A stretch of 64,000 nucleotides of DNA from Patescibacteria group bacterium (GTDB lineage: Bacteria; Patescibacteriota; Minisyncoccia; UBA6257; UBA9933): contig JBBUDV010000006.1 of assembly GCA_038057075.1 (NCBI GenBank), positions 2,216 to 66,215 on the forward strand. The letters run 5' to 3'. The notes beneath the pieces are model-generated. The model did no database searches and was not told the origin of the DNA. It worked only from the letters and a program-made list of their open reading frames with translations. This document shows positions 1 to 64,000 of the stretch, one piece after another (the first letter of the stretch is position 1; every line of letters begins with the position of its first letter). A program made the translations under genes and the position numbers.

Positions 1-397
1 GATTTTGGCGGATGCCGAGTTCGGCTCCGATGCCGCCGAATTCGCCGCTGACTTCCTGGGCAAAACTTTTTGCCTCGGTTGGAGGCATAAAAACCGAATA
101 GGGGTCGCCTGTGGCGCCGAACATGCCGGAAATCGCGCCGTAAACGAGATTTTGATTGTCCAGTTTGTCCGCATCAACGTATTTTTCTTTTAATATATTC
201 CAGGCATCCCAAAATAATTTAAAATCAACGCTTTCTTCTTTGCCTTCTTTCAAATTGGCCAATCCTTTAACAATGGTGATTTTCGGATGTTCAATCCCCT
301 GTTTATATCCGATATAATAAAAGCCCCCGGAAATCGCCAGAATGACGATGAGAGTGATAAAGGAAGCAACGGCGCTGTTTTTAAAAAATTTTAACAT
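1..397 (-). CDS. C-terminal processing (tail-specific) peptidase S41, N-terminal part; 3' end runs off the window
   Basis: Minus-strand translation from ATG at 397 reads MLKFFKNSAVASFITLIVILAISGG...QEVSGEFGGIGAELGIRQN, with an S41/Ctp-type GGIG motif and a signal/TM anchor. It is absent from the ORF track only because no stop lies inside the window. Confidence 0.6.
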   Translation of the reverse strand, partial: MLKFFKNSAVASFITLIVILAISGGFYYIGYKQGIEHPKITIVKGLANLKEGKEESVDFKLFWDAWNILKEKYVDADKLDNQNLVYGAISGMFGATGDPYSVFMPPTEAKSFAQEVSGEFGGIGAELGIRQN

Positions 398-413
398 CTC
401 AAAATTTTATCAG

Positions 414-1199
414 CTATCTAATTTCGTATTTTAATGTCACGTTGATTGTTATTTCTTGAGAGCCGGGTTCAATTGACGGCGAAACCGCTCCTGCTTTAAT
501 TTCAGCCGCGCCCAATCCGTACGCCCGATAAATTCCCTGCGGAGTAAAACCGCTTTCATCAATGGAAAGTAATTGTCCTACTTTAAATCCCGCCGAATCG
601 GCAATCTCTTCAGCTTTTTCTTTCGCCTGTTTTATTGCCTCGGTTCTTGCTTGGTTTTTTATCTTTTCCAGGTCATCCACCTGAAACGAAAGCTGGGAAA
701 CGTTATTGGCTCCTTTTTGGACTACGCCGGAAAGAATATCTCCAATTTTGGAAAAATCCCTGATTTTAACTTGAACTGACTGACTAATGGTATAACCGAC
801 TATATCTGGAGGCAAACATGGCGTAACACTGCTTTCCGGATGCGGACAATTGTAATACTGATATCGCGGTTCTAAATTGTAATTTTGTGTCTTAATGTCT
901 TTTTTATCCACGTTTTGCGATTTTAAAAATTCAATCATCGCGTTTATTTTTTCCGAATTTTCATTTTGTATCGCGCCAATGTTTTTGCCGCCCTGGGTTA
1001 TAAGCCCAAAACTGATTTGCGCCACATCCGGAATCGAAATCACCTTACCTTCTCCTGAAACCGAAAAACTTCTAAACGTCGAAGGCGCGATTGATTTTGA
1101 ATATGAGACGACGTAGGAAACGGAAGTATACGCGGCCGCCATAATTCCCAAAATTATGGCAACATTTAAGATATTTTTTATTTTTTCATTCATATTCAC
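414..1199 (-). CDS. SIMPL/DUF541 (BP26/Omp28-like) periplasmic protein
   Basis: 261 aa with an N-terminal TM/signal and a composition typical of DUF541 proteins. Confidence 0.55.
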   Translation of the reverse strand: MNMNEKIKNILNVAIILGIMAAAYTSVSYVVSYSKSIAPSTFRSFSVSGEGKVISIPDVAQISFGLITQGGKNIGAIQNENSEKINAMIEFLKSQNVDKKDIKTQNYNLEPRYQYYNCPHPESSVTPCLPPDIVGYTISQSVQVKIRDFSKIGDILSGVVQKGANNVSQLSFQVDDLEKIKNQARTEAIKQAKEKAEEIADSAGFKVGQLLSIDESGFTPQGIYRAYGLGAAEIKAGAVSPSIEPGSQEITINVTLKYEIR

Positions 1200-1200
1200 A

Positions 1201-1743
1201 TTATATCACTTTTTTGGATTTTTTGCGAAGCAGCAAAAAAACAATGACAATCGCCGAATAATTTAAAATTATAAACCACGGCGCGCTCCAAGAAAATCCG
1301 TCAAATTCCCATTTTGAAATCGGCCATAAAAAGGGCGTGGGAAAAAATTTATAACTGTGGCTCGGAATGTCAATTAAAATATGGAACAGCCAGCCGCTTA
1401 TTTCCCAAATCGGTTTTTTTCGCCAAAACCAAATAACAAAGAAAATAATTAAAAAAATCGGAATGCTGTGGCTGAAATTGTAAAGAATATGCGTAAAAAG
1501 GAATATTGGGCTGGTATTATTGTTAATGGGCTGGTCGTTGGGAGGTCTGGGAAATAATCCTGACGGTGTTGGGTCGCCGGAGATAACCTTTAAAATTGCC
1601 CAAATAAATGGCACTGAAAACGAAAAAAGGTCGGGGAAAATTCCGTAAAAAGCGGTTAAGCCCACGCTGAGCGGCTTTTTAATTTTACGATTTGCCGTTT
1701 TCGCGGCGGCGTATGTCCAAAAAGCATGCGAAAAAATATCCAT
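1201..1743 (-). CDS. Membrane-bound metal-dependent hydrolase-like protein (DUF457/YdjM-like)
   Basis: 180 aa polytopic membrane protein with conserved His/Asp positions (HAFWTY...IDIPSHS). A paralog lies at 43119-43577. Confidence 0.4.
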   Translation of the reverse strand: MDIFSHAFWTYAAAKTANRKIKKPLSVGLTAFYGIFPDLFSFSVPFIWAILKVISGDPTPSGLFPRPPNDQPINNNTSPIFLFTHILYNFSHSIPIFLIIFFVIWFWRKKPIWEISGWLFHILIDIPSHSYKFFPTPFLWPISKWEFDGFSWSAPWFIILNYSAIVIVFLLLRKKSKKVI

Positions 1744-1839
1744 TTAATTTATTTTATCCATAAACCTTCAAAGCCGCAAGTAGATAATATTGAAATCAAC
1801 AGGTTTAATGTTATAATTTAATAAATAACCTGATTCGTT

Positions 1840-3084
1840 ATGGCTGATAAACTCCAAAAAATAAAAGTAGAAGAAGAACTTAAGCGCGGAGCAGAGGTCT
1901 CAATTATTAGTCTTGTTGATTCATTGATTGAAAACGGCTATCATAGCCGCGCTTCGGATATTCATATAGATCCCGAAGAAAAACGGGTAAGGGTAAGATT
2001 AAGAATAGACGGCATTTTAAATGATGCGTTTATTCTACCTAAAGACATTCAATCCGAGGTTATAACGAGAATTAAGGTGCTTTCCGGACTTAGAACCGAT
2101 GAGCATCAAGCGGCTCAAGACGGCCGTTTTAGAACCGAAATTGAAGGCGGCGGGCCTATTGATCTTCGTGTCTCCATAGCTCCCACTTATTACGGCGAAA
2201 ATGCGGTAATGCGCCTTCTTATGGAAAAAGAAGAAAAATTTACTTTGGAAACATTGGGATACAACGAAAGAGACAGAGGAATAATAATGAAAGCCATTAA
2301 AAATCCTTACGGGATGATTCTGGCAACCGGCCCCACCGGTTCCGGAAAAACAACCACGCTTTACACGATTCTGAAAATTTTAAACACCAAAGAGGTCTCA
2401 ATAATTACGATTGAAGACCCCATAGAATATTCCCTTGAAGGCATTGACCAGATTCAGGCTAATACCAGAACCGGACTGACTTTTGCCACGGGTTTGCGTT
2501 CCATTTTGCGGCAAGACCCCAATATAATTATGGTCGGAGAAATTAGAGACGAAGAAACCGCGAGAATAGCCGTGAATGCGGCTTTGACCGGACATCTTTT
2601 GCTTTCAACTCTGCATACGAACGACGCCCCCACTACCCTGCCTCGTTTACTTGATATGCAGATTGAACCGTTTTTGATTGCTTCCACGGTTAATATCGCC
2701 ATCGGACAACGTTTAGTAAGAAAAATTTGCGAGAATTGCAAAGTTAACAAAGCCATTTCCACGGATGAGTTAAAAACATTATCCGAGTCCGTATCAACTG
2801 AAATTCTTTCTAAATATGAAAAAATCACGAAAAGCAAAAATTTTTCCAAAGGAAGCGGCTGTGAAAAATGTAATGACACCGGTTATCAGGGAAGAATCGG
2901 AATTTATGAAGTTTTGGAAGTTGACGATGATATAAGAAAGGCGGTTATCAGAAAAGCGGATGCCGGCGAAATCAGGGATATCGCCATAAAAAATGGAATG
3001 ACTACAATGATAGGAGACGGATTTAAAAAGGCCTCGGAAGGAATAACAACCATTGAGGAAATATTAAGAGTTATACATGAATAA
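1840..3084 (+). CDS. pilB: Type IV pilus / type II secretion assembly ATPase (PilB/GspE family), short form
   Basis: Walker A GPTGSGKTTTL, Asp/His boxes, and the C-terminal CxxC...CxxC zinc motif of GspE ATPases. Confidence 0.9.
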   Translation: MADKLQKIKVEEELKRGAEVSIISLVDSLIENGYHSRASDIHIDPEEKRVRVRLRIDGILNDAFILPKDIQSEVITRIKVLSGLRTDEHQAAQDGRFRTEIEGGGPIDLRVSIAPTYYGENAVMRLLMEKEEKFTLETLGYNERDRGIIMKAIKNPYGMILATGPTGSGKTTTLYTILKILNTKEVSIITIEDPIEYSLEGIDQIQANTRTGLTFATGLRSILRQDPNIIMVGEIRDEETARIAVNAALTGHLLLSTLHTNDAPTTLPRLLDMQIEPFLIASTVNIAIGQRLVRKICENCKVNKAISTDELKTLSESVSTEILSKYEKITKSKNFSKGSGCEKCNDTGYQGRIGIYEVLEVDDDIRKAVIRKADAGEIRDIAIKNGMTTMIGDGFKKASEGITTIEEILRVIHE

Positions 3085-3126
3085 ATAACCAACAACTAAT
3101 GACTAATAAAAATTGTAAGTTAATTT

Positions 3127-4188
3127 ATGACTAATTTATTTTTAAGAGTTTCCATTCAAGAAAAAATTCTTTTTGTAAAACATCTTGCCATGATGATTAA
3201 GGCCGGAATGTCTATCGTGGACAGTTTGAAAATGCTTAAGAAACAGGCGCGTTCAAAATCAATGGAAAAAATTTATGACCATCTTATTGCCGAAGTTTCA
3301 AACGGACAATTTTTATCAACTGCCTTGGAAAAGTTCAAAAATATTTTCGGCGACTTTGCCATAAACATCATACGAGTCGGAGAAGCCAGCGGAATTCTTT
3401 ATGAAAATTTGAATTATTTGGCGACGGAATTGACGAAAAAGAAAGAATTGCGCAAAAAGGTCGTTGGCGCCATGATTTATCCGATTATCATCATTATCGC
3501 GACTTTCGGCATCACCGGACTTTTAACCGTCTATATTTTTCCAAAAATTTTGCCGATATTTAAAAGTTTAAACGTAAAACTTCCGTTAAGCACCAAAATT
3601 CTCATTTCAGCCAGCGAATTTTTGATAAATTACGGAATTTACGCCATTTTTGGCGTCTTAGGATTGATTATTTTATTCTTTCTGTTTTTAAGAATCAGAT
3701 TAGTCCATTATTTTTTTGACAGATTGCTTTTGATGATTCCCCTTTTCGGCCAAATGTCTATAAATTACAATATGTCCAATTTTTGCCGCACGCTTGGATT
3801 GCTTCTGAAAAGCGACATTAAAGTTGTTGAGGCGGTTTCCATTACTGGAGACACTTTGAAAAATCTTGTTTACAAAAATGAACTGAAAAAAATCGCCGCG
3901 GACGTTACGAAAGGAGAAGAAATTTCCTTGCGGTTGGAGGAAAAGAAAAAATTATTTCCGCCTATGGTTTCGCAAATGGTGTCCATCGGAGAAAATACGG
4001 GCAATTTGAGCGAAACGTTGATTTATATTTCGGAATTTTATGAAAAAGAAGTTGATGATACCGCTAAAAATCTTTCAACTATTTTAGAGCCGCTGCTTAT
4101 GATTTTAATGGGATTAATCGTCGCTTTTATCTCGATTTCCATTATTACGCCAATTTATGAAGTCACTCAAGGACTTAATGTTAAATAA
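3127..4188 (+). CDS. pilC: Type IV pilus platform protein PilC/GspF
   Basis: 353 aa with T2SS-F domain architecture and three TM segments, immediately downstream of pilB. Confidence 0.85.
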   Translation: MTNLFLRVSIQEKILFVKHLAMMIKAGMSIVDSLKMLKKQARSKSMEKIYDHLIAEVSNGQFLSTALEKFKNIFGDFAINIIRVGEASGILYENLNYLATELTKKKELRKKVVGAMIYPIIIIIATFGITGLLTVYIFPKILPIFKSLNVKLPLSTKILISASEFLINYGIYAIFGVLGLIILFFLFLRIRLVHYFFDRLLLMIPLFGQMSINYNMSNFCRTLGLLLKSDIKVVEAVSITGDTLKNLVYKNELKKIAADVTKGEEISLRLEEKKKLFPPMVSQMVSIGENTGNLSETLIYISEFYEKEVDDTAKNLSTILEPLLMILMGLIVAFISISIITPIYEVTQGLNVK

Positions 4189-4624
4189 AAAACTTAGACA
4201 AAAGGGGCTGACACTGATAGAAATATTGATAACGACAACGATTATTGCGGTGATTTTCTCGCTTGGCCTTGTTTTTGGGATAGATTTTTACAGAAACTAC
4301 GCGTTTCATTCCGAAAGAGACGTAATAGTGAGTATTTTGGAAAAAGCCAGAAGTCGGGCCTTAAACAATATCAATCAGGAAGCGCATGGCGTTTATTTTT
4401 CAGGCGCGAATCACGTTATTTTTCAAGGGAATTCTTATGCCGCAAGAAATTCTTTATTTGATTTAATTATTCCAAAATCTTACTCGGCGATTTTAAGCGG
4501 ATTAAATGAAGTCGTTTTTAGCCAACTATCCGGAGAATCCAACGCGTCGGGAACGATTACTATCAGCGAAGACGGCCGGATTTCAGATATTTCAATAAAT
4601 AATGAAGGACGAATTAACTGGTAA
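4178..4624 (+). CDS. Prepilin-type N-terminal cleavage/methylation domain protein (pseudopilin/minor pilin)
   Basis: Class III leader MLNKKLRQKG|LTLIEIL with Glu at +5. The start is chosen at M8 of the ORF-track ORF (4157), which otherwise overlaps pilC by 32 nt. Confidence 0.7.
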   Translation: MLNKKLRQKGLTLIEILITTTIIAVIFSLGLVFGIDFYRNYAFHSERDVIVSILEKARSRALNNINQEAHGVYFSGANHVIFQGNSYAARNSLFDLIIPKSYSAILSGLNEVVFSQLSGESNASGTITISEDGRISDISINNEGRINW

Positions 4625-4760
4625 TCCCTCACCCTTCAAATACCGAAAACCCGAACATTTTACTTAAAAAACAAAGATTTAAAAATAAATGTTGATTTTA
4701 ATTTTGAAACGCAGAACTTGTAAAAGGTTTTATAAAATGCCGTATTTGAAGGGTGAGGGA
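4625..4760. mobile_element. IR-D family element copy 1 (18-bp terminal inverted repeats around ~100 bp AT-rich core)
   Basis: tccctcacccttcaaata (4625-4642) and tatttgaagggtgaggga (4743-4760). The left arm starts right after the upstream pilin stop codon. The right arm encodes YLKGEG of the next gene's prepilin leader, and that gene's ATG (4737) lies inside the element. Confidence 0.55.
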
Positions 4761-6107
4761 GGGCAAAGTATGGTGGAAATTTTGGTTGCTTTGACGATTT
4801 TCGTTTTAACCATCACGGCGGTTATTTTTCTTTCATCAGGAGGTCAATCGGTTTCAATTGATACCGAACTTAATAATCAAACAATTTACAAAGCCAAGGA
4901 GCAATTGGAAAACGCCCGGGCAACGGCAAAAAATAATTTTAGTTCTTTAGTTTCCGCTTCAAGCGCGGATAACGGATTTTTAAAAGAACTTATTGTGGAA
5001 AACCTCGGCGCTTATGAAAAAAAAGTTACAAGCAAAGTAAGTTGGCAAATAACGCCTTCGCGGACTCTTAAAACTGAACTTGCGACTATTATTTCCGATT
5101 GGAAAGGCGCAGTTGCGGTTGGCGGAGACACCGGCGGCGGCGGAATTTCCGGCGATTGGAAAAACCCCAGAACTTTAGGTTCTATTGATTTGGGTCCGGG
5201 AAATTCGGCAACCGGATTGGACGTTATTAATAAAATCGTCTATTTGTCAGCCGAGGCGTCTGACTCTAAAAAGCCGGATTTTTACATCGTTGATGCCACC
5301 GATGGAGAACATCCTTTTATTAAATCCAGTCTTAATACCGGCCCGGGCTTAAAAGCGTTGGACGTTGCCGGACAATACGCTTATCTGGCTAATAATAATG
5401 GAAACGCTCAATTACAAATTGTCAACGTAAGCGATCTTAATAATCCAATTTTGATTAAATCATATAAATTGCCGAATGTTTCTGGCGATGATGGAATCGC
5501 TCTAAGTATTTTTTACGTTGACTCAAAAATTTATCTTGGCATGAAAAAAATTGATGGTCCGGAATTTAATATTATTGATGTTTCTAATCCGAATAATCCA
5601 GTTTTGCTTGGCTCATATGAAATTAATGATAATGTTAATGATATTTATATAAACAGCAATCGCGCCTATCTGGCAACTGATTTAGGAAATGCAGGATTGA
5701 TTATTTTAGATGTTTCTAATTCGGCAAGCGTCAATCTTTTAGGACAAGCTTACTCTACGGATACTAATAGTGTTTTTAGTAATAATCCTTCGCTAACTTT
5801 TTTGAATCCGGGACAGGAATTTCGTATTGCCGACACCACCAATCCCAATTCAATTATTGATATAGGGTCAATCAATGTCGGCGATATAATCAATGATATA
5901 ACAAGCCGCGATTATTTGGCGTTTCTGGCAACTTCAAACAGCAACCGCAATTTCCAGATCGTTAATGTTTCTGATTCCGCTAATCCAACTTTATGGAGTT
6001 TTTTCAAGTTTCCTCAGGTGGCAACCGGCATAGATTTTGAAGATAATATCGTTTACGTTTCCATAAGAAGTAATGACGCGTTAAGAATCATAACGTCTTC
6101 TCTATAA
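4737..6107 (+). CDS. Pilin-like protein with prepilin leader fused to an LVIVD-repeat beta-propeller
   Basis: Leader MPYLKGEGG|QSMVEILVALTIFVL (Glu +5) followed by more than 6 LVIVD-type repeats (IVDATDG..., LQIVNVSDLNNP..., FNIIDVSNPNNP..., LIILDVSNSASV..., FQIVNVSDSANP...). The true start (M17 of the track ORF) lies inside the IR-D element. Confidence 0.6.
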   Translation: MPYLKGEGGQSMVEILVALTIFVLTITAVIFLSSGGQSVSIDTELNNQTIYKAKEQLENARATAKNNFSSLVSASSADNGFLKELIVENLGAYEKKVTSKVSWQITPSRTLKTELATIISDWKGAVAVGGDTGGGGISGDWKNPRTLGSIDLGPGNSATGLDVINKIVYLSAEASDSKKPDFYIVDATDGEHPFIKSSLNTGPGLKALDVAGQYAYLANNNGNAQLQIVNVSDLNNPILIKSYKLPNVSGDDGIALSIFYVDSKIYLGMKKIDGPEFNIIDVSNPNNPVLLGSYEINDNVNDIYINSNRAYLATDLGNAGLIILDVSNSASVNLLGQAYSTDTNSVFSNNPSLTFLNPGQEFRIADTTNPNSIIDIGSINVGDIINDITSRDYLAFLATSNSNRNFQIVNVSDSANPTLWSFFKFPQVATGIDFEDNIVYVSIRSNDALRIITSSL

Positions 6108-6108
6108 T

Positions 6109-6579
6109 ATGAAACAAAATAAAGGATTTACTCTAATAGAAACAATGATTTATTCAGCGTTAATTTCAATGATAATCGGCATGATTTTGGTATCCGTTTA
6201 CCAACTGATTATTGGAAACGAAAGAATAGCCCAAAAAAATATTATTGAAGAAGAAGCTAATTTTCTGCTCAAAAAAATTGAATGGGGATTAAACGGGGTT
6301 TCTTCAATAAACTCCCCCGCCTCGGGCGCGTCAAGCTCCGCGCTTTCAATAAATAAATTAAATTATTCTTATAACCCGGTTGTCTTTGACGCGGATTCGG
6401 GAAATTTGCGCGTAAAAAAAGGAAGCGGCGATCCGGCAATTTTAAACAGCCAAAATGTCTCCATAAACAATGTGGAATTTCAAAGGATTGCCGCAGTCGG
6501 CAACGCGCCTGAAGCCGTAAAAATAATCATTAACGTCAATCAAAGGCCGTATCAAACAACTATTTATTTAAAAAAATGA
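6109..6579 (+). CDS. Minor pilin/pseudopilin
   Basis: Leader MKQNKG|FTLIETMIY, canonical GFTLIE class III signal. Confidence 0.7.
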   Translation: MKQNKGFTLIETMIYSALISMIIGMILVSVYQLIIGNERIAQKNIIEEEANFLLKKIEWGLNGVSSINSPASGASSSALSINKLNYSYNPVVFDADSGNLRVKKGSGDPAILNSQNVSINNVEFQRIAAVGNAPEAVKIIINVNQRPYQTTIYLKK

Positions 6580-6956
6580 GAAACGGTTATCTGGCTTTAA
6601 CTTCAATAATAATAATTTCAATTTTGGTTTTAACCATCTCATTATCGCTTGAATTTTCCGGTTTTTTCGCCAGATTTAACATATTGGATTCGGAATATAA
6701 AGAAAGAAGTTTGGCTTTGACCGATGCTTGCGCTGACAAAGCGCTTTTAAAAATTGTCCAAAATGCTTCTTATCTGGGCAACGAGACAATAATAATCGGC
6801 GATAATTCATGTAATATCTTGCCGATAGAAACACTCGGCAACCAAAAAACAATTAAAACCTCCGCCGTTTATCAAAATGCCGCCTCTAACATCAAAGTAA
6901 TTATAAATATGACTGATTTTTCAATAATTTCATGGGAAGAATTGCCGGAATTCTAA
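6576..6956 (+). CDS. Hypothetical membrane-anchored protein in the pilin operon
   Basis: 126 aa with an N-terminal TM and a 4-nt overlap with the upstream pilin gene. No canonical G/E+5 signal. Confidence 0.35.
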   Translation: MRNGYLALTSIIIISILVLTISLSLEFSGFFARFNILDSEYKERSLALTDACADKALLKIVQNASYLGNETIIIGDNSCNILPIETLGNQKTIKTSAVYQNAASNIKVIINMTDFSIISWEELPEF

Positions 6957-7041
6957 TGTGCCCGGTGTGGATAACTTTAATTATTTCCCGGAAGTTTATG
7001 TTATAATTAAAAAAATTAAAAGGTCGAGGGAAACGAAAAAA

Positions 7042-7075
7042 GGTTTACCCCGTTAGAAATTTTTAAAAACGGGTT
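7042..7075. repeat. IR-C family element, compact hairpin copy, upstream of the pilin gene
   Basis: ggtttaccccgttagaaattttt aaaaacgggttaatcc. Shares the CCCCGTTAGAAAT core with 12000-12086 and 14429-14488. Confidence 0.5.
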
Positions 7076-7123
7076 AATCCTTGATTAAAATCTATCAGTT
7101 AAATCAGGAATTAAATAAAAATT

Positions 7124-7591
7124 ATGATTACTAAAATTTCTAAGCGGGGTTTTACATTAATTGAACTTTTGGTTGTTATCGGAATTATCGCGATTTTAGC
7201 CGCAGTTGTTATTGTCGCTTTAAACCCCGCAAGACAATTCGCGCAAGCCAGAAACACTCAAAGATGGAGTAATGTTAACACTGTTTTAAACGCAGTTGGA
7301 CAAAGAATGGCGGACAATAAAGGCGTTTTTGAAACCGCGTGCGCCGCAGGCGTCATTCCGACAGCTTCAACCACCATGGCAAACGGCGTTGGCAATTACG
7401 ACATAGCTCCTTGCATTATTCCGACTTATGTTTCAACGATGCCGTTTGACCCCAGAGCGACTGGCGCTCATTACACGAGCAACGCAGATTACAACGCCGG
7501 CTATAAAATACAAAGGGATGCGACAACAGGAAGAATAACAATCAGCGCTCCGGAAGCGGAACTTGAAGAACCTATCTCGGTAACCAGATAA
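7124..7591 (+). CDS. Type IV pilin (major pilin candidate)
   Basis: MITKISKRG|FTLIELLVVIGIIAILAA, followed by a strong terminator. Confidence 0.75.
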   Translation: MITKISKRGFTLIELLVVIGIIAILAAVVIVALNPARQFAQARNTQRWSNVNTVLNAVGQRMADNKGVFETACAAGVIPTASTTMANGVGNYDIAPCIIPTYVSTMPFDPRATGAHYTSNADYNAGYKIQRDATTGRITISAPEAELEEPISVTR

Positions 7592-7627
7592 TAAAAAAAA
7601 GAAGCCCTTCAAGGGCTTCTTTTTTAG
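7592..7627 (+). terminator. Rho-independent terminator after the pilin gene
   Basis: Stem gaagccctt/aagggcttc followed by a T-run. Confidence 0.7.
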
Positions 7628-7643
7628 CATTCTAATTATTAAT

Positions 7644-8411
7644 TCATGATTTCTGACTCATAATCGCCGCGCCAAGCGCCGGGCCCAATTCCCCTAACCT
7701 ACTTTTAATAATAAGTGTTTTTTTGGCAAGCGGCGGCGCTATATATTTTTTAGCGACAGATCTTACGGTTTTTAAATCAACTTTTCCGGTTAAAATTCCT
7801 CCGCCGCCCAAAATCACAATATCGGGATTTAAAACGTTTATCAAATTGGCAACTCCAATGCCGATAATTTTGCTCCGGTCGCCGTATTTTTGAAACGCTT
7901 TTTTGGCGGCTGATTCTTCAAAAGTTTTATTGCCGTCAATTATAATATGTCCAACTTCGCCGGCGCTGTTGCTACTTCCTGAATAAATTTCACCGTCTAT
8001 CATTATTCCTGAACCTATGCCCGTGCCAATAGTTATAGCCAAAACATTTTTTTTGTTTTTAGCCGCTCCCAGTGTTGCCTCAGCCCGTAAAAAACAACGG
8101 CAATCGTTATCTATTTTAACTTTAGAATGGAATTTAGCGAAAAATTTTTTAGCATTCCATTTGCCCATAAACGGAAATTTTGATGTTTTTCCTAAAAATC
8201 CATATTCCCCGACCACGCTGGCCAACCCAACGCCAACACCGCTAATTTTATTTTTTCCGACAAGTTTTACGATTTCCGTATCCAAAGTTTTCAAAAAAGC
8301 CGTCTTGCTTTTAGGCGTTAAAACAATAAATTTTGACAAGATTTTTTTTGAGACGGCATCAACCAAAACTCCCCTGATTTTAGTGCCGCCTATATCAAGA
8401 CCGATATACAT
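7644..8411 (-). CDS. ROK family sugar kinase/regulator-like protein
   Basis: N-terminal LDIGGTKIR and the ROK glycine-rich signature GIGSGIMIDGEIYSGSSNSAGEVGH. Confidence 0.75.
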   Translation of the reverse strand: MYIGLDIGGTKIRGVLVDAVSKKILSKFIVLTPKSKTAFLKTLDTEIVKLVGKNKISGVGVGLASVVGEYGFLGKTSKFPFMGKWNAKKFFAKFHSKVKIDNDCRCFLRAEATLGAAKNKKNVLAITIGTGIGSGIMIDGEIYSGSSNSAGEVGHIIIDGNKTFEESAAKKAFQKYGDRSKIIGIGVANLINVLNPDIVILGGGGILTGKVDLKTVRSVAKKYIAPPLAKKTLIIKSRLGELGPALGAAIMSQKS

Positions 8412-8426
8412 AAATTTAACTTATAA

Positions 8427-9410
8427 CTAAAAAAGTTTTTTTGCTTCGTTCCAAAATTCAGGATGGTTTTGTTTAGTCTTCAGCCAATACCACCATTCAA
8501 CACCCCATAAATACGCCTCGGAAAAACCAACATCGCGCGCGTATTTAATATTATCATTAAATTGAACAAAATCCATTGATTTAAATTGGTCTTCAAGCGG
8601 AGTTTCATAAATCATTTTCGGACCCCAAGGTTCGGCTTGGAGTTCGGAAACGATTATCGGCTTTTGGGGATAAAACAATCTCACAATATTGGCTTTTAGC
8701 CAAAAAAATTTCGGCGGCAGCGGATATTTGAAATAACCCGTATATTTATTCCATACGATTTTATACATCGTGGTGCCGAAAACGTCGGCGCGCTTGGCGG
8801 CTCTGACCCAAACGCTCAATTCCCCGCTGTCGGTAATCATAATTTTATGGTTCGGGTCCAATTTCCTGACCAAACTGATTTCTTTATCTAAAAAATCAAC
8901 GTCTAATTTCGGGCACTCGCCAAAAACCAAAAACGGTTCGTTTTCAACCTGCCATAAATAAAGATTCGGAATGTTTTTATATTTTAAAACCGTTTTTTCA
9001 ATGTAGTTTAAAACGCGTTCGTCAACGGCTTTTTTGTCCAAACCATCCGTCCACTTCGGTTCGTTGCATTCGGGCCAGCGCGGAGATTTGCGTCCTATTG
9101 CCAAAATAAGTTTCACGTTTCTTTTGCCTGCTTCATTTATCATCCAATCGTAATCGTCAAAAACATTTTCATCTTCATTGGGCTGAATGTCTCGCCAATA
9201 AACCGGCAAACGCAAAGATTTCGGCTTTAATTCGTCCAGAATCGCCAGATATGCTTTTTTCCAATTCAGTCCCATATCAATGGCAAAAGGTTTTGAAAAA
9301 GCCACTCCCCATTCAATATCTTTTGTTATTTCCGACGGCTGTCGTGTTAAATAAACAAATCCGAAATACAAAACAGCGAACAAGATTATTAAAAATAAAA
9401 TTTTTTTCAT
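8427..9410 (-). CDS. Secreted clan GH-A-like glycoside hydrolase (TIM barrel)
   Basis: Signal/TM anchor; NEP acid/base motif (WQVENEPF); candidate nucleophile in VSELQAEPWG. Confidence 0.5.
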   Translation of the reverse strand: MKKILFLIILFAVLYFGFVYLTRQPSEITKDIEWGVAFSKPFAIDMGLNWKKAYLAILDELKPKSLRLPVYWRDIQPNEDENVFDDYDWMINEAGKRNVKLILAIGRKSPRWPECNEPKWTDGLDKKAVDERVLNYIEKTVLKYKNIPNLYLWQVENEPFLVFGECPKLDVDFLDKEISLVRKLDPNHKIMITDSGELSVWVRAAKRADVFGTTMYKIVWNKYTGYFKYPLPPKFFWLKANIVRLFYPQKPIIVSELQAEPWGPKMIYETPLEDQFKSMDFVQFNDNIKYARDVGFSEAYLWGVEWWYWLKTKQNHPEFWNEAKKLF

Positions 9411-10303
9411 AATTTAATGAATAAAACAACAAATCCCAAGCTTATCAATAAAATGGCGATAATTTTTTGGATTATTACCGGCGTTGATATTTTTTCTTCA
9501 AAAATAGCCGGATATTTTATTGAAAGCGCGGTGACAATTAAAAAAATAAAAGCGTATCGCGTTCCTTCCAGGGCGCTGACCAAAGCCACGCTTCCCAGAT
9601 AAATCGCGTAATTTACGAGAATAAAAGCGATGCCTCCGATAATTTTATTTATTATCACCAAAGCCCCCCATTTGAATTTAAGCCCTCGCGAAGTTTTAAA
9701 AATTAATTCGCGGTTTTTGAAAACAATAAGCAAAAATATCGCTCCTAAAAAGCTCCCCAATCGCTGCCAGATAAAACCGGAAATAAAAGGCTGATTTAAA
9801 AAAATGTATTTTGTCAAAATATAAAAAATGGCAAAAAGAAATGCGGCAAAAATTGATTTTTTAAAATGCCCAAATTTATAATTTTTATCGTTTTTTTCAG
9901 CGGAAATCAAAACGCCGCCGCATACCAATAATCCAAAAGCGATAAATTGAAACAAATTTAAATGCGCGCCGAGAATAAAATAACTTATTATTAAAACAAA
10001 AATCGGAGTAAAACCGCCTATAACCGGAATAATTCGCGATGTCTCCCCTTCTCTTAAAACGCTGTAAAAAACTATTAAAGCGGCAAGAAAAATAATTCCC
10101 GCTAAAATTGAAATTAAAAACTGGCTAAAACCGGGCCAGTTTAAACCGAAAGGCGCAAGAAATAAAACAAAAATGCTTAAAATCCCGCTGTAAAAACCGA
10201 GAACAATTGGATGTTGAATCGGTTTTTTTAAAATAAATTTATCTATTACCGAGCTAAAAGCATTTATAAAATAGGCAACGATTGAAATTAAAACCCAATT
10301 CAT
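9407..10303 (-). CDS. EamA/DMT-family transporter
   Basis: 298 aa with about 10 TM segments in a duplicated 5-TM arrangement. Confidence 0.55.
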   Translation of the reverse strand: MNWVLISIVAYFINAFSSVIDKFILKKPIQHPIVLGFYSGILSIFVLFLAPFGLNWPGFSQFLISILAGIIFLAALIVFYSVLREGETSRIIPVIGGFTPIFVLIISYFILGAHLNLFQFIAFGLLVCGGVLISAEKNDKNYKFGHFKKSIFAAFLFAIFYILTKYIFLNQPFISGFIWQRLGSFLGAIFLLIVFKNRELIFKTSRGLKFKWGALVIINKIIGGIAFILVNYAIYLGSVALVSALEGTRYAFIFLIVTALSIKYPAIFEEKISTPVIIQKIIAILLISLGFVVLFIKL

Positions 10304-10310
10304 AATTCAA

Positions 10311-10400
10311 TTACATTTGGCAGCGAGACCGCAAAAAAAACTTAGTTTTATTTGCGGCGAGCGAACCAAATGAAAAAAATGTTACGCTCCGTAACATTTA
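10311..10400. repeat. Repeat family A copy 1 (~90 bp, two-hairpin intergenic element)
   Basis: ttacatttggcagcgagaccgcaaa...tttgcggcgagcgaaccaaatgaaaaaaatgttacgctccgtaacattt. Lies 8 nt upstream of the DMT gene start. Confidence 0.8.
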
Positions 10401-10425
10401 TTATACCATTATCGCCATTACGCTA

Positions 10426-11685
10426 TTATAATGCTTCTTTTGTATAGATATTTGAAGCATTCCAAAGCATAAATCCGCTATATCTTTGTCCCAAAGAATC
10501 CGAAACTGCCTTTATTTGGGCTTTTACCATTTCAAGCGAGTAAATGGCTCCAAGGTTAAAATCCTGCAACCAAGGCCTTATTTTGGCTGTTATTCGAGGT
10601 TTTACAGCCCCAGAAGGCGTTTCTTTAGTGGAAGTTGCGTTTTTCAGATCTTCTTGAGTTTCAAAATTAATCAATCTTTTAACAGCTTCGTCAATGGAAT
10701 ATTTTACTATCTCGTAAGGATATTTAGCTGGATTGGAAAAATTTAAAGTCCCGGGATAATAATGTGATGGATAAACCATTGGACAGACAAAATCAAAATA
10801 TTTATAAGCGTCTTCCAATATCTGGCCTATGCCTAAATCGTCTTTTTGAATTGTCACCAATCCGAAAATATCCGCTGAAATTTTTGTTTCAGGCAACGAT
10901 TCACGAAGATATTTAAAAAATCCGTTGATTATTTTTTTCTTTGGAGTTTTTTGGTCCCAAAAAGAAAAATACATTGAACTCATGTCGCCGTCGGACGGAA
11001 ATCTGATGTAATCAAAATTTATTTCGTCAAAACCGCGGCTTGCGGCGTCTTTGGCAATGGCAATGTTATAATCCCAAACTTCTTTTGAAGTCGGGTCAGA
11101 CCATGCCAAACCTTTTTTGTCATACCAAGTCGGATACGGCGGCGTTGAAGAAGCGTTGGATTTTTTCTTTACCGCCAAATCGGGTCTGGCTTTAGCCAAA
11201 GCCGGGTCCTGAAAAACAGTGATTCTGGCAATGGCATAGATACCGTTATCGTGGAGTTTTTTGAGCAGAGCGTTTATTTTTTTGATTTTAACCTCTTTCG
11301 CCCCGTATTCGTCAATTTGAGGTAAATTTATTTCGTAAGAAACATAACCGGAATAATCTTTAATATCTATAACAACCGCGTTAAGGCCTGTTGTCTTTTT
11401 CAAATTAATTATTTCATTGATTTTCTTTTCACTGCCCCCTGACCACCCGGTCAGATAAACGGCTTTTATTATTTGCGGCGGGTCAATCAGAGGTTTTTGC
11501 GGCTCAATATCAATATTAAGCGGCTTTTTAATTTTTTCCTCCGCAACGGCATTTTTATCGGATTGTGCTATCTGGCTTGATTCTATTTGAAAATTTGTTT
11601 TCTTTGAAAAAACAAAAAAACCGATCCCGATAACCGGCAAAATTAAAGCAAATGAAATTAAATTTATTTTTTTTGAACGCTTCAA
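10426..11685 (-). CDS. DUF4015-type putative glycoside-hydrolase-like lipoprotein
   Basis: KAVYLTGWSGGSEKKINEIINLKKTTGLNAVVIDIKDYSGY resembles the PF13200 core. N-terminal signal/TM. Confidence 0.5.
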   Translation of the reverse strand: MKRSKKINLISFALILPVIGIGFFVFSKKTNFQIESSQIAQSDKNAVAEEKIKKPLNIDIEPQKPLIDPPQIIKAVYLTGWSGGSEKKINEIINLKKTTGLNAVVIDIKDYSGYVSYEINLPQIDEYGAKEVKIKKINALLKKLHDNGIYAIARITVFQDPALAKARPDLAVKKKSNASSTPPYPTWYDKKGLAWSDPTSKEVWDYNIAIAKDAASRGFDEINFDYIRFPSDGDMSSMYFSFWDQKTPKKKIINGFFKYLRESLPETKISADIFGLVTIQKDDLGIGQILEDAYKYFDFVCPMVYPSHYYPGTLNFSNPAKYPYEIVKYSIDEAVKRLINFETQEDLKNATSTKETPSGAVKPRITAKIRPWLQDFNLGAIYSLEMVKAQIKAVSDSLGQRYSGFMLWNASNIYTKEAL

Positions 11686-11686
11686 A

Positions 11687-12235
11687 TCAATTGATTTTTA
11701 ATAGTTCAACTTCAAAAACAAGCGTGGCGCCGGGCGGTATCGCTCCTGGAACGCCTCTTTCGCCATATCCCAATTCGGACGGAATAGTCAATTTGCGTTT
11801 TTCCCCGACTTTCATGCCCAACAATCCCTGTTCCCATCCTTGGATTACTTGTCCCGCGCCGAGAACAAAAGAAAACGGCTGTCCCCTGTCAATGGAAGAA
11901 TCAAATTTTTCCCCGTCTGTTAATGTACCAATGTAATGGGCAGTAATCTTATCGCCATTTTTGGCGCCTTCACCCTCGCCTTGCTTTAAAATTTCTACAT
12001 TTACCCCGTTAGAAATAATTTGTTTTATATTATTACCTTCGAGATTATTATTGTTGTTTGTATTTGAATTTCTAACGGGGTTTACCATAAGTTTGTTTTG
12101 ATTATTTTCGACTTTTTCAGAGTTAAAATCAATTTTCTTGCTGAAATAATAACCGCCTACAAATACGGCTATTACCAGAATCGCGGTTAAAAATAAATTT
12201 AAAAAATTTTTATTATTCATATAATTTATTGCCAT
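11687..12235 (-). CDS. FKBP-type peptidyl-prolyl cis-trans isomerase, membrane-anchored
   Basis: C-terminal FKBP domain ([15 protein letters not shown]...[20 protein letters not shown]...[11 protein letters not shown]). The N-rich linker carries the IR-C element in frame. Confidence 0.85.
12000..12086. mobile_element. IR-C family element inserted in frame in the FKBP gene
   Basis: Arms tttaccccgttagaaat / atttctaacggggttta flank 52 bp of AT-rich DNA. The element is 87 bp (29 codons) and encodes the low-complexity linker [28 protein letters not shown]. Confidence 0.55.
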
Positions 12236-12543
12236 TCACTGAACCCGTGTTCTAAATTATATACGTCTTGAAATCCCATAGGCGCCATAATTTTTTCCGC
12301 GCAAGCGCGGCTGCGGCCGCCTTTTTCGCAATAAACCAGATATTTTTTATTCTTATCCAATTTGTCAATTTTGTTCTGAAAATCCGGAGAATACATGTCT
12401 AAATTAACCGCATTTTCAAGATGTCCGCTGTCAAATTCTTCTTTCGCGCGTACGTCTAAAATTATAAAATCGGCGTTATTTTTATTTCCCTCAATAAGTT
12501 TTTTTGCCGCTTCAGAAGAAATATTTTTAATTTGTTGTTCCAT
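12226..12543 (-). CDS. Rhodanese-domain sulfurtransferase
   Basis: 105 aa with active-site Cys in YCEKGGRS. Confidence 0.8.
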
Positions 12544-12570
12544 CTCTGGAAAATTATAAATGATTTTCTA

Positions 12571-12610
12571 AAAAATAAAAAGCCCCGCCAGTCCATGAAC
12601 TGGCGGGGCG
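12571..12610 (-). terminator. Rho-independent terminator
   Basis: Stem gccccgccagt/actggcggggc with an A-run on plus, giving a U-run on minus. Confidence 0.5.
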
Positions 12611-12694
12611 AATACTACATCCTTCTTTGCAATAGGTAATTGCTCTCAAAAAATATCGCGGACGCATCATAAGCAATACCTCCTTTCATCTTAA

Positions 12695-12877
12695 TTATTT
12701 TTTCGGTTGGCATTGCAGGCAAACTACAGTTGGACATTTTAATATATTTTCTTCGCTTAAAATACCGATATTAGGTTCCCAAACATCATTAATTTTAATC
12801 GCATTGCAACCCGCGCATTTTATGATATTTTCTGCAATATTATTTATTACTTCAGGTCCGCCTTTTATGGTCCGCAT
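12695..12877 (-). CDS. Small Cys-rich protein (putative zinc ribbon), unknown function
   Basis: MRTIKGG... with CAGC...C...CxxC. A GGAGAGGGAG Shine-Dalgarno precedes the chosen ATG. The ORF-track start is 18 nt further upstream. Confidence 0.4.
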   Translation of the reverse strand: MRTIKGGPEVINNIAENIIKCAGCNAIKINDVWEPNIGILSEENILKCPTVVCLQCQPKK

Positions 12878-12935
12878 AATTTTCTCCCTCTCCAAATTAT
12901 AAATTTGCTAACATAAGAATATCATATTCTAATGT

Positions 12936-13757
12936 TTATGCAATAATTTTGACAAATCTCCACTTTTTATACTGATCTTTGTAAAATATCCATTTTTTAT
13001 ATTTTAATTGCTTTAAAATTTTCCCGATTAATGGTTTTTGAAATGAGTCAAATTCCATCCATATTTGACAGGTTGGTTTAATATATTGAACCGTTTGTTT
13101 TAAGAATTTTTTAATTATTTTAAGTCCGTCTTTTCCCGAGAATAATGCCTTTTTTGGTTCGTATTTTAAAACCTCCTTCTGAACCCTGTTTTTCCGTTTT
13201 AGAGCGACATACGGCGGATTTGCCAAAATAAAATCGTATTTATCTTTCAATAAATTTAAAGAGTGAACGGCTGTATCAATTATATTTTTACCGCTCGGGT
13301 TAACCCGAGCGGTAAAAATATCTGCCCGTATCACGCGATAACGAGATTTGTTGATTCTATTTATTTTCAAATTTAATTTTATCTGCTTTATCAAATTAGA
13401 ATCAATTTCATAAAAATCTACTTTTGAATTTTTTACATTTTTCAGGACAGAAATTCCCACACAGCCGGAACCGGCGAAAACATCCGCTATCTTTAAAGAT
13501 AGCGGCTTAGCATTCACGGAATAATCCAAAATTTTCGCAATTACTTTTTCAACCCAAAATTCCGTTTCCGGACGTGGAATCAACGGCTTAAAAGAAAGGT
13601 CTATTTCACAGTTTAAAAACGGTTTCCATCCTACGATATAATCAACCGGCTCGCCTTTTTTCAACCGTTTTATGTCATTTTCAATTTCCGGTCGGAGTTT
13701 GCCGCCATATTTATCTTTCAAAATCCAACCGATTTCTTTATAAAAATTTTTGGACAT
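12936..13757 (-). CDS. prmC: Release factor glutamine N5-methyltransferase PrmC/HemK
   Basis: SAM motif DVFAGSGCVGISV and the NPPY catalytic motif FILANPPYV. Confidence 0.8.
   Translation of the reverse strand: MSKNFYKEIGWILKDKYGGKLRPEIENDIKRLKKGEPVDYIVGWKPFLNCEIDLSFKPLIPRPETEFWVEKVIAKILDYSVNAKPLSLKIADVFAGSGCVGISVLKNVKNSKVDFYEIDSNLIKQIKLNLKINRINKSRYRVIRADIFTARVNPSGKNIIDTAVHSLNLLKDKYDFILANPPYVALKRKNRVQKEVLKYEPKKALFSGKDGLKIIKKFLKQTVQYIKPTCQIWMEFDSFQKPLIGKILKQLKYKKWIFYKDQYKKWRFVKIIA
13283..13320. mobile_element. Palindrome-B (38-bp perfect palindrome) inside the prmC coding sequence
   Basis: tatttttaccgctcgggttaacccgagcggtaaaaata encodes IFTARVNPSGKNI between the DIF and NPPY motifs, where PrmC normally has a much shorter spacer. 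An identical copy lies at 17863-17900. Confidence 0.6.
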
Positions 13758-13846
13758 TTTACATATTATAAATGCCTTAATGATAATTATTCAACGGCAA
13801 AATAAAAAGCGCCCCAACAAATAGCGGAACGCAGAATTTAAATTAA

Positions 13847-14344
13847 CTAGATAATCACGACGCATTTTTCATTTTTTCTTTTGCTGGCTCCAAATTCGCC
13901 CAAATACGCCATTGGACCGGCAAAATGAGGATAAGAAAATTTTTTGGCGATTTCTCTTAATTCTTCAATGTCGCAGTTATAAACAAACAACCTTAAACGC
14001 CTTAACATTTTTTCCGCGACATATTCCTCTCCGAAAAATCTAATATGGTCCTTTCCCCAATGTTCGCAATAATCGACGTTGTTTTTGTCCAAAGTCTTTA
14101 TTTCAATATCTACTAATTTCCCGTCGATTACCAGCTTATGCCTACATATCCACTGGATTAGATTGCCGTCAGAACCGACATGTTCATAATCGGTAATTCC
14201 GTATTTTTCGGGATTTTCCATCAATGTCTCAAAAAAATTAATAGCAATGGCTAAAATTATTGATTCATCATGGAGCCACTGAACCGTCAAATTTTTAATC
14301 ATTTCTTTCAAATCGCTTTCTTTGAATAAAAATAATTTTTTCAT
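13847..14344 (-). CDS. Hypothetical protein
   Basis: 165 aa ORF with no recognisable motif. Confidence 0.3.
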   Translation of the reverse strand: MKKLFLFKESDLKEMIKNLTVQWLHDESIILAIAINFFETLMENPEKYGITDYEHVGSDGNLIQWICRHKLVIDGKLVDIEIKTLDKNNVDYCEHWGKDHIRFFGEEYVAEKMLRRLRLFVYNCDIEELREIAKKFSYPHFAGPMAYLGEFGASKRKNEKCVVII

Positions 14345-14428
14345 TCTCCTCTCCTTTATAACTGATTTTTTATTTTCAAAGAACCAAACTATTTTAAAAT
14401 ATTAATTTAAAAAATTATAGCTTGTCAA

Positions 14429-14488
14429 TCCCGTTAGAAATACATACAAAATTTAATAAATTTTTACTGCCCTGGATTTCTAACGGGG
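14429..14488. repeat. IR-C family element, intergenic copy
   Basis: tcccgttagaaat - 34 bp - atttctaacgggg. Confidence 0.55.
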
Positions 14489-14492
14489 TTAA

Positions 14493-14532
14493 ATAAAAAA
14501 CAGCCCTTTGATAAACTCGGGGCTGTTTTTTA
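14493..14532 (-). terminator. Bidirectional rho-independent terminator downstream of the RRM gene
   Basis: aaaaaaaacagccc...ggggctgtttttt. Confidence 0.6.
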
Positions 14533-14549
14533 TTTGTTGGTCTATATCT

Positions 14550-14897
14550 TTACCATTCCGCTTTTCTGTGTCCGCCGCCAAATCCTCCTCTGCCTCCACT
14601 GCCTCCGCTACCTCCGCGGAAACCTCCTTCACCTCTCGGTGCTCTGGGTTCCATGGGGCGAGCTTCGTTGACGGTCCAAGTCCTTCCATCAACTTCTTTT
14701 CCGTTGAACATTTCAATAGCTTTATTCGCTTCATCGTCATTGGACATTTCCACAAAACCGAATCCTTTGGAACGGCCTGAAAATTTGTCTTTAATGACGG
14801 TCGCGGATTCAACCGCGCCTGCCTGCGAAAAAGTATTTTTCAAAATGTCTTCTGAAGTGTCATAAGACAAATTGCCAACGTACAATTTCTTTGCCAT
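14550..14897 (-). CDS. RRM-type RNA-binding protein with Gly/Arg-rich tail
   Basis: RNP-2 LYVGNL and RNP-1 KGFGFVEM, with a C-terminal RGG/GGS tail. Confidence 0.85.
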   Translation of the reverse strand: MAKKLYVGNLSYDTSEDILKNTFSQAGAVESATVIKDKFSGRSKGFGFVEMSNDDEANKAIEMFNGKEVDGRTWTVNEARPMEPRAPRGEGGFRGGSGGSGGRGGFGGGHRKAEW

Positions 14898-15065
14898 TTA
14901 TTTGATTATTTCAGTAGGGCGACCCTCTCTAGTTACCCCTTCAAAAGCGCTACTAAACGAGCCCTTGCTAAAAGAAACTAACCGAGAAACCTACCCTCCA
15001 ATTTTTCTTAAATTGGATAAAAATATTATAAATTAAATGTAAATGAAAAGCAACTCTAATGGGGT

Positions 15066-16700
15066 TTACTGACCGAGTAATGATTTAAATAAATTAATCA
15101 CTTTACCCAATAATGACTCGTTTGCCGAAGACGGAGGAGGCAACGTTTCCCCGCTTGGAGGTTGCGCGGGCAACATCATGCCTCCGGGATATTGCTGCGG
15201 CTGTATTTGTATTACTCGCTGTTGTATGTTTTTTAAACATTCCTCGGGATTTTCTGATTTAGAGCAAAATTCTTTACATTCCTCGGGACTACTACAAGGC
15301 GCTTCTGCCGTTCCTTGAGGAAACATTTGAGGCGTTTGCCCCTCTACCTCTACTCCGGGCATCATTATATTTTGAGGGATGCCGGGCATTTGAGGCGCTT
15401 GCATCATATTGCCGGGCTGTTTAGAACCGTATTGTTCAAAACAACTTTTGGCTTTCTGTATAAATTCGCCTTTCTCTTCATCTTTCATAACGCCAGATTG
15501 CAATCTGCCGACGGCATCCTCGCCTAAAGTTGTTCTCAAACATTCCTTCATTTCTTGCGACATTGATTCAAATGAAGGCATACCTGTCGGACGACCGTCG
15601 CCACCGGGGCCCATCTGGCCTCCACCAACGCCTGGCGCGCCCATTACGCTTTCAAAACATGCCCGCATTTTATCTCCAATATCTCTTGGAGGCATAATGG
15701 AACCGCTTTTAAGTTTTTCCATCATTTCCGCGCCGATTGTGGAATTAAGGCATTCAATCACTTTTGGCGGCGCCTGGTTCAATATTTCTTGAAATTTTTG
15801 TTTGCCTCCTTCCATTCTTTGAATATCTTCTTGTTTTATAAAGCCGTATTCTTTCGCAAAATTAAAACAGGATTCTTGGTTTTCGGGACTGCTGCAAAAT
15901 GCCTCGCATTGTTCTTTACCGCGGCAATTGCCCGGACCTTTGCCTCCGGTTTTACGCGCCATTTCAGCTTCTTCAGCAGACATAAATCCGGCCGCCTCGG
16001 CGAATTTCATACATTCTTCAAAATGACTTTCCTCGGAACAATAAACGTCGCATTCCTTCTTGCCGCGGCACTGCGGCGGCTTTGCGCCTTTCTTAATGGC
16101 TTCTAAAACCTTTTGCGATTCTTGCTTTTCGTTTTCATCCATTAATCCGGCCGCCTGCGCGAAAATTATACACTCTTCCATATGGTCAACGCTGCCGCAG
16201 TATAAGTCGCATGATTTTTTATTGCCGCAAGAAGGCGGTTTTACGCCTTGTTTTATAGCAGCTCTCACTTTTTTAGCTTCATCTAATTCTTTTGGAGGCA
16301 ATATGTTGTTTTTTTCGGCAAATGTCACACATTCGTCTATATGGGAAATTTCATCGCAATATTTTTCACAGGAATCCTTTGTCGCGCAATTTCCAGGCCC
16401 TTTGCCGGCTGCTAAAAACTTTCTGGCGACATTAATTTTTTCTTGGCTCATTAAATTGTTCTTTTGGGCGAAATCCAAACACTTTTCCCTGTTTGCCGGC
16501 TTATCGCAATAAGCCCTGCAAGCAATTTCATTTTGGCAATTGCCCAATTCCGTAATAGGATATTGGATATTCGCCGCGACGCTTATGCCTGCGCCGGAAT
16601 CGGTTTGCGCCAGCGCGTTGCCGATTAAAATAACCGAAAATATAATTCCAAAACTTAAAACAATTGCGCTAAGATATTTTGTATTCATAATATTATTCAA
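15066..16700 (-). CDS. Secreted cysteine-rich tandem-repeat protein with Gly/Pro/Met/Gln-rich region
   Basis: Signal peptide, then about 6 copies of a ~45-aa module C-x4-5-C-x3-C-x7-8-C (e.g. GNCATKDSCEKYCDEISHIDECVTFAEKNN). Confidence 0.5.
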   Translation of the reverse strand: MNNIMNTKYLSAIVLSFGIIFSVILIGNALAQTDSGAGISVAANIQYPITELGNCQNEIACRAYCDKPANREKCLDFAQKNNLMSQEKINVARKFLAAGKGPGNCATKDSCEKYCDEISHIDECVTFAEKNNILPPKELDEAKKVRAAIKQGVKPPSCGNKKSCDLYCGSVDHMEECIIFAQAAGLMDENEKQESQKVLEAIKKGAKPPQCRGKKECDVYCSEESHFEECMKFAEAAGFMSAEEAEMARKTGGKGPGNCRGKEQCEAFCSSPENQESCFNFAKEYGFIKQEDIQRMEGGKQKFQEILNQAPPKVIECLNSTIGAEMMEKLKSGSIMPPRDIGDKMRACFESVMGAPGVGGGQMGPGGDGRPTGMPSFESMSQEMKECLRTTLGEDAVGRLQSGVMKDEEKGEFIQKAKSCFEQYGSKQPGNMMQAPQMPGIPQNIMMPGVEVEGQTPQMFPQGTAEAPCSSPEECKEFCSKSENPEECLKNIQQRVIQIQPQQYPGGMMLPAQPPSGETLPPPSSANESLLGKVINLFKSLLGQ

Positions 16701-16977
16701 ATGGATTTGTTTTAATGTCTTTGAACGGATTTGTTTTAGAAATGGGATTTACGTCAGGATTATTAATTGACGGCAAAACGCCTTGCGCCGCGCTTTTTTC
16801 CAATATTTCCCCCGTTTCTCCGATTGTTTGTAAAATTTGTTCCTGCGACGTTGTTTTTGTTTTTTTCCAATAAAAATATCCGCCGACGCCCAACGCGATT
16901 ATAACAACAACGGCGATTATCATAAAAATCGTTTTTTTATTTATGCCGTCTTGATTTAATTTCAATTCGTTCTCCAT
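16693..16977 (-). CDS. Small single-TM protein
   Basis: MENELKLNQDGINKKTIFMIIAVVVIIALGVGGYFYW... overlaps the 544-aa gene's start by 8 nt. The upstream part of the track ORF looks like promoter sequence (tgttataata). Confidence 0.4.
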   Translation of the reverse strand: MENELKLNQDGINKKTIFMIIAVVVIIALGVGGYFYWKKTKTTSQEQILQTIGETGEILEKSAAQGVLPSINNPDVNPISKTNPFKDIKTNPFE

Positions 16978-17088
16978 AAGAAATTTACTTATATTTATTA
17001 TAACATATAGATAATTCGGCAAAATGTGGATAATCCAATTTCTAAAAAAATGCCCTTTGACGTTGCGTCAAAGGGCTCTTTTTTCATG

Positions 17089-17286
17089 TTATCCGACCAC
17101 ATATAAATATCCGGCAATTCTGTTGCGTCGCCTCTTGCCATTAAAACATTTAATAGACATAACAGGAATTTTTTGCCTCTGAAAATTGCCTTTTAGACAT
17201 CTGTATGTGATTGCGACAATAACTCTTTTGCGAACGTCATTTCTATTGCAACGCAAACTTTTACATCCAAAACAGAATAATTGCAT
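17089..17286 (-). CDS. Small basic Cys-rich ORF
   Basis: Strong SD AAAGGAGG 7 nt upstream of ATG, and a hairpin terminator right after the stop. Confidence 0.3.
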   Translation of the reverse strand: MQLFCFGCKSLRCNRNDVRKRVIVAITYRCLKGNFQRQKIPVMSIKCFNGKRRRNRIAGYLYVVG

Positions 17287-17321
17287 TTCATCGCCTCCTT
17301 TTATCCGATTCTTACATTTGG

Positions 17322-17404
17322 CAGCGAGTCCACAAAGGGAACTTTAATTTCATTTGCGGCGAGCGAACCAAATGAAAAAATGTTACGCTCTGTGGCATTT
17401 TTTA
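17322..17404. repeat. Repeat family A copy 2
   Basis: ttacatttggcagcgagtccacaaagg...tttgcggcgagcgaaccaaatgaaaaaatgttacgctctgtggcatttttt. Confidence 0.8.
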
Positions 17405-17547
17405 TTGAATTTTAATTATTGGAACTAAAAATAGAATATCACTTAAATACTATTTTGTAAAGTGTTTTACTTTTTGCGCAAAAAGTTCGGCGCAAAAAAA
17501 GGCCCCGACAAAATGTCAGAGCCAAAGCGTTAAAACCGAAGTCTGGA

Positions 17548-17661
17548 CTACTTGGAGGGACAGCCGTAGTGGCACAGTTCACCGCCTCTGGAGCAGCTAC
17601 CGCAGGAGCTGATTGTCACTGTCTTGTTTGCCGGCTCTTTCTTGCTGTCGCCTTTTTTCAT
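17548..17661 (-). CDS. Small Cys-rich 37-aa ORF (unknown peptide)
   Basis: MKKGDSKKEPANKTVTISSCGSCSRGGELCHYGCPSK. SD GGAGA sits 6 nt upstream; a sigma70-like promoter (TTGACA-17-TATTTT) and a ~90-nt 5' leader precede it. Too short to appear in the ORF track. Confidence 0.35.
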   Translation of the reverse strand: MKKGDSKKEPANKTVTISSCGSCSRGGELCHYGCPSK

Positions 17662-17750
17662 GCCAGATCTCCTTTTTGTCCGGATTCCTACTTATCCGAC
17701 ATCTAGCCGGCTTGTGGATTCCGAACCATCCTTGGTCATGTTCTGATTAA

Positions 17751-17779
17751 AAAATAGCATATTTATATCAGATTGTCAA
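17751..17779 (-). promoter_or_regulatory. Putative sigma70-like promoter for the 37-aa ORF
   Basis: Minus-strand TTGACA - 17 nt - TATTTT. Confidence 0.4.
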
Positions 17780-17862
17780 GTATTTTAAAACATCATTATT
17801 CGCTTTTATGGAACTTTAATAATTATAGCGCAATTTGTCGTTTTGTGAATAACCTTAAATGA

Positions 17863-17900
17863 TATTTTTACCGCTCGGGTTAACCCGAGCGGTAAAAATA
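17863..17900. repeat. Palindrome-B copy 2, intergenic, terminator-like
   Basis: Identical 38-bp palindrome tatttttaccgctcgggttaacccgagcggtaaaaata, 6 nt after the CAP gene stop. Confidence 0.7.
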
Positions 17901-17905
17901 GTTGA

Positions 17906-18787
17906 TTACTGAAGACATTGATTCAATAAAAACACTTGATTGTTATAAGTTTCAATTATTGTCTTTGTTTGATTAATAAGAGTGTTATACCTGTTTACCA
18001 GCTCATTATATTCTTCTATTTTTTGATTTAAGGAAGGATCGCCTCTTTCCATACTTTCAATCTCGGCCTTTTTCGTTTCAAGAATTGCCGCTAATTGTTC
18101 TATCTCTTTTTTATTAGTATTAATCGCTGATTTTAAATTCTGTTCAATTGCCGGACAATCGGAAGTCGGCCGGCCGAATTCCTGAACCGCAATCCAGACT
18201 TCTTTTCCCTGATAAATTCCTTTCAACGCCGCTACTCCTATTTCTTTATATTTAGAATTTAAGATATTAGCGCGATGCCCCGAAGAATTCATCCAACCTT
18301 CTACCACTGCTTTGTCATTTTCAAAATTTCCCAAAATTAAATTCTCGCCAACTTCCAAATAATCATAGCCCGCTTGTTTTGCCAACTCCGCCGGACCAAC
18401 GCCGTCAACGGGTGAGATATGCTCAAAATATTGATTTTTAAACATATCCCGCGCTTTAGCCAAAGCCGCCTTATTTAAATTTTCATTCTCTTTAAGCGTT
18501 GGAAGTACGGCCATTGCTCTTTCAGTATTAGTCCAAATAATTATTCCTAACGAAGTTAAATTTAATTTATGAACTTCAAAAATTTCTTTAACTATCTTAA
18601 GCGGCGGAGCGGAAATATTTTCAGCGGCTGATTGCGGCGCGGTCAAAAATTCGTTGAATTTTTGATTGGGTTTTAAAGGTTCGGAAAGCGGTTTAGTAGC
18701 CGGCAACTGAAAATTTTTTAAATCGTTTTGAAAAACAAACAGCCCGATTAAAATAAATAAAGCGACAATTAATAACCTAAAAGACAT
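17906..18787 (-). CDS. CAP/SCP/YkwD-like domain protein with C-terminal coiled coil
   Basis: SSGHRANILNSKYKEIGVA matches the CAP signature. Carries an N-terminal TM. Confidence 0.7.
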   Translation of the reverse strand: MSFRLLIVALFILIGLFVFQNDLKNFQLPATKPLSEPLKPNQKFNEFLTAPQSAAENISAPPLKIVKEIFEVHKLNLTSLGIIIWTNTERAMAVLPTLKENENLNKAALAKARDMFKNQYFEHISPVDGVGPAELAKQAGYDYLEVGENLILGNFENDKAVVEGWMNSSGHRANILNSKYKEIGVAALKGIYQGKEVWIAVQEFGRPTSDCPAIEQNLKSAINTNKKEIEQLAAILETKKAEIESMERGDPSLNQKIEEYNELVNRYNTLINQTKTIIETYNNQVFLLNQCLQ

Positions 18788-18804
18788 TTCTGTTTTTTAT
18801 TGCC

Positions 18805-20121
18805 TTAAAAACCTCTGCCAAAGCCCGATGATCTTGACGTGAAATGTTTCGTCCGTCCGCCAAATGCGGAACTCACCGCGCTGTCAGACGCTTTTTTGCC
18901 GACAAAAGTAAGCGCTATTCCTTTTTTGTCCGCTCTGCCGGTTCTTCCTATTCTATGAATATAATCCTCATAGGTTTTCGGAATATCGTAATTAATAACA
19001 TGGCTTACTTCCGGAATATCCAGTCCTCTGGCAGCCACATCGGTTGCCACCATTATCTGAATTTTATTTTCTTTAAATAATTTTAAAGCAAATTGACGGT
19101 TTGAATGAGTTTTATCTCCGTGTATTGAAACCGTTTTAAAACCGCGCGCGTTTAAAGAATTAGAAAGCCGCTCAACTCCCATTTTAGTTGTTCCAAAAAT
19201 CAAAACCTTTTTAAAATTTTCCTTAATCAGCAAATCATGCAATATCTCTGTTTTATCATCAGCCATCCCGATTCTTATCACGTCTTGGTCCACATTGGAT
19301 GAAGTGTCTCTGATTTTTGTTTCAATTTTTACCGGATTTTTCAAAAAACTTTGCGACAAATTTTCAATTTCTCGCGACAAAGTGGCGCAAAACAAAAGTG
19401 TCTGTTTTTCTTTGAACATTTGTCCCAATATTAATTTTATATCATTAATAAAACCCATATCAAGCATTCTGTCGGCCTCGTCCAAAACAACATTTTTACA
19501 TTCGTTCAAATTTATAATTTTTCTTTCAATCAAGTCCTTTAATCTTCCGGGAGTTCCTATTAAAACATTGCATCCGCGCCTTAATTGCATAATCTGTTCT
19601 CTCATACTCGCGCCTCCCACAATCGCGACGGAATAAATATTTAATCCTTTTGAAAAGTCCCTAAATTCGCCGTTTATTTGGAGAGCGAGCTCTCTGGTCG
19701 GAGCCATTATCAAGACCCTTTCCCTTTTATTTTTAATGATTTTATCAATAAGCGGAATCAAAAATGCCGCTGTTTTCCCTGTTCCAGTATCCGCCATGCC
19801 GATTATATCCTTCCCTTCTAAAATTTCCGAAATTGCTTTATCCTGAATCGCGGTTGGTTTAATATAACCTTTTTGAGTAATATTGTTTTTTAATTGCTCG
19901 TCAATTTTATAATCGCTGAATTTATTAGTTGAAACATAATCAACAATATTATTATTTACGCTTGCTTTATTGATAAATTTTGATTCATCAATTTTTGAGC
20001 CCGAAAAACCGCGCGCCTTTCCTCCGCCGCGCCCAAAACTGCGCCCGCCAAATCCATGGCCGCCGCCAAAACTGCCCCTTGATCCGCTTCCGGATCTTTT
20101 GTTATTAAAATTTCCTCTCAT
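18805..20121 (-). CDS. DEAD-box ATP-dependent RNA helicase with RGG-rich termini
   Basis: Q motif, AxTGTGKT, PTRELA, DEAD, SAT and HRIGRTGR motifs. Confidence 0.9.
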   Translation of the reverse strand: MRGNFNNKRSGSGSRGSFGGGHGFGGRSFGRGGGKARGFSGSKIDESKFINKASVNNNIVDYVSTNKFSDYKIDEQLKNNITQKGYIKPTAIQDKAISEILEGKDIIGMADTGTGKTAAFLIPLIDKIIKNKRERVLIMAPTRELALQINGEFRDFSKGLNIYSVAIVGGASMREQIMQLRRGCNVLIGTPGRLKDLIERKIINLNECKNVVLDEADRMLDMGFINDIKLILGQMFKEKQTLLFCATLSREIENLSQSFLKNPVKIETKIRDTSSNVDQDVIRIGMADDKTEILHDLLIKENFKKVLIFGTTKMGVERLSNSLNARGFKTVSIHGDKTHSNRQFALKLFKENKIQIMVATDVAARGLDIPEVSHVINYDIPKTYEDYIHRIGRTGRADKKGIALTFVGKKASDSAVSSAFGGRTKHFTSRSSGFGRGF

Positions 20122-20228
20122 CTCAACAAAAAATAGTAATCCGAGATTACTATTGAGAGATCGCTATTTGGAGATCGCCGAATACGAATTAATCTGAGAT
20201 TGCTAAGTATTTAATTTATTATATCAAT

Positions 20229-20255
20229 ATTATAATACTTATCTTTATTTGTCAA
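20229..20255 (-). promoter_or_regulatory. Putative promoter of the DEAD-box helicase gene
   Basis: Minus-strand TTGACA - 15 nt - TATAAT, then a ~120-nt repeat-rich 5' leader. Confidence 0.4.
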
Positions 20256-20305
20256 TAGCTCGCTTTGTCATTTCCGCGAAAACGGAAATCTAATCATAAT
20301 ATTCG

Positions 20306-20725
20306 CTATTTTACTCCGTGTTCATTAAAAAATGCCGAATACTTTTTATCCGCGACAAGTATGTGTTTTAACAGCCAATTACCGGCATATTCGGCAACTT
20401 CTTCGGATAATTTCTCAATATTTTGATCATCTTTCCTGATTCTGCTTATATAACCATTGGCCATTTCCCTGAACTGGTTATGCGCTTCCACATGAGGAAC
20501 CGCATCTGGATAATCTAATTTATCAAAAAGCTCTTCTTCGGTGCCCAAATGGTAAAACGCGTAATTTCCCATTTGGTTGACAATATCAAATAAAACTTCC
20601 TTTTCTGACGCTTTACTGTTTATAAAATCGGCGATTTTATTTACAATATCCAAAAAATGTCGATGTTGCTCGTCAATCATCTCAATACTCACGCTATAAT
20701 CTTTTGTCCAAATAAATTTTTTCAT
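20306..20725 (-). CDS. Hemerythrin-like (bacteriohemerythrin) protein
   Basis: His/Glu ligands spaced in the HHE pattern (H..HF...H...EE...H...H..D). Confidence 0.7.
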   Translation of the reverse strand: MKKFIWTKDYSVSIEMIDEQHRHFLDIVNKIADFINSKASEKEVLFDIVNQMGNYAFYHLGTEEELFDKLDYPDAVPHVEAHNQFREMANGYISRIRKDDQNIEKLSEEVAEYAGNWLLKHILVADKKYSAFFNEHGVK

Positions 20726-21795
20726 AAGTTGTCCTCTTTGTCTTTGTCGTTGTCAATATCACGAAGTTTTTCTTCCGCTCTGCGAGCCGCCTCTTCAATA
20801 TTTTCTCGCTCTTGTTCTAAACTATCGGCTTCTTTTTCAAATTTTTCTTTCGCTTGTTCTTCTTGTTCTTCTTTCAACTCATTTTCCTCTTCTTTTGCTT
20901 CATTCAAATCCTCAATTGCCTCCCCTACTTTATCCAAACTTTTTTCCGCCTGCTTAGCTAATTGTTTCGCGCCAACATAGTTCTCTTTAGCAAAAAGTTC
21001 TTTAGCTTGCGCAAGAAGCTTGTCAAATTTTTCAAACGCTCCGGCAGGAACACTCGCGCCCTCCTCAACGGCTTCGTCTAATACTTCTTGCCTTTCCTCT
21101 TCAGCTTCTTTTATGGCTTTTTCCGCGTCCTCTTTTTTCTCCATCTCTTTCTCAATCTTTTCTTCTTCCTGTTCTAATGCTTCTTCCTGCTCATCTTCTT
21201 TGAGCTCCAAAAGTTCTTTTTGAGCTTTTATTTCGCCGAGTTCCTTTATCAATGCCTCAACTTGGGCAATATCGTTGGCTCGTCTTGCCTCGCGAATTTT
21301 TGCTTTAAGCTCGTCCTCTTTTGCTTCAAGGGAACGCTTTTGATCTTTAAAGGCCTGTTTGAAAGCTTCTTTGTTCGCGTCAAAATCATCGCTAATGCTT
21401 TTTGCGAGCTCGCTCACATCTTTTCCTTTGGATTTTTCGTCTTCAATAATACCGGCGGCTTTGGCAATGTTTGCCTGAAGCCGAGATTGAGCCACTTCCA
21501 ATCCTTTGGCATTCACGCCTTTCGTTTCCAAAATAATTTTAATTTCAGCGATACGCTCGGCGGCAAAAGTAATTTGAAGACGAGCTTTCCCTTCGGGATT
21601 AAAAGTGAAAAATTCTTGCAACGCTTCTCCGAATCTGTCAAAAAAATAAAACGGGCTTTCCGGAGTTAAACCGGCATTCGGCAATACGGCTTGGTTTTGA
21701 GCAAATCCTTCGACTGGGCTCAAAATAAAAGCTAAAACGGGGACAAACAGGAACGAGATAAAAATAACTTTTATAGTTTTCATATATATCATCAT
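20722..21795 (-). CDS. Secreted DUF5667-like protein with long E/K-rich coiled coil
   Basis: Signal peptide, then a PESPFYFFDRFGEALQEFF-type N-domain, then about 200 aa of charged coiled coil. Confidence 0.5.
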   Translation of the reverse strand: MMIYMKTIKVIFISFLFVPVLAFILSPVEGFAQNQAVLPNAGLTPESPFYFFDRFGEALQEFFTFNPEGKARLQITFAAERIAEIKIILETKGVNAKGLEVAQSRLQANIAKAAGIIEDEKSKGKDVSELAKSISDDFDANKEAFKQAFKDQKRSLEAKEDELKAKIREARRANDIAQVEALIKELGEIKAQKELLELKEDEQEEALEQEEEKIEKEMEKKEDAEKAIKEAEEERQEVLDEAVEEGASVPAGAFEKFDKLLAQAKELFAKENYVGAKQLAKQAEKSLDKVGEAIEDLNEAKEEENELKEEQEEQAKEKFEKEADSLEQERENIEEAARRAEEKLRDIDNDKDKEDNL

Positions 21796-21857
21796 ACACC
21801 ATTTGTAGTCCCAATGTCTATACTCCGTGATAGCTAAAAATTATCAAACAGACCGCA

Positions 21858-22700
21858 TTATTTGAATGCTCTTACAAACCTCAACGGATCAACCGAGACG
21901 CTGTTGATTTTGACCGACAAATGCAGATGCGGGCCGCTGGCATAACCGGTCTGGCCGACAAAACCGATAATCTCCCCTTTTTTGACGTTTTTACCTTCGC
22001 TGGCCTTGATAGAATCCAGATGAAGATAGGTGGAAAATATTCCATGGCCATGGTCAATAATAACGGTATTGCCGTAAACCGAATCATTATAGGCCTTTCT
22101 TACAATCCCTTTGTTTATTGCAGCCACAGCCGCCTTCAGCGGCGCTTTCAAATCCATTCCAACATGCCTAATCTCATTTCCGCCAGTCACTCTTATTTCG
22201 CCGAACCGGCTGCCGATTTTCGTATTGTCTTTAAGCGGCAACCCAAACGGCTGGTTAAAAAATATGTCTTCTGATTTCAAATCAAAAACGCTTTCCAGAT
22301 TTTTCTTTTTTTCCTGAAGCTTATTAACCAACCCTTGAGGAGTTAAACCGACTTGTTTTGTAATATCCAAAGCAACCCTAACCGCTTTGCCGCCTTTTAC
22401 GACAAAATCTTTCTCAAACGTTTTGCCGTCTGCGAAAACAATTTTCAAAGGATATGTACCAGGTTTCTTGGCTGCCGCAATTCCGAAAACCGCAACGTAC
22501 TGATTTTTATATTTGAAAAAAGAAACCTGCTGGCCATTGAATTGGGCGGATTTAACGGATAAATTTTCGTCCTTGAAATAAATAATCGCGGTATCCCCTC
22601 TTCGCAAATCAAAACTTGAAACCTCAAAATCAGCCGCGCCTGCCGAAAACGCAAAAAAGACAACCGACAGAATAACTGAAAAACCCGCTATTTTTTTCAT
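21858..22700 (-). CDS. M23 family (LytM-like) metallopeptidase
   Basis: HVGMDL...D and HLHL motifs (GQTGYASGPHLHLSV). Confidence 0.85.
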   Translation of the reverse strand: MKKIAGFSVILSVVFFAFSAGAADFEVSSFDLRRGDTAIIYFKDENLSVKSAQFNGQQVSFFKYKNQYVAVFGIAAAKKPGTYPLKIVFADGKTFEKDFVVKGGKAVRVALDITKQVGLTPQGLVNKLQEKKKNLESVFDLKSEDIFFNQPFGLPLKDNTKIGSRFGEIRVTGGNEIRHVGMDLKAPLKAAVAAINKGIVRKAYNDSVYGNTVIIDHGHGIFSTYLHLDSIKASEGKNVKKGEIIGFVGQTGYASGPHLHLSVKINSVSVDPLRFVRAFK

Positions 22701-22732
22701 ATATTTATTTTATCAAATATTAAAAACCGATT

Positions 22733-23158
22733 CTATTTCAAATTAACTATATAGGTTTTGATAAATTTTTCTATTGCCAATACAGTTTCGGTTTTTAATT
22801 TTGGGTTTGATTCCGCCACCCATTTGGCAAAATTATAAAGTTCTTGATTATCAACTTCCAACCATTTTTTGTTTTTGTGTAAAAAATAAAAAAGTGTCAT
22901 CATGGCAATCCGTTTATTTCCATTTTTAAACGGATGGTTTTTAACCATTAAATAAAATAATACCGACACTTTCCCAATAAATCCTTTATATAACGGCTTG
23001 CCGCCGAAAGTTTGGAATGGCGCGATTAAACAACTTTCTAAAATATTAGGATAACGCGAACTAAAATCAGGAATTGGCTCATCCCATGCCATCATTTCTT
23101 TTGCCAACCAATAAGCGACATATTCAACTTGAATGATTGAAATTATTTTTATTTTCAT
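22733..23158 (-). CDS. Doc/Fic-family toxin, copy 1
   Basis: Doc-type motif HPFKNGNKR. Confidence 0.7.
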   Translation of the reverse strand: MKIKIISIIQVEYVAYWLAKEMMAWDEPIPDFSSRYPNILESCLIAPFQTFGGKPLYKGFIGKVSVLFYLMVKNHPFKNGNKRIAMMTLFYFLHKNKKWLEVDNQELYNFAKWVAESNPKLKTETVLAIEKFIKTYIVNLK

Positions 23159-23338
23159 TATTCTTTTCCTAATAATTTCAAAGTTTCGCCATATTCCTTG
23201 ATGGTTTTTTTAACGGCTTTTTCAATTTCTCGTTTTTTATCTTCAGTTAAAACCTCTCCCAAAACATCCGGCAAATTTTTTTTATTAATCATAAAATTGC
23301 GACCGATTTTTTGGGCCTTAATTTTACCGGACTTGATC
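22755..23338. repeat. Large direct repeat arm 1 (doc + 3' part of the HTH gene)
   Basis: About 584 bp near-identical to 26076-26659; the flanks have diverged. Confidence 0.85.
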
Positions 23339-23412
23339 TTTTTAAACACAGCTACCCGGCTGATACCCAAAAGCTTTGCCACCTCAATTGTGGAAAACAA
23401 TTTTTTATTCAT
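23158..23412 (-). CDS. Excisionase-family HTH DNA-binding protein (putative antitoxin/regulator), copy 1
   Basis: STIEVAKLLGISRVAVFKKIKSGKIKAQKIGRNFMI. Confidence 0.6.
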   Translation of the reverse strand: MNKKLFSTIEVAKLLGISRVAVFKKIKSGKIKAQKIGRNFMINKKNLPDVLGEVLTEDKKREIEKAVKKTIKEYGETLKLLGKE

Positions 23413-23428
23413 ATTTTACAATAATAAT

Positions 23429-23460
23429 CTATGTTAACTGACAAAGCAAGGTTAACATAG
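23429..23460. promoter_or_regulatory. Inverted-repeat operator upstream of HTH-doc copy 1
   Basis: ctatgttaac - N12 - gttaacatag, 17 bp from the HTH start. Confidence 0.4.
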
Positions 23461-23570
23461 CGCTATTAAATGCTTAATTTCAACAATAATATTAATCTAT
23501 TCGCCTATTCACGCTTGCCTTGCCGAAGTTTCAGCACAGGCAGGCAAATTAGACCAATAACAGGCGGCGT

Positions 23571-23903
23571 TTATTTTGAAGATTTGCGCCAACCGGCGGT
23601 CTTGGCTTCCACTTCCGAACAAAACCACTTCTCCCCTTTTGATGTGTTAATAACGGTTCTGTCGTAAAATTGTCCGCCCGGCATATGATAAATTTTCCCG
23701 CCACTGCTTATATTCCCCTTAATAAGGCAGTCCGTGTTTAGAGCTGAATTTTCGCCTGAATTTACAACAGATGGCAATTGGGCCGGCAATTGGGTCGGTT
23801 TGGGCCGCGACCCTACTAAATAAATACCCCCGGCTATAATTACCGCGCCGATAATAATAGCTAAAAATGTTTTATTTTTCTCAAAAAATTCTTTCAAATT
23901 CAT
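23571..23903 (-). CDS. Small secreted/TM-anchored protein with Ada-Zn-binding-like motif lacking most Cys ligands
   Basis: KIYHMPGGQFYDRT...WFCSEVEAKTAGWRKS. Confidence 0.35.
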   Translation of the reverse strand: MNLKEFFEKNKTFLAIIIGAVIIAGGIYLVGSRPKPTQLPAQLPSVVNSGENSALNTDCLIKGNISSGGKIYHMPGGQFYDRTVINTSKGEKWFCSEVEAKTAGWRKSSK

Positions 23904-23961
23904 AAATTTACTTGTAGTGAGTTTATCGAACTATTCTCCTAATTTTTTGCTGGGCAAAACA

Positions 23962-24342
23962 TTATTTTTTTAAAGCAAAGAAACTAATAACTAAAGCAAT
24001 AACGCTCACAATAATGGATAAAATGATAAATAAATTGTGTCTATCATACAAGATAAAACGCCACGCCTTTGTCCAGTAAGAATCAAACTCTTGATGTCCT
24101 CGGGGTGTAAGAATATAAAAAATATCAGGCAATTGGTCTTGTCGTATAACCTTATCTTCTTTCTGCAGCAGATCTAACTGATGTTTAATAATTGTATTAG
24201 ATTCCGCTGGTTGTTTGTTTCTTTCCCAGTAATTCAGTGTTGTTTTATTGACAATGTGTCGCCAAGTGGCGACACCGTTACTAATTTTGATAATTTGCAA
24301 AATCAATTTTTGAAGCTTTTTATCCATAATTTTATTTTTCAA
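23962..24342 (-). CDS. Hypothetical protein with C-terminal TM
   Basis: 126 aa ORF. Confidence 0.3.
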   Translation of the reverse strand: MKNKIMDKKLQKLILQIIKISNGVATWRHIVNKTTLNYWERNKQPAESNTIIKHQLDLLQKEDKVIRQDQLPDIFYILTPRGHQEFDSYWTKAWRFILYDRHNLFIILSIIVSVIALVISFFALKK

Positions 24343-24582
24343 TCATTTTTTGACCTTTTGCTTTTTTAACCATTCCTCCAAAATCTCCTTCGGGTCGCGG
24401 TGGGTTATTTATTCCATTATATCATCAATACCGAAAATTAACCGAAAGTTATCTTTGTGTATATTCTCCCCTATTTCCCGCTTCGGGTCAATTTACCCCC
24501 ACACCAAAAAACACCCTAAAATTTTAAAATAAAAAAGGCGGAAAATCATTTTAGAAATTCCACCCTTGTATTTATTGCTTGA

Positions 24583-24849
24583 CTATTTTTTCCTTCCAAC
24601 CTTAGAAAAAACATCTTTGTATGCCTCTTCAAAAGAAATCCCTGTTCCGACTATTTCGCTGCGTCCGCCAAGAACGTCATGGCTATAAGCTTCCATAAAT
24701 TCATTTAAAATAATTAACCAAAAATAACTCTTATCTTTTTCGGAGTAGGAAATCTTTAATTTAAATCCCATATATTGGGATAAACCGCCTTTTCTTTCCT
24801 CGTTTAAATCCCTTATCAATTGTTCTAATTTTAGCATTTCGGTTTTCAT
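24583..24849 (-). CDS. Hypothetical protein
   Basis: 88 aa ORF. Confidence 0.3.
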   Translation of the reverse strand: MKTEMLKLEQLIRDLNEERKGGLSQYMGFKLKISYSEKDKSYFWLIILNEFMEAYSHDVLGGRSEIVGTGISFEEAYKDVFSKVGRKK

Positions 24850-24989
24850 TTCAGTGCTCCTTTCTGATTTTTATTCCATAATTAGCGAATAATTTTGTTA
24901 ATGTAGCTAAAAATAGAATAACATATTTAAAGCTATTTTGTCAATTACAAAAAGCGCCCTTCTTTAAAAGGCGCTTTGGAGACGTAAAA

Positions 24990-25175
24990 TTACTTTTCAG
25001 GCACAATCATACAGACGATAAAATAAGCAATCAGGCCGGGCGCAATGCCTGTAAAGACAGAAAGAAAAACGTAGCCCACGCGCAAAATCACCGGATCAAC
25101 GCCAAAATACTCCCCAAACCCTCCAATCACTCCGCAAAAAACCTTATTATCCTTGTTTCTATATAAACGTTTCAT
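24990..25175 (-). CDS. PspC-domain small membrane protein
   Basis: MKRLYRNKDNKVFCGVIGGFGEYFGVDPVILRVGYVFL. Confidence 0.6.
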   Translation of the reverse strand: MKRLYRNKDNKVFCGVIGGFGEYFGVDPVILRVGYVFLSVFTGIAPGLIAYFIVCMIVPEK

Positions 25176-25311
25176 AGAGATATTATAACATAAATAATAA
25201 ACTTTACAAAAAACAAAGCCCCGCTTGATTTTGAGCTTTACTATTTATCCATAAATTGTGTATAATGTAATTATATAAAGGTCTAAACTAAATAAATTAA
25301 TAAACAATTTT

Positions 25312-25569
25312 ATGGAACAAAAAGGCAATTCTGCGTTTATGAAGCCGATGAATATCGGCGAGGAGCTGGCGGTAATAGTCGGCAAGGGTCCCATGCCCAG
25401 ATCAGAGGTCGTCAAAAACCTTTGGGTGTATATCAAAAAACACAATCTTCAGGACCCAAAAGATAAGCGGAATATCAACGCTGACGAAAGTTTGAAGAAA
25501 GTATTTGGCGGGAAAGAAGTTGTCAATATGTTTGAAATGACAAAACTTATTTCCAAGCATCTCTCCTAA
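25312..25569 (+). CDS. SWIB/MDM2-domain protein
   Basis: PMPRSEVVKNLWVYIKKHNLQDPKDKRNINADESLKKVFG...MFEMTKLISKHL. Confidence 0.7.
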   Translation: MEQKGNSAFMKPMNIGEELAVIVGKGPMPRSEVVKNLWVYIKKHNLQDPKDKRNINADESLKKVFGGKEVVNMFEMTKLISKHLS

Positions 25570-25582
25570 TAACTTTTAGATA

Positions 25583-25620
25583 AAATAAAACAACCCGCCT
25601 CGGCGGGTTGTTTTATTTTG
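25583..25620. terminator. Bidirectional terminator between convergent SWIB and cspA
   Basis: aaaataaaacaacccgcctcggcgggttgttttatttt. Confidence 0.7.
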
Positions 25621-25649
25621 CTTCGTCTGCAAAAAAACGACAACAATCC

Positions 25650-25847
25650 TTAAATGCGGGTTACGTTTGTTGCGTTTGGTCCTTTGTCAGAGCTGGCTTT
25701 TTCGAAAGATACTTTGTCGCCAACCTTTAGATCTTCAAAGCTTACGCCTTTGAGCTCATTGCCGTGAAAAAATAAATCTTTTTCTTCGCCTTCAACCGTA
25801 ATGAATCCAAATCCTTTATCTGTAAGGGTTTTTATTGTTCCTTCCAT
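25650..25847 (-). CDS. Cold-shock protein (CspA family)
   Basis: KGFGFI RNP-1 and FFHGNEL motifs. Confidence 0.85.
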   Translation of the reverse strand: MEGTIKTLTDKGFGFITVEGEEKDLFFHGNELKGVSFEDLKVGDKVSFEKASSDKGPNATNVTRI

Positions 25848-26056
25848 AGTTATAAAGTTAATTTAATTAATGTTTTAAGGTTTTATCCTAAAGTTTAGTT
25901 TTTTAAAAAACTCGACTAAATTTTATTTAAACAACTATCTTATAAACAATGCTAACATACAAAAACCAAATAGTCAATATAATTCATAAAATACTTTGCT
26001 CCCTCTGTACAACGAAATCCGAACGCATTTTGAAAGCGATTTCATTTGGCATATTT

Positions 26057-26479
26057 TTAAGATTTTACTATGTATGTTTTGATAAATTTTTCTATTGCCA
26101 ATACAGTTTCGGTTTTTAATTTTGGGTTTGATTCCGCCACCCATTTGGCAAAATTATAAAGTTCTTGATTATCAACTTCCAACCATTTTTTGTTTTTGTG
26201 TAAAAAATAAAAAAGTGTCATCATGGCAATCCGTTTATTTCCATTTTTAAACGGATGGTTTTTAACCATTAAATAAAATAATACCGACACTTTCCCAATA
26301 AATCCTTTATATAACGGCTTGCCGCCGAAAGTTTGGAATGGCGCGATTAAACAACTTTCTAAAATATTAGGATAACGCGAACTAAAATCAGGAATTGGCT
26401 CATCCCATGCCATCATTTCTTTTGCCAACCAATAAGCGACATATTCAACTTGAATGATTGAAATTATTTTTATTTTCAT
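26057..26479 (-). CDS. Doc/Fic-family toxin, copy 2
   Basis: Identical over most of its length to copy 1; the C-terminus differs (KTYIVKS). Confidence 0.7.
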   Translation of the reverse strand: MKIKIISIIQVEYVAYWLAKEMMAWDEPIPDFSSRYPNILESCLIAPFQTFGGKPLYKGFIGKVSVLFYLMVKNHPFKNGNKRIAMMTLFYFLHKNKKWLEVDNQELYNFAKWVAESNPKLKTETVLAIEKFIKTYIVKS

Positions 26480-26659
26480 TATTCTTTTCCTAATAATTTC
26501 AAAGTTTCGCCATATTCCTTGATGGTTTTTTTAACGGCTTTTTCAATTTCTCGTTTTTTATCTTCAGTTAAAACCTCTCCCAAAACATCCGGCAAATTTT
26601 TTTTATTAATCATAAAATTGCGACCGATTTTTTGGGCCTTAATTTTACCGGATTTAATA
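26076..26659. repeat. Large direct repeat arm 2
   Basis: Near-identical to 22755-23338, offset 3321 bp. Confidence 0.85.
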
Positions 26660-26736
26660 TTCTTAAATACCGCTACTCGACTAATACCTAACAATTTAGC
26701 GACTTCAATTGTAGATAAAAACTGTTTCCTTATCAT
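26479..26736 (-). CDS. Excisionase-family HTH protein, copy 2
   Basis: N-terminus diverged (MIRKQFLSTIEVAK...); the rest is identical to copy 1. Confidence 0.6.
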   Translation of the reverse strand: MIRKQFLSTIEVAKLLGISRVAVFKNIKSGKIKAQKIGRNFMINKKNLPDVLGEVLTEDKKREIEKAVKKTIKEYGETLKLLGKE

Positions 26737-26752
26737 ATTACCAATATAATTT

Positions 26753-26781
26753 ATGTTAACCTATGAGTCAATGGTTAACAT
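26753..26781. promoter_or_regulatory. Inverted-repeat operator upstream of HTH-doc copy 2
   Basis: atgttaacc - N11 - ggttaacat. Confidence 0.4.
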
Positions 26782-26910
26782 AAGTTAACAAAAAACAGAG
26801 GCATTAACCTCTGTTCGTACACACTGGCTCCGCATCGTGGACGACGTTAGAACTATTTTTGAGAAACAAAATGAGTATATTTATATACTTATTTTAAAAT
26901 AAAAAACCAG

Positions 26911-28212
26911 TTATTTTAAAAATTTAAATGATACGATAATTTGATCGAGAACATTCCCATAATCCTTTTTAGAACCCATGCCTATTAATATTTTATTCTG
27001 CCCAAATGGTAAAATAATTGCATCTGATATTAGATCACCAAATTCATATCTATATCTGATCCCTGGTACACCGGCAATAATCACAGTGGAAGTTGTTCTT
27101 CCAGCCCCAAGAAAAGATTTATCTGAAAATTCCAGAGAAACAACATCGATAACAAATGGATAACTATAATTGTTTTTATTTATAATAGGCCCAACTACAA
27201 GCTCAAACCTAACATCAGACCCTATCCCGCGAGATTTTTCTAAAACAATCCAATCTCTGGGATATTTGAACTCAAAACCATATTTATCATTTTTATAAGT
27301 TAGCCAGGTTAGAGCGGAGTATTGGATTGCTGCTTGATAATTCAAACAATACCAATTCGTATATGCCGCGTCAGCACCACAATTAAATGCTGATATTTGA
27401 GCATCATTGGTACAATTATAACCATAGGTATCGCCATGATAAGAATCTTTTAGAATTGAACTGGTATTAGTAGAAAGGCGAGATCCTAAAATATAACTTT
27501 GTTTATTGTCACTTAGACAATAAACATAACTTTCTCCCAATTTCGGATCACTAGGCATATTAAAATTATTTAAATTTAAATTATTAAATTTTGATTGCAA
27601 ATCACTCCATTTTTCAGCATCTGGATAAGCACTATTATTTACTTTATACATAACTTCTAAATTACTCTGAATTTTTTGCAAATCAGAAATTTTTCTTGAA
27701 TCATAAGCAACAACATATTTATTACTCCTAATAAAAAAAGAAACTCCAAAAATTAGCGCAATAAATGATATACCTAAAGTTATGAATATTAATACTTTGT
27801 ACGTCCAAATTCGATTTTTTAGAATAAAATATATAATCCATATCAAAATCAATGATATTAAAGAAAAAATGAGTGTATATAAGATTATTTGACCGCACCT
27901 TAAATCCTCAGGCACACATAAGCTCGATAAAGAAAATACTATCCCTATAGAATAAAAAAATGAAAATATAATCGCGGTGCTCAAAAGAGCAGTAATTTTC
28001 TTTTGCCGCAATATCATAAAGGAAAAACTGCTAAATAAAATCAGTCCAATTCCGCCCCAAAATAAAAGATTTGTATAGGGATCTGATGGAAAATTAAGGG
28101 CAAAATTTGCCACGCCGGGAATAAATAGAAGTAAAAATGGAAATATTGGTGCAAATGGCAATGCAATTATAAGAGAAAGAATAATCTTCTCGATAAGCTC
28201 TTTTTTAGTCAT
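26911..28212 (-). CDS. Polytopic membrane protein with large extracytoplasmic C-terminal domain
   Basis: 433 aa: about 6 N-terminal TM segments followed by a Cys/Tyr/Asn-rich domain. Confidence 0.4.
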   Translation of the reverse strand: MTKKELIEKIILSLIIALPFAPIFPFLLLFIPGVANFALNFPSDPYTNLLFWGGIGLILFSSFSFMILRQKKITALLSTAIIFSFFYSIGIVFSLSSLCVPEDLRCGQIILYTLIFSLISLILIWIIYFILKNRIWTYKVLIFITLGISFIALIFGVSFFIRSNKYVVAYDSRKISDLQKIQSNLEVMYKVNNSAYPDAEKWSDLQSKFNNLNLNNFNMPSDPKLGESYVYCLSDNKQSYILGSRLSTNTSSILKDSYHGDTYGYNCTNDAQISAFNCGADAAYTNWYCLNYQAAIQYSALTWLTYKNDKYGFEFKYPRDWIVLEKSRGIGSDVRFELVVGPIINKNNYSYPFVIDVVSLEFSDKSFLGAGRTTSTVIIAGVPGIRYRYEFGDLISDAIILPFGQNKILIGMGSKKDYGNVLDQIIVSFKFLK

Positions 28213-28335
28213 TAATTAAATTATAACACAAAAAGTTCAAGTCCAATTCCTCTGTCACTTTTGTAGCAAAATTCATCCAGCAATGATGTGATTTTAAAAG
28301 TTAAAAATCTTGGCTCCTCGGGTAGGTATCCTTCA

Positions 28336-28638
28336 CTAAAGTTTCGGAATACCATTTTCCCCTCTAGAAGAATCTTTCTTTAAAACTTCAGAATTTAATA
28401 ATCGTTTATAGGCAAAAGCTTTTCCTGAACCTGTTTTTAAATATCGCTCAAAATCCTTTGCTAATTTTTGATTCTCAAAAGCGCTATAAAATACTAAATT
28501 CCAAGGTCTATATGGCGAAGTAGATTTTACCAAACCTTTATTATGCTCCAAAAATCTTTTCCGCAAATCTTCAGTATATCCAAAATAAAAATTTTTGGAT
28601 TTTGAGCTCCATAAAATATATGTATAGTGCATAGCCAT
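28336..28638 (-). CDS. GIY-YIG nuclease-domain protein (UPF0213-like)
   Basis: YTYILWSSKSKNFYFGYTEDLRKRFLEHN. Confidence 0.7.
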   Translation of the reverse strand: MAMHYTYILWSSKSKNFYFGYTEDLRKRFLEHNKGLVKSTSPYRPWNLVFYSAFENQKLAKDFERYLKTGSGKAFAYKRLLNSEVLKKDSSRGENGIPKL

Positions 28639-28658
28639 TCTGAAGCTTTAGCGAAAGA

Positions 28659-28733
28659 TGGCTCCGCAGGTAGGATTCGAACCTACGACCAACCGCTTAA
28701 CAGGCGGCCGCTCTACCACTGAGCTACTGCGGA
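28659..28733 (-). tRNA. tRNA-Asn (GTT)
   Basis: Cloverleaf TCCGCAG/CTGCGGA, anticodon loop CTGTTAA, T-loop TTCGAAT, encoded CCA. Confidence 0.85.
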
Positions 28734-28816
28734 ATAGATTAAAATGTGTTCTATTAAATTTTACCAATTTAGTTTACCAGAAGTTTTTTAAATTTTCAAC
28801 TTAATTTATATAACTT

Positions 28817-28873
28817 TTACATTTGACAGCGAGTCCGTAAATAAAAAAAATGTCACGTTTCGTGACATTTTTT
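28817..28873. repeat. Repeat family A copy 3 (internally deleted)
   Basis: ttacatttgacagcgagtccgtaaat...aaaaaatgtcacgtttcgtgacatttttt. Confidence 0.7.
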
Positions 28874-28880
28874 AAGATAA

Positions 28881-29126
28881 TTATCGATTAACAAATCTGT
28901 TATAAAGTTTAGCGAAAATCACGCCAACAATAAACCCTCCGATTAAATGCTCAATAACGATAATTATCAAACCGCCGAAAGAATAACTGAAAAGTGGATG
29001 ATAAGAACCGAGAGCCATAACTGTTCTTTCACCCATGCCGGATAAAAGAGAAAACCCCATCATTAAGAACCAAACCCCTCCGGCAAGAACGCTCAAAGCC
29101 AAACCTAATGCTTTAGAATTTAACAT
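28881..29126 (-). CDS. Small 2-TM membrane protein
   Basis: 81 aa hydrophobic ORF. Confidence 0.35.
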   Translation of the reverse strand: MLNSKALGLALSVLAGGVWFLMMGFSLLSGMGERTVMALGSYHPLFSYSFGGLIIIVIEHLIGGFIVGVIFAKLYNRFVNR

Positions 29127-29177
29127 CGCGTTTTAAAACTATCCTTGCGACCTTTTTCTTTATTATAACTCATTTAA

Positions 29178-30527
29178 CTAACTCGCCAAGTCCGTATCTT
29201 TGCTTCTAACAAAGAAATTGTAAATGCCGTAACCCAAAGCCAACCCTAAAAGCAGGTCAAAAAACAAACTATTAACCAGCGAGCCGATAACGTCCAAAAG
29301 TGAAGCCGTGACACTCGCGCTTTCTTTGATAATCACGGCCAGATAAGAATCAACTGAACGCAAATTGCCGCTTGAATCATTATAATTCAGCGTTGAAGCA
29401 AACATCAGAGCGGAACCGCCTCTTGTCAGATTTTTAATTTTAATTTTAACGTTGATAGTCCCCTGTTCTTGCGGATTTATAGTCCCCAGATTAAAACTCA
29501 AATTATTGCCGATTGAAACGGATTTCAAATTGGAGCTTTGGTATTGAACTTCCCCCGGCAAAACGATTTTAAGCGACGCGTTTTTAACAGAACTTTTGCC
29601 GATATTTTTATAATTCAAAATATAAGTGATTTCCTGTCCTGCGGACGGATTTTGATTGTCAACTGACGGGTCCAAAAAAATAATTTCATTTGTTATTTTT
29701 GGAGCCGATTTTTTAACGGTTGAACCGATGTTAAAAATTGACGGCTGAGTCGGCAAAGTCGGTTGAACAGAAATTGATGCCGCAGGCGGAATTGACGGAA
29801 CTGTTCCTGACGGAATCAGTTGATTTGTAAAAGTTAAAATAGAACCGTATGACATGCCTTGAGAACTTTGAGCAATAATACGGTAATAATAAGTTACGTT
29901 TGGAGAAAGATTTTGCAAATAAGCGTAAACCTTCTGATTGTCTCCCCAGCTCCCGACTCCCTGATAGCCGACAAGATATTCAAGCTGATAACTCGTTCCG
30001 TATTCAAACCACGCGGTTGTGTAATTGTAATTCGGATTTACAGTGCCGCTTAACGTAACCGAATTATTGGTTATTAAAGAAACCGGGTTTGTAAAAACCA
30101 ACGGCGCCATACCCGAAGCCGAACTTTGCGTTTTAAACGACATCGCGCCTCCTTTAACTATCCTATTATCGCAATATGAATTTTGAGCCAATATCCGATA
30201 GTAATAAGTCGTGCTCGGCTGAAGATCTCTTAAATTAGCCGAAACAATTGAAATATTGCTGCGATGGGATTCGTAGCCGATTATTGAAGTGTTGGTAAAT
30301 TGGTCACTCGCGCTGTATTCAAACCAAGACCAATAATCCACAGGCGAATTGACGGAGCCGCTGAAAGTTACCGAATTTTTGGTGATATTCGTCGCGCCGC
30401 CGGTGTAAACCGTGGGAAATAAAGAAGGGTTGCAAACACTCTGGGCGTTTGCAAAATTAGGCGCTAAAAACGCCGACAATATTACGCCAAAATAAAAAAT
30501 CCAAATTGGTTGGATTATTTTTTTCAT
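29178..30527 (-). CDS. Cell-surface protein with two FN3-like domains, DUF11-like domain and C-terminal TM anchor
   Basis: Signal peptide; TTYYYRILAQ and VTYYYRIIAQ FN3 signatures. Confidence 0.55.
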   Translation of the reverse strand: MKKIIQPIWIFYFGVILSAFLAPNFANAQSVCNPSLFPTVYTGGATNITKNSVTFSGSVNSPVDYWSWFEYSASDQFTNTSIIGYESHRSNISIVSANLRDLQPSTTYYYRILAQNSYCDNRIVKGGAMSFKTQSSASGMAPLVFTNPVSLITNNSVTLSGTVNPNYNYTTAWFEYGTSYQLEYLVGYQGVGSWGDNQKVYAYLQNLSPNVTYYYRIIAQSSQGMSYGSILTFTNQLIPSGTVPSIPPAASISVQPTLPTQPSIFNIGSTVKKSAPKITNEIIFLDPSVDNQNPSAGQEITYILNYKNIGKSSVKNASLKIVLPGEVQYQSSNLKSVSIGNNLSFNLGTINPQEQGTINVKIKIKNLTRGGSALMFASTLNYNDSSGNLRSVDSYLAVIIKESASVTASLLDVIGSLVNSLFFDLLLGLALGYGIYNFFVRSKDTDLAS

Positions 30528-30609
30528 GACAAAATGATACGTTATTTACGTTATTTTGTCAAGATAATGTACTGGATGAATATATTAGTAACGCTATATA
30601 TGCACTAAA

Positions 30610-30876
30610 CCCCCGGCTTTTGTACAAAAACACGCGTCGTTTTTCCCAGCGTGAAAAGCGCGCTCGACCTCGTTCTCGCTCGTCCGAGACAATAGATTCT
30701 GAAGAATGTCTCGGAGGCGCAAAAAGATTGGTTCCGCTATTTGGCGGATTTTTGCGCCGAGAGGCAAACTCCCGGCTCTCCGCTGGAGAGAGCCGAGGGG
30801 TGATTCTAAAGAACCTATTGTCTCGGACACCTTGCCCGCTCGAACTCCGTACGGTTTCCTTTACAAAAGCCGGAGG
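30610..30876 (+). ncRNA. Candidate structured ncRNA of unknown class (strand tentative)
   Basis: Locally GC-rich. Two nested perfect long-range helices: 30613-30624 with 30862-30873 (12 bp) and 30682-30695 with 30815-30828 (14 bp), plus several internal hairpins. The overlapping ORFs on both strands look non-coding. Confidence 0.4.
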
Positions 30877-30890
30877 TTAGCAGATAAAAT

Positions 30891-31529
30891 TTATTCTTTT
30901 ATCAGAGGCACGAAGCTGAACCCAAAATAATCTTTTCTAACGTATTTATTTTTGGCAATTTTATCAATAACCACAATGCTGTTTTCAATTGGAGCGACTA
31001 TTCTGCCGTTGATTTTAAGCTGTCTTTTCCAGGCAACGGGTATCTCGTTGGATGCCGCGGCAACAATAATCCTGTCAAAAGGCGCTTCCTTTTTATAACC
31101 TTTGGAGCCGTCGCCTAAAATAATCTCAACGTTTCCTTTTTTTACAAAATCGCATTTTGAAATATTCTTCTCCGCCATATCTTTCAATTCTGCTATTCTC
31201 TCAATCGCAAAAACTTTCCCTGAAGATTCTTTACCGACTATATGCGCGAGCAAGGCGGTTTGCCAGCCGCTTCCCGCGCCGATTTCCAAAATTTTTTCGC
31301 CGCTTCTGGGACGAAGAAGTTCAAGCATAAAAGCAACCGTAAGCGGCTGTGAAATCGTCTGCTCAAAGCCAATCGAAAGCGGCTCATTAATATAAGCCCT
31401 TGTTTTATTTTCTTGCAAAACGAAATCTGCCCTGTCAACGGCCTTAAAGGCCTCAATTATCTCCGAAGTTTTAAGATAACCGTCGTTGATTAACAAATTT
31501 ATAAGATTTTCGTAGTCAGGATTATTCAT
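30891..31529 (-). CDS. pcm: Protein-L-isoaspartate O-methyltransferase
   Basis: SAM motif ILEIGAGSGWQTALLA. Confidence 0.85.
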   Translation of the reverse strand: MNNPDYENLINLLINDGYLKTSEIIEAFKAVDRADFVLQENKTRAYINEPLSIGFEQTISQPLTVAFMLELLRPRSGEKILEIGAGSGWQTALLAHIVGKESSGKVFAIERIAELKDMAEKNISKCDFVKKGNVEIILGDGSKGYKKEAPFDRIIVAAASNEIPVAWKRQLKINGRIVAPIENSIVVIDKIAKNKYVRKDYFGFSFVPLIKE

Positions 31530-31993
31530 TAATTAATTTTACCGAACTTTTTTTCTCCCCAATTTAATCGGGACAAAAAGAAAAATACGGCGCTGCCGAC
31601 AAATGAATTATATAAAACTTCTTGAATAAAAACTCGGGAAATAATCGTGTAAGGAAACAATAAAAGATAAAAGATAAAAGTATAAACAAATATCAAAACC
31701 AAGCAGTTTATAAGCGGCTGCCACGGCAAATATCTGGCAATAATAATCGTTAAAACGCCTATCCCGAAAAAAAGCAAAATGTCTTTATCGGGATGCGGGG
31801 AAAACTTTAAAAATAATGACGCGACTGATAAAAGGAAAACGCTTTCCCAAATCTCCTGAATAAAAAACAAAGCCGCCGCAAAAACCGCCAAAACAAAATT
31901 CGGCTTAACTCCAAAAAACGAAATATTAAGCGATTGAATGAGCGAGAAAAAAATAATGACGGAAATAAGAATTAAAAAATGCCTGATTTTCAT
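31529..31993 (-). CDS. Hypothetical 4-5 TM membrane protein
   Basis: 154 aa. Confidence 0.35.
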   Translation of the reverse strand: MKIRHFLILISVIIFFSLIQSLNISFFGVKPNFVLAVFAAALFFIQEIWESVFLLSVASLFLKFSPHPDKDILLFFGIGVLTIIIARYLPWQPLINCLVLIFVYTFIFYLLLFPYTIISRVFIQEVLYNSFVGSAVFFFLSRLNWGEKKFGKIN

Positions 31994-32023
31994 ATGTTTT
32001 TAAGATTACTTGCCGCTATTTAT

Positions 32024-32113
32024 TACATTTGGCAGCGAGTCCACAAAGAAAACTTTGTTTTATTTGTGGCGAGAGAACCAAATGAAAAAATGTTACGTTT
32101 CGTGACATTTTTT
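32024..32113. repeat. Repeat family A copy 4
   Basis: ttacatttggcagcgagtccacaaagaaaactttgttttatttgtggcgagagaaccaaatgaaaaaatgttacgtttcgtgacatttttt, between the dnaJ stop and the next gene's start. Confidence 0.8.
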
Positions 32114-33254
32114 ATTCTTCTTCTTTTTCCAAATCCTCTAAAAGTTTTTTAGCCGCGCCGCTGATTTTTTTAGGAGTTTTAACTTTAAGTTTAAGCAATA
32201 AATCGCCTCGGCCACTCCGGTTGAAATGAGGCATTCCTTCGCCGGAAATTCTGATAAACCGGTTAATCTCAAAATCCGCCGGTATTTTCACTTTTATTTT
32301 TCCGCCCGAAATAACGGGAATCTCAAATTCTCTGACGCCGGCAAAATAAAGTAAAAGCGCGATTAAACTGATTTCCTTTTCAATTATCAAATCGTCACTT
32401 TGTCTGGAAAAAATTTTATGAAACTTAATCCTGATAATAATAAATAAATCCCCTTCTTCCATTCCTCTTTCTCCGGCTTCTCCGCCGCCTTTGATTTTTA
32501 TTATCTGATTGTCGGACACGCCGGGCAGAATTTTGATTGTCGTTTCCTTTTCTCCTTTCACGGCTCCCCTGCCTTTGCAAGAATCGCAAATTTTATTGGG
32601 CGTCTGACCCGAGCCAAAACAGCCGGAACACATTTTAACCTGCGTAAAACTGCCGAAAAAAGTGTTCCGATTTTCTTTTATTTCGCCTCTGCCCCCGCAA
32701 ACCGAACACGTGGAAAATCCGGATTTCGGTTCATGGCCCAAGCCGCTGCATTTAACGCATCTGACATCAACTTTATATTTGATTTTTTCCTCCGTGCCGG
32801 AAAACGCCTCTTCCAAACTTATTTCTTGAATCAATTGGATATCGGAACCGTGCTTATAAGTCCGCCTTTGCTCCTTTACGCCCAAACCTTCAAAAAACGC
32901 GTCAAAAATATCACCGATATCCGCGGCTCCTCCTCCGCCAAAATCAAAATTAAAACCAGAAGACCCGCCTTGAGCGCCGCCGAAGGGCCCGCCTTGACCG
33001 AAATCCCAGCCGCCGAATGGACTGCCTTGAGCGCCGCCGGAAGACTGTTCCTCAAAGACCCTGCCGAATTGGTCGTACTGATTCCGTTTTTGAGGATTGG
33101 ATAAAATCTGATACGCTTCGCTTAATTCTTTAAATTTTTTCTCGTCGCCGCCCGGTTTGTCAGGATGATATTTATGCGCCAGCTTACGATACGCTTTTTT
33201 TATGTCGTCTTGCGTGGCGTTTTTTTCAATACCTAAAATTTTGTAATAATTCAT
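32112..33254 (-). CDS. dnaJ: Chaperone DnaJ
   Basis: J domain with HPD; G/F-rich region; four CxxCxGxG zinc-finger repeats. Confidence 0.9.
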
Positions 33255-33358
33255 GTTTCAAATTAAAAAGTAAAATATAAAAATTAAAAAGTATTTTGGG
33301 ATTTTCTTATTTTTAACTTTTAATTTTCGTTTTTCATTTTTAGTTTTCTGTTTTTCAT

Positions 33359-34351
33359 TTATACAATTATAGTTTCCTTACTCCGTTGTTCCAAAGAAAT
33401 TCTGGCAAAGCCGATTGCCAACAAAATCTCATAAATCACAAAAGTTAAAATAGATATCACCGATCTTAACGGCCAACTTATCGCTTCAATGGTCAAAAAA
33501 ATCAAAAGCCCAATTATTGCGAAAACAATTTGTTTGCCTCTCTCAGATAAGTTTAAAAATTTTTCTCTGGCAATCTGATAAAGTGAATCTGGAATATTCA
33601 TTTTTGGATTTATTTTAATTCCCAAAAAAGAAGACACTCTGTCGTAAAATTCGGAAGCGCTTTTACCGATTATTTGCTGTTTGGCGGTTTTAGACAAATT
33701 TTCCGCGCCGGGAAGCCGGTTTAAACTTTGTTCTGAAGTTTTTAACGCTATTTCTTCAAGAGTAGAAGATATAGTAAACCCGGGCAAAAATTTATTAATT
33801 ATAAAATCGCCGGACGACATAACTTCACGAAACAAAAAAGGCGAAACCGGAAATCTGTCTTGGTCGGCTACGGCCGAATAAAACGGCATCAGACCGCCGA
33901 ATAAAAGCGCGAAGGCCGCAACTGCTTTGGGCAAAACCGCCCGGCTGGTTTCCCAAAAATTTATTTTCATATTATTTTCAAGAACCTTTCTGCCGCTGTA
34001 GTTGCCCCAATATAAAACCGCAAAAATAATAACGGAAAAGGACAAAATAACCAGCGACTCGGTGATAAAAGTAATAACCATCGCCAAACTTTCAAGAACC
34101 AAAATGAAAGCCGAAGCGCTGTTTTGCCTTGTAAAAAACGTCTGGAGAAGAAAAATTATTGAAAATACCAAACCCAAAACGCTTGCCCAAAAAAGAGCGT
34201 TCCAATCGGTTGTTCTAAAAAAGTCCTTTAAAAACCAGCCGAACGCGAAAGCCGCCGCGATGCCCAAAATCCAAAGAACAATTATTTTAATTGATATAGA
34301 CCCAGGATGTTCAAGAGAAGTTTTTTTGTCAAGAAGCTGGATTTCCGTCAT
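33359..34351 (-). CDS. Hypothetical polytopic membrane protein
   Basis: 330 aa; overlaps the dnaK stop by 23 nt. Confidence 0.35.
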
Positions 34352-36167
34352 TATTTTTATTATACATTGATTGGCCGATTTTTTGAAGCTCGTTTGAAAG
34401 TTCCTGAAGTTTTGATTTTATCGCTTCAATATCTTCGCCGTCCTTCGGCAAGCTCAGGACGGATTTTAACGCTTCTATTTTCGCGTTGACGGATTCTTTT
34501 ATTTCTTGGGAAATTTTGTCTCCTGCGTCTTTTACCGCCTTTTCAGACATATAAATCGTTTGTTCCGCCTGATTTTTTGTTTCAACCAATTCTTTTTTTC
34601 TCTTATCTTCTTCAGAATGCGCCGTCGCCTCGTTTTTTAATTTTTCAATTTCCTCTTTTGAAAGTTGCGTTGACGCCTCAATTCTTATTGACTGACTTTT
34701 ACCGCTCGCTTTATCTTTCGCCGAAACATTCAAAATGCCGTTGGCATCAATGTCAAAAGAAACTTCTACTTGTGGAACCCCTCTCGGCGACGGCGGAATG
34801 CCGTCCAAAATAAATCTTGCCAAAGTCCTGTTATCTTTCGCTATAGGCCTTTCGCCTTGAAGAATATGAATTTCAACCGATGTCTGATTATCCGCGGCCG
34901 TTGAAAACACCTGTGACTTCGTCGCCGGAATAGTCATATTTTTTTCAATAATCGTGGTAAAAATTCCGCCTAATGTCTCAATGCCAAATGAAAGCGGAAT
35001 TACGTCCAAAAGCAAAACGTCTTTAACGTCTCCTTGAAAAATTCCGGCTTGGACGGCCGCGCCGACCGCGACAACCTCGTCGGGATTAATTCCTTTATGC
35101 GGCTCTTTGCCAAAAAGATTTTTTACCGCCTCGTTTATCAAAGGCATTCTTGTCTGACCGCCGACCAAAATCACTTCATCAATGTCAGAAATTTTAAATC
35201 CCGATTCGGAAACCACTTTTTTGACTATCTCTATTGAGCGGTCAACATATTCCCTAATCAAATCCTCCAATTTTGCTCTCGTCATTTTCATTAGAAAATG
35301 TTTCGGTCCCGAAGCGTCTGATGTGACGTAAGGCAAATTTATTTCCGTTTCAACCGCTGTTGAAAGCTCATGTTTGGCGCGCTCGCCCGCTTCTTTAAGC
35401 CGTTGTAAAGCCAACGGGTCCTTGGATAAATCAATACCTTCACGCTTTTTATATTCACTCACTAAAAATTCCATTATTTTTTTGTCAAAATCGTCGCCGC
35501 CCAAATGAGTGTCGCCTCCGGTTGATTTAACCTCAACTACGTCATCGCCAATTTCCAAAACCGAAACGTCAAAAGTACCGCCGCCAAAATCATAAACGGC
35601 TATTTTTTCGTTTTTTTGTTTGTTCAATCCGTAAGCCAAAGCCGCCGCGGTCGGTTCGTTGATTATTCTTTTTACTTTAAGCCCCGCGATTTCTCCGGCG
35701 TTTTTGGTGGCTTGCCTTTGCGAATCGTCAAAATAAGCGGGCACGGTGATTACCGCTTCTTCTATTTTTTCTCCGGTTTTTGCCTCCGCGTCCGCTTTAA
35801 GCTTCGCCAATATCATCGCGGAAATTTCCTCGGGCGTGTGCCACTTATCGCCCATTTTAACTTCAACGCCGCCGGTCGCCGATTTCTGAATATCGTAAGA
35901 AAGCCAGGCCTTGTCGCGCTGAACTTCGGGGTCGTCAAATTTTCTGCCGATTAATCTTTTGACTGAAAAAATCGTGTTTTTGGGATTGACGACGGATTGC
36001 CGCTTCGCCAAAACGCCAACCAATCTTTCATTGGCTTTAGAAATCGCCACGATTGACGGCGTAGTTCTCATTCCCTCGTGGTTTTCCAAAATTTTCGGCT
36101 CGCCTCCTTCAATAACCGCCATCGCCGAATTTGTTGTTCCCAAATCAATGCCTAATATTTTTGCCAT
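34329..36167 (-). CDS. dnaK: Chaperone DnaK (Hsp70)
   Basis: [16 protein letters not shown] and the remaining Hsp70 signatures. Confidence 0.95.
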
Positions 36168-36171
36168 AATT

Positions 36172-36675
36172 TTACTTCGCCACTTTAACCCTCGCGGGCC
36201 TTATTAATTTTCCTCCAAGCGTATATCCTCTTTCCACCTCTTCAATAATAGTATTGGACAATTTGTCGGATTCAATAGTCGCCACCGCTTCGTGAAACGC
36301 GGGGTCAAATACTTGCCCGACGGACACGATTAATTTTTCCAAACCGTAATTTTTGAGCGCGTCTTCAATCTGCGACTTTATCAAATACATCCCTTTTTCC
36401 GCCTTACCCTCTTTTTCCAATGCCACTATCGCAAGGTCAAAACTATCCAAAATCACAATCAAATCCCTGATAATCATTTCATTGGCGAAATTTCTGAATA
36501 TCTCAAACCTTTTCGCCTCGTCTTTTTTATAATTTATAAGCTCCGCCCGCGCTCTTTGCCAGCCGTCCAGATATTCGTCGCGTTCTTTTTTTATTTTGTC
36601 AAAATCCGTTGATTCCTCGGTTTTCCCGGGCTCAACCGGTTCATTTTGACTTGTATTTTTAATTTCATCGCTCAT
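36172..36675 (-). CDS. grpE: Nucleotide exchange factor GrpE
   Basis: 167 aa GrpE-like sequence immediately upstream of dnaK. Confidence 0.8.
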
Positions 36676-36734
36676 AACATATCAATTATATTGATAAAAA
36701 ATAGACAGTCAACCCCGTGCCTTTCAAAGAAAAT

Positions 36735-37424
36735 TTAACGAACCAAATAAACGTTTTCCAGTTCGTTTATATTATAAGACATTTTAATAACGGCTTCTTT
36801 AAAAACTCCTCCTGATTCTTCCCTAATCTGGCTTATATTCCCGATTTTCAGATGCAAAGGAAAATCTTTTGAGGACAAAAAAACGGCGTCTCCTTCCTTT
36901 ACCGGTTTTTCAATTAAGGCGATTTTAGGGTCGTTTCCGCCGTTGAAAAGGCCATTAATCTTGTTTTCGCCTATTTTTACCGGAATCTGCCAATCGGGGT
37001 CAAAAACGGTTCTAACTGAAGCGAAATTTTGCGAAACGTCAATTACCTTTCCAATAAACACTTCGCCGTTTAAAACAACCGGCATTTCTTTTTTAACGCC
37101 GTCTTTCAGACCCTTATCAATCGTTAAAATACTTTTAACGTTAAATGGGTATGTTGAAAAAACTTTTGTGGCTAAATATCTTCCTGTTAAATCATTTTGT
37201 AAATCCGTATTCCCCAATTTAAAAATATGTAACTTCTGCAATTGAGCTTTTAAATTCTCGTTTTCAATTTTTAAGGAGAGATTTTCTTTATATAAATCCG
37301 TTTTGAAATAATCAAACAGAAAATAAACCGTTGCGCTCAAATAATTTTTCTTGACGAAAAAACCGCTGAAAAAAGTCAGGAACAGAAATGCGGCGGCCAC
37401 TCCGATTAAAATCCATTTTTTCAT
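36735..37424 (-). CDS. mreC: Rod shape-determining protein MreC
   Basis: N-terminal TM plus coiled coil and beta domain, downstream of mreB. Confidence 0.65.
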   Translation of the reverse strand: MKKWILIGVAAAFLFLTFFSGFFVKKNYLSATVYFLFDYFKTDLYKENLSLKIENENLKAQLQKLHIFKLGNTDLQNDLTGRYLATKVFSTYPFNVKSILTIDKGLKDGVKKEMPVVLNGEVFIGKVIDVSQNFASVRTVFDPDWQIPVKIGENKINGLFNGGNDPKIALIEKPVKEGDAVFLSSKDFPLHLKIGNISQIREESGGVFKEAVIKMSYNINELENVYLVR

Positions 37425-37509
37425 GCTTCGCTGAATCTACTAATAACCAATCTTTTACTAATTTACGAATCTATTTGTATATTTATACAGATTTGTTATT
37501 TGTAGATTT

Positions 37510-38544
37510 TTAATTAATGTCCAACGGCTTCAATGGCAATGTGAATAAATGGGAATAATTATCAATGTTTTCCGCGATAATGCCCGTGCCCCGCACAACC
37601 GCGGTCAAAGGGTCGTCAACCACCGTCACAGACACCGCAATTTCTTTTTCAATCAACTCGTCAAGCCCCCTAAGCAAACTTCCGCCACCGCAAAGAAAAA
37701 TTCCCTTTTCAAGAATGTCGCCAACCAATTCGGGCGGCGTTTTTTCAATGATTTCCTTTATGGAATCAGTCACTAAACGCAATGATTTTGAAATCGCGGC
37801 TCTCACTTGAGTATTTTTTAAAATAATTTCCTTGGGCAAACCGGTGGTCATTTCCCTGCCTCTGACGGCGATTTCCAGTTTTTCATCAAGCGGAATGGCC
37901 GAACCCACCGCTTTTTTTACTTCTTCGGCGGTCGGTTCGCCAATAACAAGCTTGAATTCGTCTCTCATAAATTTAACGATATCGTCGTTAAATTTGTCGC
38001 CCGCGATTTTCAAACTCTTGGAGATAACGGTTCCGTTCATTGAAATGACGGCTATATCCGTTGTTCCGCCGCCGATGTCAACCAACATCGTCGCTGACGC
38101 TTCTTCAATCGGAAGCCGCGCGCCCAAAGCCGCTGCCAGCGGTTCTTCAATAAGATAGGCCCTGGTTGCTCCCGCGGTTATAACCGCATCCTCAACGGAT
38201 TTTCTTTCCACCTCGGTCAAATTCGGCGGAATGCCGATTACAGCGCGATAATAATTAAAAACGCCTCTGCTGTTTGTTTTTTTTAAAAAATAGCGTATCA
38301 ATTCCTGGGTCATCTCAAAATCCGAAATAACGCCATTGATAAGCGGCTTTATGACGGAAATATGAGCCGGGGTCCTGCCAATCATTTTTTTGGCTTCATG
38401 TCCGATAGCCACAATCTGACCGGTCTTATTATTGATAGCGACGACTGACGGCTCGTCCGCCATAATTCCTTTTTCCTTAATATATAAAAGAGAATTGGCC
38501 GTGCCCAAATCAAGTCCCACGTCTTTTTTGAAATAATTGAACAT
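37510..38544 (-). CDS. mreB: Rod shape-determining protein MreB
   Basis: Actin-fold motifs: VGLDLGTANS..., DIGGGTTD. Confidence 0.9.
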   Translation of the reverse strand: MFNYFKKDVGLDLGTANSLLYIKEKGIMADEPSVVAINNKTGQIVAIGHEAKKMIGRTPAHISVIKPLINGVISDFEMTQELIRYFLKKTNSRGVFNYYRAVIGIPPNLTEVERKSVEDAVITAGATRAYLIEEPLAAALGARLPIEEASATMLVDIGGGTTDIAVISMNGTVISKSLKIAGDKFNDDIVKFMRDEFKLVIGEPTAEEVKKAVGSAIPLDEKLEIAVRGREMTTGLPKEIILKNTQVRAAISKSLRLVTDSIKEIIEKTPPELVGDILEKGIFLCGGGSLLRGLDELIEKEIAVSVTVVDDPLTAVVRGTGIIAENIDNYSHLFTLPLKPLDIN

Positions 38545-38561
38545 AAAATGGTACTTGGTAA

Positions 38562-39809
38562 TTAGAAATTGGTAATTGTTTTAATTAATTCCTTTCCGCT
38601 CACTAATTTAATTTTTTCTTCGTTTCTCTTTTTAATTTCTATTTTCTCTCCGGTTTTTTCGCTGATTACCGCCCTTAACGGAATGCCGATTAAATCGCTG
38701 TCCGCGAATTTTTCGCCCGCGCTCGTTTCCTTTCTGTCATCATATAATACTTCAATTCCCGATTTTTTCAAATCAACATAAACTTCTTCGGCAAACCCCG
38801 AGACCTTTTCATTTTCCGGCTTAAGATTTATAAGATGAATATGAAACGGCGCCACGGACTCGGGCCAAATAACGCCTTTATCGTCATGATAAACCTCGGC
38901 GATGGTTCCCATAATTCGGTTAAGCCCGATGCCGTAACAGCCCATTATAACGTCCTGTTCTTTTCCATCCGCGTCTTTATAAACAAGATTAAACGGTTTT
39001 GAATATTTAGTTTTGAGTTTAAAAATGTTCCCGACTTCAATCGCCCGCTTTTCCTTTAAATTTTTATTGCCGCATTGCGGACAAACATTTTGTTCATTAA
39101 TAATTTCTTTATTAACCGCAACCCCGCATTTTTCGCAAAGATAAATCGTATCTTCTCCGGTTTCCGCCAATGTTTGAAATTCATGAGAATATTTTGAAAA
39201 ACTTCCTCCGGACGCATACGTTAAATGTGTCAAATCGCCCAAACCGAGTTTCTTAAAAATCCTTTCATACGCCTTGCTCGCTCTTTCATAATATTCTTCC
39301 ATATCCTTTTCGTCCCTGTGAAACGAATAAAGGTCTTTCATAAAAAACTCCCTGCCTCTTAAAAGGCCTGATTTTGCCCTTTTTTCGTCCCTAAATTTGT
39401 TCTGAATTTGAAAAACCGCGGTCGGCAAATCCTTATAGGAAAATATGAATTTTTTAAGCAATGGAGCCGCTATTTCTTCATGAGTCGGCCCGAGCGCGTA
39501 ATCAATTTTTGAATAAAAACTGGTGAATTTAAAAAGTGAATCATAGGTTTTCCACCTTTCGGTCTGTTCCCAATTGCTTTTTGGCTGAAGAGACGGCATC
39601 AAAATTTCCTGCGCGCCCAAGTCCGCCATTTCCTCGCGGATGATATTTTCTATTTTTTTAAAAACCCTGAAGCCAAGAGGTAAAAACGTGTAAACGCCGG
39701 CCATTAATTTATCCACAAATCCGCCGCGAATTAAAAGCTGGGCGTTTATTGCCTCCTCGTCTTTCGGCGCCTCGCGTCTGGTTTTAGTAAAAAGTTGTGA
39801 TTGACGCAT
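38562..39809 (-). CDS. proS: Proline--tRNA ligase, short bacterial form lacking the INS editing domain
   Basis: Class II aaRS motifs. 415 aa with a CxxC...CxxC zinc-ribbon insert. Confidence 0.8.
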   Translation of the reverse strand: MRQSQLFTKTRREAPKDEEAINAQLLIRGGFVDKLMAGVYTFLPLGFRVFKKIENIIREEMADLGAQEILMPSLQPKSNWEQTERWKTYDSLFKFTSFYSKIDYALGPTHEEIAAPLLKKFIFSYKDLPTAVFQIQNKFRDEKRAKSGLLRGREFFMKDLYSFHRDEKDMEEYYERASKAYERIFKKLGLGDLTHLTYASGGSFSKYSHEFQTLAETGEDTIYLCEKCGVAVNKEIINEQNVCPQCGNKNLKEKRAIEVGNIFKLKTKYSKPFNLVYKDADGKEQDVIMGCYGIGLNRIMGTIAEVYHDDKGVIWPESVAPFHIHLINLKPENEKVSGFAEEVYVDLKKSGIEVLYDDRKETSAGEKFADSDLIGIPLRAVISEKTGEKIEIKKRNEEKIKLVSGKELIKTITNF

Positions 39810-39833
39810 GTTTAAAAACTAATAATTTTTTTG

Positions 39834-39905
39834 TGCCTCAGAATGGAGTCGAACCATTGTTTGAGCGTTATGAGTGCTCTGTTCTAACCGTTGAACTACA
39901 GAGGC
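39834..39905 (-). tRNA. tRNA-Met (CAT), elongator or Ile2-type
   Basis: Anticodon loop CTCATAA, T-loop TTCGACT. One acceptor-stem mismatch; CCA not encoded. Confidence 0.65.
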
Positions 39906-40013
39906 AGCTACGCCGACTTTCATTTATTAAGTATAACCCAACCTGTTTTGATTTTTCAAGAAAATAAAAAATTAAACTCTTTACTAATAAGTGATTATCA
40001 TTTAATATATACC

Positions 40014-40085
40014 CGCGGGGTAGAGCATCGGTAGCTCGCAAGGCTCATAACCTTGAGGCAGTAGGTTCAATTCCTACCCCCGCAA
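40014..40085 (+). tRNA. Initiator tRNA-fMet (CAT)
   Basis: CGCGGGG...CCCCGCAA closely matches E. coli tRNAfMet, including the C1:A72 mismatch. Confidence 0.8.
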
Positions 40086-40087
40086 CA

Positions 40088-40543
40088 ATGGATAATAGAG
40101 AAAAAATCTCCAAACTCATAGAAATCGCAAAAGGTTTAATCGGAACTCCCTATAAATACGGCGCTTATCTGGAACAAAATAATGGGGCGTTGGCATTTGA
40201 TTGTTCCTCTTTTGTCCAACACGTTTTTAAGCAAATAGAAATTGAACTCCCCCGCTCTTCAGTTCTTCAAGCCGTTGCTCCAGGCCAAGAAATAAAAAAT
40301 TTGGAACTAGCCAAACCGGCTGATTTGATATTTTTTGAAGGAAATCGCGGCCATTACAGACATGATTTATTCCCAAATAGAAAAATTTATATTGGCCATC
40401 TGGGAATTTATCTCGGCAATGACGAAATAATACATGCCACTAATAACAGCAGCGCCTCCGGCGTGGTTATTCAAAAAATTTCAGAGCTTCAAAAAGAATT
40501 CCCCGAAGCGTATAAAATAGTGATGATAAAAAGATTTATATAG
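40088..40543 (+). CDS. NlpC/P60 (C40) family peptidase
   Basis: FDCSSFVQHVF with downstream His residues. The ATG starts 2 nt after the tRNA-fMet 3' end. Confidence 0.7.
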   Translation: MDNREKISKLIEIAKGLIGTPYKYGAYLEQNNGALAFDCSSFVQHVFKQIEIELPRSSVLQAVAPGQEIKNLELAKPADLIFFEGNRGHYRHDLFPNRKIYIGHLGIYLGNDEIIHATNNSSASGVVIQKISELQKEFPEAYKIVMIKRFI

Positions 40544-40548
40544 CAAGC

Positions 40549-40587
40549 AAAACACTGATATACTTAAGTATATCAGTGTTTTTTAAT
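40549..40587 (+). terminator. Rho-independent terminator
   Basis: acactgatatac ttaa gtatatcagtgt followed by tttttt. Confidence 0.7.
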
Positions 40588-40639
40588 ATTTCCCGCGCTA
40601 TCTTTAAAGATAGCAAAGATAATTTGATTCTTTATAAAA

Positions 40640-40966
40640 TAAAAGACCCCTGCCAAACTCCGTTGGCAGGGGTACGCCTTGTGTTCTTCGCGGCCACTGG
40701 CGCTGTAGTGGCCACGTATATCCCTGTTTCTCTATCCCCAAAACCGGGAATCGTTTATGAGGGGACAGCCAGCTGTTAACATACTGCTTCGTTTGGCCCG
40801 CTGTGACGACCATCCAAAATCTTAAAACAATTAATTTTTAAAGTGCTTTATTATCGTCCTGTACCCCGTAGGCTATGAAAGACGACAACCATCAACTCTA
40901 ACCCTTAAGTATCAAACGCTTCTTTTTAAGGGGGCGTTTTTAAGGACTTCATTAGGTGATGTTAAC
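40640..40966 (-). ncRNA. Candidate ~325-nt structured ncRNA of unknown class
   Basis: Minus-strand sigma70-like promoter (TTGACT-17-TATATT around 40970-40998) and a minus-strand intrinsic terminator at 40645-40672 (cccctgcc...ggcagggg + UCUUUUAUUUU) bracket a GC-rich hairpin-dense region. The only ORF here is a dubious 69 aa ORF that reads through the terminator. Confidence 0.35.
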
Positions 40967-41068
40967 AATAATATAACAAACTTCAAATTAAAAGTCAATA
41001 GCTGAAAAACAAGGTAAATTCAGCTTATTTTTCTTGATTTTAAAGGTCTTCTTTGATACCTTTACAAA

Positions 41069-42532
41069 ATGGCGCAAAATCAGGGAAAAAACTTAATAAC
41101 CCGCCCGCCGATTGTCGTTGTAATGGGCCATGTTGACCACGGAAAAACCACTTTATTGGACAACATTAAGAAAACAAATTTGGCCGCTAAAGAAGCCGGC
41201 GGAATTACGCAATCAATCGGAGCTTATGAAATTAAACACGAGGGTAAAAAAATTACCTTTATAGATACTCCCGGACACGAGGCGTTTTCAAAAATGCGAG
41301 CCCGCGGAGCCAAAATCGCGGACTTGGCAATTTTGGTCGTGGCCGCTGATGATAGCGTTCAACCGCAGACAAAAGAATCAATCAATATCTTAAACGAAAC
41401 AAAAACGCCGTTTATCGTTGCAATAAATAAAATAGACAAACCCAACGCCGATATTGAAAAAACCAAAAACGATTTGATGCAAAATAACGTTTTTTTGGAA
41501 GGCGCGGGCGGCAACGTGTCTTGGCATAAAATTTCCGCCAAAAGCGGAGAAGGCATTAACGAACTTTTAGATTTAATTTTATTGGCCGCGGAATTGGAAA
41601 ATTTGACTTACGACCCCGATGTTTCGGCAAAAGGAATTATTATTGAAGCCAAACTGGACAGCCGTAGAGGCATTACCGCCTCGGCGATAATTGAAAACGG
41701 CATTTTAAAAGTCGGAAACCACATTGCGACTAAAACCGCCTGCGGAAAGATAAAGTCCTTGGGAAACTTCATTGGAGAACCGGTAAGCCAGCTTGAACCC
41801 TCGGCTCCGGCCTTGATTTTGGGTTTTGAAACATTGCCCGAAATCGGCGAAGAATTCATGACGGGAGAAATCGCGCTTTCCAAAACTGAAACTAAAAAAG
41901 AAATCACAATCCGGCCCAAAGCCGAAATTAAAACAAAAGAAACCAGGCCTCAATTGAATCTCATTATTAAAGCGGACGTAAGCGGCTCTTTGGAAGCGTT
42001 AAGCGGAATCGTCAAAAACCTTAATCAAGAAAAAATCAAAATTAACGTTCTGGAAGAACAAGTCGGCGAAATCACCGATGGCGACGTAAAATCCGCCGGC
42101 GACAATAACTCCATAATAATCGGCTTTAACGTCAAAACAACCAAAGCCGCTGAAAATCTGGCTCGCGCCCGAGAAATAAAAATCGTCACCAGTAAAATCA
42201 TCTATGAAATTATTCAAATGATTGAAAAAGAAATGGAAGCGATTGAAAAACCGGCGCCTTTGGCCGAGATAGAAATTCTTTCAATTTTCAGCCAAAAAGA
42301 CAAAAAACAATTAGTTGGCGGAAAAGTCGCAAGCGGAACGCTTAAAAAGAACATATCAGTTAAAATTTTAAGGCAGAATGAAGAAATCGGCTCCGGCAAA
42401 ATAACCAGCTTAAAATCGTTTAAGCAGGAAGTTAATCAAATCCTTTCGCCTAACGAAGGCGGCATTATGATTGAATCGGTAACAATAATAATTGTCGGCG
42501 ACCGCTTAATTGTTGAAGCTCCTAAAAAATAA
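41069..42532 (+). CDS. infB: Translation initiation factor IF-2, short form
   Basis: [25 protein letters not shown]-domain motifs. Confidence 0.9.
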
Positions 42533-42535
42533 CCA

Positions 42536-42877
42536 ATGAAGCAACGCAAGGAACGCCTTAACAGTTTAATACGCGAGGAATTGGCGAAAATAATAATAAA
42601 AGAATTGGAATTCCCAAACGCGTTGGTAACCATAACAGAGGTTGAGACCTCAAATGATTTTGAAATCGCCATTGTAAATTTCAGCGTCATCCCCTTTGAA
42701 AAAAGCGAAGAAGTTTTAAAGGAGCTCAACGCCAAGCATAATTATCTTTATCACCTTTTAAGAAAAAAAATTAGAATTAATATGCTCCCGAATATAAGAT
42801 TTAAAATTGATACGGGAATAGCCCAGGCCGCCAAAATAGAAAAGATTTTAATAGAAGAAGAAAACAAACACAAATAA
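42536..42877 (+). CDS. rbfA: Ribosome-binding factor A
   Basis: 113 aa RbfA-like sequence immediately after infB. Confidence 0.75.
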   Translation: MKQRKERLNSLIREELAKIIIKELEFPNALVTITEVETSNDFEIAIVNFSVIPFEKSEEVLKELNAKHNYLYHLLRKKIRINMLPNIRFKIDTGIAQAAKIEKILIEEENKHK

Positions 42878-42908
42878 AAAACATCCTGAAAAGGATGTTT
42901 TTTATTTG
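42878..42908. terminator. Bidirectional terminator
   Basis: aaaaaacatcctgaaaaggatgttttttattt. Confidence 0.7.
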
Positions 42909-42910
42909 TG

Positions 42911-42998
42911 TGGTGCCCGGGGTGGGAGTCGAACCCACATGTCCTTGCGAACAAAGGATTTTAAGTCCTTCGCGTATAACCAGTTCCGCCACCCGGGC
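42911..42998 (-). tRNA. tRNA-Leu (TAA)
   Basis: GCCCGGG acceptor stem, anticodon loop CTTAAAA, long variable arm, encoded CCA. Confidence 0.85.
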
Positions 42999-43007
42999 AA
43001 AAATACG

Positions 43008-43079
43008 AGGCCTGGGGGAGAATCGAACTCCCGCATAAGGGTTTTGCAGACCCTCGCTTTACCACTTAGCAACCAGGCC
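43008..43079 (-). tRNA. tRNA-Cys (GCA)
   Basis: GGCCTGG acceptor stem, anticodon loop CTGCAAA, U73 discriminator. Confidence 0.8.
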
Positions 43080-43118
43080 GATTTAATAAAATATAATAAA
43101 AAATCAATAAAATCGCAA

Positions 43119-43577
43119 CTATTTTATCACCCAAATCGCGGCTAAAACAACCACAATCTGGCTGGCATATCCAATCCATTTATGAATACTCATCTTTCTG
43201 AAAAAATGAAGCGCGGTATGATATTTATAAAGCGTTTTTAAAAATCGGAAATTAAAAACAAAACCCAGAAAACTGAAAATGTCCGGCAAAATCCCAAAAA
43301 ACATTCCAGTCAAAATATAACTCACATCAGTATAATTTTTAGTTAAAAAAATAATCATTAAAAATCCAAGCGAAAAATCAACGCCGATCTTAGCCAAATC
43401 AAAAAACAACTTTCTCCTGCCTTTGATTTTACGCTTTAAAGCCGGAATATCGTATTCCGCGTGAGGAATAACGTCTAAAATAAAATGGCTTATCAAAGCC
43501 AAAACAGCCGCGAGCCAATAATTATCAGTTTGTGAGCCGATTGCGGCTCCGGCCAAAAGATGGGGGGTTATTATCAT
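43119..43577 (-). CDS. Membrane-bound metal-dependent hydrolase-like protein (DUF457-like), paralog of 1201-1743
   Basis: HFILDVIPHAEYD; polytopic. Confidence 0.4.
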   Translation of the reverse strand: MIITPHLLAGAAIGSQTDNYWLAAVLALISHFILDVIPHAEYDIPALKRKIKGRRKLFFDLAKIGVDFSLGFLMIIFLTKNYTDVSYILTGMFFGILPDIFSFLGFVFNFRFLKTLYKYHTALHFFRKMSIHKWIGYASQIVVVLAAIWVIK

Positions 43578-43580
43578 GCC

Positions 43581-43723
43581 AATGTTGTAATAATTTTATG
43601 AAGCTCAATGCTGAAATAAAATTATTTTACAACATTGAGCACCCAGCACCTATTTTATTTAAAATAGGTGCTGGGTTAAGGTTTTGTAGATGAATTTTCT
43701 GCGGCTGTCGCCTTGAAAATTCA
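43581..43723. other. Array of three consecutive hairpins between the pheT stop and the next gene
   Basis: Imperfect palindrome 43581-43637; perfect palindrome cccagcacctattttatttaaaataggtgctggg 43642-43675; atgaattttc...gaaaattcat 43690-43723. Confidence 0.5.
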
Positions 43724-43734
43724 TACAAAGCCCT

Positions 43735-45771
43735 TTATCTGATGTCCGCTCCAAATTCATTTCTCAAAACTGCTTCTATCTTTACCATTTCATTATTAAC
43801 TTCTTTATCCGTCAAAGTTTTGTCCGGCGCCTGAAAAACAATTCTGAAAGTCAAACTCCTTTTATCGTTGATTTTTTCCCCCTCGTATTCGTCCATCAAA
43901 TCAACGTCGTCAATATGTTTCAAATCGGCAGTTTGTATTGATTGAATTATATTCCCCACTTTAGCCGTTTTATCAACCAAAATTGAAATGTCGCGCATCA
44001 TTGAAGGATATTTTGAGAGAGGCAAATACTCATGTTCGCCTTCAACAAGTTTCAGCAACCCTTCCAAATCAAACTCCGCAACCGCGATTTTCCAATCAGC
44101 CAAATCCCCCGATGATTTTAACTTGCCCAAATATCCGATTTGTTTTTCTTTGGATTCAATCTTTAAAATCTCGCCCTGTTTCAAATATCCCTCCGTAAAA
44201 TCCTTTATCCAATCGGAATCACTTATTTCCAAAAAATCAAAATCAACCAAACCGACTCTTTTAAATAATTCCGCGAGAACGCCTTTTAATTCAAATAATT
44301 TTTCTTCCGTCTTTGAAGCCAAAACTATTCCCGCGGAAAAAAGTTCGTTTATCTTGTTTGATTCCCCTGATTTGAAAAATACTTTCCCCAATTCAAAAAT
44401 CCGGATTTCGCCAAAAAATCTGCCGTTATCATCAATGTTTTTAATAAGATTGACTGCCAGATTGGGCCTTAAATACTCATATTCCTTGCTTATCGGATTT
44501 TCCAATTCAACCAGACGATAATTTTTGGCCTTAAAAAAATTATTTGCGGGCGTAAAAGAATGATTATAAACTTCGTTTAATCCCAAACCGGCCAAAACTT
44601 TTCTTATCTTGTCTTTTAAAACAATTTTATCCTCAAAACCGGAAGAAACAATATGGAGGCGCGGCGCTCTGGCTTTTAATTTGTTATACCCGTAAAGACG
44701 GACAACTTCTTCAAATAAATCCTCCGGATTTTTAATATCAGTTCTTACGGCGGGCGCCTTGACCAAAAAATCGGAATTGGCCAATGTCTTAATTATTTTA
44801 AAATCCAAAAGTTCCAAATATTTTCGGATTGTTTTTAAACCAAAATCAGCGCCGATAAATTTGTTGAATTTTTCAACTTCAAATTTCAAAATTTTCGCCG
44901 GCTGTTTTTTGGAATAAACGTCTATTAAAACTCCTTCCGCGGCTCCGCATAATTCTTTAAGCAGTTCCCCTGCTCTGATAAGCCCATTTTTGGCGAGTTC
45001 AGGACTTATCCCTCTGGAAAATCTCATTGAGGCATCGGTTATAAGCCCTAATTTTCTTGAACCTGAATAGATATTGGCGGAATCAAAATTGGCCGATTCC
45101 ACCACAATTCTTTTTGTATTCATTCCGACTTCAGCCAGCTTGCCGCCTTTAATTCCCGCGATCGCCAACGATTTTTTCTCGTCAGCTATCACTAAAATAT
45201 CTTTATTTAGATTAATATGCTGATTGTCCAAAGTCGTGATTTTCTCCCCGCCTTTCGCCTTTCGCGCGACAATTTTCTTTATCCCCGACTTCTTATCTTT
45301 AACGCCTAATTTATCGTAGTCAAACGCGTGTATGGGCTGGCCAGTTTCAAGCATCGCATAATTCATAATATCCACTATCGTATTAATAGGCCGCATTCCG
45401 CAATTAATTAAAATGTTTTTCATCCACACGGGCGTCTTTTTCATCTTGCCCAAATCAAAATATTGAGCCATATATCTGGAACACAATTTTTTGTCTTTAA
45501 TCTCAACTCTGAAATTCGCTTTTGCCCTGGTTTTATGTTTCTGAATTTCCGATAAATTGTATTTGAATTTCCTGCCTAAAGCCGCGGAAATTTCCCGCGC
45601 AAGCCCGATATGGCCGGCGGCGTCATACCTGTTTGGCGGAAGTTTTATATCAATCGCATTGCCCTTAAAACTATCAATTTCAAAAGCGTAAAGAGCCAAC
45701 TTTTCAGAAAGCTCTTTTTTACCTTTTATCTGCGGAACTAATTTTTTTAATAATTTATAGCTGAATTTCAT
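43735..45771 (-). CDS. pheT: Phenylalanine--tRNA ligase beta subunit (short form)
   Basis: B3/B4 and B5 domains, C-terminal FDX-ACB-like region; sits downstream of pheS. Confidence 0.85.
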   Translation of the reverse strand: MKFSYKLLKKLVPQIKGKKELSEKLALYAFEIDSFKGNAIDIKLPPNRYDAAGHIGLAREISAALGRKFKYNLSEIQKHKTRAKANFRVEIKDKKLCSRYMAQYFDLGKMKKTPVWMKNILINCGMRPINTIVDIMNYAMLETGQPIHAFDYDKLGVKDKKSGIKKIVARKAKGGEKITTLDNQHINLNKDILVIADEKKSLAIAGIKGGKLAEVGMNTKRIVVESANFDSANIYSGSRKLGLITDASMRFSRGISPELAKNGLIRAGELLKELCGAAEGVLIDVYSKKQPAKILKFEVEKFNKFIGADFGLKTIRKYLELLDFKIIKTLANSDFLVKAPAVRTDIKNPEDLFEEVVRLYGYNKLKARAPRLHIVSSGFEDKIVLKDKIRKVLAGLGLNEVYNHSFTPANNFFKAKNYRLVELENPISKEYEYLRPNLAVNLIKNIDDNGRFFGEIRIFELGKVFFKSGESNKINELFSAGIVLASKTEEKLFELKGVLAELFKRVGLVDFDFLEISDSDWIKDFTEGYLKQGEILKIESKEKQIGYLGKLKSSGDLADWKIAVAEFDLEGLLKLVEGEHEYLPLSKYPSMMRDISILVDKTAKVGNIIQSIQTADLKHIDDVDLMDEYEGEKINDKRSLTFRIVFQAPDKTLTDKEVNNEMVKIEAVLRNEFGADIR

Positions 45772-45899
45772 CCCTCACCCTTCAAATATTTATTTTATAA
45801 ATTTATTAAAATTTATAAAATGGAATAATTGAAGTTTTAATTTATTATCATTTTTTACCCCCTGCCTTTTAAATTTTTTTATCTTTGAAGGGTGAGGGA
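45771..45899. mobile_element. IR-D family element copy 2, filling the pheS-pheT intergenic gap
   Basis: tccctcacccttcaaata (45771-45788) and tctttgaagggtgaggga (45882-45899), 17 of 18 complementary. The arms abut the pheT start codon and the pheS stop codon. Confidence 0.55.
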
Positions 45900-46895
45900 T
45901 TAAAATTGTTTGATAAATCTTAAATCACCCGAATAAAACAATCTGATGTCCGGAATTTTGTATTTAATCATCGCCAAACGGTCTATGCCCATCCCAAAGG
46001 CAAACCCCTGCCATTCGTTCGAATTGTATCTTACCGCGTCAAAAACGTTTCTATGCACCATGCCCGCTCCCATCACTTCCAGCCAACCGCCTTTATCCAG
46101 TTTAATATCAACCTCAACCCCCGGTTCAACGAATGGAAAATAACTCGGCCTAAACCGAAATTCTATTTTTTGCCCCTTAAAAAACTTTTTGAAAAATTCT
46201 TCAATGACAAATTTGAAATTTGCCAGCGAAACATCTTTGCCAACCATTAAACCCTCCAACTGATAAAAATTTATTTCATGGGAAGCATCAGTCGCTTCAT
46301 ATCTAAAAACCCTTCCCGGCGCGATTATCTGAAAAGGCGGATTATACTTTTCCATATATCTTATTTGAACCGGGCTGGTGTGAGTTCTTAAAAGCAGTCG
46401 GTTTTTGGTTTTCGCCTGCTTAAGCCAAAAAGTATCCCACATTTCCCGCGACGGATGATTTTGCGGAATATTTAACGCGTCAAAATTATATTGCTCATTC
46501 TCAACTTCCGGACCTTCAACAATGGAAAAATTCATTGAAGAAAATATCTGATTCATTTCATCTTCAACTTTCGCCAATATATGAATATGGCCTGATTCAA
46601 TTTTTTTAGCCGGCTTGGTGATATCCAAAACCGGCGCCATTAATGAACGCCTGTAATTAAGGTCGTCAATTTTTTCCTGAACCAAATCCTGAATTTCCTT
46701 TCTTATGGCATTTGCCTTGGCGCCGATTTCGCGGCGCTCTTCAACGGATAAATTCTTGAGCGAGCCCAAAATTTCGGTTAATTCGCTTTTCCTGCCCAGA
46801 TACTTAACGCGAATTTTTCCAAAATCCTTAAAATTTCTGATTTCGTCAATTTCTTTTATAAATTCCTGCCGGATTTTTTGAAGCTTTTCAATCAT
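45900..46895 (-). CDS. pheS: Phenylalanine--tRNA ligase alpha subunit
   Basis: Class II motifs 1-3 (FRYEATDASHE...GMGIDRLAM). Confidence 0.9.
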   Translation of the reverse strand: MIEKLQKIRQEFIKEIDEIRNFKDFGKIRVKYLGRKSELTEILGSLKNLSVEERREIGAKANAIRKEIQDLVQEKIDDLNYRRSLMAPVLDITKPAKKIESGHIHILAKVEDEMNQIFSSMNFSIVEGPEVENEQYNFDALNIPQNHPSREMWDTFWLKQAKTKNRLLLRTHTSPVQIRYMEKYNPPFQIIAPGRVFRYEATDASHEINFYQLEGLMVGKDVSLANFKFVIEEFFKKFFKGQKIEFRFRPSYFPFVEPGVEVDIKLDKGGWLEVMGAGMVHRNVFDAVRYNSNEWQGFAFGMGIDRLAMIKYKIPDIRLFYSGDLRFIKQF

Positions 46896-47017
46896 TAAAT
46901 AAAATTATAATCCATTTATTTTTAATGTTCAATCTTGATAAATTGCCGTAATGCGTTATATTTTAAGAAGTTGATTATAAATTATCTGTTATAGGTTATT
47001 AGTTATTAGTTTATCCT

Positions 47018-47105
47018 GGAGGGTTCGCATAGTGGTCTAGTGCGTCCGCTTGGAAAGCGGATATGCCGAAAGGCATCACAGGTTCAAATCCTGTACCCTC
47101 CGCCA
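47018..47105 (+). tRNA. tRNA-Ser (GGA)
   Basis: GGAGGGT acceptor stem, anticodon loop TTGGAAA, long variable arm, encoded CCA. Confidence 0.85.
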
Positions 47106-47134
47106 ATAAAATCCGCCCATAAGGCGGATTTTAC
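47106..47134. terminator. Terminator hairpin after tRNA-Ser
   Basis: aaatccgcc cataa ggcggatttt. Confidence 0.6.
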
Positions 47135-47144
47135 ATGTTGATTC

Positions 47145-47516
47145 TTAAGCAGCGCGTTTTTCGGGATGCCTCCTAAAATATTCTTCTTCAACCATTTTAT
47201 TTGAAATCATCGCTTCAAAATTGGAACGGGAGTCGTCTTGCGGCTTAAAATTATTGCCTTTTTGATTTTCCTGTTCATTTAAATAATTTTTTATGTGATT
47301 GCGGTATTCCTCAAATTCTTTATTGGTAAGATTATGCTTTTTTAATTTATCAAAAATCATCAAATCGCCGTCAGTTAATTTATCAACGTCAATAAAATCA
47401 AAATGAGGGTCTTTCCTTTTTTCTTTTTGTTCGTACAAAAAATCACGTAATTCTTCCAAATGTTTTACGTCAATTTCTTTTTGTTTTTCCGGTTGGAAAT
47501 TGATAATTTCGCCCAT
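47145..47516 (-). CDS. Hypothetical protein
   Basis: 123 aa charged ORF. Confidence 0.3.
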   Translation of the reverse strand: MGEIINFQPEKQKEIDVKHLEELRDFLYEQKEKRKDPHFDFIDVDKLTDGDLMIFDKLKKHNLTNKEFEEYRNHIKNYLNEQENQKGNNFKPQDDSRSNFEAMISNKMVEEEYFRRHPEKRAA

Positions 47517-47547
47517 ATTTTTTCATTTGGTTCGCTTCGTAATATTT

Positions 47548-48186
47548 TTACAGCGCCATTATAAAATTTTTACCCATGTTTTTCTTGGCTTGATACATCG
47601 CGATGTCCGCTCTTTCAATAAGTTCATATAAATTGAAAATTTCTTCCTTGCGTCTTTTACTAATAGCCGAAATCACGCCGAAACTCGCTGTAAATTTCCT
47701 TTTTTCCTTAACTTCGGGAATCCGCAATCTGGCCAATTTATCTTTCATTTTAGCCGCGACTTTATACGCTTCATTTTCGGAAGCATCCAATAAACCGATA
47801 ATAAATTCATCTCCTCCCCATCGGGCGACAACATCAAATTCCCTGACTGAATTGGAGAATATCTCGGCCGCCGATTTTAATAATTTATCACCCGATTTAT
47901 GGCCGTAAATGTCGTTGACTTTTTTCAGATCGTCTATGTCTATAAAAATCAAAGAAAAATTTTTAATATTAAACCCTTTTCTTTTTTCTTTTTTCGCGTG
48001 GACCGCATGCCCGGCTTCGTTTAAAAATTTCCACGCCTCCCTGACAAAACCCTGACGGTTATAAAGGCCTGTCAAAAAATCACGGTCAGCCGCCATTTGA
48101 AGACGCACAATTTCCTTATCTTTCTTTTCAGTTAAACTGACTAATCGCTTAATTTCGTTTTTTAATTGTTTAATACTTTCCGCCAT
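47548..48186 (-). CDS. GGDEF-domain diguanylate cyclase (coiled-coil N-terminus, no sensor domain)
   Basis: RDFLTGLYNRQGF and RWGGDEFIIGL. Confidence 0.8.
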   Translation of the reverse strand: MAESIKQLKNEIKRLVSLTEKKDKEIVRLQMAADRDFLTGLYNRQGFVREAWKFLNEAGHAVHAKKEKRKGFNIKNFSLIFIDIDDLKKVNDIYGHKSGDKLLKSAAEIFSNSVREFDVVARWGGDEFIIGLLDASENEAYKVAAKMKDKLARLRIPEVKEKRKFTASFGVISAISKRRKEEIFNLYELIERADIAMYQAKKNMGKNFIMAL

Positions 48187-48231
48187 CCGTAAATATTATA
48201 CCACAAAGGACGCGCAATAATGCGCGCTTTT

Positions 48232-49194
48232 TCAAAATTTCAATGCCTCCAAGGCCTTTATCCTTTCTTCAACCGGCGGATGAGTCATAAAAAGCTTGGC
48301 AATGCCGGAAAGTTTAGCCCCCTTAAAGGGGTTGTCCACCCATAGATGCGCGGTGGCGTTATTGGCTATTTTCATCGGAATCGCGCTTGCGGAAATTTTT
48401 TCCAAAGCCGAAGCAAGACCTGAAGGATTTTTGGTCAAAACCGCGCCCGAAGCATCGGCCAAAAATTCCCTTTTTCTTGATATCGCCAATTGGATAAGCA
48501 TGGCCGAAATCGGCGCGACAATCGCCAAAATAATTCCGACAACGGCAAAAATTTGATTGCCTCCCCTTTCATTATCTCTATTTCTAAAGCCGCCGAAAAA
48601 CGCGCTTCTTAAAAAGATATCCGAAACAATTGAAATAAAACCGACCAAAACCACGACAATTGTTGAAATTAGAATGTCGCGATTGGCAATATGAGACAAT
48701 TCATGCGCAAGCACGCCTTCTAATTCTTTTGCGTTCAATCTTTGAAGTAATCCCGTTGTAACCGCAATCGCGGCGTGTTTTGAATTTCTTCCGGTTGCGA
48801 AAGCGTTAGGTTGAGCTTCATCAATAATATAAATTTTAGGCGCGGGCAAAACGGCTTTTTTCGCCAATTCCCCTACAATTTTAAAAAGTTCGGGATAATT
48901 TTTCTTTTCAACCGGTTTGGCTTTTGTCATCGCCAAAACGATTTTATCCGAATACCAAAAAGAAATAACATTCATCAGCAAACTGAAAACAACCGCAAAA
49001 TATAAAATTGACGGATTGCCGTAAATTCTTGAAAAAAGCCAGCCAATTCCGATGACGCCGATTAAAAAAGCCGCAATTAAAATAAACGTCCTTCTAATAT
49101 TGGAATTTTTACATTTGGCAGCGAGACCGCAAAGAAAACTTTGTTTTATTTGCGGCGAGGGAACTAAATGAAAAAATGTTACGCGTTGTGACAT
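48232..49194 (-). CDS. htpX: HtpX-like M48 zinc metalloprotease (true start uncertain)
   Basis: HELSHIANRD HExxH motif and TM segments. The first ~31 codons of the track ORF are read from repeat-A copy 5. Confidence 0.75.
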   Translation of the reverse strand: MSQRVTFFHLVPSPQIKQSFLCGLAAKCKNSNIRRTFILIAAFLIGVIGIGWLFSRIYGNPSILYFAVVFSLLMNVISFWYSDKIVLAMTKAKPVEKKNYPELFKIVGELAKKAVLPAPKIYIIDEAQPNAFATGRNSKHAAIAVTTGLLQRLNAKELEGVLAHELSHIANRDILISTIVVVLVGFISIVSDIFLRSAFFGGFRNRDNERGGNQIFAVVGIILAIVAPISAMLIQLAISRKREFLADASGAVLTKNPSGLASALEKISASAIPMKIANNATAHLWVDNPFKGAKLSGIAKLFMTHPPVEERIKALEALKF

Positions 49195-49199
49195 TTTTT
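49109..49199. repeat. Repeat family A copy 5
   Basis: ttacatttggcagcgagaccgcaaagaaaactttgttttatttgcggcgagggaactaaatgaaaaaatgttacgcgttgtgacatttttt; overlaps the annotated htpX start. Confidence 0.8.
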
Positions 49200-49220
49200 A
49201 TACGAAATGAAATTCATTAT

Positions 49221-49424
49221 TTACCGCCTTACAAAAGGAAGCAGTCCTAAAAATCTGGCCCTTTTTATGGACTGAGCGAGCATTCTTTGATGTTTTGCGC
49301 AAGTGCTCGTGTGTTTCGGATCTATGATTTTCGCCTGCGATGAAACAAACCGTCTAAGCAAGTCGGCTTCTTTATAATCAATATATTTTAAATTTTGCGA
49401 GCAGAAAAAACACTGTTGTGTCAT
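49221..49424 (-). CDS. rpsR: 30S ribosomal protein S18
   Basis: 67 aa; CFFCSQNLKYIDYK...RRFVS pattern. Confidence 0.8.
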   Translation of the reverse strand: MTQQCFFCSQNLKYIDYKEADLLRRFVSSQAKIIDPKHTSTCAKHQRMLAQSIKRARFLGLLPFVRR

Positions 49425-49428
49425 ATTT

Positions 49429-49908
49429 TTAAAACGGCAAATCTTCGGATTTTATTTCTTCTTCGTTAATATCTATTTGCGGAAGGTCTGTTTGCGGCGC
49501 CGCGTCAACCCCCTGCCTGTCGGCAGAAAAACCTTCCTTTTGAGAAACCGGCTGCGCCGCGGCTCCTTTATTAAATCCCGCGCTTCTGGGACCCAATTGT
49601 AATCTGTCGGAAATCACCTCGGTGGTTTTTTGATTTTGGCCTTGCTGGTTCTGCCAAGTTCTGCTCTTGAGCCGTCCTTCAATCATTACCATACTTCCCT
49701 TTGAAAGAAATTGCGAAGCCACTTCTGCCTGCTTTCCCCAAACAACAATATTATGATATTCCACTTCTTCCTGTCTTGCTCCGGCCTTATCTTTCCAAAC
49801 CCGATTAGTCGCCACTGAAAAATTGGCAACCTGCTGGCCGTTCGGAATTGTTCGGAGCTGCGGGTCCGCAGTCAATCTTCCTATGATGAAAACTTTATTT
49901 AAATCCAT
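49429..49908 (-). CDS. ssb: Single-stranded DNA-binding protein
   Basis: OB fold NKVFIIGRLTADPQLR and acidic C-terminal tail EDLPF. Confidence 0.9.
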   Translation of the reverse strand: MDLNKVFIIGRLTADPQLRTIPNGQQVANFSVATNRVWKDKAGARQEEVEYHNIVVWGKQAEVASQFLSKGSMVMIEGRLKSRTWQNQQGQNQKTTEVISDRLQLGPRSAGFNKGAAAQPVSQKEGFSADRQGVDAAPQTDLPQIDINEEEIKSEDLPF

Positions 49909-49996
49909 AATAATTTAACTTACAACCCACAACTTACAACTTACAACAAATTTATTTTTAGTTATTATTTATTAGTTGTTTGTTGTTAGTTATTAG

Positions 49997-50437
49997 TTAT
50001 TTTAATATTTCTTCCAATTTTTTTTCCAATAATTCGTTGTTAATAAAAGCGTCGCTGGACTCCTTTCTTTCTTCTCTAATTTTAACTTTCGGCAAAGCCG
50101 CCTGCTCATTGAAAGACACGGGCTTCTCGGATTGTTCCATTTCCTGCTGTTTTAAAGCGGTATCCGGCAAAACAACCGCTAAAAACCTCAATATCTTTTG
50201 GTTAAATTTGAGTTTTTCCGTTAATGGCTTTATTGAAGCGGCATCAAGCGCGAATTGGACGTAACCGAAAAAAGCTCCTGTTTCTTTTTTAATCGCATAA
50301 GCCAGCCGAATTTTTTTCGGCTTTCCTTCTTTTAAAATATCGGCTTTATGGGCTTTTAGCGCTTTAATTACTTCTTCGGCATCCCCCTCTGAAACCGCCA
50401 AATATCCTATTTCGTAATTTTTTACCAAGTTTTCCAT
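49997..50437 (-). CDS. rpsF: 30S ribosomal protein S6 (extended C-terminus)
   Basis: YEIGYLAV start, and position in the rpsF-ssb-rpsR operon. Confidence 0.7.
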   Translation of the reverse strand: MENLVKNYEIGYLAVSEGDAEEVIKALKAHKADILKEGKPKKIRLAYAIKKETGAFFGYVQFALDAASIKPLTEKLKFNQKILRFLAVVLPDTALKQQEMEQSEKPVSFNEQAALPKVKIREERKESSDAFINNELLEKKLEEILK

Positions 50438-50477
50438 TACTTTAAAATACTAATAAATAATTTTTAATATGTCAAAA

Positions 50478-53400
50478 CTATTCCGCCTCTTTACTTTCTT
50501 TTTCAATAATCGGCTTTACGCGATAGCCGGTGCCTGCGGGAATCAATCTTCCAATAATGACGTTTTCTTTAAGACCCCTTAATTTGTCGGTTTTGCCTTC
50601 CGTCGCGGCTGCGACCAAAATTCTATTGGTTTCCTGGAACGATGCCGATGAAAGGAAGCTCTCGGTTGAAAGAGACGCTCTGGTGATGCCGACTAAAAGC
50701 TGTTTCGCTTTTGCCGGACTTTTACCTTTAGCTTTTATTTCTCGGTTAACCTCCAAAAATCTCGATTTTTCTACAATGTCGCCAAGAACGAATTCGGTAT
50801 CGCCCGGTTCTTTTATCATCACTCTTGAAAACATCTGTTTAACGATAATTTCAATGTGTTTGTCGTTTACCGCGTTTCCTTCCGGAACGTAAATCTTCTG
50901 AACTTCGTTTATGGCGTATCTTTCAACAGCGTCCTTATCCTTATGATTAAACAATTCTTTTAAATCCAAACTGCCTTCGCAAAGCTGGTCGCCTTTGGAA
51001 ATCTTGTCTTTGGCTTTAACGAAAACCTTAATGCTTCTCGGTATTAAATACTCGATAACTTTTGATTTTTTGTTTTTGGAAACCTTAAGCAATATCGCCT
51101 TCATGCTGTCGCGTTCTTCAATATCTTCAATCACCCCGTCGCTTTCCGCCAAAATCGCTTTGCCTTTTGGCAAACGAACCTCAAATATTTCTTCAACTCT
51201 CGGCAAACCGTGCGTGATGTCAACTCCGGCAATGCCACCCGTATGAAAAGTCCTTAGAGTAAGCTGGGTTCCCGGTTCGCCGATTGATTGAGCGGCGATA
51301 ACCCCCATCGCTTCGCCAATCTGCGCCAAACCTCCGCGTCCCAAATCAAGGCCGTAACACTTGGAACAAACGCCGTATAAAGTTTTACACCTGAGCGGAG
51401 AGCGCACTTTAACTGCGACAATTGACGATTCTTTTCCGATTTTTTCCGCTTTCTCTTTGTCAATTATTTCTCCCGCTCTGGCCAGAATTTTATTGCCGAC
51501 TTTGACGTCATTAAGCAAAGTTCTGCTGAAAATTCTTTGGCCGAAATTATAACCGTATTCATCTCCGTCAGCCCTGAAAAGTTCAATGCCTTCGGTTGTC
51601 CGACAGTCGTTCTCGCGAATAATTATGTCCTGCGCCACATCAACCAATCTTCTAGTAAGATAGCCGGCAGACGCCGTTTTAAGCGCGGTGTCGGTCAACC
51701 CTTTTCTGGAACCGTGAGTGTTGATAAAAAATTCCAAAACATTCAACCCTTCTTTATAAGACGACTTGACGGGCAATTCAATTGTTTCGCCTCTCGGATT
51801 TTGCACTAAGCCCTTCATACCAAGCATCTGCACCGCTTGAGCCCAGGAACCTCTGGCTCCAGAATCAACAATATAATGAACCGCGTTGAGTTTCTTGGTA
51901 GCGCTCAAAACTTTCGGCACGATGACCGCAATTTTATCCTTGGTTTTTTCCCAAACCGCGATAATTCTTTGGCGGCGTTCTGAATCGGTAAGCAAACCAT
52001 CGTCATATTGTTTTTCAACCACTAATATTTCTTTTTCCGCTTCTTCAATAATTTTGCCTTTTTCCGCGGGAACAAGCAGGTCTTCCATACCCCAGCTGAT
52101 TCCCGAAGCGGTGGCGTATCTAAACCCTATTGTTTTGATTTTATCTAATATCTTCCAAGTGTTTTCAATGCCGTATTTGGTAATAACCGCGGCGACAATT
52201 CTCTGTAATTCTTTTTTATTCATAATTTCATTTATAAATCCGAAGTCCTTCGGCAAAACGCCGTTAAAAATCACTCTCCCGACAGAGGTCTCCAAATACT
52301 TATTTTTAGCAACCCAAATTTTAACCAAAGCGTTGATGTCAACGTTGCCGAATTCGTAAGCTAAAACCGCTTCATCAAACGAAGAAAAAACTTTACCCGT
52401 TCCTTTGGCTCCTTCTATTATTTTAGTAAGATAATAACAACCTAAAATAATATCTTGAGAAGGCGAAGCTATCGGGTCTCCCGTTGACGGCTTTAAAATA
52501 TTTCTGCTTGAAAGCATTAATTTTTCGCATTCGTCCTGCGCCTCTTTTGAAAGCGGAACGTGAACGGCCATCTGGTCGCCGTCAAAGTCGGCGTTAAACG
52601 CGGAACAAACCATAGGCGGTATTTTAATCGCCAAATCCTCTACAAGAACCGGTTTAAACGCCTGAATGCCCAAACGATGTAAAGTAGGAGCGCGATTTAA
52701 AAGAACTTTTTTATCTTTAATCACTTCTTCTAAAATAGCCCAGACCTCGGCCGGCGCCTGTTCTATAAGACGCGTGGCGTTTTTAATGGTAAAAGCGAGA
52801 CCTTCTTTGATAATTTTTGAAATAACGAACGGCTTGAATAATTCCAAAGCCATTTTTTTCGGCAAACCGCAAGTATCAAGCGGCAATTCCGGACCGACAA
52901 CAATAACGGAACGGCCGGAATAGTCCACGCGTTTACCCAAAAGATTCTGCCTGAAACGGCCTTGCTTTCCTTTTAAAATGTCCGCCAAAGACCGAAGCGG
53001 CCTTCTTTGCGCCGACATCTGCGGCGAAGCCGTGCCCCTCGCGGTATTGTCAATCAAAGCGTCAACCGCTTCTTGAAGCATTCTTTTTTCGTTGATAATG
53101 ATTATTTCCGGCGCTTTTAATTCTATGAGTTTCTTTAATCGATTATTGCGATTGATGACACGCCTGTACAAATCGTTTAAATCCGAAGTGGCGTAACGGC
53201 CGCCGTCAAGCGGAACCATGGGCCGAAGTTCCGGAGGCAAAACCGGAAGTATGCTTATAATCAGCCATTCCGGCTTCATTTTATTTTTCATGAACGAATG
53301 CGCGAGTTTGAGCCGAGTCATAAGCTTTTTGACTCTTCCTTCTTCGCGGGTATACTCCAATTCTTTTTCGGTTTCTTGATACATCTTTTTTAAATCAATA

Positions 53401-54062
53401 TTCTCCAAAATTTTTCTGATGGCCTCCGCGCCGCTCTGCGACTGAAACACATCGCCGAATCTTCGCGACAAATTAAAATATTCCGTCTCGGAAAGAATCT
53501 GGCCGGCTTTAAGCGAAACCAATTGATCTTTGGTCTCTTCCATTTTCGCTTCCAACTCCTTTAACGCCGCTTTTGTCTCGGTTCCTTTTTTCTTTGATTT
53601 GAATTCTTCTCCAAGTTCTTTTAAAACCCTTTTTCTGGCGTCTTCATTGACCAAAGTCACGATATAAGCCATGTAATAAATAACTTTTTCAAGTTTCTGC
53701 ACCGGAATATCCAAGAATAAAGAAATTCTTGAGGGGATAACTTTCAAAAACCATATGTGCGAAACCGGAGCCGCAAGTTTAATATGCCCCATTCTTTCTC
53801 TCCTGACGCTTGAATGAGTCACTTCAACGCCGCATTTGTCGCAAATTATTCCCTTATAACGGATTCTTCTGTACTTGCCGCAATAACATTCATAATCCTT
53901 AGTGGGCCCGAAAATCCGCTCGGAAAACAGACCGTCTTTTTCCGGCCTTTGAGTCCTGTAATTTATGGTTTCCGGTTTAACCACCTCGCCATGGGACCAA
54001 CTCAATATTTCTTCGGGCGAAGCGACTTTAAGTTTTAATCCGCTAAAATCTTTATATTCCAT
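50478..54062 (-). CDS. rpoC: DNA-directed RNA polymerase subunit beta'
   Basis: Zn-finger Cxx[10 protein letters not shown] catalytic motif, and other conserved regions. Confidence 0.95.
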
Positions 54063-54111
54063 AATTTATGCTTCGGCTCTGCTCAGCATAACACTGAGCT
54101 TGCCGAATGTA

Positions 54112-57100
54112 TTATTTTTTCTCTTCCTCATTATTAACCACCTCAATGCTTAATCCCATTGCCTTTATTTCACTCACTAAAACGTTAAAAGCTGACGGGA
54201 TGTTCGGACTCTTAATGTCTTCTCCTCTGATTATATTTTCAAACGTTGCCGCCCTTCCGAAAATGTCATCGGATTTTATGGTGAGCATTTCCTGTAAAGT
54301 ATGCGCGGCGCCGTAACCTTCAAGAGCCCATACCTCCATTTCTCCAAACCTCTGGCCGCCAAATTGAGCTTTTCCGCCGAGCGGCTGTTGGGTAATAAGA
54401 GAATAAGGGCCGGTGGCTCTCATGTGGATTTTGTCTTCAACAAGATGGTTAAGCTTTAATATATATATGTATCCCACGGTGACCGGCTGCGGGAATTTTT
54501 TTCCCGTCCGTCCGTCATAAAGAGTTAATTTTCCGTTTTCGGGGTAGCCGGCTTTTTTAAGTTCTTCTTTTATCATTTCTTCGGTTGCTCCGACAAACAC
54601 GGGAGTAGCGGCTCGATAACCCAATTTCTTGGCGGCCAAGCCCAAATGGGTTTCCAAAATCTGCCCCAAATTCATACGTGAAGCCACACCCAAAGGATTT
54701 AAAATAATATCCACCGGCGTTCCGTCTTCAAGATACGGCATGTCTTCAGCCGGCCTGATTTGGGAGATAACGCCTTTATTTCCATGCCGTCCGGCAAGTT
54801 TGTCGCCGGCTCTTATTTTTCTCATTTGAGCAATATCAATCTGGATTCTTTTAATAACGCCTACTTCCAATTTATCTCCTCTTTCGCGCGAAAAAATCTT
54901 TACGCCGATGACGCGTCCTGTTTCACCGTGCGGCAAAATAAGCGAAGAATCCTTGATGTCTCTGGCTTTTTCCTCAAAAATCGCGCGGAGCAGTTTTTCT
55001 TCAGCGGTAAGTTCGGTTTCGCCCTTGGGAGAAACCTTGCCGACTAAAATATCGCCGGAACGAACCTCGGCGCCAATTCTAATAATTCCTTCCTCGTCCA
55101 AATTTCTGAGTTTTTCCTCGGAAACATTGGGAATGTCGTTTGTAGTTATCTCAGGCCCGAGTTTAGTTTCTCTCACATCGCAATAAAAATCTTTAATGTG
55201 AATTGACGAAAAAATATCTTCTTTAACGGCGCGCTCGGAAAGAATAATGGCGTCTTCAAAATTGGCTCCCTCCCAAGAAATAAACGCCACTAATAAGTTT
55301 TGCCCCAAAGCCAAAACGCCGTTATCCATAGAAGGACCATCGGCTAAAACATCTCCTTTTTTTATTTTGTCGCCTTTTCTCGCTAAAAGTTTATGGGAAA
55401 TGCAAGTATATTGATTGGAACGTTGAAATTTTTGAAGTGTATATTCTTTAAGTCCGGATTTGGTTTTTAAAACGACACGGTCCGCATCTGCTTCAATAAT
55501 TTCTCCGTCTTCGTCCGCGATAATGGCGCGCAAAGAATCTTTGGCAAGTTTTTCTTCAATACCCGTTCCCACCAAAGGCGCCTGCGGTTTAACGGTCGGT
55601 ACCGCCTGTCTTTGCATGTTTGAACCCATTAAAGCCCTATTGGCGTCATCGTGTTCCAAAAATGGAATAAGCGAAGTGGCGACGCTGATTGATTGATTGT
55701 TTGTAACGTCAATGAAGTCAACTTCTTCTCTCTCTATAGTTCTGGGTTCTCCCTTGATTCTCGCTTCAACAACTTTATCAATAATTTTTTTCTGGTCGTC
55801 CAATTTGACGCCTCCATGGGCGATTTTATATTTTTCTTCCTCAATCGCGTTCATCCACACGATTTCATTAATTACTTTTCCGTTTTTAACTTTAGCGTAC
55901 GGCGTTTCCAAAAAACCGAATTCATTGATACGAGTGTAACTTGCGAAATGATTGACTAAACCGATTGATTGGCCTTCCGGCGTTTCAATCGGACAAATTC
56001 TTCCATAATGCGAAGGATGGACATCGCGAACCTCAAAGCCGGCATGTTCGCGCGTGAGACCTCCGGGGCCTAAAAGAGACAGTCGCCTCTTGTTCTCAAT
56101 TTCCGACAACGGATTTGTTTGGTCCATAAATTGCGAAAGCTGGGAAGAAGATAAAAATTCCTTCATTACCGCCACGAGCGGCCGGCCGTTAATAAGCTGA
56201 ACCGGCGCCAAACCGGCGATGTCCGAAGTTGAAATTCTATCTTGAATATTTCTTCTCATTCGGGCAAAACCGACATAAAGCCGCGTCTGAAGCAATTCCC
56301 CCACGGCTCTCACCCTGCGATTACCCAGATGGTCAATATCATCGGGCTCGGCGGCTGGATTATTATTTAATGTGATAATTTCTTTCACTATTGAAACCAA
56401 ATCCTCTAAATCCAAAAGAGTGGAATTTTTATTCTTAAGTCCCAGACGCTGATTGAGTTTGAATCTGCCCACCGCCGACAAACTATAGCGGTCCGCTCTG
56501 CCGAACATGGCGTCAATCAAACTCTTGGCGTTTTCCGGAGTCGCCAAATCGCCGGGCCTGAGCCGCTTATAAATTTCAGAGTAGGATTCCATCGAAGTTT
56601 TTGCCGCGTCCTTTTTTAATGTTGCTTCAATATATTTAACACTGCTCGTGTCAACGTCGGCGAAAACCTTTTTTATTTTTTCAGCGGTATCTAAATTTCC
56701 GATGCCCTTTGCGGTGAAAATTCTTAAAAGGTCTGTAACCGGCGCTTTTCTATGACGGTCTATTTTGACCCCGATAAAGCCGTCTTGTTCAGTTTCAAAT
56801 TCCAACCAGCTCCCGCGATTGGGAATAATTTTTGCGCCGAAAAGTTTTTTGCCGCGGGAAACAGCCGCGTTGAAATAAACGCCGCTTGAACGAATAAGCT
56901 GAGACACCATCACGCGCTCCACTCCGTTTAAAATAAAAGTATAACAACTCGTTATTATCGGAAAATCGCCGAGATAAACTTCTTGTTCTTTTGTTTCTTT
57001 GGTTTTATGATTAACCAACTTGACTTTGACTCTAAGCGGCGCTTCGTAAGTGAGGCCTTTAAGCCGCGTTGTCTCTTCGTCATATCGGGGCTCGTCAAAA

Positions 57101-57294
57101 TAATAATCAAGGAAATAAATTTCAACTTCCGCTCCGGTATAATCCTTGATGGGAGAAATCTCGTCAAAAAGTTCTCTCAATCCTTTTTTCACGAACCAAT
57201 CCCAGGAATCTTTTTGAATTTCCGCCAAAAACGGCTGTTTGACGAAAGCGCCCGGATGAGATGAAAAAATTTTAACGGGGGTTTTTTTAACCAT
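54112..57294 (-). CDS. rpoB: DNA-directed RNA polymerase subunit beta
   Basis: Conserved beta-subunit blocks (GRHGNKGV, rifampicin cluster). Confidence 0.95.
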   Translation of the reverse strand: MVKKTPVKIFSSHPGAFVKQPFLAEIQKDSWDWFVKKGLRELFDEISPIKDYTGAEVEIYFLDYYFDEPRYDEETTRLKGLTYEAPLRVKVKLVNHKTKETKEQEVYLGDFPIITSCYTFILNGVERVMVSQLIRSSGVYFNAAVSRGKKLFGAKIIPNRGSWLEFETEQDGFIGVKIDRHRKAPVTDLLRIFTAKGIGNLDTAEKIKKVFADVDTSSVKYIEATLKKDAAKTSMESYSEIYKRLRPGDLATPENAKSLIDAMFGRADRYSLSAVGRFKLNQRLGLKNKNSTLLDLEDLVSIVKEIITLNNNPAAEPDDIDHLGNRRVRAVGELLQTRLYVGFARMRRNIQDRISTSDIAGLAPVQLINGRPLVAVMKEFLSSSQLSQFMDQTNPLSEIENKRRLSLLGPGGLTREHAGFEVRDVHPSHYGRICPIETPEGQSIGLVNHFASYTRINEFGFLETPYAKVKNGKVINEIVWMNAIEEEKYKIAHGGVKLDDQKKIIDKVVEARIKGEPRTIEREEVDFIDVTNNQSISVATSLIPFLEHDDANRALMGSNMQRQAVPTVKPQAPLVGTGIEEKLAKDSLRAIIADEDGEIIEADADRVVLKTKSGLKEYTLQKFQRSNQYTCISHKLLARKGDKIKKGDVLADGPSMDNGVLALGQNLLVAFISWEGANFEDAIILSERAVKEDIFSSIHIKDFYCDVRETKLGPEITTNDIPNVSEEKLRNLDEEGIIRIGAEVRSGDILVGKVSPKGETELTAEEKLLRAIFEEKARDIKDSSLILPHGETGRVIGVKIFSRERGDKLEVGVIKRIQIDIAQMRKIRAGDKLAGRHGNKGVISQIRPAEDMPYLEDGTPVDIILNPLGVASRMNLGQILETHLGLAAKKLGYRAATPVFVGATEEMIKEELKKAGYPENGKLTLYDGRTGKKFPQPVTVGYIYILKLNHLVEDKIHMRATGPYSLITQQPLGGKAQFGGQRFGEMEVWALEGYGAAHTLQEMLTIKSDDIFGRAATFENIIRGEDIKSPNIPSAFNVLVSEIKAMGLSIEVVNNEEEKK

Positions 57295-57416
57295 AAAATA
57301 ACCTTCCGCGATAAGCGGCTATTTATATTAGTTTGTATTTTAACAATTAACCGGATTAATAGGATTAATTATTATTATATTTAACACGATTTGATATGTG
57401 TTCGTCAAGTCCCCCC

Positions 57417-58415
57417 TTAATCTAACAGATATTTTTCTCTATTTTTGGCATGCTCGTCCAATGTTTTTGAAAATATCGTCTTTTTTGTTACAGGGTCTGA
57501 CAGATAATACCAGTATTCGGATTTTATCGGCTCTATCGCCGCTTTTATGGATTCTAAAGCGGGATTGCTTATCGGCATCGGCGGATATCCCAGATATATA
57601 TAGGTATTGAAAGTAGAATTAATTTTAAAATCCGCTTGGTTTAATCCGCAACCGGAAAATCTTCCGCCGCATTTCGCGTAAATCACAGTCGCGTCAATCT
57701 GGATAGGCATTCCGTTTCTTATTCTTTTTTCCAAAATTCCCGCGGCTATCTGACGTTCGCGATAATCGGGAATTTCTTTTTCCAAAAGAGAGGCCAGGAT
57801 TAATTTATTAAAAATATCATCATTTTCCAAAATACGCAAGTCCTTTCCGAAAACCAACGCCGTTTTCTCGCTAAAATTATCCAAAATTTTCTCCACAACA
57901 TCTTTGGGCTCGGAACCGACAAAAAATAAATAAGTGTCCGGAAATAAAAATCCTTCCAATGACTTTACTTTCGCCAAAAAAGAATACCGCTCTTTGAGCG
58001 TTTTGAAATCAAAATGGCTCAATTCTCCTTTTTTTAAAATTTTCAAATCGGCCATTTTGTCGTCAATCTCGTTGAGCGTCATTCCCGGAATCACTGTTAC
58101 GGAAACGATTTTAGGCCCGGCTGTCAAAATATCCACGATTTCCGGAATTGACTGCGAAAAATTAAGTTTATACGCCCCCGGTTTAAACCGAAACGATTTT
58201 CCGTTTAAAAAAGAAAAAAATTTAAAAACCCATTCCGATCTAATGAGATTTTTTGAATAAAGTTCGCCGGCTATTTCTTCCGCTCCCATACCTTGTTCAA
58301 TTTTTAAATCAATATGTTTTGCATTTCCCGTAATTGAAATTGGTTTTAATAATTGGATAAACACAATATTTACAATCACAAAAAATAAAATAACCCCTCC
58401 AAAAATAACCAACAT
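57417..58415 (-). CDS. mltG: Endolytic murein transglycosylase MltG/YceG-like
   Basis: YceG fold with N-terminal TM. The start is taken at M24 (MLVIFGG...) of the track ORF, because two stable hairpins sit in the upstream 69 nt. Confidence 0.65.
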   Translation of the reverse strand: MLVIFGGVILFFVIVNIVFIQLLKPISITGNAKHIDLKIEQGMGAEEIAGELYSKNLIRSEWVFKFFSFLNGKSFRFKPGAYKLNFSQSIPEIVDILTAGPKIVSVTVIPGMTLNEIDDKMADLKILKKGELSHFDFKTLKERYSFLAKVKSLEGFLFPDTYLFFVGSEPKDVVEKILDNFSEKTALVFGKDLRILENDDIFNKLILASLLEKEIPDYRERQIAAGILEKRIRNGMPIQIDATVIYAKCGGRFSGCGLNQADFKINSTFNTYIYLGYPPMPISNPALESIKAAIEPIKSEYWYYLSDPVTKKTIFSKTLDEHAKNREKYLLD

Positions 58416-58513
58416 TTTTTTATTCAATTGGAAATTGTCTCCCTGCGGGAGATGTCCCTTCGGGACAAAAATTGAAAAATTCATTGAAAATTAAAAATTT
58501 TAAATTAAAAATT

Positions 58514-59578
58514 CTATACTCTCCTAATCCTAATTGATTGAACCATCCCGATTAAAACAAATTCCGCTAAAATATGCGAACCGCCGTAGCTTAAAAACGG
58601 AAACGGCACTCCTATTACGGGCAGGAGACCTATATTTGAACCTGTATTAAAAATAAAATTAGCGAGAAAATAAATGGCTGCGCCCAAACATACAAACCTG
58701 TTAAAGTTATTTTTTTCGTCCATGCCGATAAAAACAATCCGAAAAACAGCGGCAATAAAAGCCGCTATTAAAAGAAAACCGGTTATTAAACCCCATTCTT
58801 CTATAACGGCGGCAAAAATAAAATCGGTCTGGGCTTCGGGCAAAAATCCAAGCTGAACCTGAGTCCCCTGCTTAAACCCTTTACCCAAAAACCCGGCTGA
58901 ACCAATCGCTATTTTTGACTGAATAACATTGTAGTTTATGCCCAAAACGTCGCGATTCGGGAAAAATAATCCCAAAATCCTTTCCTTTTGATAATTCTTC
59001 AAAACGCCATACCACATTGCCACGCCGAGAACCGCAAAAATAATCACGGCAATTGAAAGGTGACGCCAAGAAATTCCCGATACCAGCACAAATCCGAACC
59101 AGATAAAAAACAATAATAATATTGAACCCATATCCGGCTGAAGCGCGACAAGTCCGGCAGGGAGCGAGAAATAAACAAATGACTTCAATATCTTGGAAAC
59201 GCGCGCGATACTTTTATGTTCTTTCTTAAAAAAATTCGCCAAAATAATTATTAAAGCCAGGGCGGCGAATACCGATGTCTGAAAATGGAACGGCCCGATG
59301 GGAATCCAACTTTTGGCCCCCCTCACTTTCGGAGCCAAAATTAAAGTCAAAATCAAAAAGAAAATGGACAGCCAGTAAATTCCCCAAATTACCCATTTAT
59401 TATTAATGAACGAACGCCAGTCAAAATTAATAATCAAAGCCGCCAGAAAAATCCCCAAAACAAGCCAGATTAATTGTTTCCAAAACAAATCTATTCTCGC
59501 GCCCAGCAAACTTACCAGCCCAATCGCAACCAAAAATAAAACCGCAAAATTAAGTTTCCAATCGAGGTTACGAATCAT
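58514..59578 (-). CDS. SEDS-family peptidoglycan glycosyltransferase (FtsW/RodA)
   Basis: 354 aa with 10 TM segments and conserved SEDS loops. Confidence 0.85.
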   Translation of the reverse strand: MIRNLDWKLNFAVLFLVAIGLVSLLGARIDLFWKQLIWLVLGIFLAALIINFDWRSFINNKWVIWGIYWLSIFFLILTLILAPKVRGAKSWIPIGPFHFQTSVFAALALIIILANFFKKEHKSIARVSKILKSFVYFSLPAGLVALQPDMGSILLLFFIWFGFVLVSGISWRHLSIAVIIFAVLGVAMWYGVLKNYQKERILGLFFPNRDVLGINYNVIQSKIAIGSAGFLGKGFKQGTQVQLGFLPEAQTDFIFAAVIEEWGLITGFLLIAAFIAAVFRIVFIGMDEKNNFNRFVCLGAAIYFLANFIFNTGSNIGLLPVIGVPFPFLSYGGSHILAEFVLIGMVQSIRIRRV

Positions 59579-59604
59579 GAATTAAGAATAATGAATAATG
59601 AAGA

Positions 59605-59660
59605 TAAAATCAAAATACCCGCTGGTATAGCATACTATACCGGTGAAAAATTTTTATTAT
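59605..59660. terminator. Terminator hairpin(s) downstream of tsaD
   Basis: cccgctggtatag catac tataccggtg flanked by A/T runs; a second palindrome tgctatgtttaaacatagca at 59665-59682. Confidence 0.5.
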
Positions 59661-59712
59661 TTTTGCTATGTTTAAACATAGCAAAATGCCAAAACAAAAA
59701 CTTTTTTAAAAT

Positions 59713-60861
59713 TTATCCTATATTAAGATTTCCATTGGCAACTAATTTATATTTCTTCTTTCTCAAATGATTCACGTAAGCCGCAACGGCAATCATAGCG
59801 GCATTGTCTGTCGTAAATTTTTTTGACGGAGCAAAAAAATTAACTTTTAACTTTTCACTTTTAACTTTTAACTTAAAATAATTCCTCAAAGAATTATTTG
59901 AGGCTACTCCGCCGGAAATCATAATTGATTTTGCTTTATATTGTTCCGCGGCTCGCAATGTCTTTTTAATCAAAACATCAAAAGCCGCTCTCTGAAAACT
60001 GGCAGCGATATCAGCTCGCAACCGATCCGAAACTACAAATTTATCCGAATGCCCCAAATTTTCATTTAGAGTATTATGATATATTCGTAATTTAGAATCA
60101 CGTATATAATACAGAACCGATGTTTTTAATCCGGAAAAACTGAAATCAAAATTTTTCTGGTCCAGCATTGGGCGCGGAAATTTTATCGCGTCGGGATTGC
60201 CAAGCTTAGCAAGTTTTTCAATTTCCGGCCCTCCGGGATACGGCAAATTCAGAAGCCGCGCGACTTTATCAAATGCTTCGCCGACAGCGTCATCACGCGT
60301 TTCCCCGATTTTTTTTATTTTAGTCAGCGAATCCATTTTAACTAAAATCGTATGACCGCCGGAAATAATTAAGGCAATAGCAGGAAAATAATTGGTAATT
60401 TTATTTTTTTGATTAAGGAAAAAGGAATATAGGTGTCCGTCAAGGTGACTAACGCCTTGTAATTTAACTTTTAACTTTTCATTTTTAACTTTTAACTTTT
60501 TGCAAAGTTCCTTTGCAAAGCCGATTCCTGTCCAAAGAGCTGGCTCTAAACCAGGTCCAACGGTAACGGCGATTACGTCTGGAATTATGAATTTTGAATT
60601 ATGAATTATGGTTTTTTTATTCTTAATTTTTAATTCATGATTCATGATTCTTTTAAGAAGAATTGGTAAATTCTTTAGATGCTCTCGTTTGGCCAAATTA
60701 GGAACCACGCCGCCAAAAGGCGCATGAATCTTAATCTGCGACGCCACAAAATTCTTTAAAATTTTGAATTGTGGATTTCTCAAACCGCCTTTTGCTTCAA
60801 CTAACGCTATTGCCGTTTCGTCGCAACTCGTTTCAATAGCCAAAATTTTCATATTCTTCAT
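59713..60861 (-). CDS. tsaD: tRNA N6-adenosine threonylcarbamoyltransferase TsaD, with in-frame low-complexity insertions
   Basis: Kae1/TsaD motifs (ILAIETSCDETA, His-His metal site). Two extra LKVKxEKLKV segments. Confidence 0.85.
   Translation of the reverse strand: MKNMKILAIETSCDETAIALVEAKGGLRNPQFKILKNFVASQIKIHAPFGGVVPNLAKREHLKNLPILLKRIMNHELKIKNKKTIIHNSKFIIPDVIAVTVGPGLEPALWTGIGFAKELCKKLKVKNEKLKVKLQGVSHLDGHLYSFFLNQKNKITNYFPAIALIISGGHTILVKMDSLTKIKKIGETRDDAVGEAFDKVARLLNLPYPGGPEIEKLAKLGNPDAIKFPRPMLDQKNFDFSFSGLKTSVLYYIRDSKLRIYHNTLNENLGHSDKFVVSDRLRADIAASFQRAAFDVLIKKTLRAAEQYKAKSIMISGGVASNNSLRNYFKLKVKSEKLKVNFFAPSKKFTTDNAAMIAVAAYVNHLRKKKYKLVANGNLNIG
59842..59874. repeat. 33-bp repeat inside tsaD (copy 1)
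   Basis: aacttttaacttttcacttttaacttttaactt. Confidence 0.7.
60466..60498. repeat. 33-bp repeat inside tsaD (copy 2)
   Basis: aacttttaacttttcatttttaacttttaactt, 32 of 33 identical to copy 1. Confidence 0.7.
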
Positions 60862-60915
60862 TTTAAAATCTTACAGATAATTTTAATTTTTAAAAAGCCC
60901 ATTTTTTATTACATT

Positions 60916-61677
60916 TTAATTTTCGGCATTCTCCATCCCTTCTTCTTTTACTTTATTATTTTTTCTGTTTTCAAAACCATTTATACTCTTTGAATTTTCA
61001 TCAAAATTTTCTTTGTTTTCTTCCCTGTTTTCAACGCCTTTGATTTGTTTTTCTTTAATAACGTCACATTCTTTCTTAAATTCCGCTAACTTTTTTGAAC
61101 GTTTCCAAAACGTTTCCCCATCGCCGTTTGCTACGCTTCCCAATTCCAATTTACACAAACCGGAATAAACCTCTCCGTCTTCCATCTTTTCAATTTTATC
61201 CCTGAAATCTTCTTTTAATTTATCTTTTATTTTTTCCGCTTCTTCTTTTTCTCTGTCGGACTTTCCAACCGCCGATATCTTAATTTTCTCAATTTCCTTC
61301 ACCCGCCTTTCCGCGAATTTTTCATATAAAACAACCTTATTTTCATCAGAAGACAACGTTAATCTGACATTCTCGCTCAGTTTTTTAAACGGATACAGCG
61401 CGCTTTCCGGACCGACATTGTTTTGGTCGGCGTAAGCGGCGACTCCGCTTGTCGCAAACATCAAAGACGCGACAACGCCGCCCGCATATCTCAAAATCGG
61501 CCGATAAAACCCAATTTTAACTGCTTCTTTGGCCGGTGCCGTTTGAGCCCGCTCCACAACCGCGCTTAAAAACACGCCGCGGCTTTTATTCAAAAATTCT
61601 TTCTTCGGATTAAAAAATTTCCTTAGAAATTTTTTATAACCTCTATCTATTAATTTTTGTTTTATAAAATTAATCAT
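60916..61677 (-). CDS. Putative anti-sigma-factor-like membrane protein with DUF5667-like domain
   Basis: Single TM (GGVVASLMFATSGVAAYA), a GPESALYPFKKLSE motif shared with the 20722-21795 protein, and start/stop overlap with the ECF sigma gene. Confidence 0.45.
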   Translation of the reverse strand: MINFIKQKLIDRGYKKFLRKFFNPKKEFLNKSRGVFLSAVVERAQTAPAKEAVKIGFYRPILRYAGGVVASLMFATSGVAAYADQNNVGPESALYPFKKLSENVRLTLSSDENKVVLYEKFAERRVKEIEKIKISAVGKSDREKEEAEKIKDKLKEDFRDKIEKMEDGEVYSGLCKLELGSVANGDGETFWKRSKKLAEFKKECDVIKEKQIKGVENREENKENFDENSKSINGFENRKNNKVKEEGMENAEN

Positions 61678-62272
61678 GAATAGTGCTTCTGATTTTTTTA
61701 TTTAATCTATGGACGGCTACTCTTAAAGCTCCTTCGGATTTCCCCGCAATTTTACTCATTTCTTTATAGGATAAATCCGAAAGGTAATGAAGCGCGAAAA
61801 CCTCCTGTTCGTCTTCTCTAAAATTTTTAACCACTTCAAAAATTTCTTTCGCCGCCATTTTCACATGCGTTATATCTTTCGCTTTATGCAAATTTTCAAA
61901 TCCTTCGGGCATATCCGCGAAAACAACTTCTTTTTTATCTCTGTAATAATCAATCAAAGAATTTCTGGCAACCTGCCAAATCCATCCCGAAAAATTTCCC
62001 AATCCCTCGTCAAAAGTGTCAATTCTGGCCACGACTTTTAAAAAAACACCTTGAACCAAATCTTCGGCGCACGCCCGATTAAGAATTCTCGCCATAAAAA
62101 ATCTATATATCAAAGGACTGAAATAATTGAAAATTTTCTCTCCGGCTTTCTTGTCGCCTCTTTTCAATAAATCAGCCAGTTTGTTAAATTTATCTTTTTC
62201 AATATTTTTTTCTTTCATAAATAAATACGCAATAAAGATAAATATGTTACCAAAAAAGTCAACGCGCCGCAA
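61670..62272 (-). CDS. ECF-type RNA polymerase sigma factor (start possibly at M19, about 62218)
   Basis: Region 2 EDLVQGVFLKV...WIWQVARNSLIDYYR and region 4 HTH SYKEMSKIAGKSEGALRVAVHRL. Confidence 0.7.
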   Translation of the reverse strand: MRRVDFFGNIFIFIAYLFMKEKNIEKDKFNKLADLLKRGDKKAGEKIFNYFSPLIYRFFMARILNRACAEDLVQGVFLKVVARIDTFDEGLGNFSGWIWQVARNSLIDYYRDKKEVVFADMPEGFENLHKAKDITHVKMAAKEIFEVVKNFREDEQEVFALHYLSDLSYKEMSKIAGKSEGALRVAVHRLNKKIRSTIHD

Positions 62273-62280
62273 AAAATGAG

Positions 62281-62916
62281 CTAAATAATCTTATTTTTTA
62301 ACAAGGAATTCTTGATAATTTCAAAAATTTTTTGATGCCCGTTAGAATTTGGATGAAGTCCGTCTCCATCCAATAATTTTTTATGATTCCCCTTCTTAAA
62401 CTCGTTTAAAACGTCAATAAAAATCAAATCATTCTTTTCACAAACTGATTTAATTATTTTGTCATATTCTTCTATATATTCATTTTTATAACAAACAACT
62501 CCTTCTTTTGAATTGGTAATTTTTTCATCAACAGGCGTAAGCCCTATAAAAACAATTCTTTCGGAATATTTTTTCGCCAAAGTGATTATATATTGAAGAT
62601 TTTCCTTAAATTGGATTCTGGGAATAAAATTCTCGTCTTGATTCTTTAAAAATGCCGAGTCATTAACGCCAATGGCAATCAAGAAAATATCGCATTGTTC
62701 CGGAATTGTCCTTTGATATGTCTCAAATTCAAATCTGTTTAATAAGTTTTCCGAAGTATCGCCGTCAACGCCAAGATTATAAACTTCAATAAAATTATTA
62801 TCGCTTAAAAAATTCTGTTTCAAATAAACATCTAATCTATTGACCCACCCGCCCATCTCATCATCCCAAATTCCGTGTACAACACTATCTCCAAAAACAA
62901 ATAATTTTTTAGACAT
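62281..62916 (-). CDS. SGNH/GDSL-family hydrolase
   Basis: FGDSVVHG block I and DGLHPN block V. Confidence 0.7.
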   Translation of the reverse strand: MSKKLFVFGDSVVHGIWDDEMGGWVNRLDVYLKQNFLSDNNFIEVYNLGVDGDTSENLLNRFEFETYQRTIPEQCDIFLIAIGVNDSAFLKNQDENFIPRIQFKENLQYIITLAKKYSERIVFIGLTPVDEKITNSKEGVVCYKNEYIEEYDKIIKSVCEKNDLIFIDVLNEFKKGNHKKLLDGDGLHPNSNGHQKIFEIIKNSLLKNKII

Positions 62917-62935
62917 TGATTTATCCCGAATTCAT

Positions 62936-64000
62936 TTATTTGAGTTCTTTTTCCTTTTCAACAACCACCAAAGTAGTTTTTACGATAGTGTCCGGGTTTA
63001 AAGACATACTCTCAATTCCCTGTTCCACCAAAAACTCGGCGAATTCCGGATAATCCGAAGGCGCCTGACCGCAAATTCCGATATATTTTCCGCGAGATTT
63101 ACAAACTTTAATGACACTGGAAACCAAATCTTTAACCGATTGGTCTTTTTCATTGGCGATGCTTCTGATTTTTTCATTGCCATCCCTGTCTATGCCAACG
63201 GTTAATTGAGTCAAATCATTGGAACCGATGCTCATGCCGTCAAAAACATCCAAAAATTTATCCGCCAAAATTATATTTGAAGGGATTTCACACATAACCA
63301 TAATTTTCAAAGGATTTAATTTTTTATCGTTTTTTCGCAACCCGAATTTATCAATGATTTCAACAACTTTTTTCCCTTCTTCCGTTGTTCTACAAAACGG
63401 CACCATTACTTCAATATTATCAATTCCCATTTCTTCGCGGACTTTTTGAATTGCCCATAATTCCAAAATAAAAGCGTCTTTAAAATCGGGATGATAGTAT
63501 CTTGACGCGCCGCGCCAGCCGATCATCGGATTTTCTTCCTGTGGCTCATAAAGTTCCCCTCCAATCAAAGTTCTGTATTCATTTGTTTTAAAATCGGAAA
63601 ATCTTACAATTACCGGGTTTGGATAAAATGCCGCGCCGATTTTAGCGATTCCATAAGCAAGCTTATCAATATAAAATTGAATCTTGTCCGGATAACCGGC
63701 TGTTTTTTTATCTATTTCAGAAACAATATGTTTTTCTATTTTTGAATTTTTAGCTTTTAGCTTTTTATAGTTAATAAGCGCGTTCGGATGAATTCCGATA
63801 TTTCCGGCAATAATAAATTCCTCTCTCGCCAAACCGACTCCGTCATTTGGCAAAAATGATTTCTCAAATGCAGTGTCAGGCGTGGCGATATTCATCATTA
63901 TTTTTGTCTTTGGTTTGCCGATTTTTTTAATGTCATGTTCAATAACTTTAAACGATAAGGAATTTTCATAAATAATTCCCTCCGCTCCCGTAGTGTCAAC
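62936..64000 (-). CDS. ppsA: Phosphoenolpyruvate synthase / PEP-utilizing enzyme, C-terminal part; 5' end beyond window
   Basis: PEP-utilizers TIM-barrel motifs (DGVGLAREEF...). The reading frame stays open to the window edge (...VDTTGAEGIIYENS...). Confidence 0.65.
   Translation of the reverse strand, partial: VDTTGAEGIIYENSLSFKVIEHDIKKIGKPKTKIMMNIATPDTAFEKSFLPNDGVGLAREEFIIAGNIGIHPNALINYKKLKAKNSKIEKHIVSEIDKKTAGYPDKIQFYIDKLAYGIAKIGAAFYPNPVIVRFSDFKTNEYRTLIGGELYEPQEENPMIGWRGASRYYHPDFKDAFILELWAIQKVREEMGIDNIEVMVPFCRTTEEGKKVVEIIDKFGLRKNDKKLNPLKIMVMCEIPSNIILADKFLDVFDGMSIGSNDLTQLTVGIDRDGNEKIRSIANEKDQSVKDLVSSVIKVCKSRGKYIGICGQAPSDYPEFAEFLVEQGIESMSLNPDTIVKTTLVVVEKEKELK

Follow-up and report, generated by a model that had tools for sequence, protein, structure and literature searches.

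The 64,000-nucleotide stretch of DNA analysed here (the window) belongs to a Patescibacteria bacterium, an ultra-small organism from groundwater, and its positions 1840-7625 constitute a single operon on the + strand, which encodes a PilB-type ATPase, a PilC-type platform protein, four minor pilins and a major pilin, and ends in a hairpin. All seven open reading frames (ORFs) described in the initial annotation were found, and several of their junctions overlap or abut (4188/4178, 6107/6109 and 6579/6576). A promoter-like site (1790..1817, + strand), composed of TTGAAA, a 16-nt spacer and TG-TATAAT, is located 22 nt 5' of the ATPase gene; with 11 of 12 matches and an extended -10 TG it obtained the top score in the scan, as a consensus match of a kind whose count in the region is not above that of shuffled sequences. 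A bidirectional intrinsic terminator (7595..7625, assigned to neither strand) lies between the pilin operon and a convergent ROK-family gene (7644-8411, - strand), and displays a 14-bp stem and a 3-nt loop with A and T runs on either side; its fold (-18.9 kcal/mol, z = -5.15) was equalled by none of 200 shuffles, in agreement with the strong terminator previously proposed after the pilin block.

The first gene (1840..3084, + strand) encodes a 414-aa extension ATPase of the PilB/GspE type (T2SSE, PF00437, E 5e-121), in which the N-terminal domains of canonical PilB are missing. This protein scored 483 bits with TIGR02538 (PilB) and 498 bits with TIGR02533 (GspE), both below the equivalog cut-offs, and 246 bits with ComGA (cut-off 300), while its best sequence matches in the PDB were PilB of Geobacter and Myxococcus and PilF of Thermus (E about 1e-107), with alignments beginning at about residue 166-190 of these proteins. 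The 353-aa platform protein of the PilC/GspF type (3127..4188, + strand; T2SSF, PF00482, two stretches, E 4e-55) reached 280 bits with GspF, 243 bits with PilC, the latter below the equivalog cut-off, and 133 bits with ComGB (cut-off 240). The major pilin (7124..7591, + strand; 155 aa), whose gene is preceded by a 167-nt spacer, reads MITKISKRG/FTLIELLVVIGIIAILAAVV, where the slash here and below marks the predicted cleavage position; it carries the motif G/FTLIE and was recognized by N_methyl (E 6e-8) and TIGR02532 (E 2e-8). Its matches among PDB sequences correspond to the N-termini of type IVa pilins from Geobacter, Thermus and Pseudomonas, and its N-terminal 35 residues are nearly invariant between related loci.

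The remaining four genes encode minor pilins that can be compared with an H-I-J-K tip set. Minor pilin 1 (4178..4624, + strand; ORF from 4157), whose gene overlaps the end of pilC, carries the leader MLNKKLRQKG/LTLIE (N_methyl, E 8e-6) and is H-like, on account of a sub-threshold, almost full-length match to ComGD (E 1.6e-5), which is the H equivalent; the start that yields 148 aa is that of the public gene calls, and the family motif, G/F(T)LIE, has Glu at +5 in 66 of 71 members. Minor pilin 2 (6109..6579, + strand; MKQNKG/FTLIE, N_methyl E 1.3e-6) belongs to a family with the motif G/FTLIE (Glu+5 in 77/78), matched ComGE and ComGF at the N-terminus only, and is considered J-like by gene order alone. 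The 126-aa product of the next gene (6576..6956, + strand; MRNG/YLALTS) had been left as hypothetical, and no Pfam or NCBIfam match was indeed obtained for it; however, it is a conserved pilin-like protein, with a homologue at the same position in most of 80 related loci, an intact six-gene order through this ORF in 56 of them, and the family motif (K/R)G/YIA[LI]TS followed by a hydrophobic stretch, with G4 and two Cys invariant. Since it has no Glu at +5, a lack by which K subunits are recognized (PMC9934059), we consider this fourth pilin-like protein as K-like, the J and K assignments being those indicated by gene order and one motif. By gene order, the "I" slot of the set is taken by the product of the gene at 4737-6107, a protein with LVIVD repeats.

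This protein, of 456 aa, begins with a class III signal peptide leader, MPYLKGEGG (4737..4763, + strand), in which the last residue is Gly-1, and thus presents the prepilin motif MPYLKGEGG/QSMVE that had been read in the sequence. The length of 456 aa formerly given for the mature protein was found to be that of the precursor, and the mature form would have 447 aa; public gene calls start at 4737, and an alternative start at 4689 would produce a 25-aa leader. The pattern G/QSxxE is maintained in the family: of 110 homologues, 101 have Gly-1 (Ala in 8), 106 have Gln+1 and 106 have Glu+5, which is replaced by Asp in 4; hydrophobic residues fill positions +6 to +12, and the leaders, mostly of 9-15 residues, contain K or R in every case. 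The signal motif is also conserved in 80 species-level loci and in 148 representatives at 50% identity, and Glu+5 with the hydrophobic stretch after it in 72 species-level loci. The initial annotation had put forward, as the observation that would count against a prepilin, a generic transmembrane anchor with no such conservation in homologs, and the conservation of G-1, E+5 and the hydrophobic alpha1N across the family speaks for the prepilin. N_methyl (PF07963) remained below threshold on this protein (13.6 bits, E 0.052, cut-off 21.2) and TIGR02532 gave no match to it; the presence of Gln instead of Phe at +1 may contribute to the low N_methyl score, and the signature is present in a few family members.

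Three modules were delimited in the LVIVD protein: an I-type (GspI-like) pilin module (residues 10-121; 4764..5099, + strand), with an alpha1 helix on a 4-stranded antiparallel sheet; a Gly-rich linker, GGDTGGGGISGDW (residues 122-144; 5100..5168, + strand), of nearly invariant sequence, in which D131, G133 and G134 are conserved at 90% or more and G139 and W141 are invariant; and a seven-bladed beta-propeller of LVIVD repeats (residues 145-456 plus the stop codon; 5169..6107, + strand), PF08309 being matched with 45.8 bits in 3 stretches (cut-off 20.2). The AlphaFold (AF2) model (pLDDT 92.4, pTM 0.80) displays a 55-residue alpha1 helix (12-66), four strands (74-120), the linker, whose sole regular secondary structure is a short helix (122-127), and the 7-bladed propeller, that is, the N-terminal pilin helix plus propeller expected beforehand. 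The lollipop fold of pilins (an alpha1 of about 50 residues on an antiparallel beta-sheet) is thus found here with the PilB and PilC genes, for the co-encoded ATPase and platform, directly upstream, and the product is a true pilin-propeller fusion. The pilin module found its best structural matches in the tip-complex pseudopilins GspI and GspK, and the propeller in generic WD40-like propellers. The choice-of-anchor B model TIGR04312 was below its cut-off (32 bits vs 100, residues 278-352 only), and no catalytic motif was identified in the protein. Furthermore, the propeller is acidic (pI about 4.3), as it is, strongly so, in each of the 67 homologues compared (pI 4.05-4.81, net charge -9 to -28).

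As for the distribution of the locus, the seven-gene order (PilB, PilC, minor pilin 1, LVIVD pilin, minor pilin 2, the 126-aa protein and the major pilin) was recovered complete in 50 of the 80 related loci; the remaining ones can be read as truncations of this arrangement, the major pilin occupies another place in two of them, and loci of diverged lineages show the same order as well, so the comparative genomics proposed for the locus revealed synteny conserved across related lineages. The LVIVD gene is present in every complete copy of the cassette. Relatives are encoded in 142 Patescibacteria species genomes, and at E <= 1e-10 the pilin module turned up in about 1,600 clusters of 50% identity. 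The mean pairwise identity is 57% for the propeller against 36-44% for the pilin module; blades 1 and 7 reach 72% across the family, blade 5 is variable and contains indels, and some relatives carry Ig-like Big_3_5 domains after the propeller, as in surface adhesins.

In accordance with the earlier remark that pilD, pilT and pilM/N/O are absent from the window, phmmer and Pfam scans of its ORFs recovered none of them: a PilB query against all six-frame window ORFs returned PilB itself only, no further prepilin motifs were found in the window, and Pfam detected no Peptidase_A24, PilT or PilM/N/O in 39 other window ORFs, a scan that left out a handful of ORFs, including two large ones at 50478-57294. 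Likewise, in the four homologue loci whose flanks are annotated, no prepilin peptidase lies closer than 10 kb to the LVIVD gene. For Hainich Patescibacteria genomes, PilM and PilO have been reported somewhere in the genome (PMC8672522).

Modular pilins were defined by Raynaud et al. (2021) on Streptococcus sanguinis PilB (vWA) and PilC (lectin) (PMC8179133), for which the concept and the placement at the tip were established experimentally (PMC8179133, PMC9934059). Dataset S1 of that study contains about 30 prepilin-LVIVD proteins (IPR012902-IPR013211), the motif being "of unknown function", and the study mentions 12 LVIVD copies in one protein of Ca. Falkowbacteria (PMC8179133); IPR013211 corresponds to LVIVD (PMC10210494). 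The modular-pilin design and the combination of prepilin and LVIVD are therefore already catalogued and not new, and the LVIVD pilin, which agrees with the definition of Raynaud et al. (2021), is a real and widely conserved example of this known design. Shared with the modular pilins are the small N-terminal pilin module, the short linker, the bulky C-terminal domain that is not pilus-specific, the monoderm-type organism and the predicted tip location in the minor-pilin complex. In contrast to S. sanguinis, where PilB and PilC bear the modules and the I-like PilA has none, the module is here a complete 7-bladed propeller and is carried by the I-type subunit. To our knowledge, no member of the LVIVD pilins has been studied experimentally. 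The N-methylation motif model does not recognize the Gln+1 variant, so most members are overlooked by catalogues built on signatures; since the N_methyl/IPR012902 signature is precomputed for only 2 of 120, the catalogue of Raynaud et al. undercounts the LVIVD pilins.

Among I subunits, GspI/EpsI/XcpV of type II secretion systems (equivalents PilV and ComGE) share with the LVIVD pilin the Glu5 and the second place among four minor pilin genes of which the last has no Glu5, which together with the GspI-like head supports the I-type assignment; GspI, however, has about 100 residues and no extra domain, the identity is only 8-12%, TIGR01707 (gspI) was below threshold on the LVIVD pilin (13.9 bits, E 0.06, cut-off 44), and a profile search against PDB sequences yielded no pilin below E 0.8. 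Since the host is a monoderm without a secretin, a pilus is to be expected here rather than a secretion pseudopilus.

PilY1/PilC of diderm type IVa pili may be analogous in function, as it also places a beta-propeller at the tip via a minor-pilin complex; nevertheless, PilY1 is not a pilin but an independent protein that has a Sec signal and a propeller of the IPR008707/PF05567 type, whereas the propeller here is of the LVIVD type and fused to a protein with a prepilin leader. PF05567 gave no match on the LVIVD pilin at E <= 0.1 and PilY1 was not among its top 50-60 structural matches, so a PilY1 homologue was rejected in favour of a functional analogue only. The Com pilus of Firmicutes (comGA-GG) resembles the locus in its seven genes (ATPase, platform, one major and four minor pilins, the last without Glu5), in having no PilMNO, PilT or secretin inside the operon, in a peptidase encoded elsewhere and in minor pilin 1, which resembles ComGD. 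A Com pilus was rejected too: the ATPase is nearer to PilB/GspE than to ComGA, both ComGA and ComGB scores fall below their cut-offs, the major pilin is third in Com and last here, and none of the Com minor pilins has a propeller.

Taken together, the motifs and the synteny, along with the predicted fold and the likeness to GspI, are best explained by a compact monoderm-style type IV filament operon in which the LVIVD protein is the I-type modular minor pilin and acts as tip effector, a reading to which we assign a probability of roughly 0.7; cleavage, tip location and adhesion are its predicted parts. The precursor would enter the membrane via the alpha1N helix, and a prepilin peptidase encoded elsewhere would cleave after Gly-1, leaving Gln+1. 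Together with the J-like subunit and the Glu5-less K-like one, the I module would then nucleate a tip complex, which the H-like subunit would join to the major pilin, and as the filament grew below this complex, one propeller per pilus would be displayed at the tip. The pilus-tip location, already suggested in the initial annotation, is well supported, as we infer from the GspI/GspK-like module, the predicted fold and the synteny; one point against a propeller at the very apex is that K sits above I in the crystal structure of GspIJK, so that a propeller there would depend on the reach of the linker. The propeller would be a ligand-binding effector, and its most likely role would be attachment to another cell or surface, as performed by the separate PilY1 propeller of diderm pili and, in S. 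sanguinis, by the vWA module of PilB and the lectin module of PilC; adhesion is a hypothesis that we infer. The propeller is more conserved than the pilin module, and the lineages that share it presumably differ in their partners; this pattern suits a shared ligand, or a function in structure or assembly, better than host-specific adhesion.

Patescibacteria constitute a large share of groundwater bacteria, and pili are their most often cited means of attachment; we know of no tip adhesin defined so far for Paceibacteria-type lineages, for which the LVIVD pilin family offers a concrete and testable candidate. It also extends the modular-pilin idea, in that the I subunit, the initiator of the HIJK set, can carry the effector module, although the gain is incremental and not conceptual, because both the design principle and the domain combination are already in the literature.

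A rather unlikely alternative keeps the same pilin and tip complex and regards the propeller mainly as an assembly, priming or stability factor, a bulky cap or plug that would control extension and retraction. An assembly/priming function has been proposed for part of the role of PilY1, and the high conservation of the propeller, above all of blades 1 and 7, is consistent with it, as are the presence of the LVIVD gene in all complete cassette copies and the small size of the K-like subunit, which makes the I-borne propeller the only bulky element of the set. HIJK sets are, moreover, essential for filament initiation (PMC9934059). However, Com pili and many type IV filaments assemble without a bulky tip module, and the variable blade 5 with its indels and the added Ig-like domains look like ligand-facing diversification; the two roles are, in any case, not mutually exclusive.

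Considerably less probable is a protein outside the filament, either as an uncleaved anchor or as a cleaved, membrane-retained pseudopilin showing its propeller at the surface, or a propeller that is an enzyme. Propellers of the LVIVD and choice-of-anchor B kinds are as a rule found at the cell surface, attached through various anchors, and the sub-threshold TIGR04312 match, the N_methyl E-value of only 0.05 and the Gln in place of Phe at +1 agree with such a reading. Nonetheless, G-1 and E+5 are conserved far beyond the needs of a plain anchor, the canonical F or S occupies +1 in more distant relatives, and Gln+1 with G-1 and E+5 is a known class III variant of archaeal EppA substrates (PMC3875500). 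The globular head with a GspI-like pilin fold and the fixed position of the gene within the pilin gene set also argue against it, and the lack of an identified catalytic motif against an enzyme.

Pilin DNA receptors (ComP, ComZ) use basic surfaces, which counts against the propeller as a receptor of this class. Although the Com-like economy of the cassette (no adjoining PilMNO, PilT or secretin) and the ComEC/ComFC carried by Hainich Patescibacteria (PMC8672522) would suit a competence-type pilus feeding nucleotide-auxotrophic Patescibacteria, the propeller is strongly acidic in 67 of 67 homologues and YncE matches it no more closely than dozens of unrelated WD40 propellers do, so that the DNA scavenging suggested in the initial annotation is disfavoured as a direct activity of the propeller and this is the least probable of the readings.

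Within the preferred reading of a tip effector on the I subunit, it is tentatively conceivable, and rather doubtful as a whole, that in Paceibacteria-type lineages the tip propeller moved onto the I subunit as a one-polypeptide substitute for PilY1 plus minor pilin, that the conserved acidic propeller serves as a universal contact device for a common ligand on partner cells or particles, and that Gln+1 leads to a differently finished N-terminus (e.g., pyroglutamate and not N-methyl-Phe) marking the initiator. The class III signal with Gly-1, Gln+1 and Glu+5 is that of the EppA-processed pilins of Methanococcus maripaludis (PMC3875500), a likeness limited to the cleavage-site motif, and the other pilins of the operon carry, unlike EppA substrates, the bacterial G/FTLIE. 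Given the F or S at +1 in more distant relatives of the LVIVD pilin, Gln+1 is a derived trait specific to its clade and does not point to archaeal ancestry.

Seven ORFs, all on the + strand, span window positions 1840-7625. Pfam and NCBIfam searches identified a PilB/GspE-type ATPase (1840-3084; PF00437, E 5e-121) and a PilC/GspF platform protein (3127-4188; PF00482, E 4e-55), followed by the minor pilin mp1 (4157/4178-4624), the LVIVD protein (4737-6107; PF08309, 45.8 bits against a cut-off of 20.2), a second minor pilin, mp2 (6109-6579), a 126-aa protein that matches no Pfam or NCBIfam family (6576-6956) and the major pilin (7124-7591); mp1, mp2 and the major pilin carry the prepilin N-methylation motif. 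Several gene junctions abut or overlap (4188/4178, 6107/6109 and 6579/6576), and a 167-nt spacer lies upstream of the major pilin gene. The top-scoring promoter-like site of the region is found at 1790-1817, and a hairpin with a 14-bp stem and an adjoining run of T lies 3' of the major pilin stop (7595-7625), displaying -18.9 kcal/mol and z = -5.15, with 0 of 200 shuffles folding equally well. The type IV pilus block described in the initial annotation is thereby borne out; the 456 aa given there for the mature LVIVD protein is a real length, that of the precursor, and the mature form would have 447 aa.

The N-terminus of the LVIVD protein reads MPYLKGEGG↓QSMVEILVALTIFVL (↓, predicted cleavage). 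A homologue search through 5.8 billion proteins yielded more than 588 full-length relatives, whose named sources are Patescibacteria (Jorgensen-, Lipton-, Azam- and Brennerbacteria). Among the matches listed, 110 included the N-terminus, and these displayed Gly-1 (101/110) or Ala-1 (8/110), Gln+1 (106/110), and Glu+5 (106/110) or Asp+5 (4/110), followed by a hydrophobic stretch; the leaders mostly comprise 9-15 residues, with K or R in every one. Ten exceptional homologues are mostly gene calls beginning within the helix, and the same signal pattern was seen across 72 species-level loci. Therefore, the reading of this segment as a generic membrane anchor, which the initial annotation had itself set against its proposal of a prepilin leader, is rejected.

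Class III signals that combine Gly-1, Gln+1 and Glu+5 are already known from Methanococcus EppA substrates (PMC3875500). In the window, the Gln+1 codon is located at 4764, and the other three prepilins of the operon retain F or L at +1. Among 148 remoter representatives, position +1 holds Q 47 times, F 38 times and S 26 times, which rules out the archaeal-type signal as a sign of a different origin; the LVIVD pilin family thus descends from ordinary G↓F..E prepilins, Gln+1 being a clade-specific variant. The N_methyl model scored the LVIVD protein at only E 0.05, and its signature was precomputed for only 2 of 120 relatives; Gln+1 may be partly behind both. An N-terminal Gln could, moreover, be cyclised to pyroglutamate, without N-methylation.

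The helix-plus-propeller fold that the initial annotation had proposed to check was obtained with AlphaFold2, using a 67-sequence alignment (mean pLDDT 92.4, pTM 0.80). In the model, a disordered leader precedes a single long helix (residues 12-66); next come four strands in antiparallel arrangement (74-120), a linker rich in Gly (122-144, GGDTGGGGISGDW) and, finally, a 28-strand propeller (145-453). No sequence-related solved structures were found for the LVIVD protein; PDB-sequence profile searches with the pilin module, mp2 and the 126-aa protein matched the N-terminal helix only, and Pfam scans of 26 members matched nothing past that helix. Fold comparison was the sole approach that classified the pilin module; thus, the head is predicted to be a minimal pilin fold of the tip-complex pseudopilin kind, with GspI as the closest. 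The linker itself (5100-5168, GGDTGGG...SGDW) is nearly invariant, with D131, G133 and G134 conserved in at least 90% and G139 and W141 invariant; some family members have PPPDPxDSGGG at this position. The linker is thus conserved beyond the needs of a passive tether.

When each species was represented by one genome, the scan found 142 genomes that encode a relative, and the meaningful titles among these are Wolfe-, Jorgensen-, Lipton-, Brenner-, Colwell-, Azam-, Falkow- and Uhrbacteria or "Paceibacterota". Many third-party (TPA) metagenome bins with the cassette (the loci L010, L012, L015, L023, L067 and others) bear the title 'uncultured Candidatus Saccharibacteria' or 'uncultured Gammaproteobacteria'. 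Such titles, apparently placeholders or errors, were not relied on as taxonomy and should not be taken to extend the range of the family. Comparative genomics of the locus, as initially suggested, revealed a conserved order: in phmmer searches of the 80 retrieved loci with the seven window proteins, PilB-PilC-mp1-LVIVD-mp2-126-aa protein-major pilin was found in 50, and the remaining loci fit truncations of the same order, with the major pilin placed differently in two. Furthermore, the gene tables of four diverged loci match the cassette order.

Both mp1 and mp2 carry the canonical G↓FTLIE motif. The 126-aa protein, initially set down as hypothetical, belongs to a conserved family that starts with (K/R)G↓YIA[LI]TS, in which +5 is Thr or Ile and never Glu, and the Gly and two Cys are invariant; a missing Glu5 marks the K subunit capping HIJK tip complexes (PMC9934059). 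In addition, nearly all of mp1 can be aligned with ComGD, the H equivalent, although the E value (1.6e-5) is sub-threshold. Taken together, the four minor-pilin genes can be read as an H-I-J-K series in which the LVIVD protein occupies the I slot. Fold and position support the I assignment, motif and position support K for the 126-aa protein, position alone supports J for mp2, and the ComGD profile points weakly to H for mp1.

Some Jorgensenbacteria loci encode a 230-aa multi-TM ORF that separates the H-like pilin gene from that of the LVIVD pilin (L007, 9312-10004; L028, 7276-7980; L041, 1097-1699; also L008), which is confined to a few loci and absent from the window and most others. It was considered as a hidden prepilin peptidase and set aside, with no Pfam match and no GxGD-type motif seen in its translation.

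The initial annotation also held that pilD, pilT and pilM/N/O are missing from the window, and this was confirmed: neither a second T2SSE-family ATPase (PilT) nor additional prepilin motifs were found there, Pfam scans of 39 other window ORFs detected no Peptidase_A24 or PilM/N/O, and none of these genes was found within 10 kb of the LVIVD gene in four homologue loci. The window stems from metagenomes of the Hainich groundwater, and PilM and PilO are reported from most Patescibacteria genomes of that aquifer (PMC8672522). In the window ATPase, the N-terminal domains of canonical PilB are missing: it aligns with PilB and PilF from their residue ~166-190 onward, and it is nearer to PilB/GspE than to ComGA. 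Thus, the cassette resembles Com in its economy, yet it is not a Com operon.

The best-supported model, to which we give a probability of about 0.7, is that the LVIVD protein is an I-type modular pilin bearing its propeller at the pilus tip. A peptidase encoded elsewhere would cut the precursor after Gly9, the I-type module would, together with the J-like and K-like subunits, nucleate a tip complex, and the H-like subunit would link that complex with the major pilin. As filament growth proceeds from the tip towards the base, every pilus would end in one propeller, on a flexible, sequence-conserved linker. The modular-pilin principle has been experimentally shown for PilB and PilC of S. sanguinis (PMC8179133, PMC9934059), and PilY1 of diderms would be a functional analogue of the LVIVD tip propeller.

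Adhesion is the leading candidate role for the propeller, the main alternative being assembly or capping. Mean pairwise identity is 57% in the propeller versus 36-44% in the pilin module; blades 1 and 7 reach 72%, and blade 5, the site of indels, 40%. These differences suggest that the propeller has a common ligand or a structural role, and that one patch of it is diversifying. A conserved stretch, GIDFEDN, covers residues 431-437. Ig-like Big_3_5 domains are appended in some relatives, as in surface adhesins. Of two remoter relatives, P0233 (1073 aa) has four C-terminal Big_3_5 stretches, and P0201 (803 aa) has a weak, sub-threshold Ig-like C-terminal match. A propeller acting as DNA receptor was put aside: it is acidic in 67/67 homologues, with a pI of 4.05-4.81 and a net charge of -9 to -28, which makes direct capture of DNA less likely.

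No paper linking LVIVD to pilins in its text was found in the literature collection searched. Raynaud et al. (2021), however, looked in InterPro for proteins that combine IPR012902 with a further domain of any kind, and their Dataset S1 includes IPR012902-IPR013211 architectures in seven variants and ~30 proteins (8+8+7+4+1+1+1); the article itself mentions a Ca. Falkowbacteria protein in which this "motif of unknown function" occurs 12 times (PMC8179133). IPR013211 is the LVIVD repeat (PMC10210494). Therefore, both the domain combination and the concept were already on record. Our analysis adds that the module is, as modelled, a complete seven-bladed propeller, that its carrier is the I-type subunit within a full HIJK set, that the seven-gene cassette is conserved over a large part of Patescibacteria, and that the signature used for the catalogue misses most members. 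The pilin-module profile retrieved 1,624 clusters at 50% identity (E <= 1e-10), and the propeller is present in 115 of the best 148 representatives. The finding is thus real and its initial interpretation essentially right: rather than a new kind of system, the LVIVD pilin is a good, testable candidate pilus tip effector of Paceibacteria-type Patescibacteria.

Other features were observed in the window. Two - strand ORFs, 15066-16700 (544 aa, TTG start) and 33359-34351 (330 aa), matched no Pfam family at E <= 0.001; the former is also called as a gene in public contigs, without a family on record. A 212-aa protein with a stand-alone diguanylate cyclase (GGDEF) domain (47548-48186, - strand; PF00990, E 4e-37) is encoded in this reduced Patescibacteria genome. 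An ECF-type sigma factor (61670-62272, - strand) overlaps a downstream DUF5667 protein (60916-61677), and the two may form an anti-sigma-like pair; a second DUF5667 protein is located at 20722-21795 (- strand). Finally, a direct repeat of ~640 nt with 99-100% identity (~22735-23380 and ~26056-26700, offset 3321 nt) contains in each copy a Fic/DOC-domain ORF (22733-23158; 26057-26479) and ~220 nt of flank, with small family-less ORFs in between. The second copy falls where the GC content of the window is lowest (0.30, at 26-28 kb); the repeat could represent a duplicated cassette or an assembly artefact.

Follow-up and report, generated by a model that had tools for sequence, protein, structure and literature searches.

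The question raised by this locus is what kind of sequence can stand, to the nucleotide, between the stop codon of one gene and the start of the next, and how the genes on either side come to live with it. The stretch of DNA analysed (64 kb; the window) derives from a 0.1-µm metagenome of Hainich groundwater. To our knowledge, almost nothing is known about gene regulation and mobile DNA in the very small, tightly packed genomes of CPR/Patescibacteria. The original prediction held that paired 18-bp inverted repeats occur at two loci of this DNA and that they are placed at gene boundaries, and both statements proved correct. The 18-mer TCCCTCACCCTTCAAATA has four sites in the 64-kb window against 0.08 expected, and at least four sites were obtained in 0 of 100 shuffles. 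At the pilin locus (locus 1) the left arm lies at 4625–4642 on the plus strand and the right arm at 4743–4760 on the minus strand; at the pheS/pheT locus (locus 2) the arms are found at 45771–45788 (plus strand) and, with one mismatch, at 45882–45899 (minus strand). Relaxed searches of the 64-kb window revealed no further or solo arms beyond these four. The left arm of locus 1 starts at position 4625, next to the TAA stop codon of the upstream pseudopilin gene (4622–4624). At locus 2, which is read on the minus strand, the element fills the pheS–pheT gap exactly, as had been claimed, between the pheS stop codon at 45900–45902 and the pheT ATG at 45769–45771. With respect to gene direction the two copies are oriented alike, and their cores show hardly any alignment outside the arms.

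The complementarity of the arms is longer than the 18 bp first described and extends over 20 positions, including flanking A-T/T-A positions. At locus 1, the predicted closing helix (P1) pairs 4624–4643 (ATCCCTCACCCTTCAAATAC, plus strand), of which the first base is the last A of the pseudopilin stop codon, with 4742–4761 (GTATTTGAAGGGTGAGGGAG, plus strand), in a 19-bp form that leaves the outermost A4624 and G4761 unpaired. At locus 2, positions 45881–45900 (ATCCCTCACCCTTCAAAGAT, minus strand), beginning with the final A of the pheS stop codon, are predicted to pair with 45770–45789 (ATATTTGAAGGGTGAGGGAT, minus strand), which end in the A and T of the pheT start codon, resulting in 20 bp with one internal mismatch. 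P1 alone was calculated at -35 kcal/mol for the pilin copy and about -30 kcal/mol for the pheS|pheT copy, and the folds of the whole elements gave z-scores of -3.5 (locus 1) and -6.6 (locus 2) against shuffles. The AT-rich core of locus 1 (4644–4741, plus strand) contains a second hairpin, P3, at about 4717–4739, as well as two in-frame candidate starts, ATG 4689 and ATG 4737. The core of locus 2 (45790–45880, minus strand) possesses a degenerate right-arm-like segment toward its 5′ side and a 13-bp P3 hairpin (45793–45820), the end of which is 2 nt short of the 3′ arm. The string ttataaaatg, to which attention had been drawn earlier, is indeed shared by the two cores; however, by gene sense it lies on opposite strands and belongs to the palindromic P3, and on these grounds it was rejected as a conserved initiation motif.

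We scanned one genome per species with the pattern CCCTCACCCTTCA-N(85–115)-TGAAGGGTGAGGG, which returned 25 loci, and the further arm-bounded segments that the original prediction anticipated in relatives were found: 31 CPR copies in about 14 Parcubacteria-type metagenome-assembled genomes (MAGs), with additional copies in later loci. The carriers are labelled Jorgensenbacteria (six copies in one genome), Liptonbacteria, Brennerbacteria, Minisyncoccia and Hainich bins; the name "Saccharibacteria" borne by some of them is a label of the submitter. A locus in a Prevotella MAG was discarded from the scan as an unrelated GC-rich look-alike, and so was the one match from a scan of viral contigs, a GC-rich palindrome of a high-GC phage with only the 11-mer in common. 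The layout of the family, here termed IR-D, is nearly always stop-T-(CCCTCACCC … about 95 nt … GGGTGAGGG)-ATG in a single orientation, giving the consensus stop(TAA/TGA)-T-(CCCTCACCCTTCAAAGAT … about 95 nt … ATCTTTGAAGGGTGAGGG)-A-TG, and the arms, ATCCCTCACCCTTCAAAGAT and ATCTTTGAAGGGTGAGGGAT, enclose a variable AT-rich core. The elements are about 135 nt in length (range 120–165 nt) with inverted ends of 20 nt. An ATG stands immediately 3′ of the GGG in 28 of the 31 copies, 27 of which thereby start an open reading frame (ORF) of at least 60 codons; on the other side, an ORF of at least 100 codons has its stop ending exactly 1 nt before the CCC in 19 copies, and about five more have the upstream stop 4–9 nt from the arm.

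At the occupied junctions, both neighbors point in the same direction and belong to compact housekeeping operons. About ten of these junctions are ribosomal-protein junctions, namely L23|L2, L2|S19, S19|L22, x|L29, x|L18, L18|S5, S13|S11 (in two genomes) and S11|S4. The others include pheS|pheT, uvrA|uvrC, dnaB|recR, glycosyltransferase clusters, a split transketolase, an ABC permease, NusB and HPF; the genes located 3′ of the element have no function in common.

The predicted structure is a constant feature of the family. A 20-bp P1 was obtained in every copy folded. When only the arms of 25 distinct copies were aligned, 98.4% of the cells were paired, a level reached by 0 of 500 shuffles and well above the 38–58% of slid controls, and nine of the 20 pairs had changed on both sides; the alignment demonstrates that the predicted pairing of the arms has been kept up by compensatory change. 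The outer 12–13 bp of the arms are invariant, even between genomes with about 68% identity in the L2 protein. P3 measures 5–14 bp and varies in sequence among subfamilies, and its position is polar: its end is at most 5 nt from the ATG-side arm in 27 of 34 copies, while the reversed arrangement was seen in 0 of 34. Relatives with other arms (ATCCCGCACCTTTT… in locus L096 and ATCCCGTTAGAAACA… in locus L076) have the same architecture, with a P3 and an abutting ATG, which places IR-D within a wider superfamily. Inner degenerate copies of the arms are significant in the AT-rich subfamilies only, and a nested or dimeric origin of the element was rejected for that reason. The sense fold is the more stable one in 14 of 34 copies, which shows no bias toward either strand, and the counts of G.U and A.C in P1 (five and three, respectively) show none either; RNA is thus not singled out over single-stranded DNA as the selected structure. 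GC skew tracks the gene strand and does not separate the polarity of transcription from that of replication. With Rfam 15 at gathering thresholds, only tRNAs were detected in the 64-kb window, and permissive scans of three copies yielded generic hairpin and miRNA noise at E>0.01. In the literature, we found no description of such elements in CPR, and a palindromic element of about 135 bases in CPR/Parcubacteria is apparently undescribed.

That the element is mobile, as the original prediction had suggested, is supported by its multi-copy state in many genomes and by filled and empty versions of orthologous junctions in close relatives. At pheS|pheT, the element is found in the window, in L036, a relative whose PheS is 93% identical, and in all ten listed places that encode an identical PheS (among 18 contigs). 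In a 78% relative it is absent and the junction reads TAA-AAC-ATG. Two 76% relatives also have no element and carry a small extra gene in its place; homology between the 123-aa ORF upstream of pheS and this small ORF of the relatives' gap was not established (E=1.8). A further copy is found in the closest relative (L040/L041, at 4766–4896 there) at a site that in the window is AAAAAAATTAAAAGGTCGA (7009–7027, plus strand). This copy is absent from the window and from another relative, L043, and the site is uninterrupted in both; judging from this comparison, the copy is a recent insertion.

The precise site of insertion could be read at two ribosomal-protein junctions. In genomes with an L2 protein 98% identical to that of L014, the empty L23|L2 junction reads …GACATAAT|ATGAAG… and the empty L2|S19 junction …AAATAAT|ATGAGT…, and L014 itself reads …TAAT(CCC…GGG)ATG… at both. 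Comparison of the empty and filled versions shows that the CCC…GGG unit inserts at the center of AT|AT with neither duplication nor loss, and that the ATG belongs to the host. The flanks are C…G instead of T…A at a copy that precedes a GTG start and AC…GT in L011, from which it follows that the core target is a short palindrome, A-Y|R-T. An interpretation of AT as a target-site duplication was rejected, because the two flanks change together as an inverted pair and TAAT|ATG is what the empty sites contain. The notion that the element replaces a spacer was rejected as well, the spacer of the closer relatives being a single T. A four-nucleotide target was rejected as the cause of the placement on the ground of target availability, given that true stop-N-start junctions make up about 1–3 of the 97 non-coding AYRT sites in the window, as against about 85% of the copies. 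Either a longer, asymmetric target (TAAT|ATG) is recognized, and this would fix the polarity too, or insertions at other sites have been purged. The window contains an unoccupied canonical target, TAATATG, at 6105–6111 (plus strand), made up of the LVIVD stop codon, a T and the ATG of the next pseudopilin gene. A few junctions are irregular: the extra copy in L040 is one T short compared with the empty site, and in L020, L021 and L096/L076 the left flank is ATGAAT with the stop codon 7–8 nt upstream. In about 0.6 Mb of loci, no arm pair flanking a gene was observed and no transposase or recombinase was identified. Overall, IR-D is very probably a mobile palindromic element with a TAAT|ATG junction as its target.

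The cores are swapped between copies. Between L040 and L043, the flanks are 97.6–99.6% identical and the same odd right junction is present at the pilin locus, yet the cores are unrelated, and one pair of the arms differs by a compensatory change from C-G to T-A. The same pattern of swapped cores was observed between L014 and L027/L032 at two ribosomal-protein junctions. Since the odd outer junction has been retained, we infer that the exchange took place within the arms, by recombination or conversion, and not by excision followed by re-insertion.

The pilin locus, where the element was first noticed, turned out to be the exception in the family. Homologues of the LVIVD protein share the N-terminal sequence …KG|QSTLEILIAL. 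The window protein, ..KGEGG|QSMVEILVALTIF, shows the features of a type IV prepilin-like sequence, that is, a leader ending in G, a hydrophobic segment and an E at +5. Outside the element, the remainder of the gene (4762–6107, plus strand) runs from G|QSMVEILVAL, the N-terminus being conserved family sequence. In L042, a relative in which the junction is empty, the LVIVD gene shares 26 nt with the pseudopilin gene before it, and the junction holds a TAAT|ATG of which the ATG is in frame (…NNMKG|Q…). The element lies directly 3′ of the upstream stop codon in the window, in L040 and in L043. By comparison with the empty junction in L042, the sequence ATGAAGGACGAATTAACTGGTAA at 4602–4624 (plus strand), encoding MKDELTG.., is what remains of the start and leader that the LVIVD gene had ancestrally. 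This relic overlaps the upstream pseudopilin gene at its 3′ end, is severed from the LVIVD gene by the element and now opens a 21-codon ORF that runs through the left arm. At the right junction the sequence is GGG-A-GGG-CAA instead of the expected GGG-ATG, so that AGG replaces the ATG that usually follows the GGG. The simplest history of this junction would be a canonical insertion followed by the loss of about 5 nt (TGAAA).

The original prediction that the arm supplies a prepilin leader was upheld in so far as the right arm is in frame and encodes L-K-G-E-G (TTG AAG GGT GAG GGA) of the (Y)LKGEG in the LVIVD protein; it does not hold as a general property of the element. The frame is open across the right arm in the window, in L040 and in L043, despite the different core of the latter. 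An in-frame ATG was located in the core at 4737, in agreement with the claim that the start codon of the gene lies there, and ATG 4689 and TTG 4746, the latter inside the arm, are in frame as well. L040 and L043 both lack the ATG found at 4770 in the window, and a start inside the element is therefore required in these two. Because the insertion separated the gene from its ancestral start (the relic at 4602–4624), the coding of the KGEG leader by the arm is a secondary and exceptional outcome of insertion. The element at this locus differs between the window and L040 at one of 136 nt, in comparison with 3.6–5.5% in the flanks.

Taken together, we favor the interpretation, at a probability of roughly 0.6, that IR-D is one family of non-autonomous, site-specific palindromic elements, similar to REPINs and MITEs, that preserve translational coupling by looping themselves out of the message. 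The polarity, the retention of the host ATG, the insertion free of duplication, the exchange of cores and the maintenance of pairing are demonstrated at the level of sequence comparison. The RNA part of the interpretation is a model. The element would be transcribed together with its operon, and P1 would pair the last base of the stop codon and the base that follows with the A and U of the AUG. In this manner the core of about 95 nt would be looped out and the stop and start codons kept side by side, so that a ribosome terminating on the upstream gene could melt the helix and initiate on the downstream gene. Preserved coupling of this kind would explain how insertions have survived at these sites, even in ribosomal-protein operons. 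The argument for it is that, in a genome where most leaders are AT-rich and free of Shine-Dalgarno sequences, a helix of -30 to -35 kcal/mol over the AUG should block independent initiation, and yet L2, S19 and PheT are essential. The model is in agreement with the geometry and with the maintained pairing, although it does not account for the fact that the outer 12–13 bp are invariant in sequence, beyond mere pairing; we put it forward tentatively, at somewhat less than an even chance. At locus 1, insertion within the 26-nt overlap left the LVIVD gene without its original start, the ATG adjacent to the arm was probably lost afterwards in a small deletion, and translation would now begin inside the element, at ATG 4737, ATG 4689 or TTG 4746.

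The alternative that comes nearest to this interpretation is that IR-D is a cis-regulatory RNA device selected by the host, not a tolerated parasite, which sets or switches the expression ratio of the neighboring cistrons. The helix would mask the AUG, with the left arm resembling the 3′ tail of 16S rRNA and the right arm an extended Shine-Dalgarno (SD) sequence. The core with its P3, together with the inner degenerate arm copies of some subfamilies, would allow an alternative fold in response to upstream translation or to a trans factor. The strict placement and polarity, the pairing retained through compensatory change, the invariance of the outer arms across such divergent genomes, and the occupation of ribosomal-protein and two-subunit enzyme operons are all to be expected of such a device, as is the conservation of the pilin element between the window and L040 relative to its flanks; the inner arm-like segments, significant in the AT-rich subfamilies, make an alternative pairing possible. 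On the other hand, any one junction is filled only sporadically in close relatives, and most relatives manage with a spacer of 1–12 nt. The cores are unrelated between subfamilies and are even swapped, the inner arm copies are missing from the other subfamilies, the structural signal is not specific to the sense strand, the downstream genes are functionally heterogeneous and no Rfam family matched; we consider this alternative unlikely. A role in mRNA processing or stability, in which polycistronic transcripts are either split at the stem by RNase III or stabilized by it as a protective hairpin, would suit the long duplex (about 20 bp, -30 to -35 kcal/mol), its intercistronic position in long operons and the analogy with Correia and REP/BIME sequences. 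However, with the AUG inside the helix, a cut there would strip the downstream cistron of nearly all its leader or damage its start, and the exact limits of the helix at the stop and start codons would remain unexplained, which renders this role quite improbable.

A different possibility, raised by the original prediction, is that of a mobile module that brings in its own promoter, ribosome-binding site and start codon. It draws on the SD-like GGGTGA/GAGGG of the right arm, 0–3 nt from the ATG, on TATAAA-like strings in the AT-rich cores and on the pilin locus, where a start codon inside the element must serve. As a general property, the supply of an initiation region or start codon is contradicted by the empty TAAT|ATG sites, in which the ATG is already present. 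Neither promoter-like nor TTTATAAAAT motifs are conserved from one subfamily to the next, the promoter-like strings neither in position nor in sequence; the Jorgensenbacteria type has a GC-rich P3 instead. The leaders of this genome are mostly AT-rich, its genes generally making hardly any use of SD sequences. Moreover, on a transcript that contains both arms, a helix of -35 kcal/mol would keep the SD-like one locked. A promoter or SD cassette was accordingly rejected on the differing motifs and the rarity of SD sequences, and we regard the module as very unlikely. Hardly any weight can be given to a gene-cassette recombination site similar to integron attC or to a product of chance or assembly. 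The conserved inverted ends, variable center, similar size, fixed orientation, exact fit between ORFs and exchange of cores via the arms do recall attC, but the genes on either side are syntenic core genes that occur whether or not the element is there, RYYYAAC/GTTRRRY core sites are absent from IR-D and no integrase was seen; synteny largely refutes this explanation. An artefact is excluded by the recurrence of the element in independent studies and with different assemblers.

The closest known systems to the family of mobile palindromic elements proposed here are the REPINs and the Correia-type MITEs, and IR-D is assigned to neither, since it lacks the target duplication of MITEs and the REP motif of REPINs. 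In size and copy number it resembles classical MITEs, being short (<~300 bp), non-coding and multi-copy with terminal inverted repeats; a target-site duplication is absent, as evidenced by empty and filled sites at two junctions and by flanks that form an inverted and not a direct pair. REPINs are inverted doublets of REP sequences mobilized by RAYT transposases (PMC3116915; PMC3337134). IR-D shares with them two conserved inverted repeats of about 20 nt around a spacer, a long hairpin, an extragenic location and a non-autonomous, multi-copy state in which the arms persist while the remainder drifts, and no target duplication would be expected from mobilization of the HUH type. Unlike those of REPINs, the IR-D arm ATCCCTCACCCTTCAAAGAT is not self-complementary and is devoid of the GT(A/G)G motif, the spacer is long (about 95 nt) with a polar hairpin, and the copies sit precisely at stop/start junctions. 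For IR-D, a RAYT was not identified, and nothing of this kind is reported for CPR in the literature that we found.

Several other groups of repeats invite comparison with IR-D. Correia (NEMIS) and ERIC/BOX-type repeats are 100–155-bp sequences with terminal inverted repeats that are co-transcribed and form hairpins affecting mRNA processing or expression. Correia elements resemble IR-D in size, terminal inverted repeats, long hairpins and presence/absence polymorphism between strains, and probably in co-transcription. They differ in that they duplicate a TA target and are confined neither to stop-N-start junctions nor to one polarity, whereas IR-D inserts without duplication; the IR-D arms appear unrelated to the consensus of the 26-bp Correia terminal repeat. 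Rickettsia palindromic elements are characterized by in-frame insertion inside ORFs. Like IR-D, they are palindromic repeats of about 100–150 bp in reduced genomes that can become translated in host proteins, as in the pilin-like gene; IR-D is normally intercistronic, its translation at locus 1 being the exception. The attC sites of integrons measure 57–141 nt, act as a folded single strand and exchange DNA between sites. They too have conserved inverted ends and a variable center and, always oriented the same way, occupy the gap between one ORF and the next, but IR-D possesses neither R″/R′ core sites nor an integrase, and its neighbors are syntenic housekeeping genes and not cassettes. With regard to the mode of expression, translational coupling via long-range RNA pairing is known from the coat-replicase junction of phage MS2 and from E. 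coli rpmI-rplT. In these, as proposed for IR-D, the start is masked by pairing that a ribosome translating the upstream gene opens; the pairing there is fixed and gene-specific, whereas that of IR-D is predicted and carried by a mobile repeat. IR-D is best described as a palindromic non-autonomous element of a known sort with an unusual, junction-specific placement.

It is this address, between the stop and start codons of adjacent operon genes, including those of ribosomal-protein operons, that is unusually precise. If the hairpin preserves coupling, a parasite can enter essential operons at no cost, and IR-D would offer a natural system for the study of termination and re-initiation across a structured insert. 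Should a dedicated recombinase exist, its junction-specific targeting would be new. A more far-reaching proposal is that an entire ATCCC...GGGAT superfamily is moved by an unrecognized site-specific recombination aimed at TAAT|ATG, with arms that double as a loop-out RNA helix allowing re-initiation about 135 nt downstream. It would constitute a mobile, self-neutralizing intercistronic module in the most essential operons of CPR, tolerated or exploited by the host and recruitable as new 5′ coding sequence; we consider this proposal doubtful.

Hairpins at such junctions extend beyond IR-D. A survey of the two L2 junctions in 64–71 relatives revealed a spacer of 1–12 nt in 41 cases and of 41–200 nt in 17–19. 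The long spacers are mostly unrelated in sequence and form strongly structured hairpins of which both ends are mutually paired. From this survey, hairpin elements at stop/start junctions are general in these genomes, with IR-D as one family among them. On the practical side, the elements are useful as markers of strain-level variation in groundwater CPR populations, and they mislead gene callers, as evidenced by several homologues of the pilin-like gene that are annotated from internal starts.

Arms of the IR-D palindrome were also found without its core, as mini-hairpins that consist only of the two arms, separated by a loop of 6–15 nt. In L014, an IR-D-bearing CPR genome locus, a mini-hairpin at positions 2005–2034 is nested in the core of the element copy at 1971–2135, and in a second locus, L024, another one (2949–2993) is built of the variant arms CCCCGCACC. 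Such arms-only structures may have arisen from full elements by deletion, or they may represent the smallest mobile form. Two GC-rich palindromes carrying the CCCTCACCCTT/AAGGGTGAGGG 11-mers of IR-D, one in a Prevotella MAG (L028:3025–3161) and the other in a high-GC phage contig (L124:11896–12027), were rejected as copies: they are chance look-alikes, and both their cores and their context differ from those of IR-D. They serve as a warning against searching by pattern only.

Among database homologues of the LVIVD-repeat pilin-like protein (P0123–P0125, P0129, P0146, P0155 and P0172), several entries have as their first residue an M or V from within the conserved ..VEIL.. segment; for P0123 and P0125, the cause is displacement of the true start by the element.

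At the ribosomal-protein gene junctions L23–L2 and L2–S19, about one quarter of the other CPR relatives at each junction possess unrelated, hairpin-forming spacers of 45–130 nt at the same stop-to-start position (L046, L047/L048, L053, L056, L063–L066, L072, L080, L087 and L093). In relatives with 76% identical PheS, a coiled-coil-like ORF of ~130 aa separates pheS from pheT (L038:2878–3282; L039:1031–1420). The window contains a 123-aa ORF upstream of pheS (47145–47516, minus strand), whose similarity to this intervening ORF is too faint (E = 1.8) to establish that it was relocated.

Inspection of the upstream regions of ~60 window ORFs revealed that most genes lack a Shine-Dalgarno sequence, that the leaders are AT-rich and that a TATAAT box often lies just 10–20 nt before the ATG; these sequence features suggest that the mRNAs are leaderless or have very short leaders. 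Besides IR-D, the window harbors a second repeat family with a unit of ~96 nt (10306–10403, 17307–17405, 32018–32115 and 49104–49202, with a partial copy at 28812–28896), positioned upstream of gene starts at a distance of 5–25 nt. The gene-sense strand, here the minus strand, carries a terminator-like hairpin, AAAAAATGTCACG..CGTGACATTTTTT, and after it a ~65-nt hairpin, CATTTGG..CGCTCGCCGCAAAT..ATTTGCGGTCTCGCTG..CCAAATG. A perfect 40-nt palindrome, GATATTTTTACCGCTCGGGTTAACCCGAGCGGTAAAAATATC, is present in two copies (13283–13322 and 17861–17900), which are probably bidirectional terminators, and a 300-nt direct duplication of 99% identity was observed at 22743–23042 and 26064–26363, 3.3 kb apart.

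Follow-up and report, generated by a model that had tools for sequence, protein, structure and literature searches.

A repeat at the pilin, FKBP, and ORF165 genes

The window, the whole 64-kb stretch of Patescibacteria DNA that was analyzed, encodes type IV pilus genes, including that of the major pilin, as well as a gene for an FKBP isomerase, and ORF165, which lies next to the terminator of an RRM gene. A 12-mer core, CCCGTTAGAAAT, is present in 5 exact copies in this window, against a mean of 0.02 in dinucleotide shuffles, and none of 100 shuffles contained 5 or more, which confirms the over-representation claimed in an earlier sequence-only reading. All 5 arms of this repeat, called IR-C here, fall within 8 kb, and no further copy of the core was found anywhere else in the 64 kb. 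The arms form 3 hairpin pairs (7048-7060 with 7136-7149, 12004-12080, and 14429-14488; Table 1), located upstream of the major pilin gene, inside the FKBP gene, and beside the RRM-gene terminator, as had been reported. RNA folding, proposed earlier as a check, predicted a hairpin at each of the 3 pairs (dG of -19 to -24 kcal/mol; z of -2.9 to -5.4).

Some of the positions in the sequence-only reading had to be adjusted. The arms at 7048, 12004, 14429, and 14476 stand, while the arm placed at 12071-12083 in fact lies at 12068-12080. Spacers of 0, 34, and 52 nt had been proposed; the second holds, and the third is 51 nt. The spacer of 0 involved a pairing at 7048-7074 with AAACGGG, which is only an internal partial arm, whereas the real partner of this copy, at 7136-7149, was absent from the list. 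A near-match at the stop codon of the 544-aa gene (15054-15068) was also rejected as a copy, since its 3 mismatches in 14 positions (15052-15065) are at chance level. A different hairpin element (IR-X) fills this spot in a 95%-identical strain.

Table 1. Coordinates of IR-C arms, copies, and associated features in the window.
Feature	Position	Strand	Basis or context
Core CCCGTTAGAAAT, starts	7049, 12005, 14430	+	
Core CCCGTTAGAAAT, starts	12068, 14476	-	
Relic of ancestral pilin start, ACGAAAAAAGGTTTA	7033-7047	+	comparison with L256 and L259
Pilin copy, left arm CCCCGTTAGAAAT, exact 13-mer	7048-7060	+	5′ UTR, downstream of TATGTTATAAT -10 box
Pilin copy, interior with partial arm AAACGGG (7066-7072) and present start ATG (7124-7126)	7061-7135	+	
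Pilin copy, degenerate right arm ATTTCTAAgCGGGG, one inserted G	7136-7149	+	75 nt downstream of left arm
Pilin copy, right direct repeat TTTTA	7150-7154		3′ of right arm
Complete IR-C copy in FKBP gene (11687-12235, minus)	12000-12084	-	orthologue comparison
FKBP copy, arm CCCCGTTAGAAAT, exact 13-mer	12004-12016	+	
FKBP copy, arm ATTTCTAACGGGG, exact 13-mer	12068-12080	-	
IR-C copy between RRM-gene terminator and ORF165	14425-14492	-	arms, hairpin fold
ORF165 copy, arm TCCCGTTAGAAAT, one mismatch (TCCCG)	14429-14441		
ORF165 copy, arm ATTTCTAACGGGG, exact 13-mer	14476-14488	-	

Insertion sites in the window

In the FKBP gene, the 2 arms enclose a 51-nt interior and are flanked on either side by TTTA, as read on the plus strand. 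The insert of 81 nt lies in frame, where it separates the membrane anchor from the FKBP domain. Checking for empty-site alleles, as had been suggested, yielded 2 proteins in the FKBP alignment (P0005 and P0054) that lack exactly the 27 amino acids encoded by it, and 2 loci (L132 and L133) that lack exactly the 81 nt, with an empty site of ATG/GTGAAT/ATA compared to a filled site of ATG GTAAA[C..G]TAAAT GTA. As related genomes have such clean empty sites, IR-C can be recognized as an insertion. In the FKBP gene tree, each of 2 clades contained both filled and empty alleles, and the filled ones have homologous interiors; one locus, L134, carries a decayed copy whose left arm is lost or mutated. 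The copy adds 27 residues to the linker of this membrane-anchored isomerase. No Pfam or NCBIfam model matched the peptides encoded by IR-C.

In the pilin gene, the sequence preceding the left arm, ACGAAAAAAGGTTTA, formerly read ATG AAA AAA GGT TTT A, encoding MKKGF, and its final TTTA forms the left direct repeat. This ancestral start is intact in L256, from Ca. Wolfebacteria (ATGAAAAAAGGTTTTACATTAATTGAA), and L259 has kept ATGAAAAATAAAGGTTTTA immediately 5′ of the left arm. The right arm now provides the codons I-S-K-R-G of the prepilin leader MITKISKRG/FTLIE, and the ATG at 7124 is the earliest start codon of the pilin frame. These remains indicate that IR-C inserted at the Gly/Phe codons of the major prepilin and split its leader, after which the old ATG decayed to ACG, and a new ATG in the interior, together with the additional G in the right arm, gave rise to the current leader. 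Since the leader is split by the copy, the present ATG and the leader MITKISKRG are, on sequence comparison, encoded by the element.

The major pilin is a classic target of phase variation, and its position downstream of a copy, among type IV pilus genes, could point to an invertible phase-variable segment, a transcription-factor operator, or a pilus-linked DNA-uptake sequence, all of which we regard as barely credible. The segment was found in a single orientation in 10 of 10 independent assemblies of the same population, and the interiors of 2–3 nt seen in other copies are incapable of inversion. An arm spacing that ranges from 2 to about 100 nt does not give an operator geometry, and both the spacers and the distances to promoters vary among the copies in the window, which bears out the earlier argument against a fixed-spacing operator. 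Uptake sequences, finally, occur about once per kb, against 5 arms in 64 kb here.

The third copy consists of TCAA, an arm, a 34-nt interior, an arm, and TTAA. On the minus strand, its arm adjoins the TTGACA -35 box (14428-14423) of the ORF165 promoter. Strain L135 lacks the whole segment at 13815-14490 (676 bp), which contains ORF165 and has the hairpin at one edge. Such an absence would fit a hairpin for site-specific recombination that marks mobile gene cassettes, of the integron attC type or another, with ORF165 as one such cassette; the stem boxes GTTAGAA/TTCTAAC around a variable center are loosely similar to attC R boxes, and attC recombination is polar and strand-specific, as IR-C appears to be. 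We nevertheless consider this very improbable. The indel is bounded by 2 T-tract repeats (TTTTTATTT) rather than by the arms, and most IR-C copies have no cargo, as exemplified by the FKBP insert. By sequence reading, the order of the boxes is reversed (GTTRRR...YYYAAC in IR-C, RYYYAAC...GTTRRRY in attC), and the flanks of IR-C are direct rather than inverted repeats. No integrase or cassette array was seen nearby in the Pfam table and ORF scans.

Architecture and distribution of IR-C

Among representative genomes, more than 119 loci, ranging from 30 to 63% in GC content, carried exact-arm IR-C hairpins, while short-interior forms were present on more than 120 metagenome contigs and hairpin pairs on at least 2 viral contigs. 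The scans demanded exact arms, and these counts and the taxonomic range represent a sample and are lower bounds. Hosts belong to at least 10 bacterial phyla, including Patescibacteria, Planctomycetota, Omnitrophota, Elusimicrobia, and proteobacteria. Mis-binning of metagenome-assembled genomes could have inflated the number of phyla; against this, GC content, repeat composition, and adjoining genes all vary by taxon. In many genomes, IR-C is dispersed over unrelated loci; identical interiors occur between different flanks (L070/L130 and L067/L100), and close relatives differ in the presence or absence of copies. The copies of the lineage of the window are common to several species, with no recent movement seen. 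No prior description of IR-C was found in the literature.

In each unit, a 13-bp arm, (C/T)CCCGTTAGA+NNN, and its inverted counterpart enclose an interior of 2 to about 100 nt, for a total length of 26–105 bp. Conservation is restricted to the arms; the interiors differ from subfamily to subfamily. The outer part of the arm, YCCCGTTAGA, is invariant across phyla, while the inner part varies (AGAGAC, AGAAGC, AGATAA, and others), with the same variant found in both arms within sub-lineages. The terminal base pair of the arms is complementary in 91% of copies. Elements of 26–40 bp are abundant and multiplied.

IR-C is flanked by a 4-bp direct repeat of its insertion site, which reads TNNA, or CNNG where the genome is GC-rich, within a wider, variable flank of RTNNAY that is likewise repeated directly and not inverted. 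An exact 4-bp repeat was found in 78 of 125 listed copies, against 7.9 with shuffled partners, and in 79 of 119 further listed copies, against 16.3 expected, which amounts to approximately 63–66% of the 244 listed copies, compared to 6–14% expected. Rarely, the repeat is 5 bp long. It varies among the minimal copies of 26–29 bp, which offer no space for a guide sequence. The repeat is also polar. In a subfamily with a 14-nt interior, found at at least 32 independent loci, flanking TAAA was present in one orientation at 25 of the 32 and in the other at none, and the right repeat copy was constant in 30 of 32 and the left in 25 of 32. All 5 subfamilies that could be oriented had a polar repeat.

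The positions of the copies relative to genes follow several patterns. About 40% of the listed copies lie in frame inside long coding ORFs, at unrelated positions, and the distribution of interior lengths has its peaks at multiples of 3. Of 125 listed copies, 36 (29%) lie directly at a start codon, 27 of which have an ATG duplicated at -6. Often, the insertion is exactly at an A/TGAA/N start, so that the last base of the element (A or G) and the following TG rebuild the start codon. Of the 3 frames of the arm, a single one contains a stop codon, and as a result, the insert is either read through, or a short upstream ORF is closed by a TAA that lies 7 nt 5′ of the rebuilt start. Members of the 14-nt subfamily are often found immediately 5′ of GGAGG-N-ATG.

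This concentration at gene 5′ ends may be a matter of function instead of tolerance. IR-C might be a functional RNA or DNA hairpin under selection, such as a 5′-UTR stabilizer, a translational regulator, an RNase III site, or a binding site for a conserved protein, which has spread through its usefulness at these positions. The non-random placement at starts and before GGAGG-N-ATG, the outer stem that is invariant across phyla, and the pilin hairpin (dG of -24 kcal/mol), which is predicted to enclose the ribosome-binding region and AUG, are all consistent with this explanation. We consider it improbable, however, as was the outcome for the protein or RNA recognition hairpin of the sequence-only reading, because the arms of orthologous copies decay without compensation (CGGGG to CGAGG in L258), and the left arm is lost or mutated in L134, lost in L257, and deleted in P0010. 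The many copies at unrelated positions within coding sequences and the differences in presence among close relatives argue against it as well, as do the lack of a matching family in Rfam and the lack of a fixed promoter distance in the window. The copies in the window look like neutral or exapted relics rather than maintained regulatory sites.

Mobility and relation to known elements

Taken together, IR-C is best explained as the pair of terminal inverted repeats (TIRs) bounding a palindromic insertion element, non-coding and very small, of which the window contains 3 old, decaying copies, a reading to which we assign a probability of roughly 85%. The element would be non-autonomous and mobilized in trans by an enzyme encoded elsewhere. 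In approximately 1.6 Mb of loci, no transposase gene was found adjoining or between IR-C copies, nor any arm pairs at an IS-like distance, and the search proposed earlier for a transposase with the same TIRs found none in the loci examined. Within the window, none was detected in the scanned ORFs, with about 33–64 kb scanned in part, or in the Pfam table for 1.7–22 kb. The genes lying between 2 hairpins in the loci examined were housekeeping or toxin–antitoxin genes.

DDE transposases classically leave a flanking repeat of fixed length as their signature. IR-C could be a classical MITE, an internally deleted DDE insertion sequence whose 13-bp TIRs are bound by a dimeric transposase that makes a 4-bp staggered cut. 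Both the TIRs and the fixed 4-bp repeat are present, subfamilies have conserved interiors, and minimal elements differ in their repeat, as target-derived sequence should. For bacterial MITEs, Correia and ERIC among them, it is common that the parent element has not been identified. We nonetheless think a classical MITE unlikely. The repeat is non-palindromic and has one polarity to the interior (25:0; 5 of 5 subfamilies), which would not be expected from a two-fold symmetric transpososome, a duplex of 26–40 bp would be too stiff for pairing of the 2 ends, and no insertion sequence with IR-C ends was found in the 1.6 Mb. The MITE-like element of the sequence-only reading is thus upheld as to empty sites, 4-bp repeat, and dispersal, but the fixed polarity does not fit symmetric MITE or DDE movement. 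Bacterial MITEs (Correia/CREE, RUP, ERIC, and Nezha) share with IR-C the TIRs, the fixed-length repeat, a non-coding and multi-copy nature, presence/absence polymorphism, and effects on adjacent genes. However, they are lineage-restricted and usually 100–400 bp long, their interior is conserved, and their target is palindromic (e.g., TA), whereas IR-C has arbitrary interiors down to 2–3 nt, a polar, non-palindromic repeat, a cross-phylum distribution, and a strong association with start codons.

The elements of 26–29 bp, the fixed polarity of the repeat, and the apparently seamless loss point away from symmetric DDE cut-and-paste and suggest that the insertion element moves as a single-strand hairpin, by a strand-specific route. 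Such a route would resemble the “peel and paste” of IS200/IS605 or REP-RAYT, with insertion next to a tetranucleotide matching the 3′ end of the element itself. REP/REPIN-RAYT and IS200/IS605 (PATE) elements are likewise defined by hairpins, could be handled single-stranded, and may have their enzyme encoded by a single gene elsewhere in the genome; IS200/IS605 also excises seamlessly and inserts in one polarity beside a tetranucleotide that is not palindromic, and the 14-nt subfamily is polar too. IR-C differs from REP/REPIN in having no GTAG/CGTC tag and in not being extragenic, and from IS200/IS605, where the left and the right side each have a subterminal hairpin, in forming a single hairpin from its own ends. 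It also shows an apparent 4-bp duplication, and we know of no IS200/IS605-type element that makes a fixed-length flanking repeat. No Y1/HUH gene was found in the scanned ORFs of the window or in the loci.

More tentatively, IR-C could represent an undescribed, pan-bacterial class of single-strand hairpin transposons of 26–105 bp, moved by a strand-specific enzyme, although we consider this closer to one chance in three than to an even one. Such transposons may insert in one polarity beside a TNAA-type tetranucleotide and excise seamlessly, and may prefer gene 5′ ends, including ATGAA starts, sites upstream of ribosome-binding sites, and the GGT-TTT-AC of prepilin GFTLIE. They may be built for translation to survive their insertion, and may occasionally donate start codons or leader peptides to their hosts, as in the pilin described here.

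Mobile hairpins that are found in coding regions are also known from fungal mitochondria: yeast GC clusters, the double-hairpin elements of Allomyces, and the “byp” elements of Magnusiomyces are palindromes of 30–60 nt with short direct repeats, for which no enzyme has been identified. These GC-rich elements are organellar and differ from species to species, and the ribosome skips byps, while IR-C is bacterial, translated through or coupled, and common to several phyla. In bacteria, Rickettsia palindromic elements (RPEs) are short, palindromic, selfish insertions located in frame in genes (PMC10969869). Like IR-C, they commonly reside in housekeeping genes that are unrelated to one another, where they are translated into an extra stretch of peptide, and their enzyme is likewise not known. 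RPEs, however, are approximately 100–150 bp long, have conserved family sequences, and are restricted to Rickettsia, whereas IR-C is 26–105 bp long, has a 4-bp flanking repeat, and spans at least 10 phyla, with no Rickettsia among the sampled hosts. With no NCBIfam or Pfam match in addition, membership of an RPE family was rejected.

If this interpretation is correct, one tiny selfish element has colonized compact genomes across many uncultured phyla, among them Patescibacteria, Omnitrophota, and Planctomycetota, altering proteins and start sites by adding 9 to about 30 residues. The false N-termini that it creates (e.g., M..ISNGV.. or MNPVRN..) would lead to mis-annotation by gene callers. 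The presence or absence of its copies offers a ready means of tracking strains in groundwater communities. An element of 26–40 bp with a polar, non-palindromic repeat is a poor fit to textbook DDE or HUH schemes, and its enzyme, once found, could reveal a new mode of inserting short DNA at defined tetranucleotides. The pilin exemplifies how selfish DNA can come to serve a major surface protein as its start codon and signal peptide.

Hairpins, flanking repeats and empty sites

Across the 64 kb of the window, the 12-nt core of the IR-C arm, CCCGTTAGAAAT, was counted five times, whereas dinucleotide-preserving shuffles contained 0.02 copies on average and none of 100 reached five. This bears out the over-representation of a 13-mer claimed in an earlier, sequence-only reading. 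When the 13th base is included, four arms are exact and one reads TCCCG. A sixth, degenerate arm (ATTTCTAAgCGGGG, with one extra G), which that reading had overlooked, lies in the correct orientation 75 nt downstream of the arm at 7048, and the copy it had placed at 12071-12083 is located at 12068-12080. Folding of the RNA, which it had proposed as a check, gave hairpins for all three pairs, with stems of 13 to 14 bp, a dG of -19 to -24 kcal/mol, and z-scores of -2.9 to -5.4. The near-match it had listed at 15054 was rejected, as 15052-15065 contains three mismatches, which is chance level, and a different hairpin element, IR-X, occupies this position in a 95%-identical strain.

When 125 copies were aligned by their flanks, a direct repeat was found in one register only, in which the four bases just outside the arm match in 76% to 84% of copies per position. 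The base pair adjoining the flank (Y...R) is complementary in 91% of these copies and is part of the 13-bp arm. An exact 4-bp repeat flanks 78 of the 125 copies, compared to 7.9 expected from shuffled partners, and 79 of 119 metagenome copies, compared to 16.3 expected. It takes the form TNNA, or CNNG in GC-rich hosts, with TGAA and TAAA as the commonest versions. A model of 6-bp duplication was rejected, as agreement drops from around 80% of copies at the inner four positions to 38% and 52% at the two outer ones.

Empty sites, which the sequence-only reading had suggested looking for in relatives, were found for the copy inside the FKBP gene, as clean alleles differing by 81 nt. The 27 residues NPVRNSNT...IISNGV are exactly missing from two FKBP orthologues (P0005 and P0054); the empty site reads ATG/GTGAAT/ATA, compared to ATG GTAAA[C CCCG..51 nt..CGGG G]TAAAT GTA in the window. 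In the FKBP gene of locus L134, the copy has decayed: its left arm is mutated, and its 27-nt interior is identical at 25 of 27 positions to part of the window interior. The left arm is gone from a fourth relative (P0010). Judged by these alignments, IR-C is an insertion. The window copy in FKBP is an old, in-frame linker insertion of 27 amino acids, since it is shared with the 97%-identical strain L135 and, in decayed form, with L134. In the FKBP gene tree, the window and L135 (both filled) group with L132 (empty), and L134 (filled) groups with L133 (empty). Because both states occur in both clades, either seamless loss of the insert took place on two or more occasions, or recombination carried it from one lineage to another. 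No recent movement was seen for the IR-C copies of the window lineage.

Genomic setting and other repeats

The window has a GC content of 38% and originates from Patescibacteria of Hainich groundwater; the closest named relatives of its pilin belong to Ca. Wolfebacteria. Ten other assemblies from the same population were 100% identical and showed a single orientation without inverted variants, which rules out an inverton. An operator is ruled out by the variable arm spacing, in line with the case that the sequence-only reading had made against a fixed-spacing operator, and a DNA-uptake sequence by the arm density.

Coordinates of IR-C arms, genes, and other repeats (in the window unless a locus is named)
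Feature	Position	Strand
Type IV pilus operon	upstream of pilin	
IR-X copy, first	4625-4640 / 4745-4760	
IR-C core	7049	+
Major pilin	7124-7591	+
IR-C degenerate arm	7136-7149	
ROK kinase	within 7.6-11.7 kb	
Glycosidases	within 7.6-11.7 kb	
~96-nt intergenic repeat	10308-10403; 17310-17405; 28812-28874 (partial); 32020-32115; 49106-49201	
Membrane-anchored FKBP isomerase	11687-12235	-
IR-C core	12005	+
IR-C core	12068	-
Rhodanese	12226-12543	-
PrmC-like methyltransferase	12936-13757	-
40-nt palindrome	13283-13322; 17861-17900	
Segment absent from L135	13815-14490	
ORF165	13847-14344	-
IR-C core	14430	+
IR-C core	14476	-
RRM protein	14550-14897	-
Fic/DOC and HTH_17 gene pair	22733-23412; 26057-26736	
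GIY-YIG nuclease	28336-28638	
IR-X copy, second	45771-45786 / 45884-45899	
IR-X copy in L135	5497-5629	

The IR-C copy at 14425-14492 is flanked by TCAA and TTAA, and its minus-strand arm adjoins a promoter-like site (TTGACA-18-TAATAT) of the neighboring ORF165. L135, which is otherwise 95% to 97% identical, lacks a 676-bp segment containing ORF165 and one IR-C copy; the edges of this indel are two T-tract repeats, not arms. Beside the segment, within 12556-13814, the PrmC gene is only 76% identical between the window and L135. Together, this low identity and the missing segment suggest a local hotspot of recombination or replacement.

Several other repeats were observed. IR-X, a second hairpin family, has arms TCCCTCACCCTTCAAATAC and an interior of ~100 nt, with a dG of -39 to -43 kcal/mol. 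In its first copy, the right arm codes for part of the pseudopilin leader MPYLKGEGG, and the second lies between pheS- and pheT-like genes, with an arm adjoining the ATG. The extra copy in L135, just after the 544-aa gene, has no counterpart in the window and constitutes an insertion polymorphism. A perfect 40-nt palindrome, TATTTTTACCGCTCGGGTTAACCCGAGCGGTAAAAATA, is present twice; its first copy sits in a 57-nt in-frame insert of the PrmC-like gene (..FTARVNPSGKNII..) that the orthologues of L133 and L134 do not have. This would seem to be a palindromic insert of yet another, third type that is compatible with coding. The copies of the ~96-nt repeat share 67% to 91% identity, with nested inverted repeats and a terminator-like end hairpin (AAAAAATGTTACG..CGTGACATTTTTT), and may represent either a small RNA or one more dispersed element. 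Two copies of the Fic/DOC and HTH_17 gene pair lie 3.3 kb from each other, with a 300-nt stretch that is 99% identical. An Rfam scan at gathering thresholds returned only tRNAs, and an E-value scan of 6900-15200 only sub-threshold noise.

Distribution, related elements and mechanism

The sequence-only reading had proposed counting the motif beyond this stretch. When one representative genome per species was scanned for the pattern CCCGTTAGAAAT-N25-55-ATTTCTAACGGG, the same arms were found at no fewer than 119 loci; the scans demanded exact 12-nt arms, and their counts are lower bounds. Among the matches listed, hosts (named as in their MAG records) include many Patescibacteria classes, Omnitrophota, Elusimicrobia, Nitrospiraceae, KSB1, WOR-3, Clostridia, Planctomycetota (Pirellulales, Phycisphaerae, and Sedimentisphaerales), delta- and gamma-proteobacteria, and Thermodesulfobacteriota, with a GC content of the loci from 30% to 63%. 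Copies with short interiors (0 to 24 nt) were detected on at least 120 metagenome contigs, and true IR-C hairpins on only 2 viral contigs. A single-arm 14-mer scan of viral contigs gave at least 120 loci, essentially all of them single chance matches or an unrelated gene repeat with 423-nt spacing.

Interiors span 2 to ~100 nt; most bear no relation to one another, though some subfamilies have conserved ones. Inner arm variants (AGAGAC, AGAAGC, AGAAGT, AGATAA, and ACAAAT) are common to both arms within sub-lineages, and the outer YCCCGTTAGA is invariant across them. Identical interiors with unrelated flanks (L070/L130 and L067/L100) mark multiplication within genomes. A 40-nt subfamily with the 14-nt interior TCCAGCGGGGCATT was found at 32 independent loci. 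In its metagenome loci (L261-L379), the flanks are always GTAAAC...GTAAA in one polarity; in about one third of the loci, a GGAGG ribosome-binding site with its start codon follows immediately downstream, and several neighbors are toxin-antitoxin genes.

As a selfish palindromic insertion that is often in frame, IR-C resembles MITEs or RPEs in behavior, yet it lacks some defining features of each family compared. Unlike MITEs, it inserts in a polar fashion and has no parent insertion sequence in the loci searched; the in-frame elements named in a MITE review are of the RPE type only (PMC10969869). IR-C matches no RPE sequence family, and its hosts are not Rickettsia. It lacks the GTAG tag of REPs and is not extragenic, while its apparent duplication and single hairpin set it apart from IS200/IS605. 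The reverse order of its boxes rules out an integron attC site. Sequence and topic searches of the literature returned no prior description.

No transposase was found among the ORFs beside solo arms, among 748 ORFs of 121 loci clustered all against all, between arm pairs 0.5 to 4 kb apart, among genes between two neighboring hairpins, or in Pfam scans of 20 window ORFs at 22.7-42.5 kb (ORFs at ~33-64 kb being covered only in part). A stand-alone gene for a small GIY-YIG nuclease adjoins tRNA-Asn as well as one of the ~96-nt repeats, and nothing ties it to the hairpin elements.

The fixed 4-bp repeat points to a DDE enzyme, but a DDE-type transposase acting through a symmetric transpososome seems the less likely agent given the asymmetry of the copies. 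The polarity of the repeat is fixed relative to the interior in every orientable subfamily: TAAA stands one way in 25 of the 32 loci of the 40-nt subfamily and never the other way, and the repeat is also polar in four others. Within the 40-nt subfamily, the right repeat varies less (constant in 30/32) than does the left one (25/32), as expected if the right copy derives from the element and the left from the target. Moreover, elements of 26 to 40 bp are frequent and have multiplied. On account of these features and the seamless losses, we tentatively favor a strand-specific, single-strand hairpin route, like that of IS200/IS605 or REP-RAYT, by which IR-C would move. Two points speak against this route: minimal elements have variable repeats and leave no room for a guide sequence, and the IS200/IS605 family is not known to make a duplication.

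Reading frames, start codons and prepilin leaders

Many IR-C copies lie within long ORFs, such as those for PheT, ValS, and pilins. As read from the sequence, two of the three frames are free of stop codons in each arm, and the third has one (left CC CGT TAG, right AT TTC TAA). Interior lengths peak at 27, 33, 36, 39, and 42 nt. The inserted peptides matched no known protein families. In 36 of the 125 copies, the element adjoins the start codon of an ORF that spans 70 aa or more. In 27 of these 36, where A/TGAA/N was the target, duplication of the original ATG is seen 6 nt to the left of the left arm, and the last element base (A or G) together with TG recreates the start downstream. The upstream ORF fuses in frame in 7 cases, ends at the right-arm TAA 7 nt before the rebuilt start in 10, and ends earlier within the element in the remainder. 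This enrichment may reflect either target choice or the survival of tolerated insertions.

In L256, the pilin has a short ancestral start, ATG AAA AAA GGT TTT ACA TTA ATT GAA (MKKGFTLIE). In L259, ATGAAAAATAAAGGTTTTA persists as a dead upstream ORF immediately before the left arm, and the window holds the relic ACGAAAAAAGGTTTA at 7033-7047, with ATG changed to ACG. It follows from this start and these relics that IR-C inserted at the Gly/Phe codons of the prepilin. The present pilin ATG lies within the element interior, and the right arm, its frame restored by the extra G, now codes for ..K-I-S-K-R-G of the leader. Leaders of the MINKISKRG type are likewise element-derived, as probably is the diverged MINKFSRQG of L257. 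The pilin arms are not being maintained, since a G>A change in L258 is uncompensated and the left arm is missing from L257. Any effect of IR-C copies on expression is one that we infer.

In the pilin 5' UTR of L256 (~1410-1485), from a Wolfebacteria MAG, another hairpin with arms CCCCGTCACTAAAAGAAA / TTTCTTTAGTGCGGGAC occupies the IR-C position. Its arms also begin with YCCCG, a hint that such hairpin elements may be related within a broader superfamily.

IR-C is also present in frame at the GFTLIE codons of pilin-like genes from unrelated phyla (L325, ~10784-10831; L059, ~3075-3153; ..RGFTPLEMSNGDCKRKSLTGFTLIEL..), and the GGT-TTT-AC codons include the favored site GTTTAC/GTAAAC. IR-C appears to have inserted into prepilin leaders recurrently.
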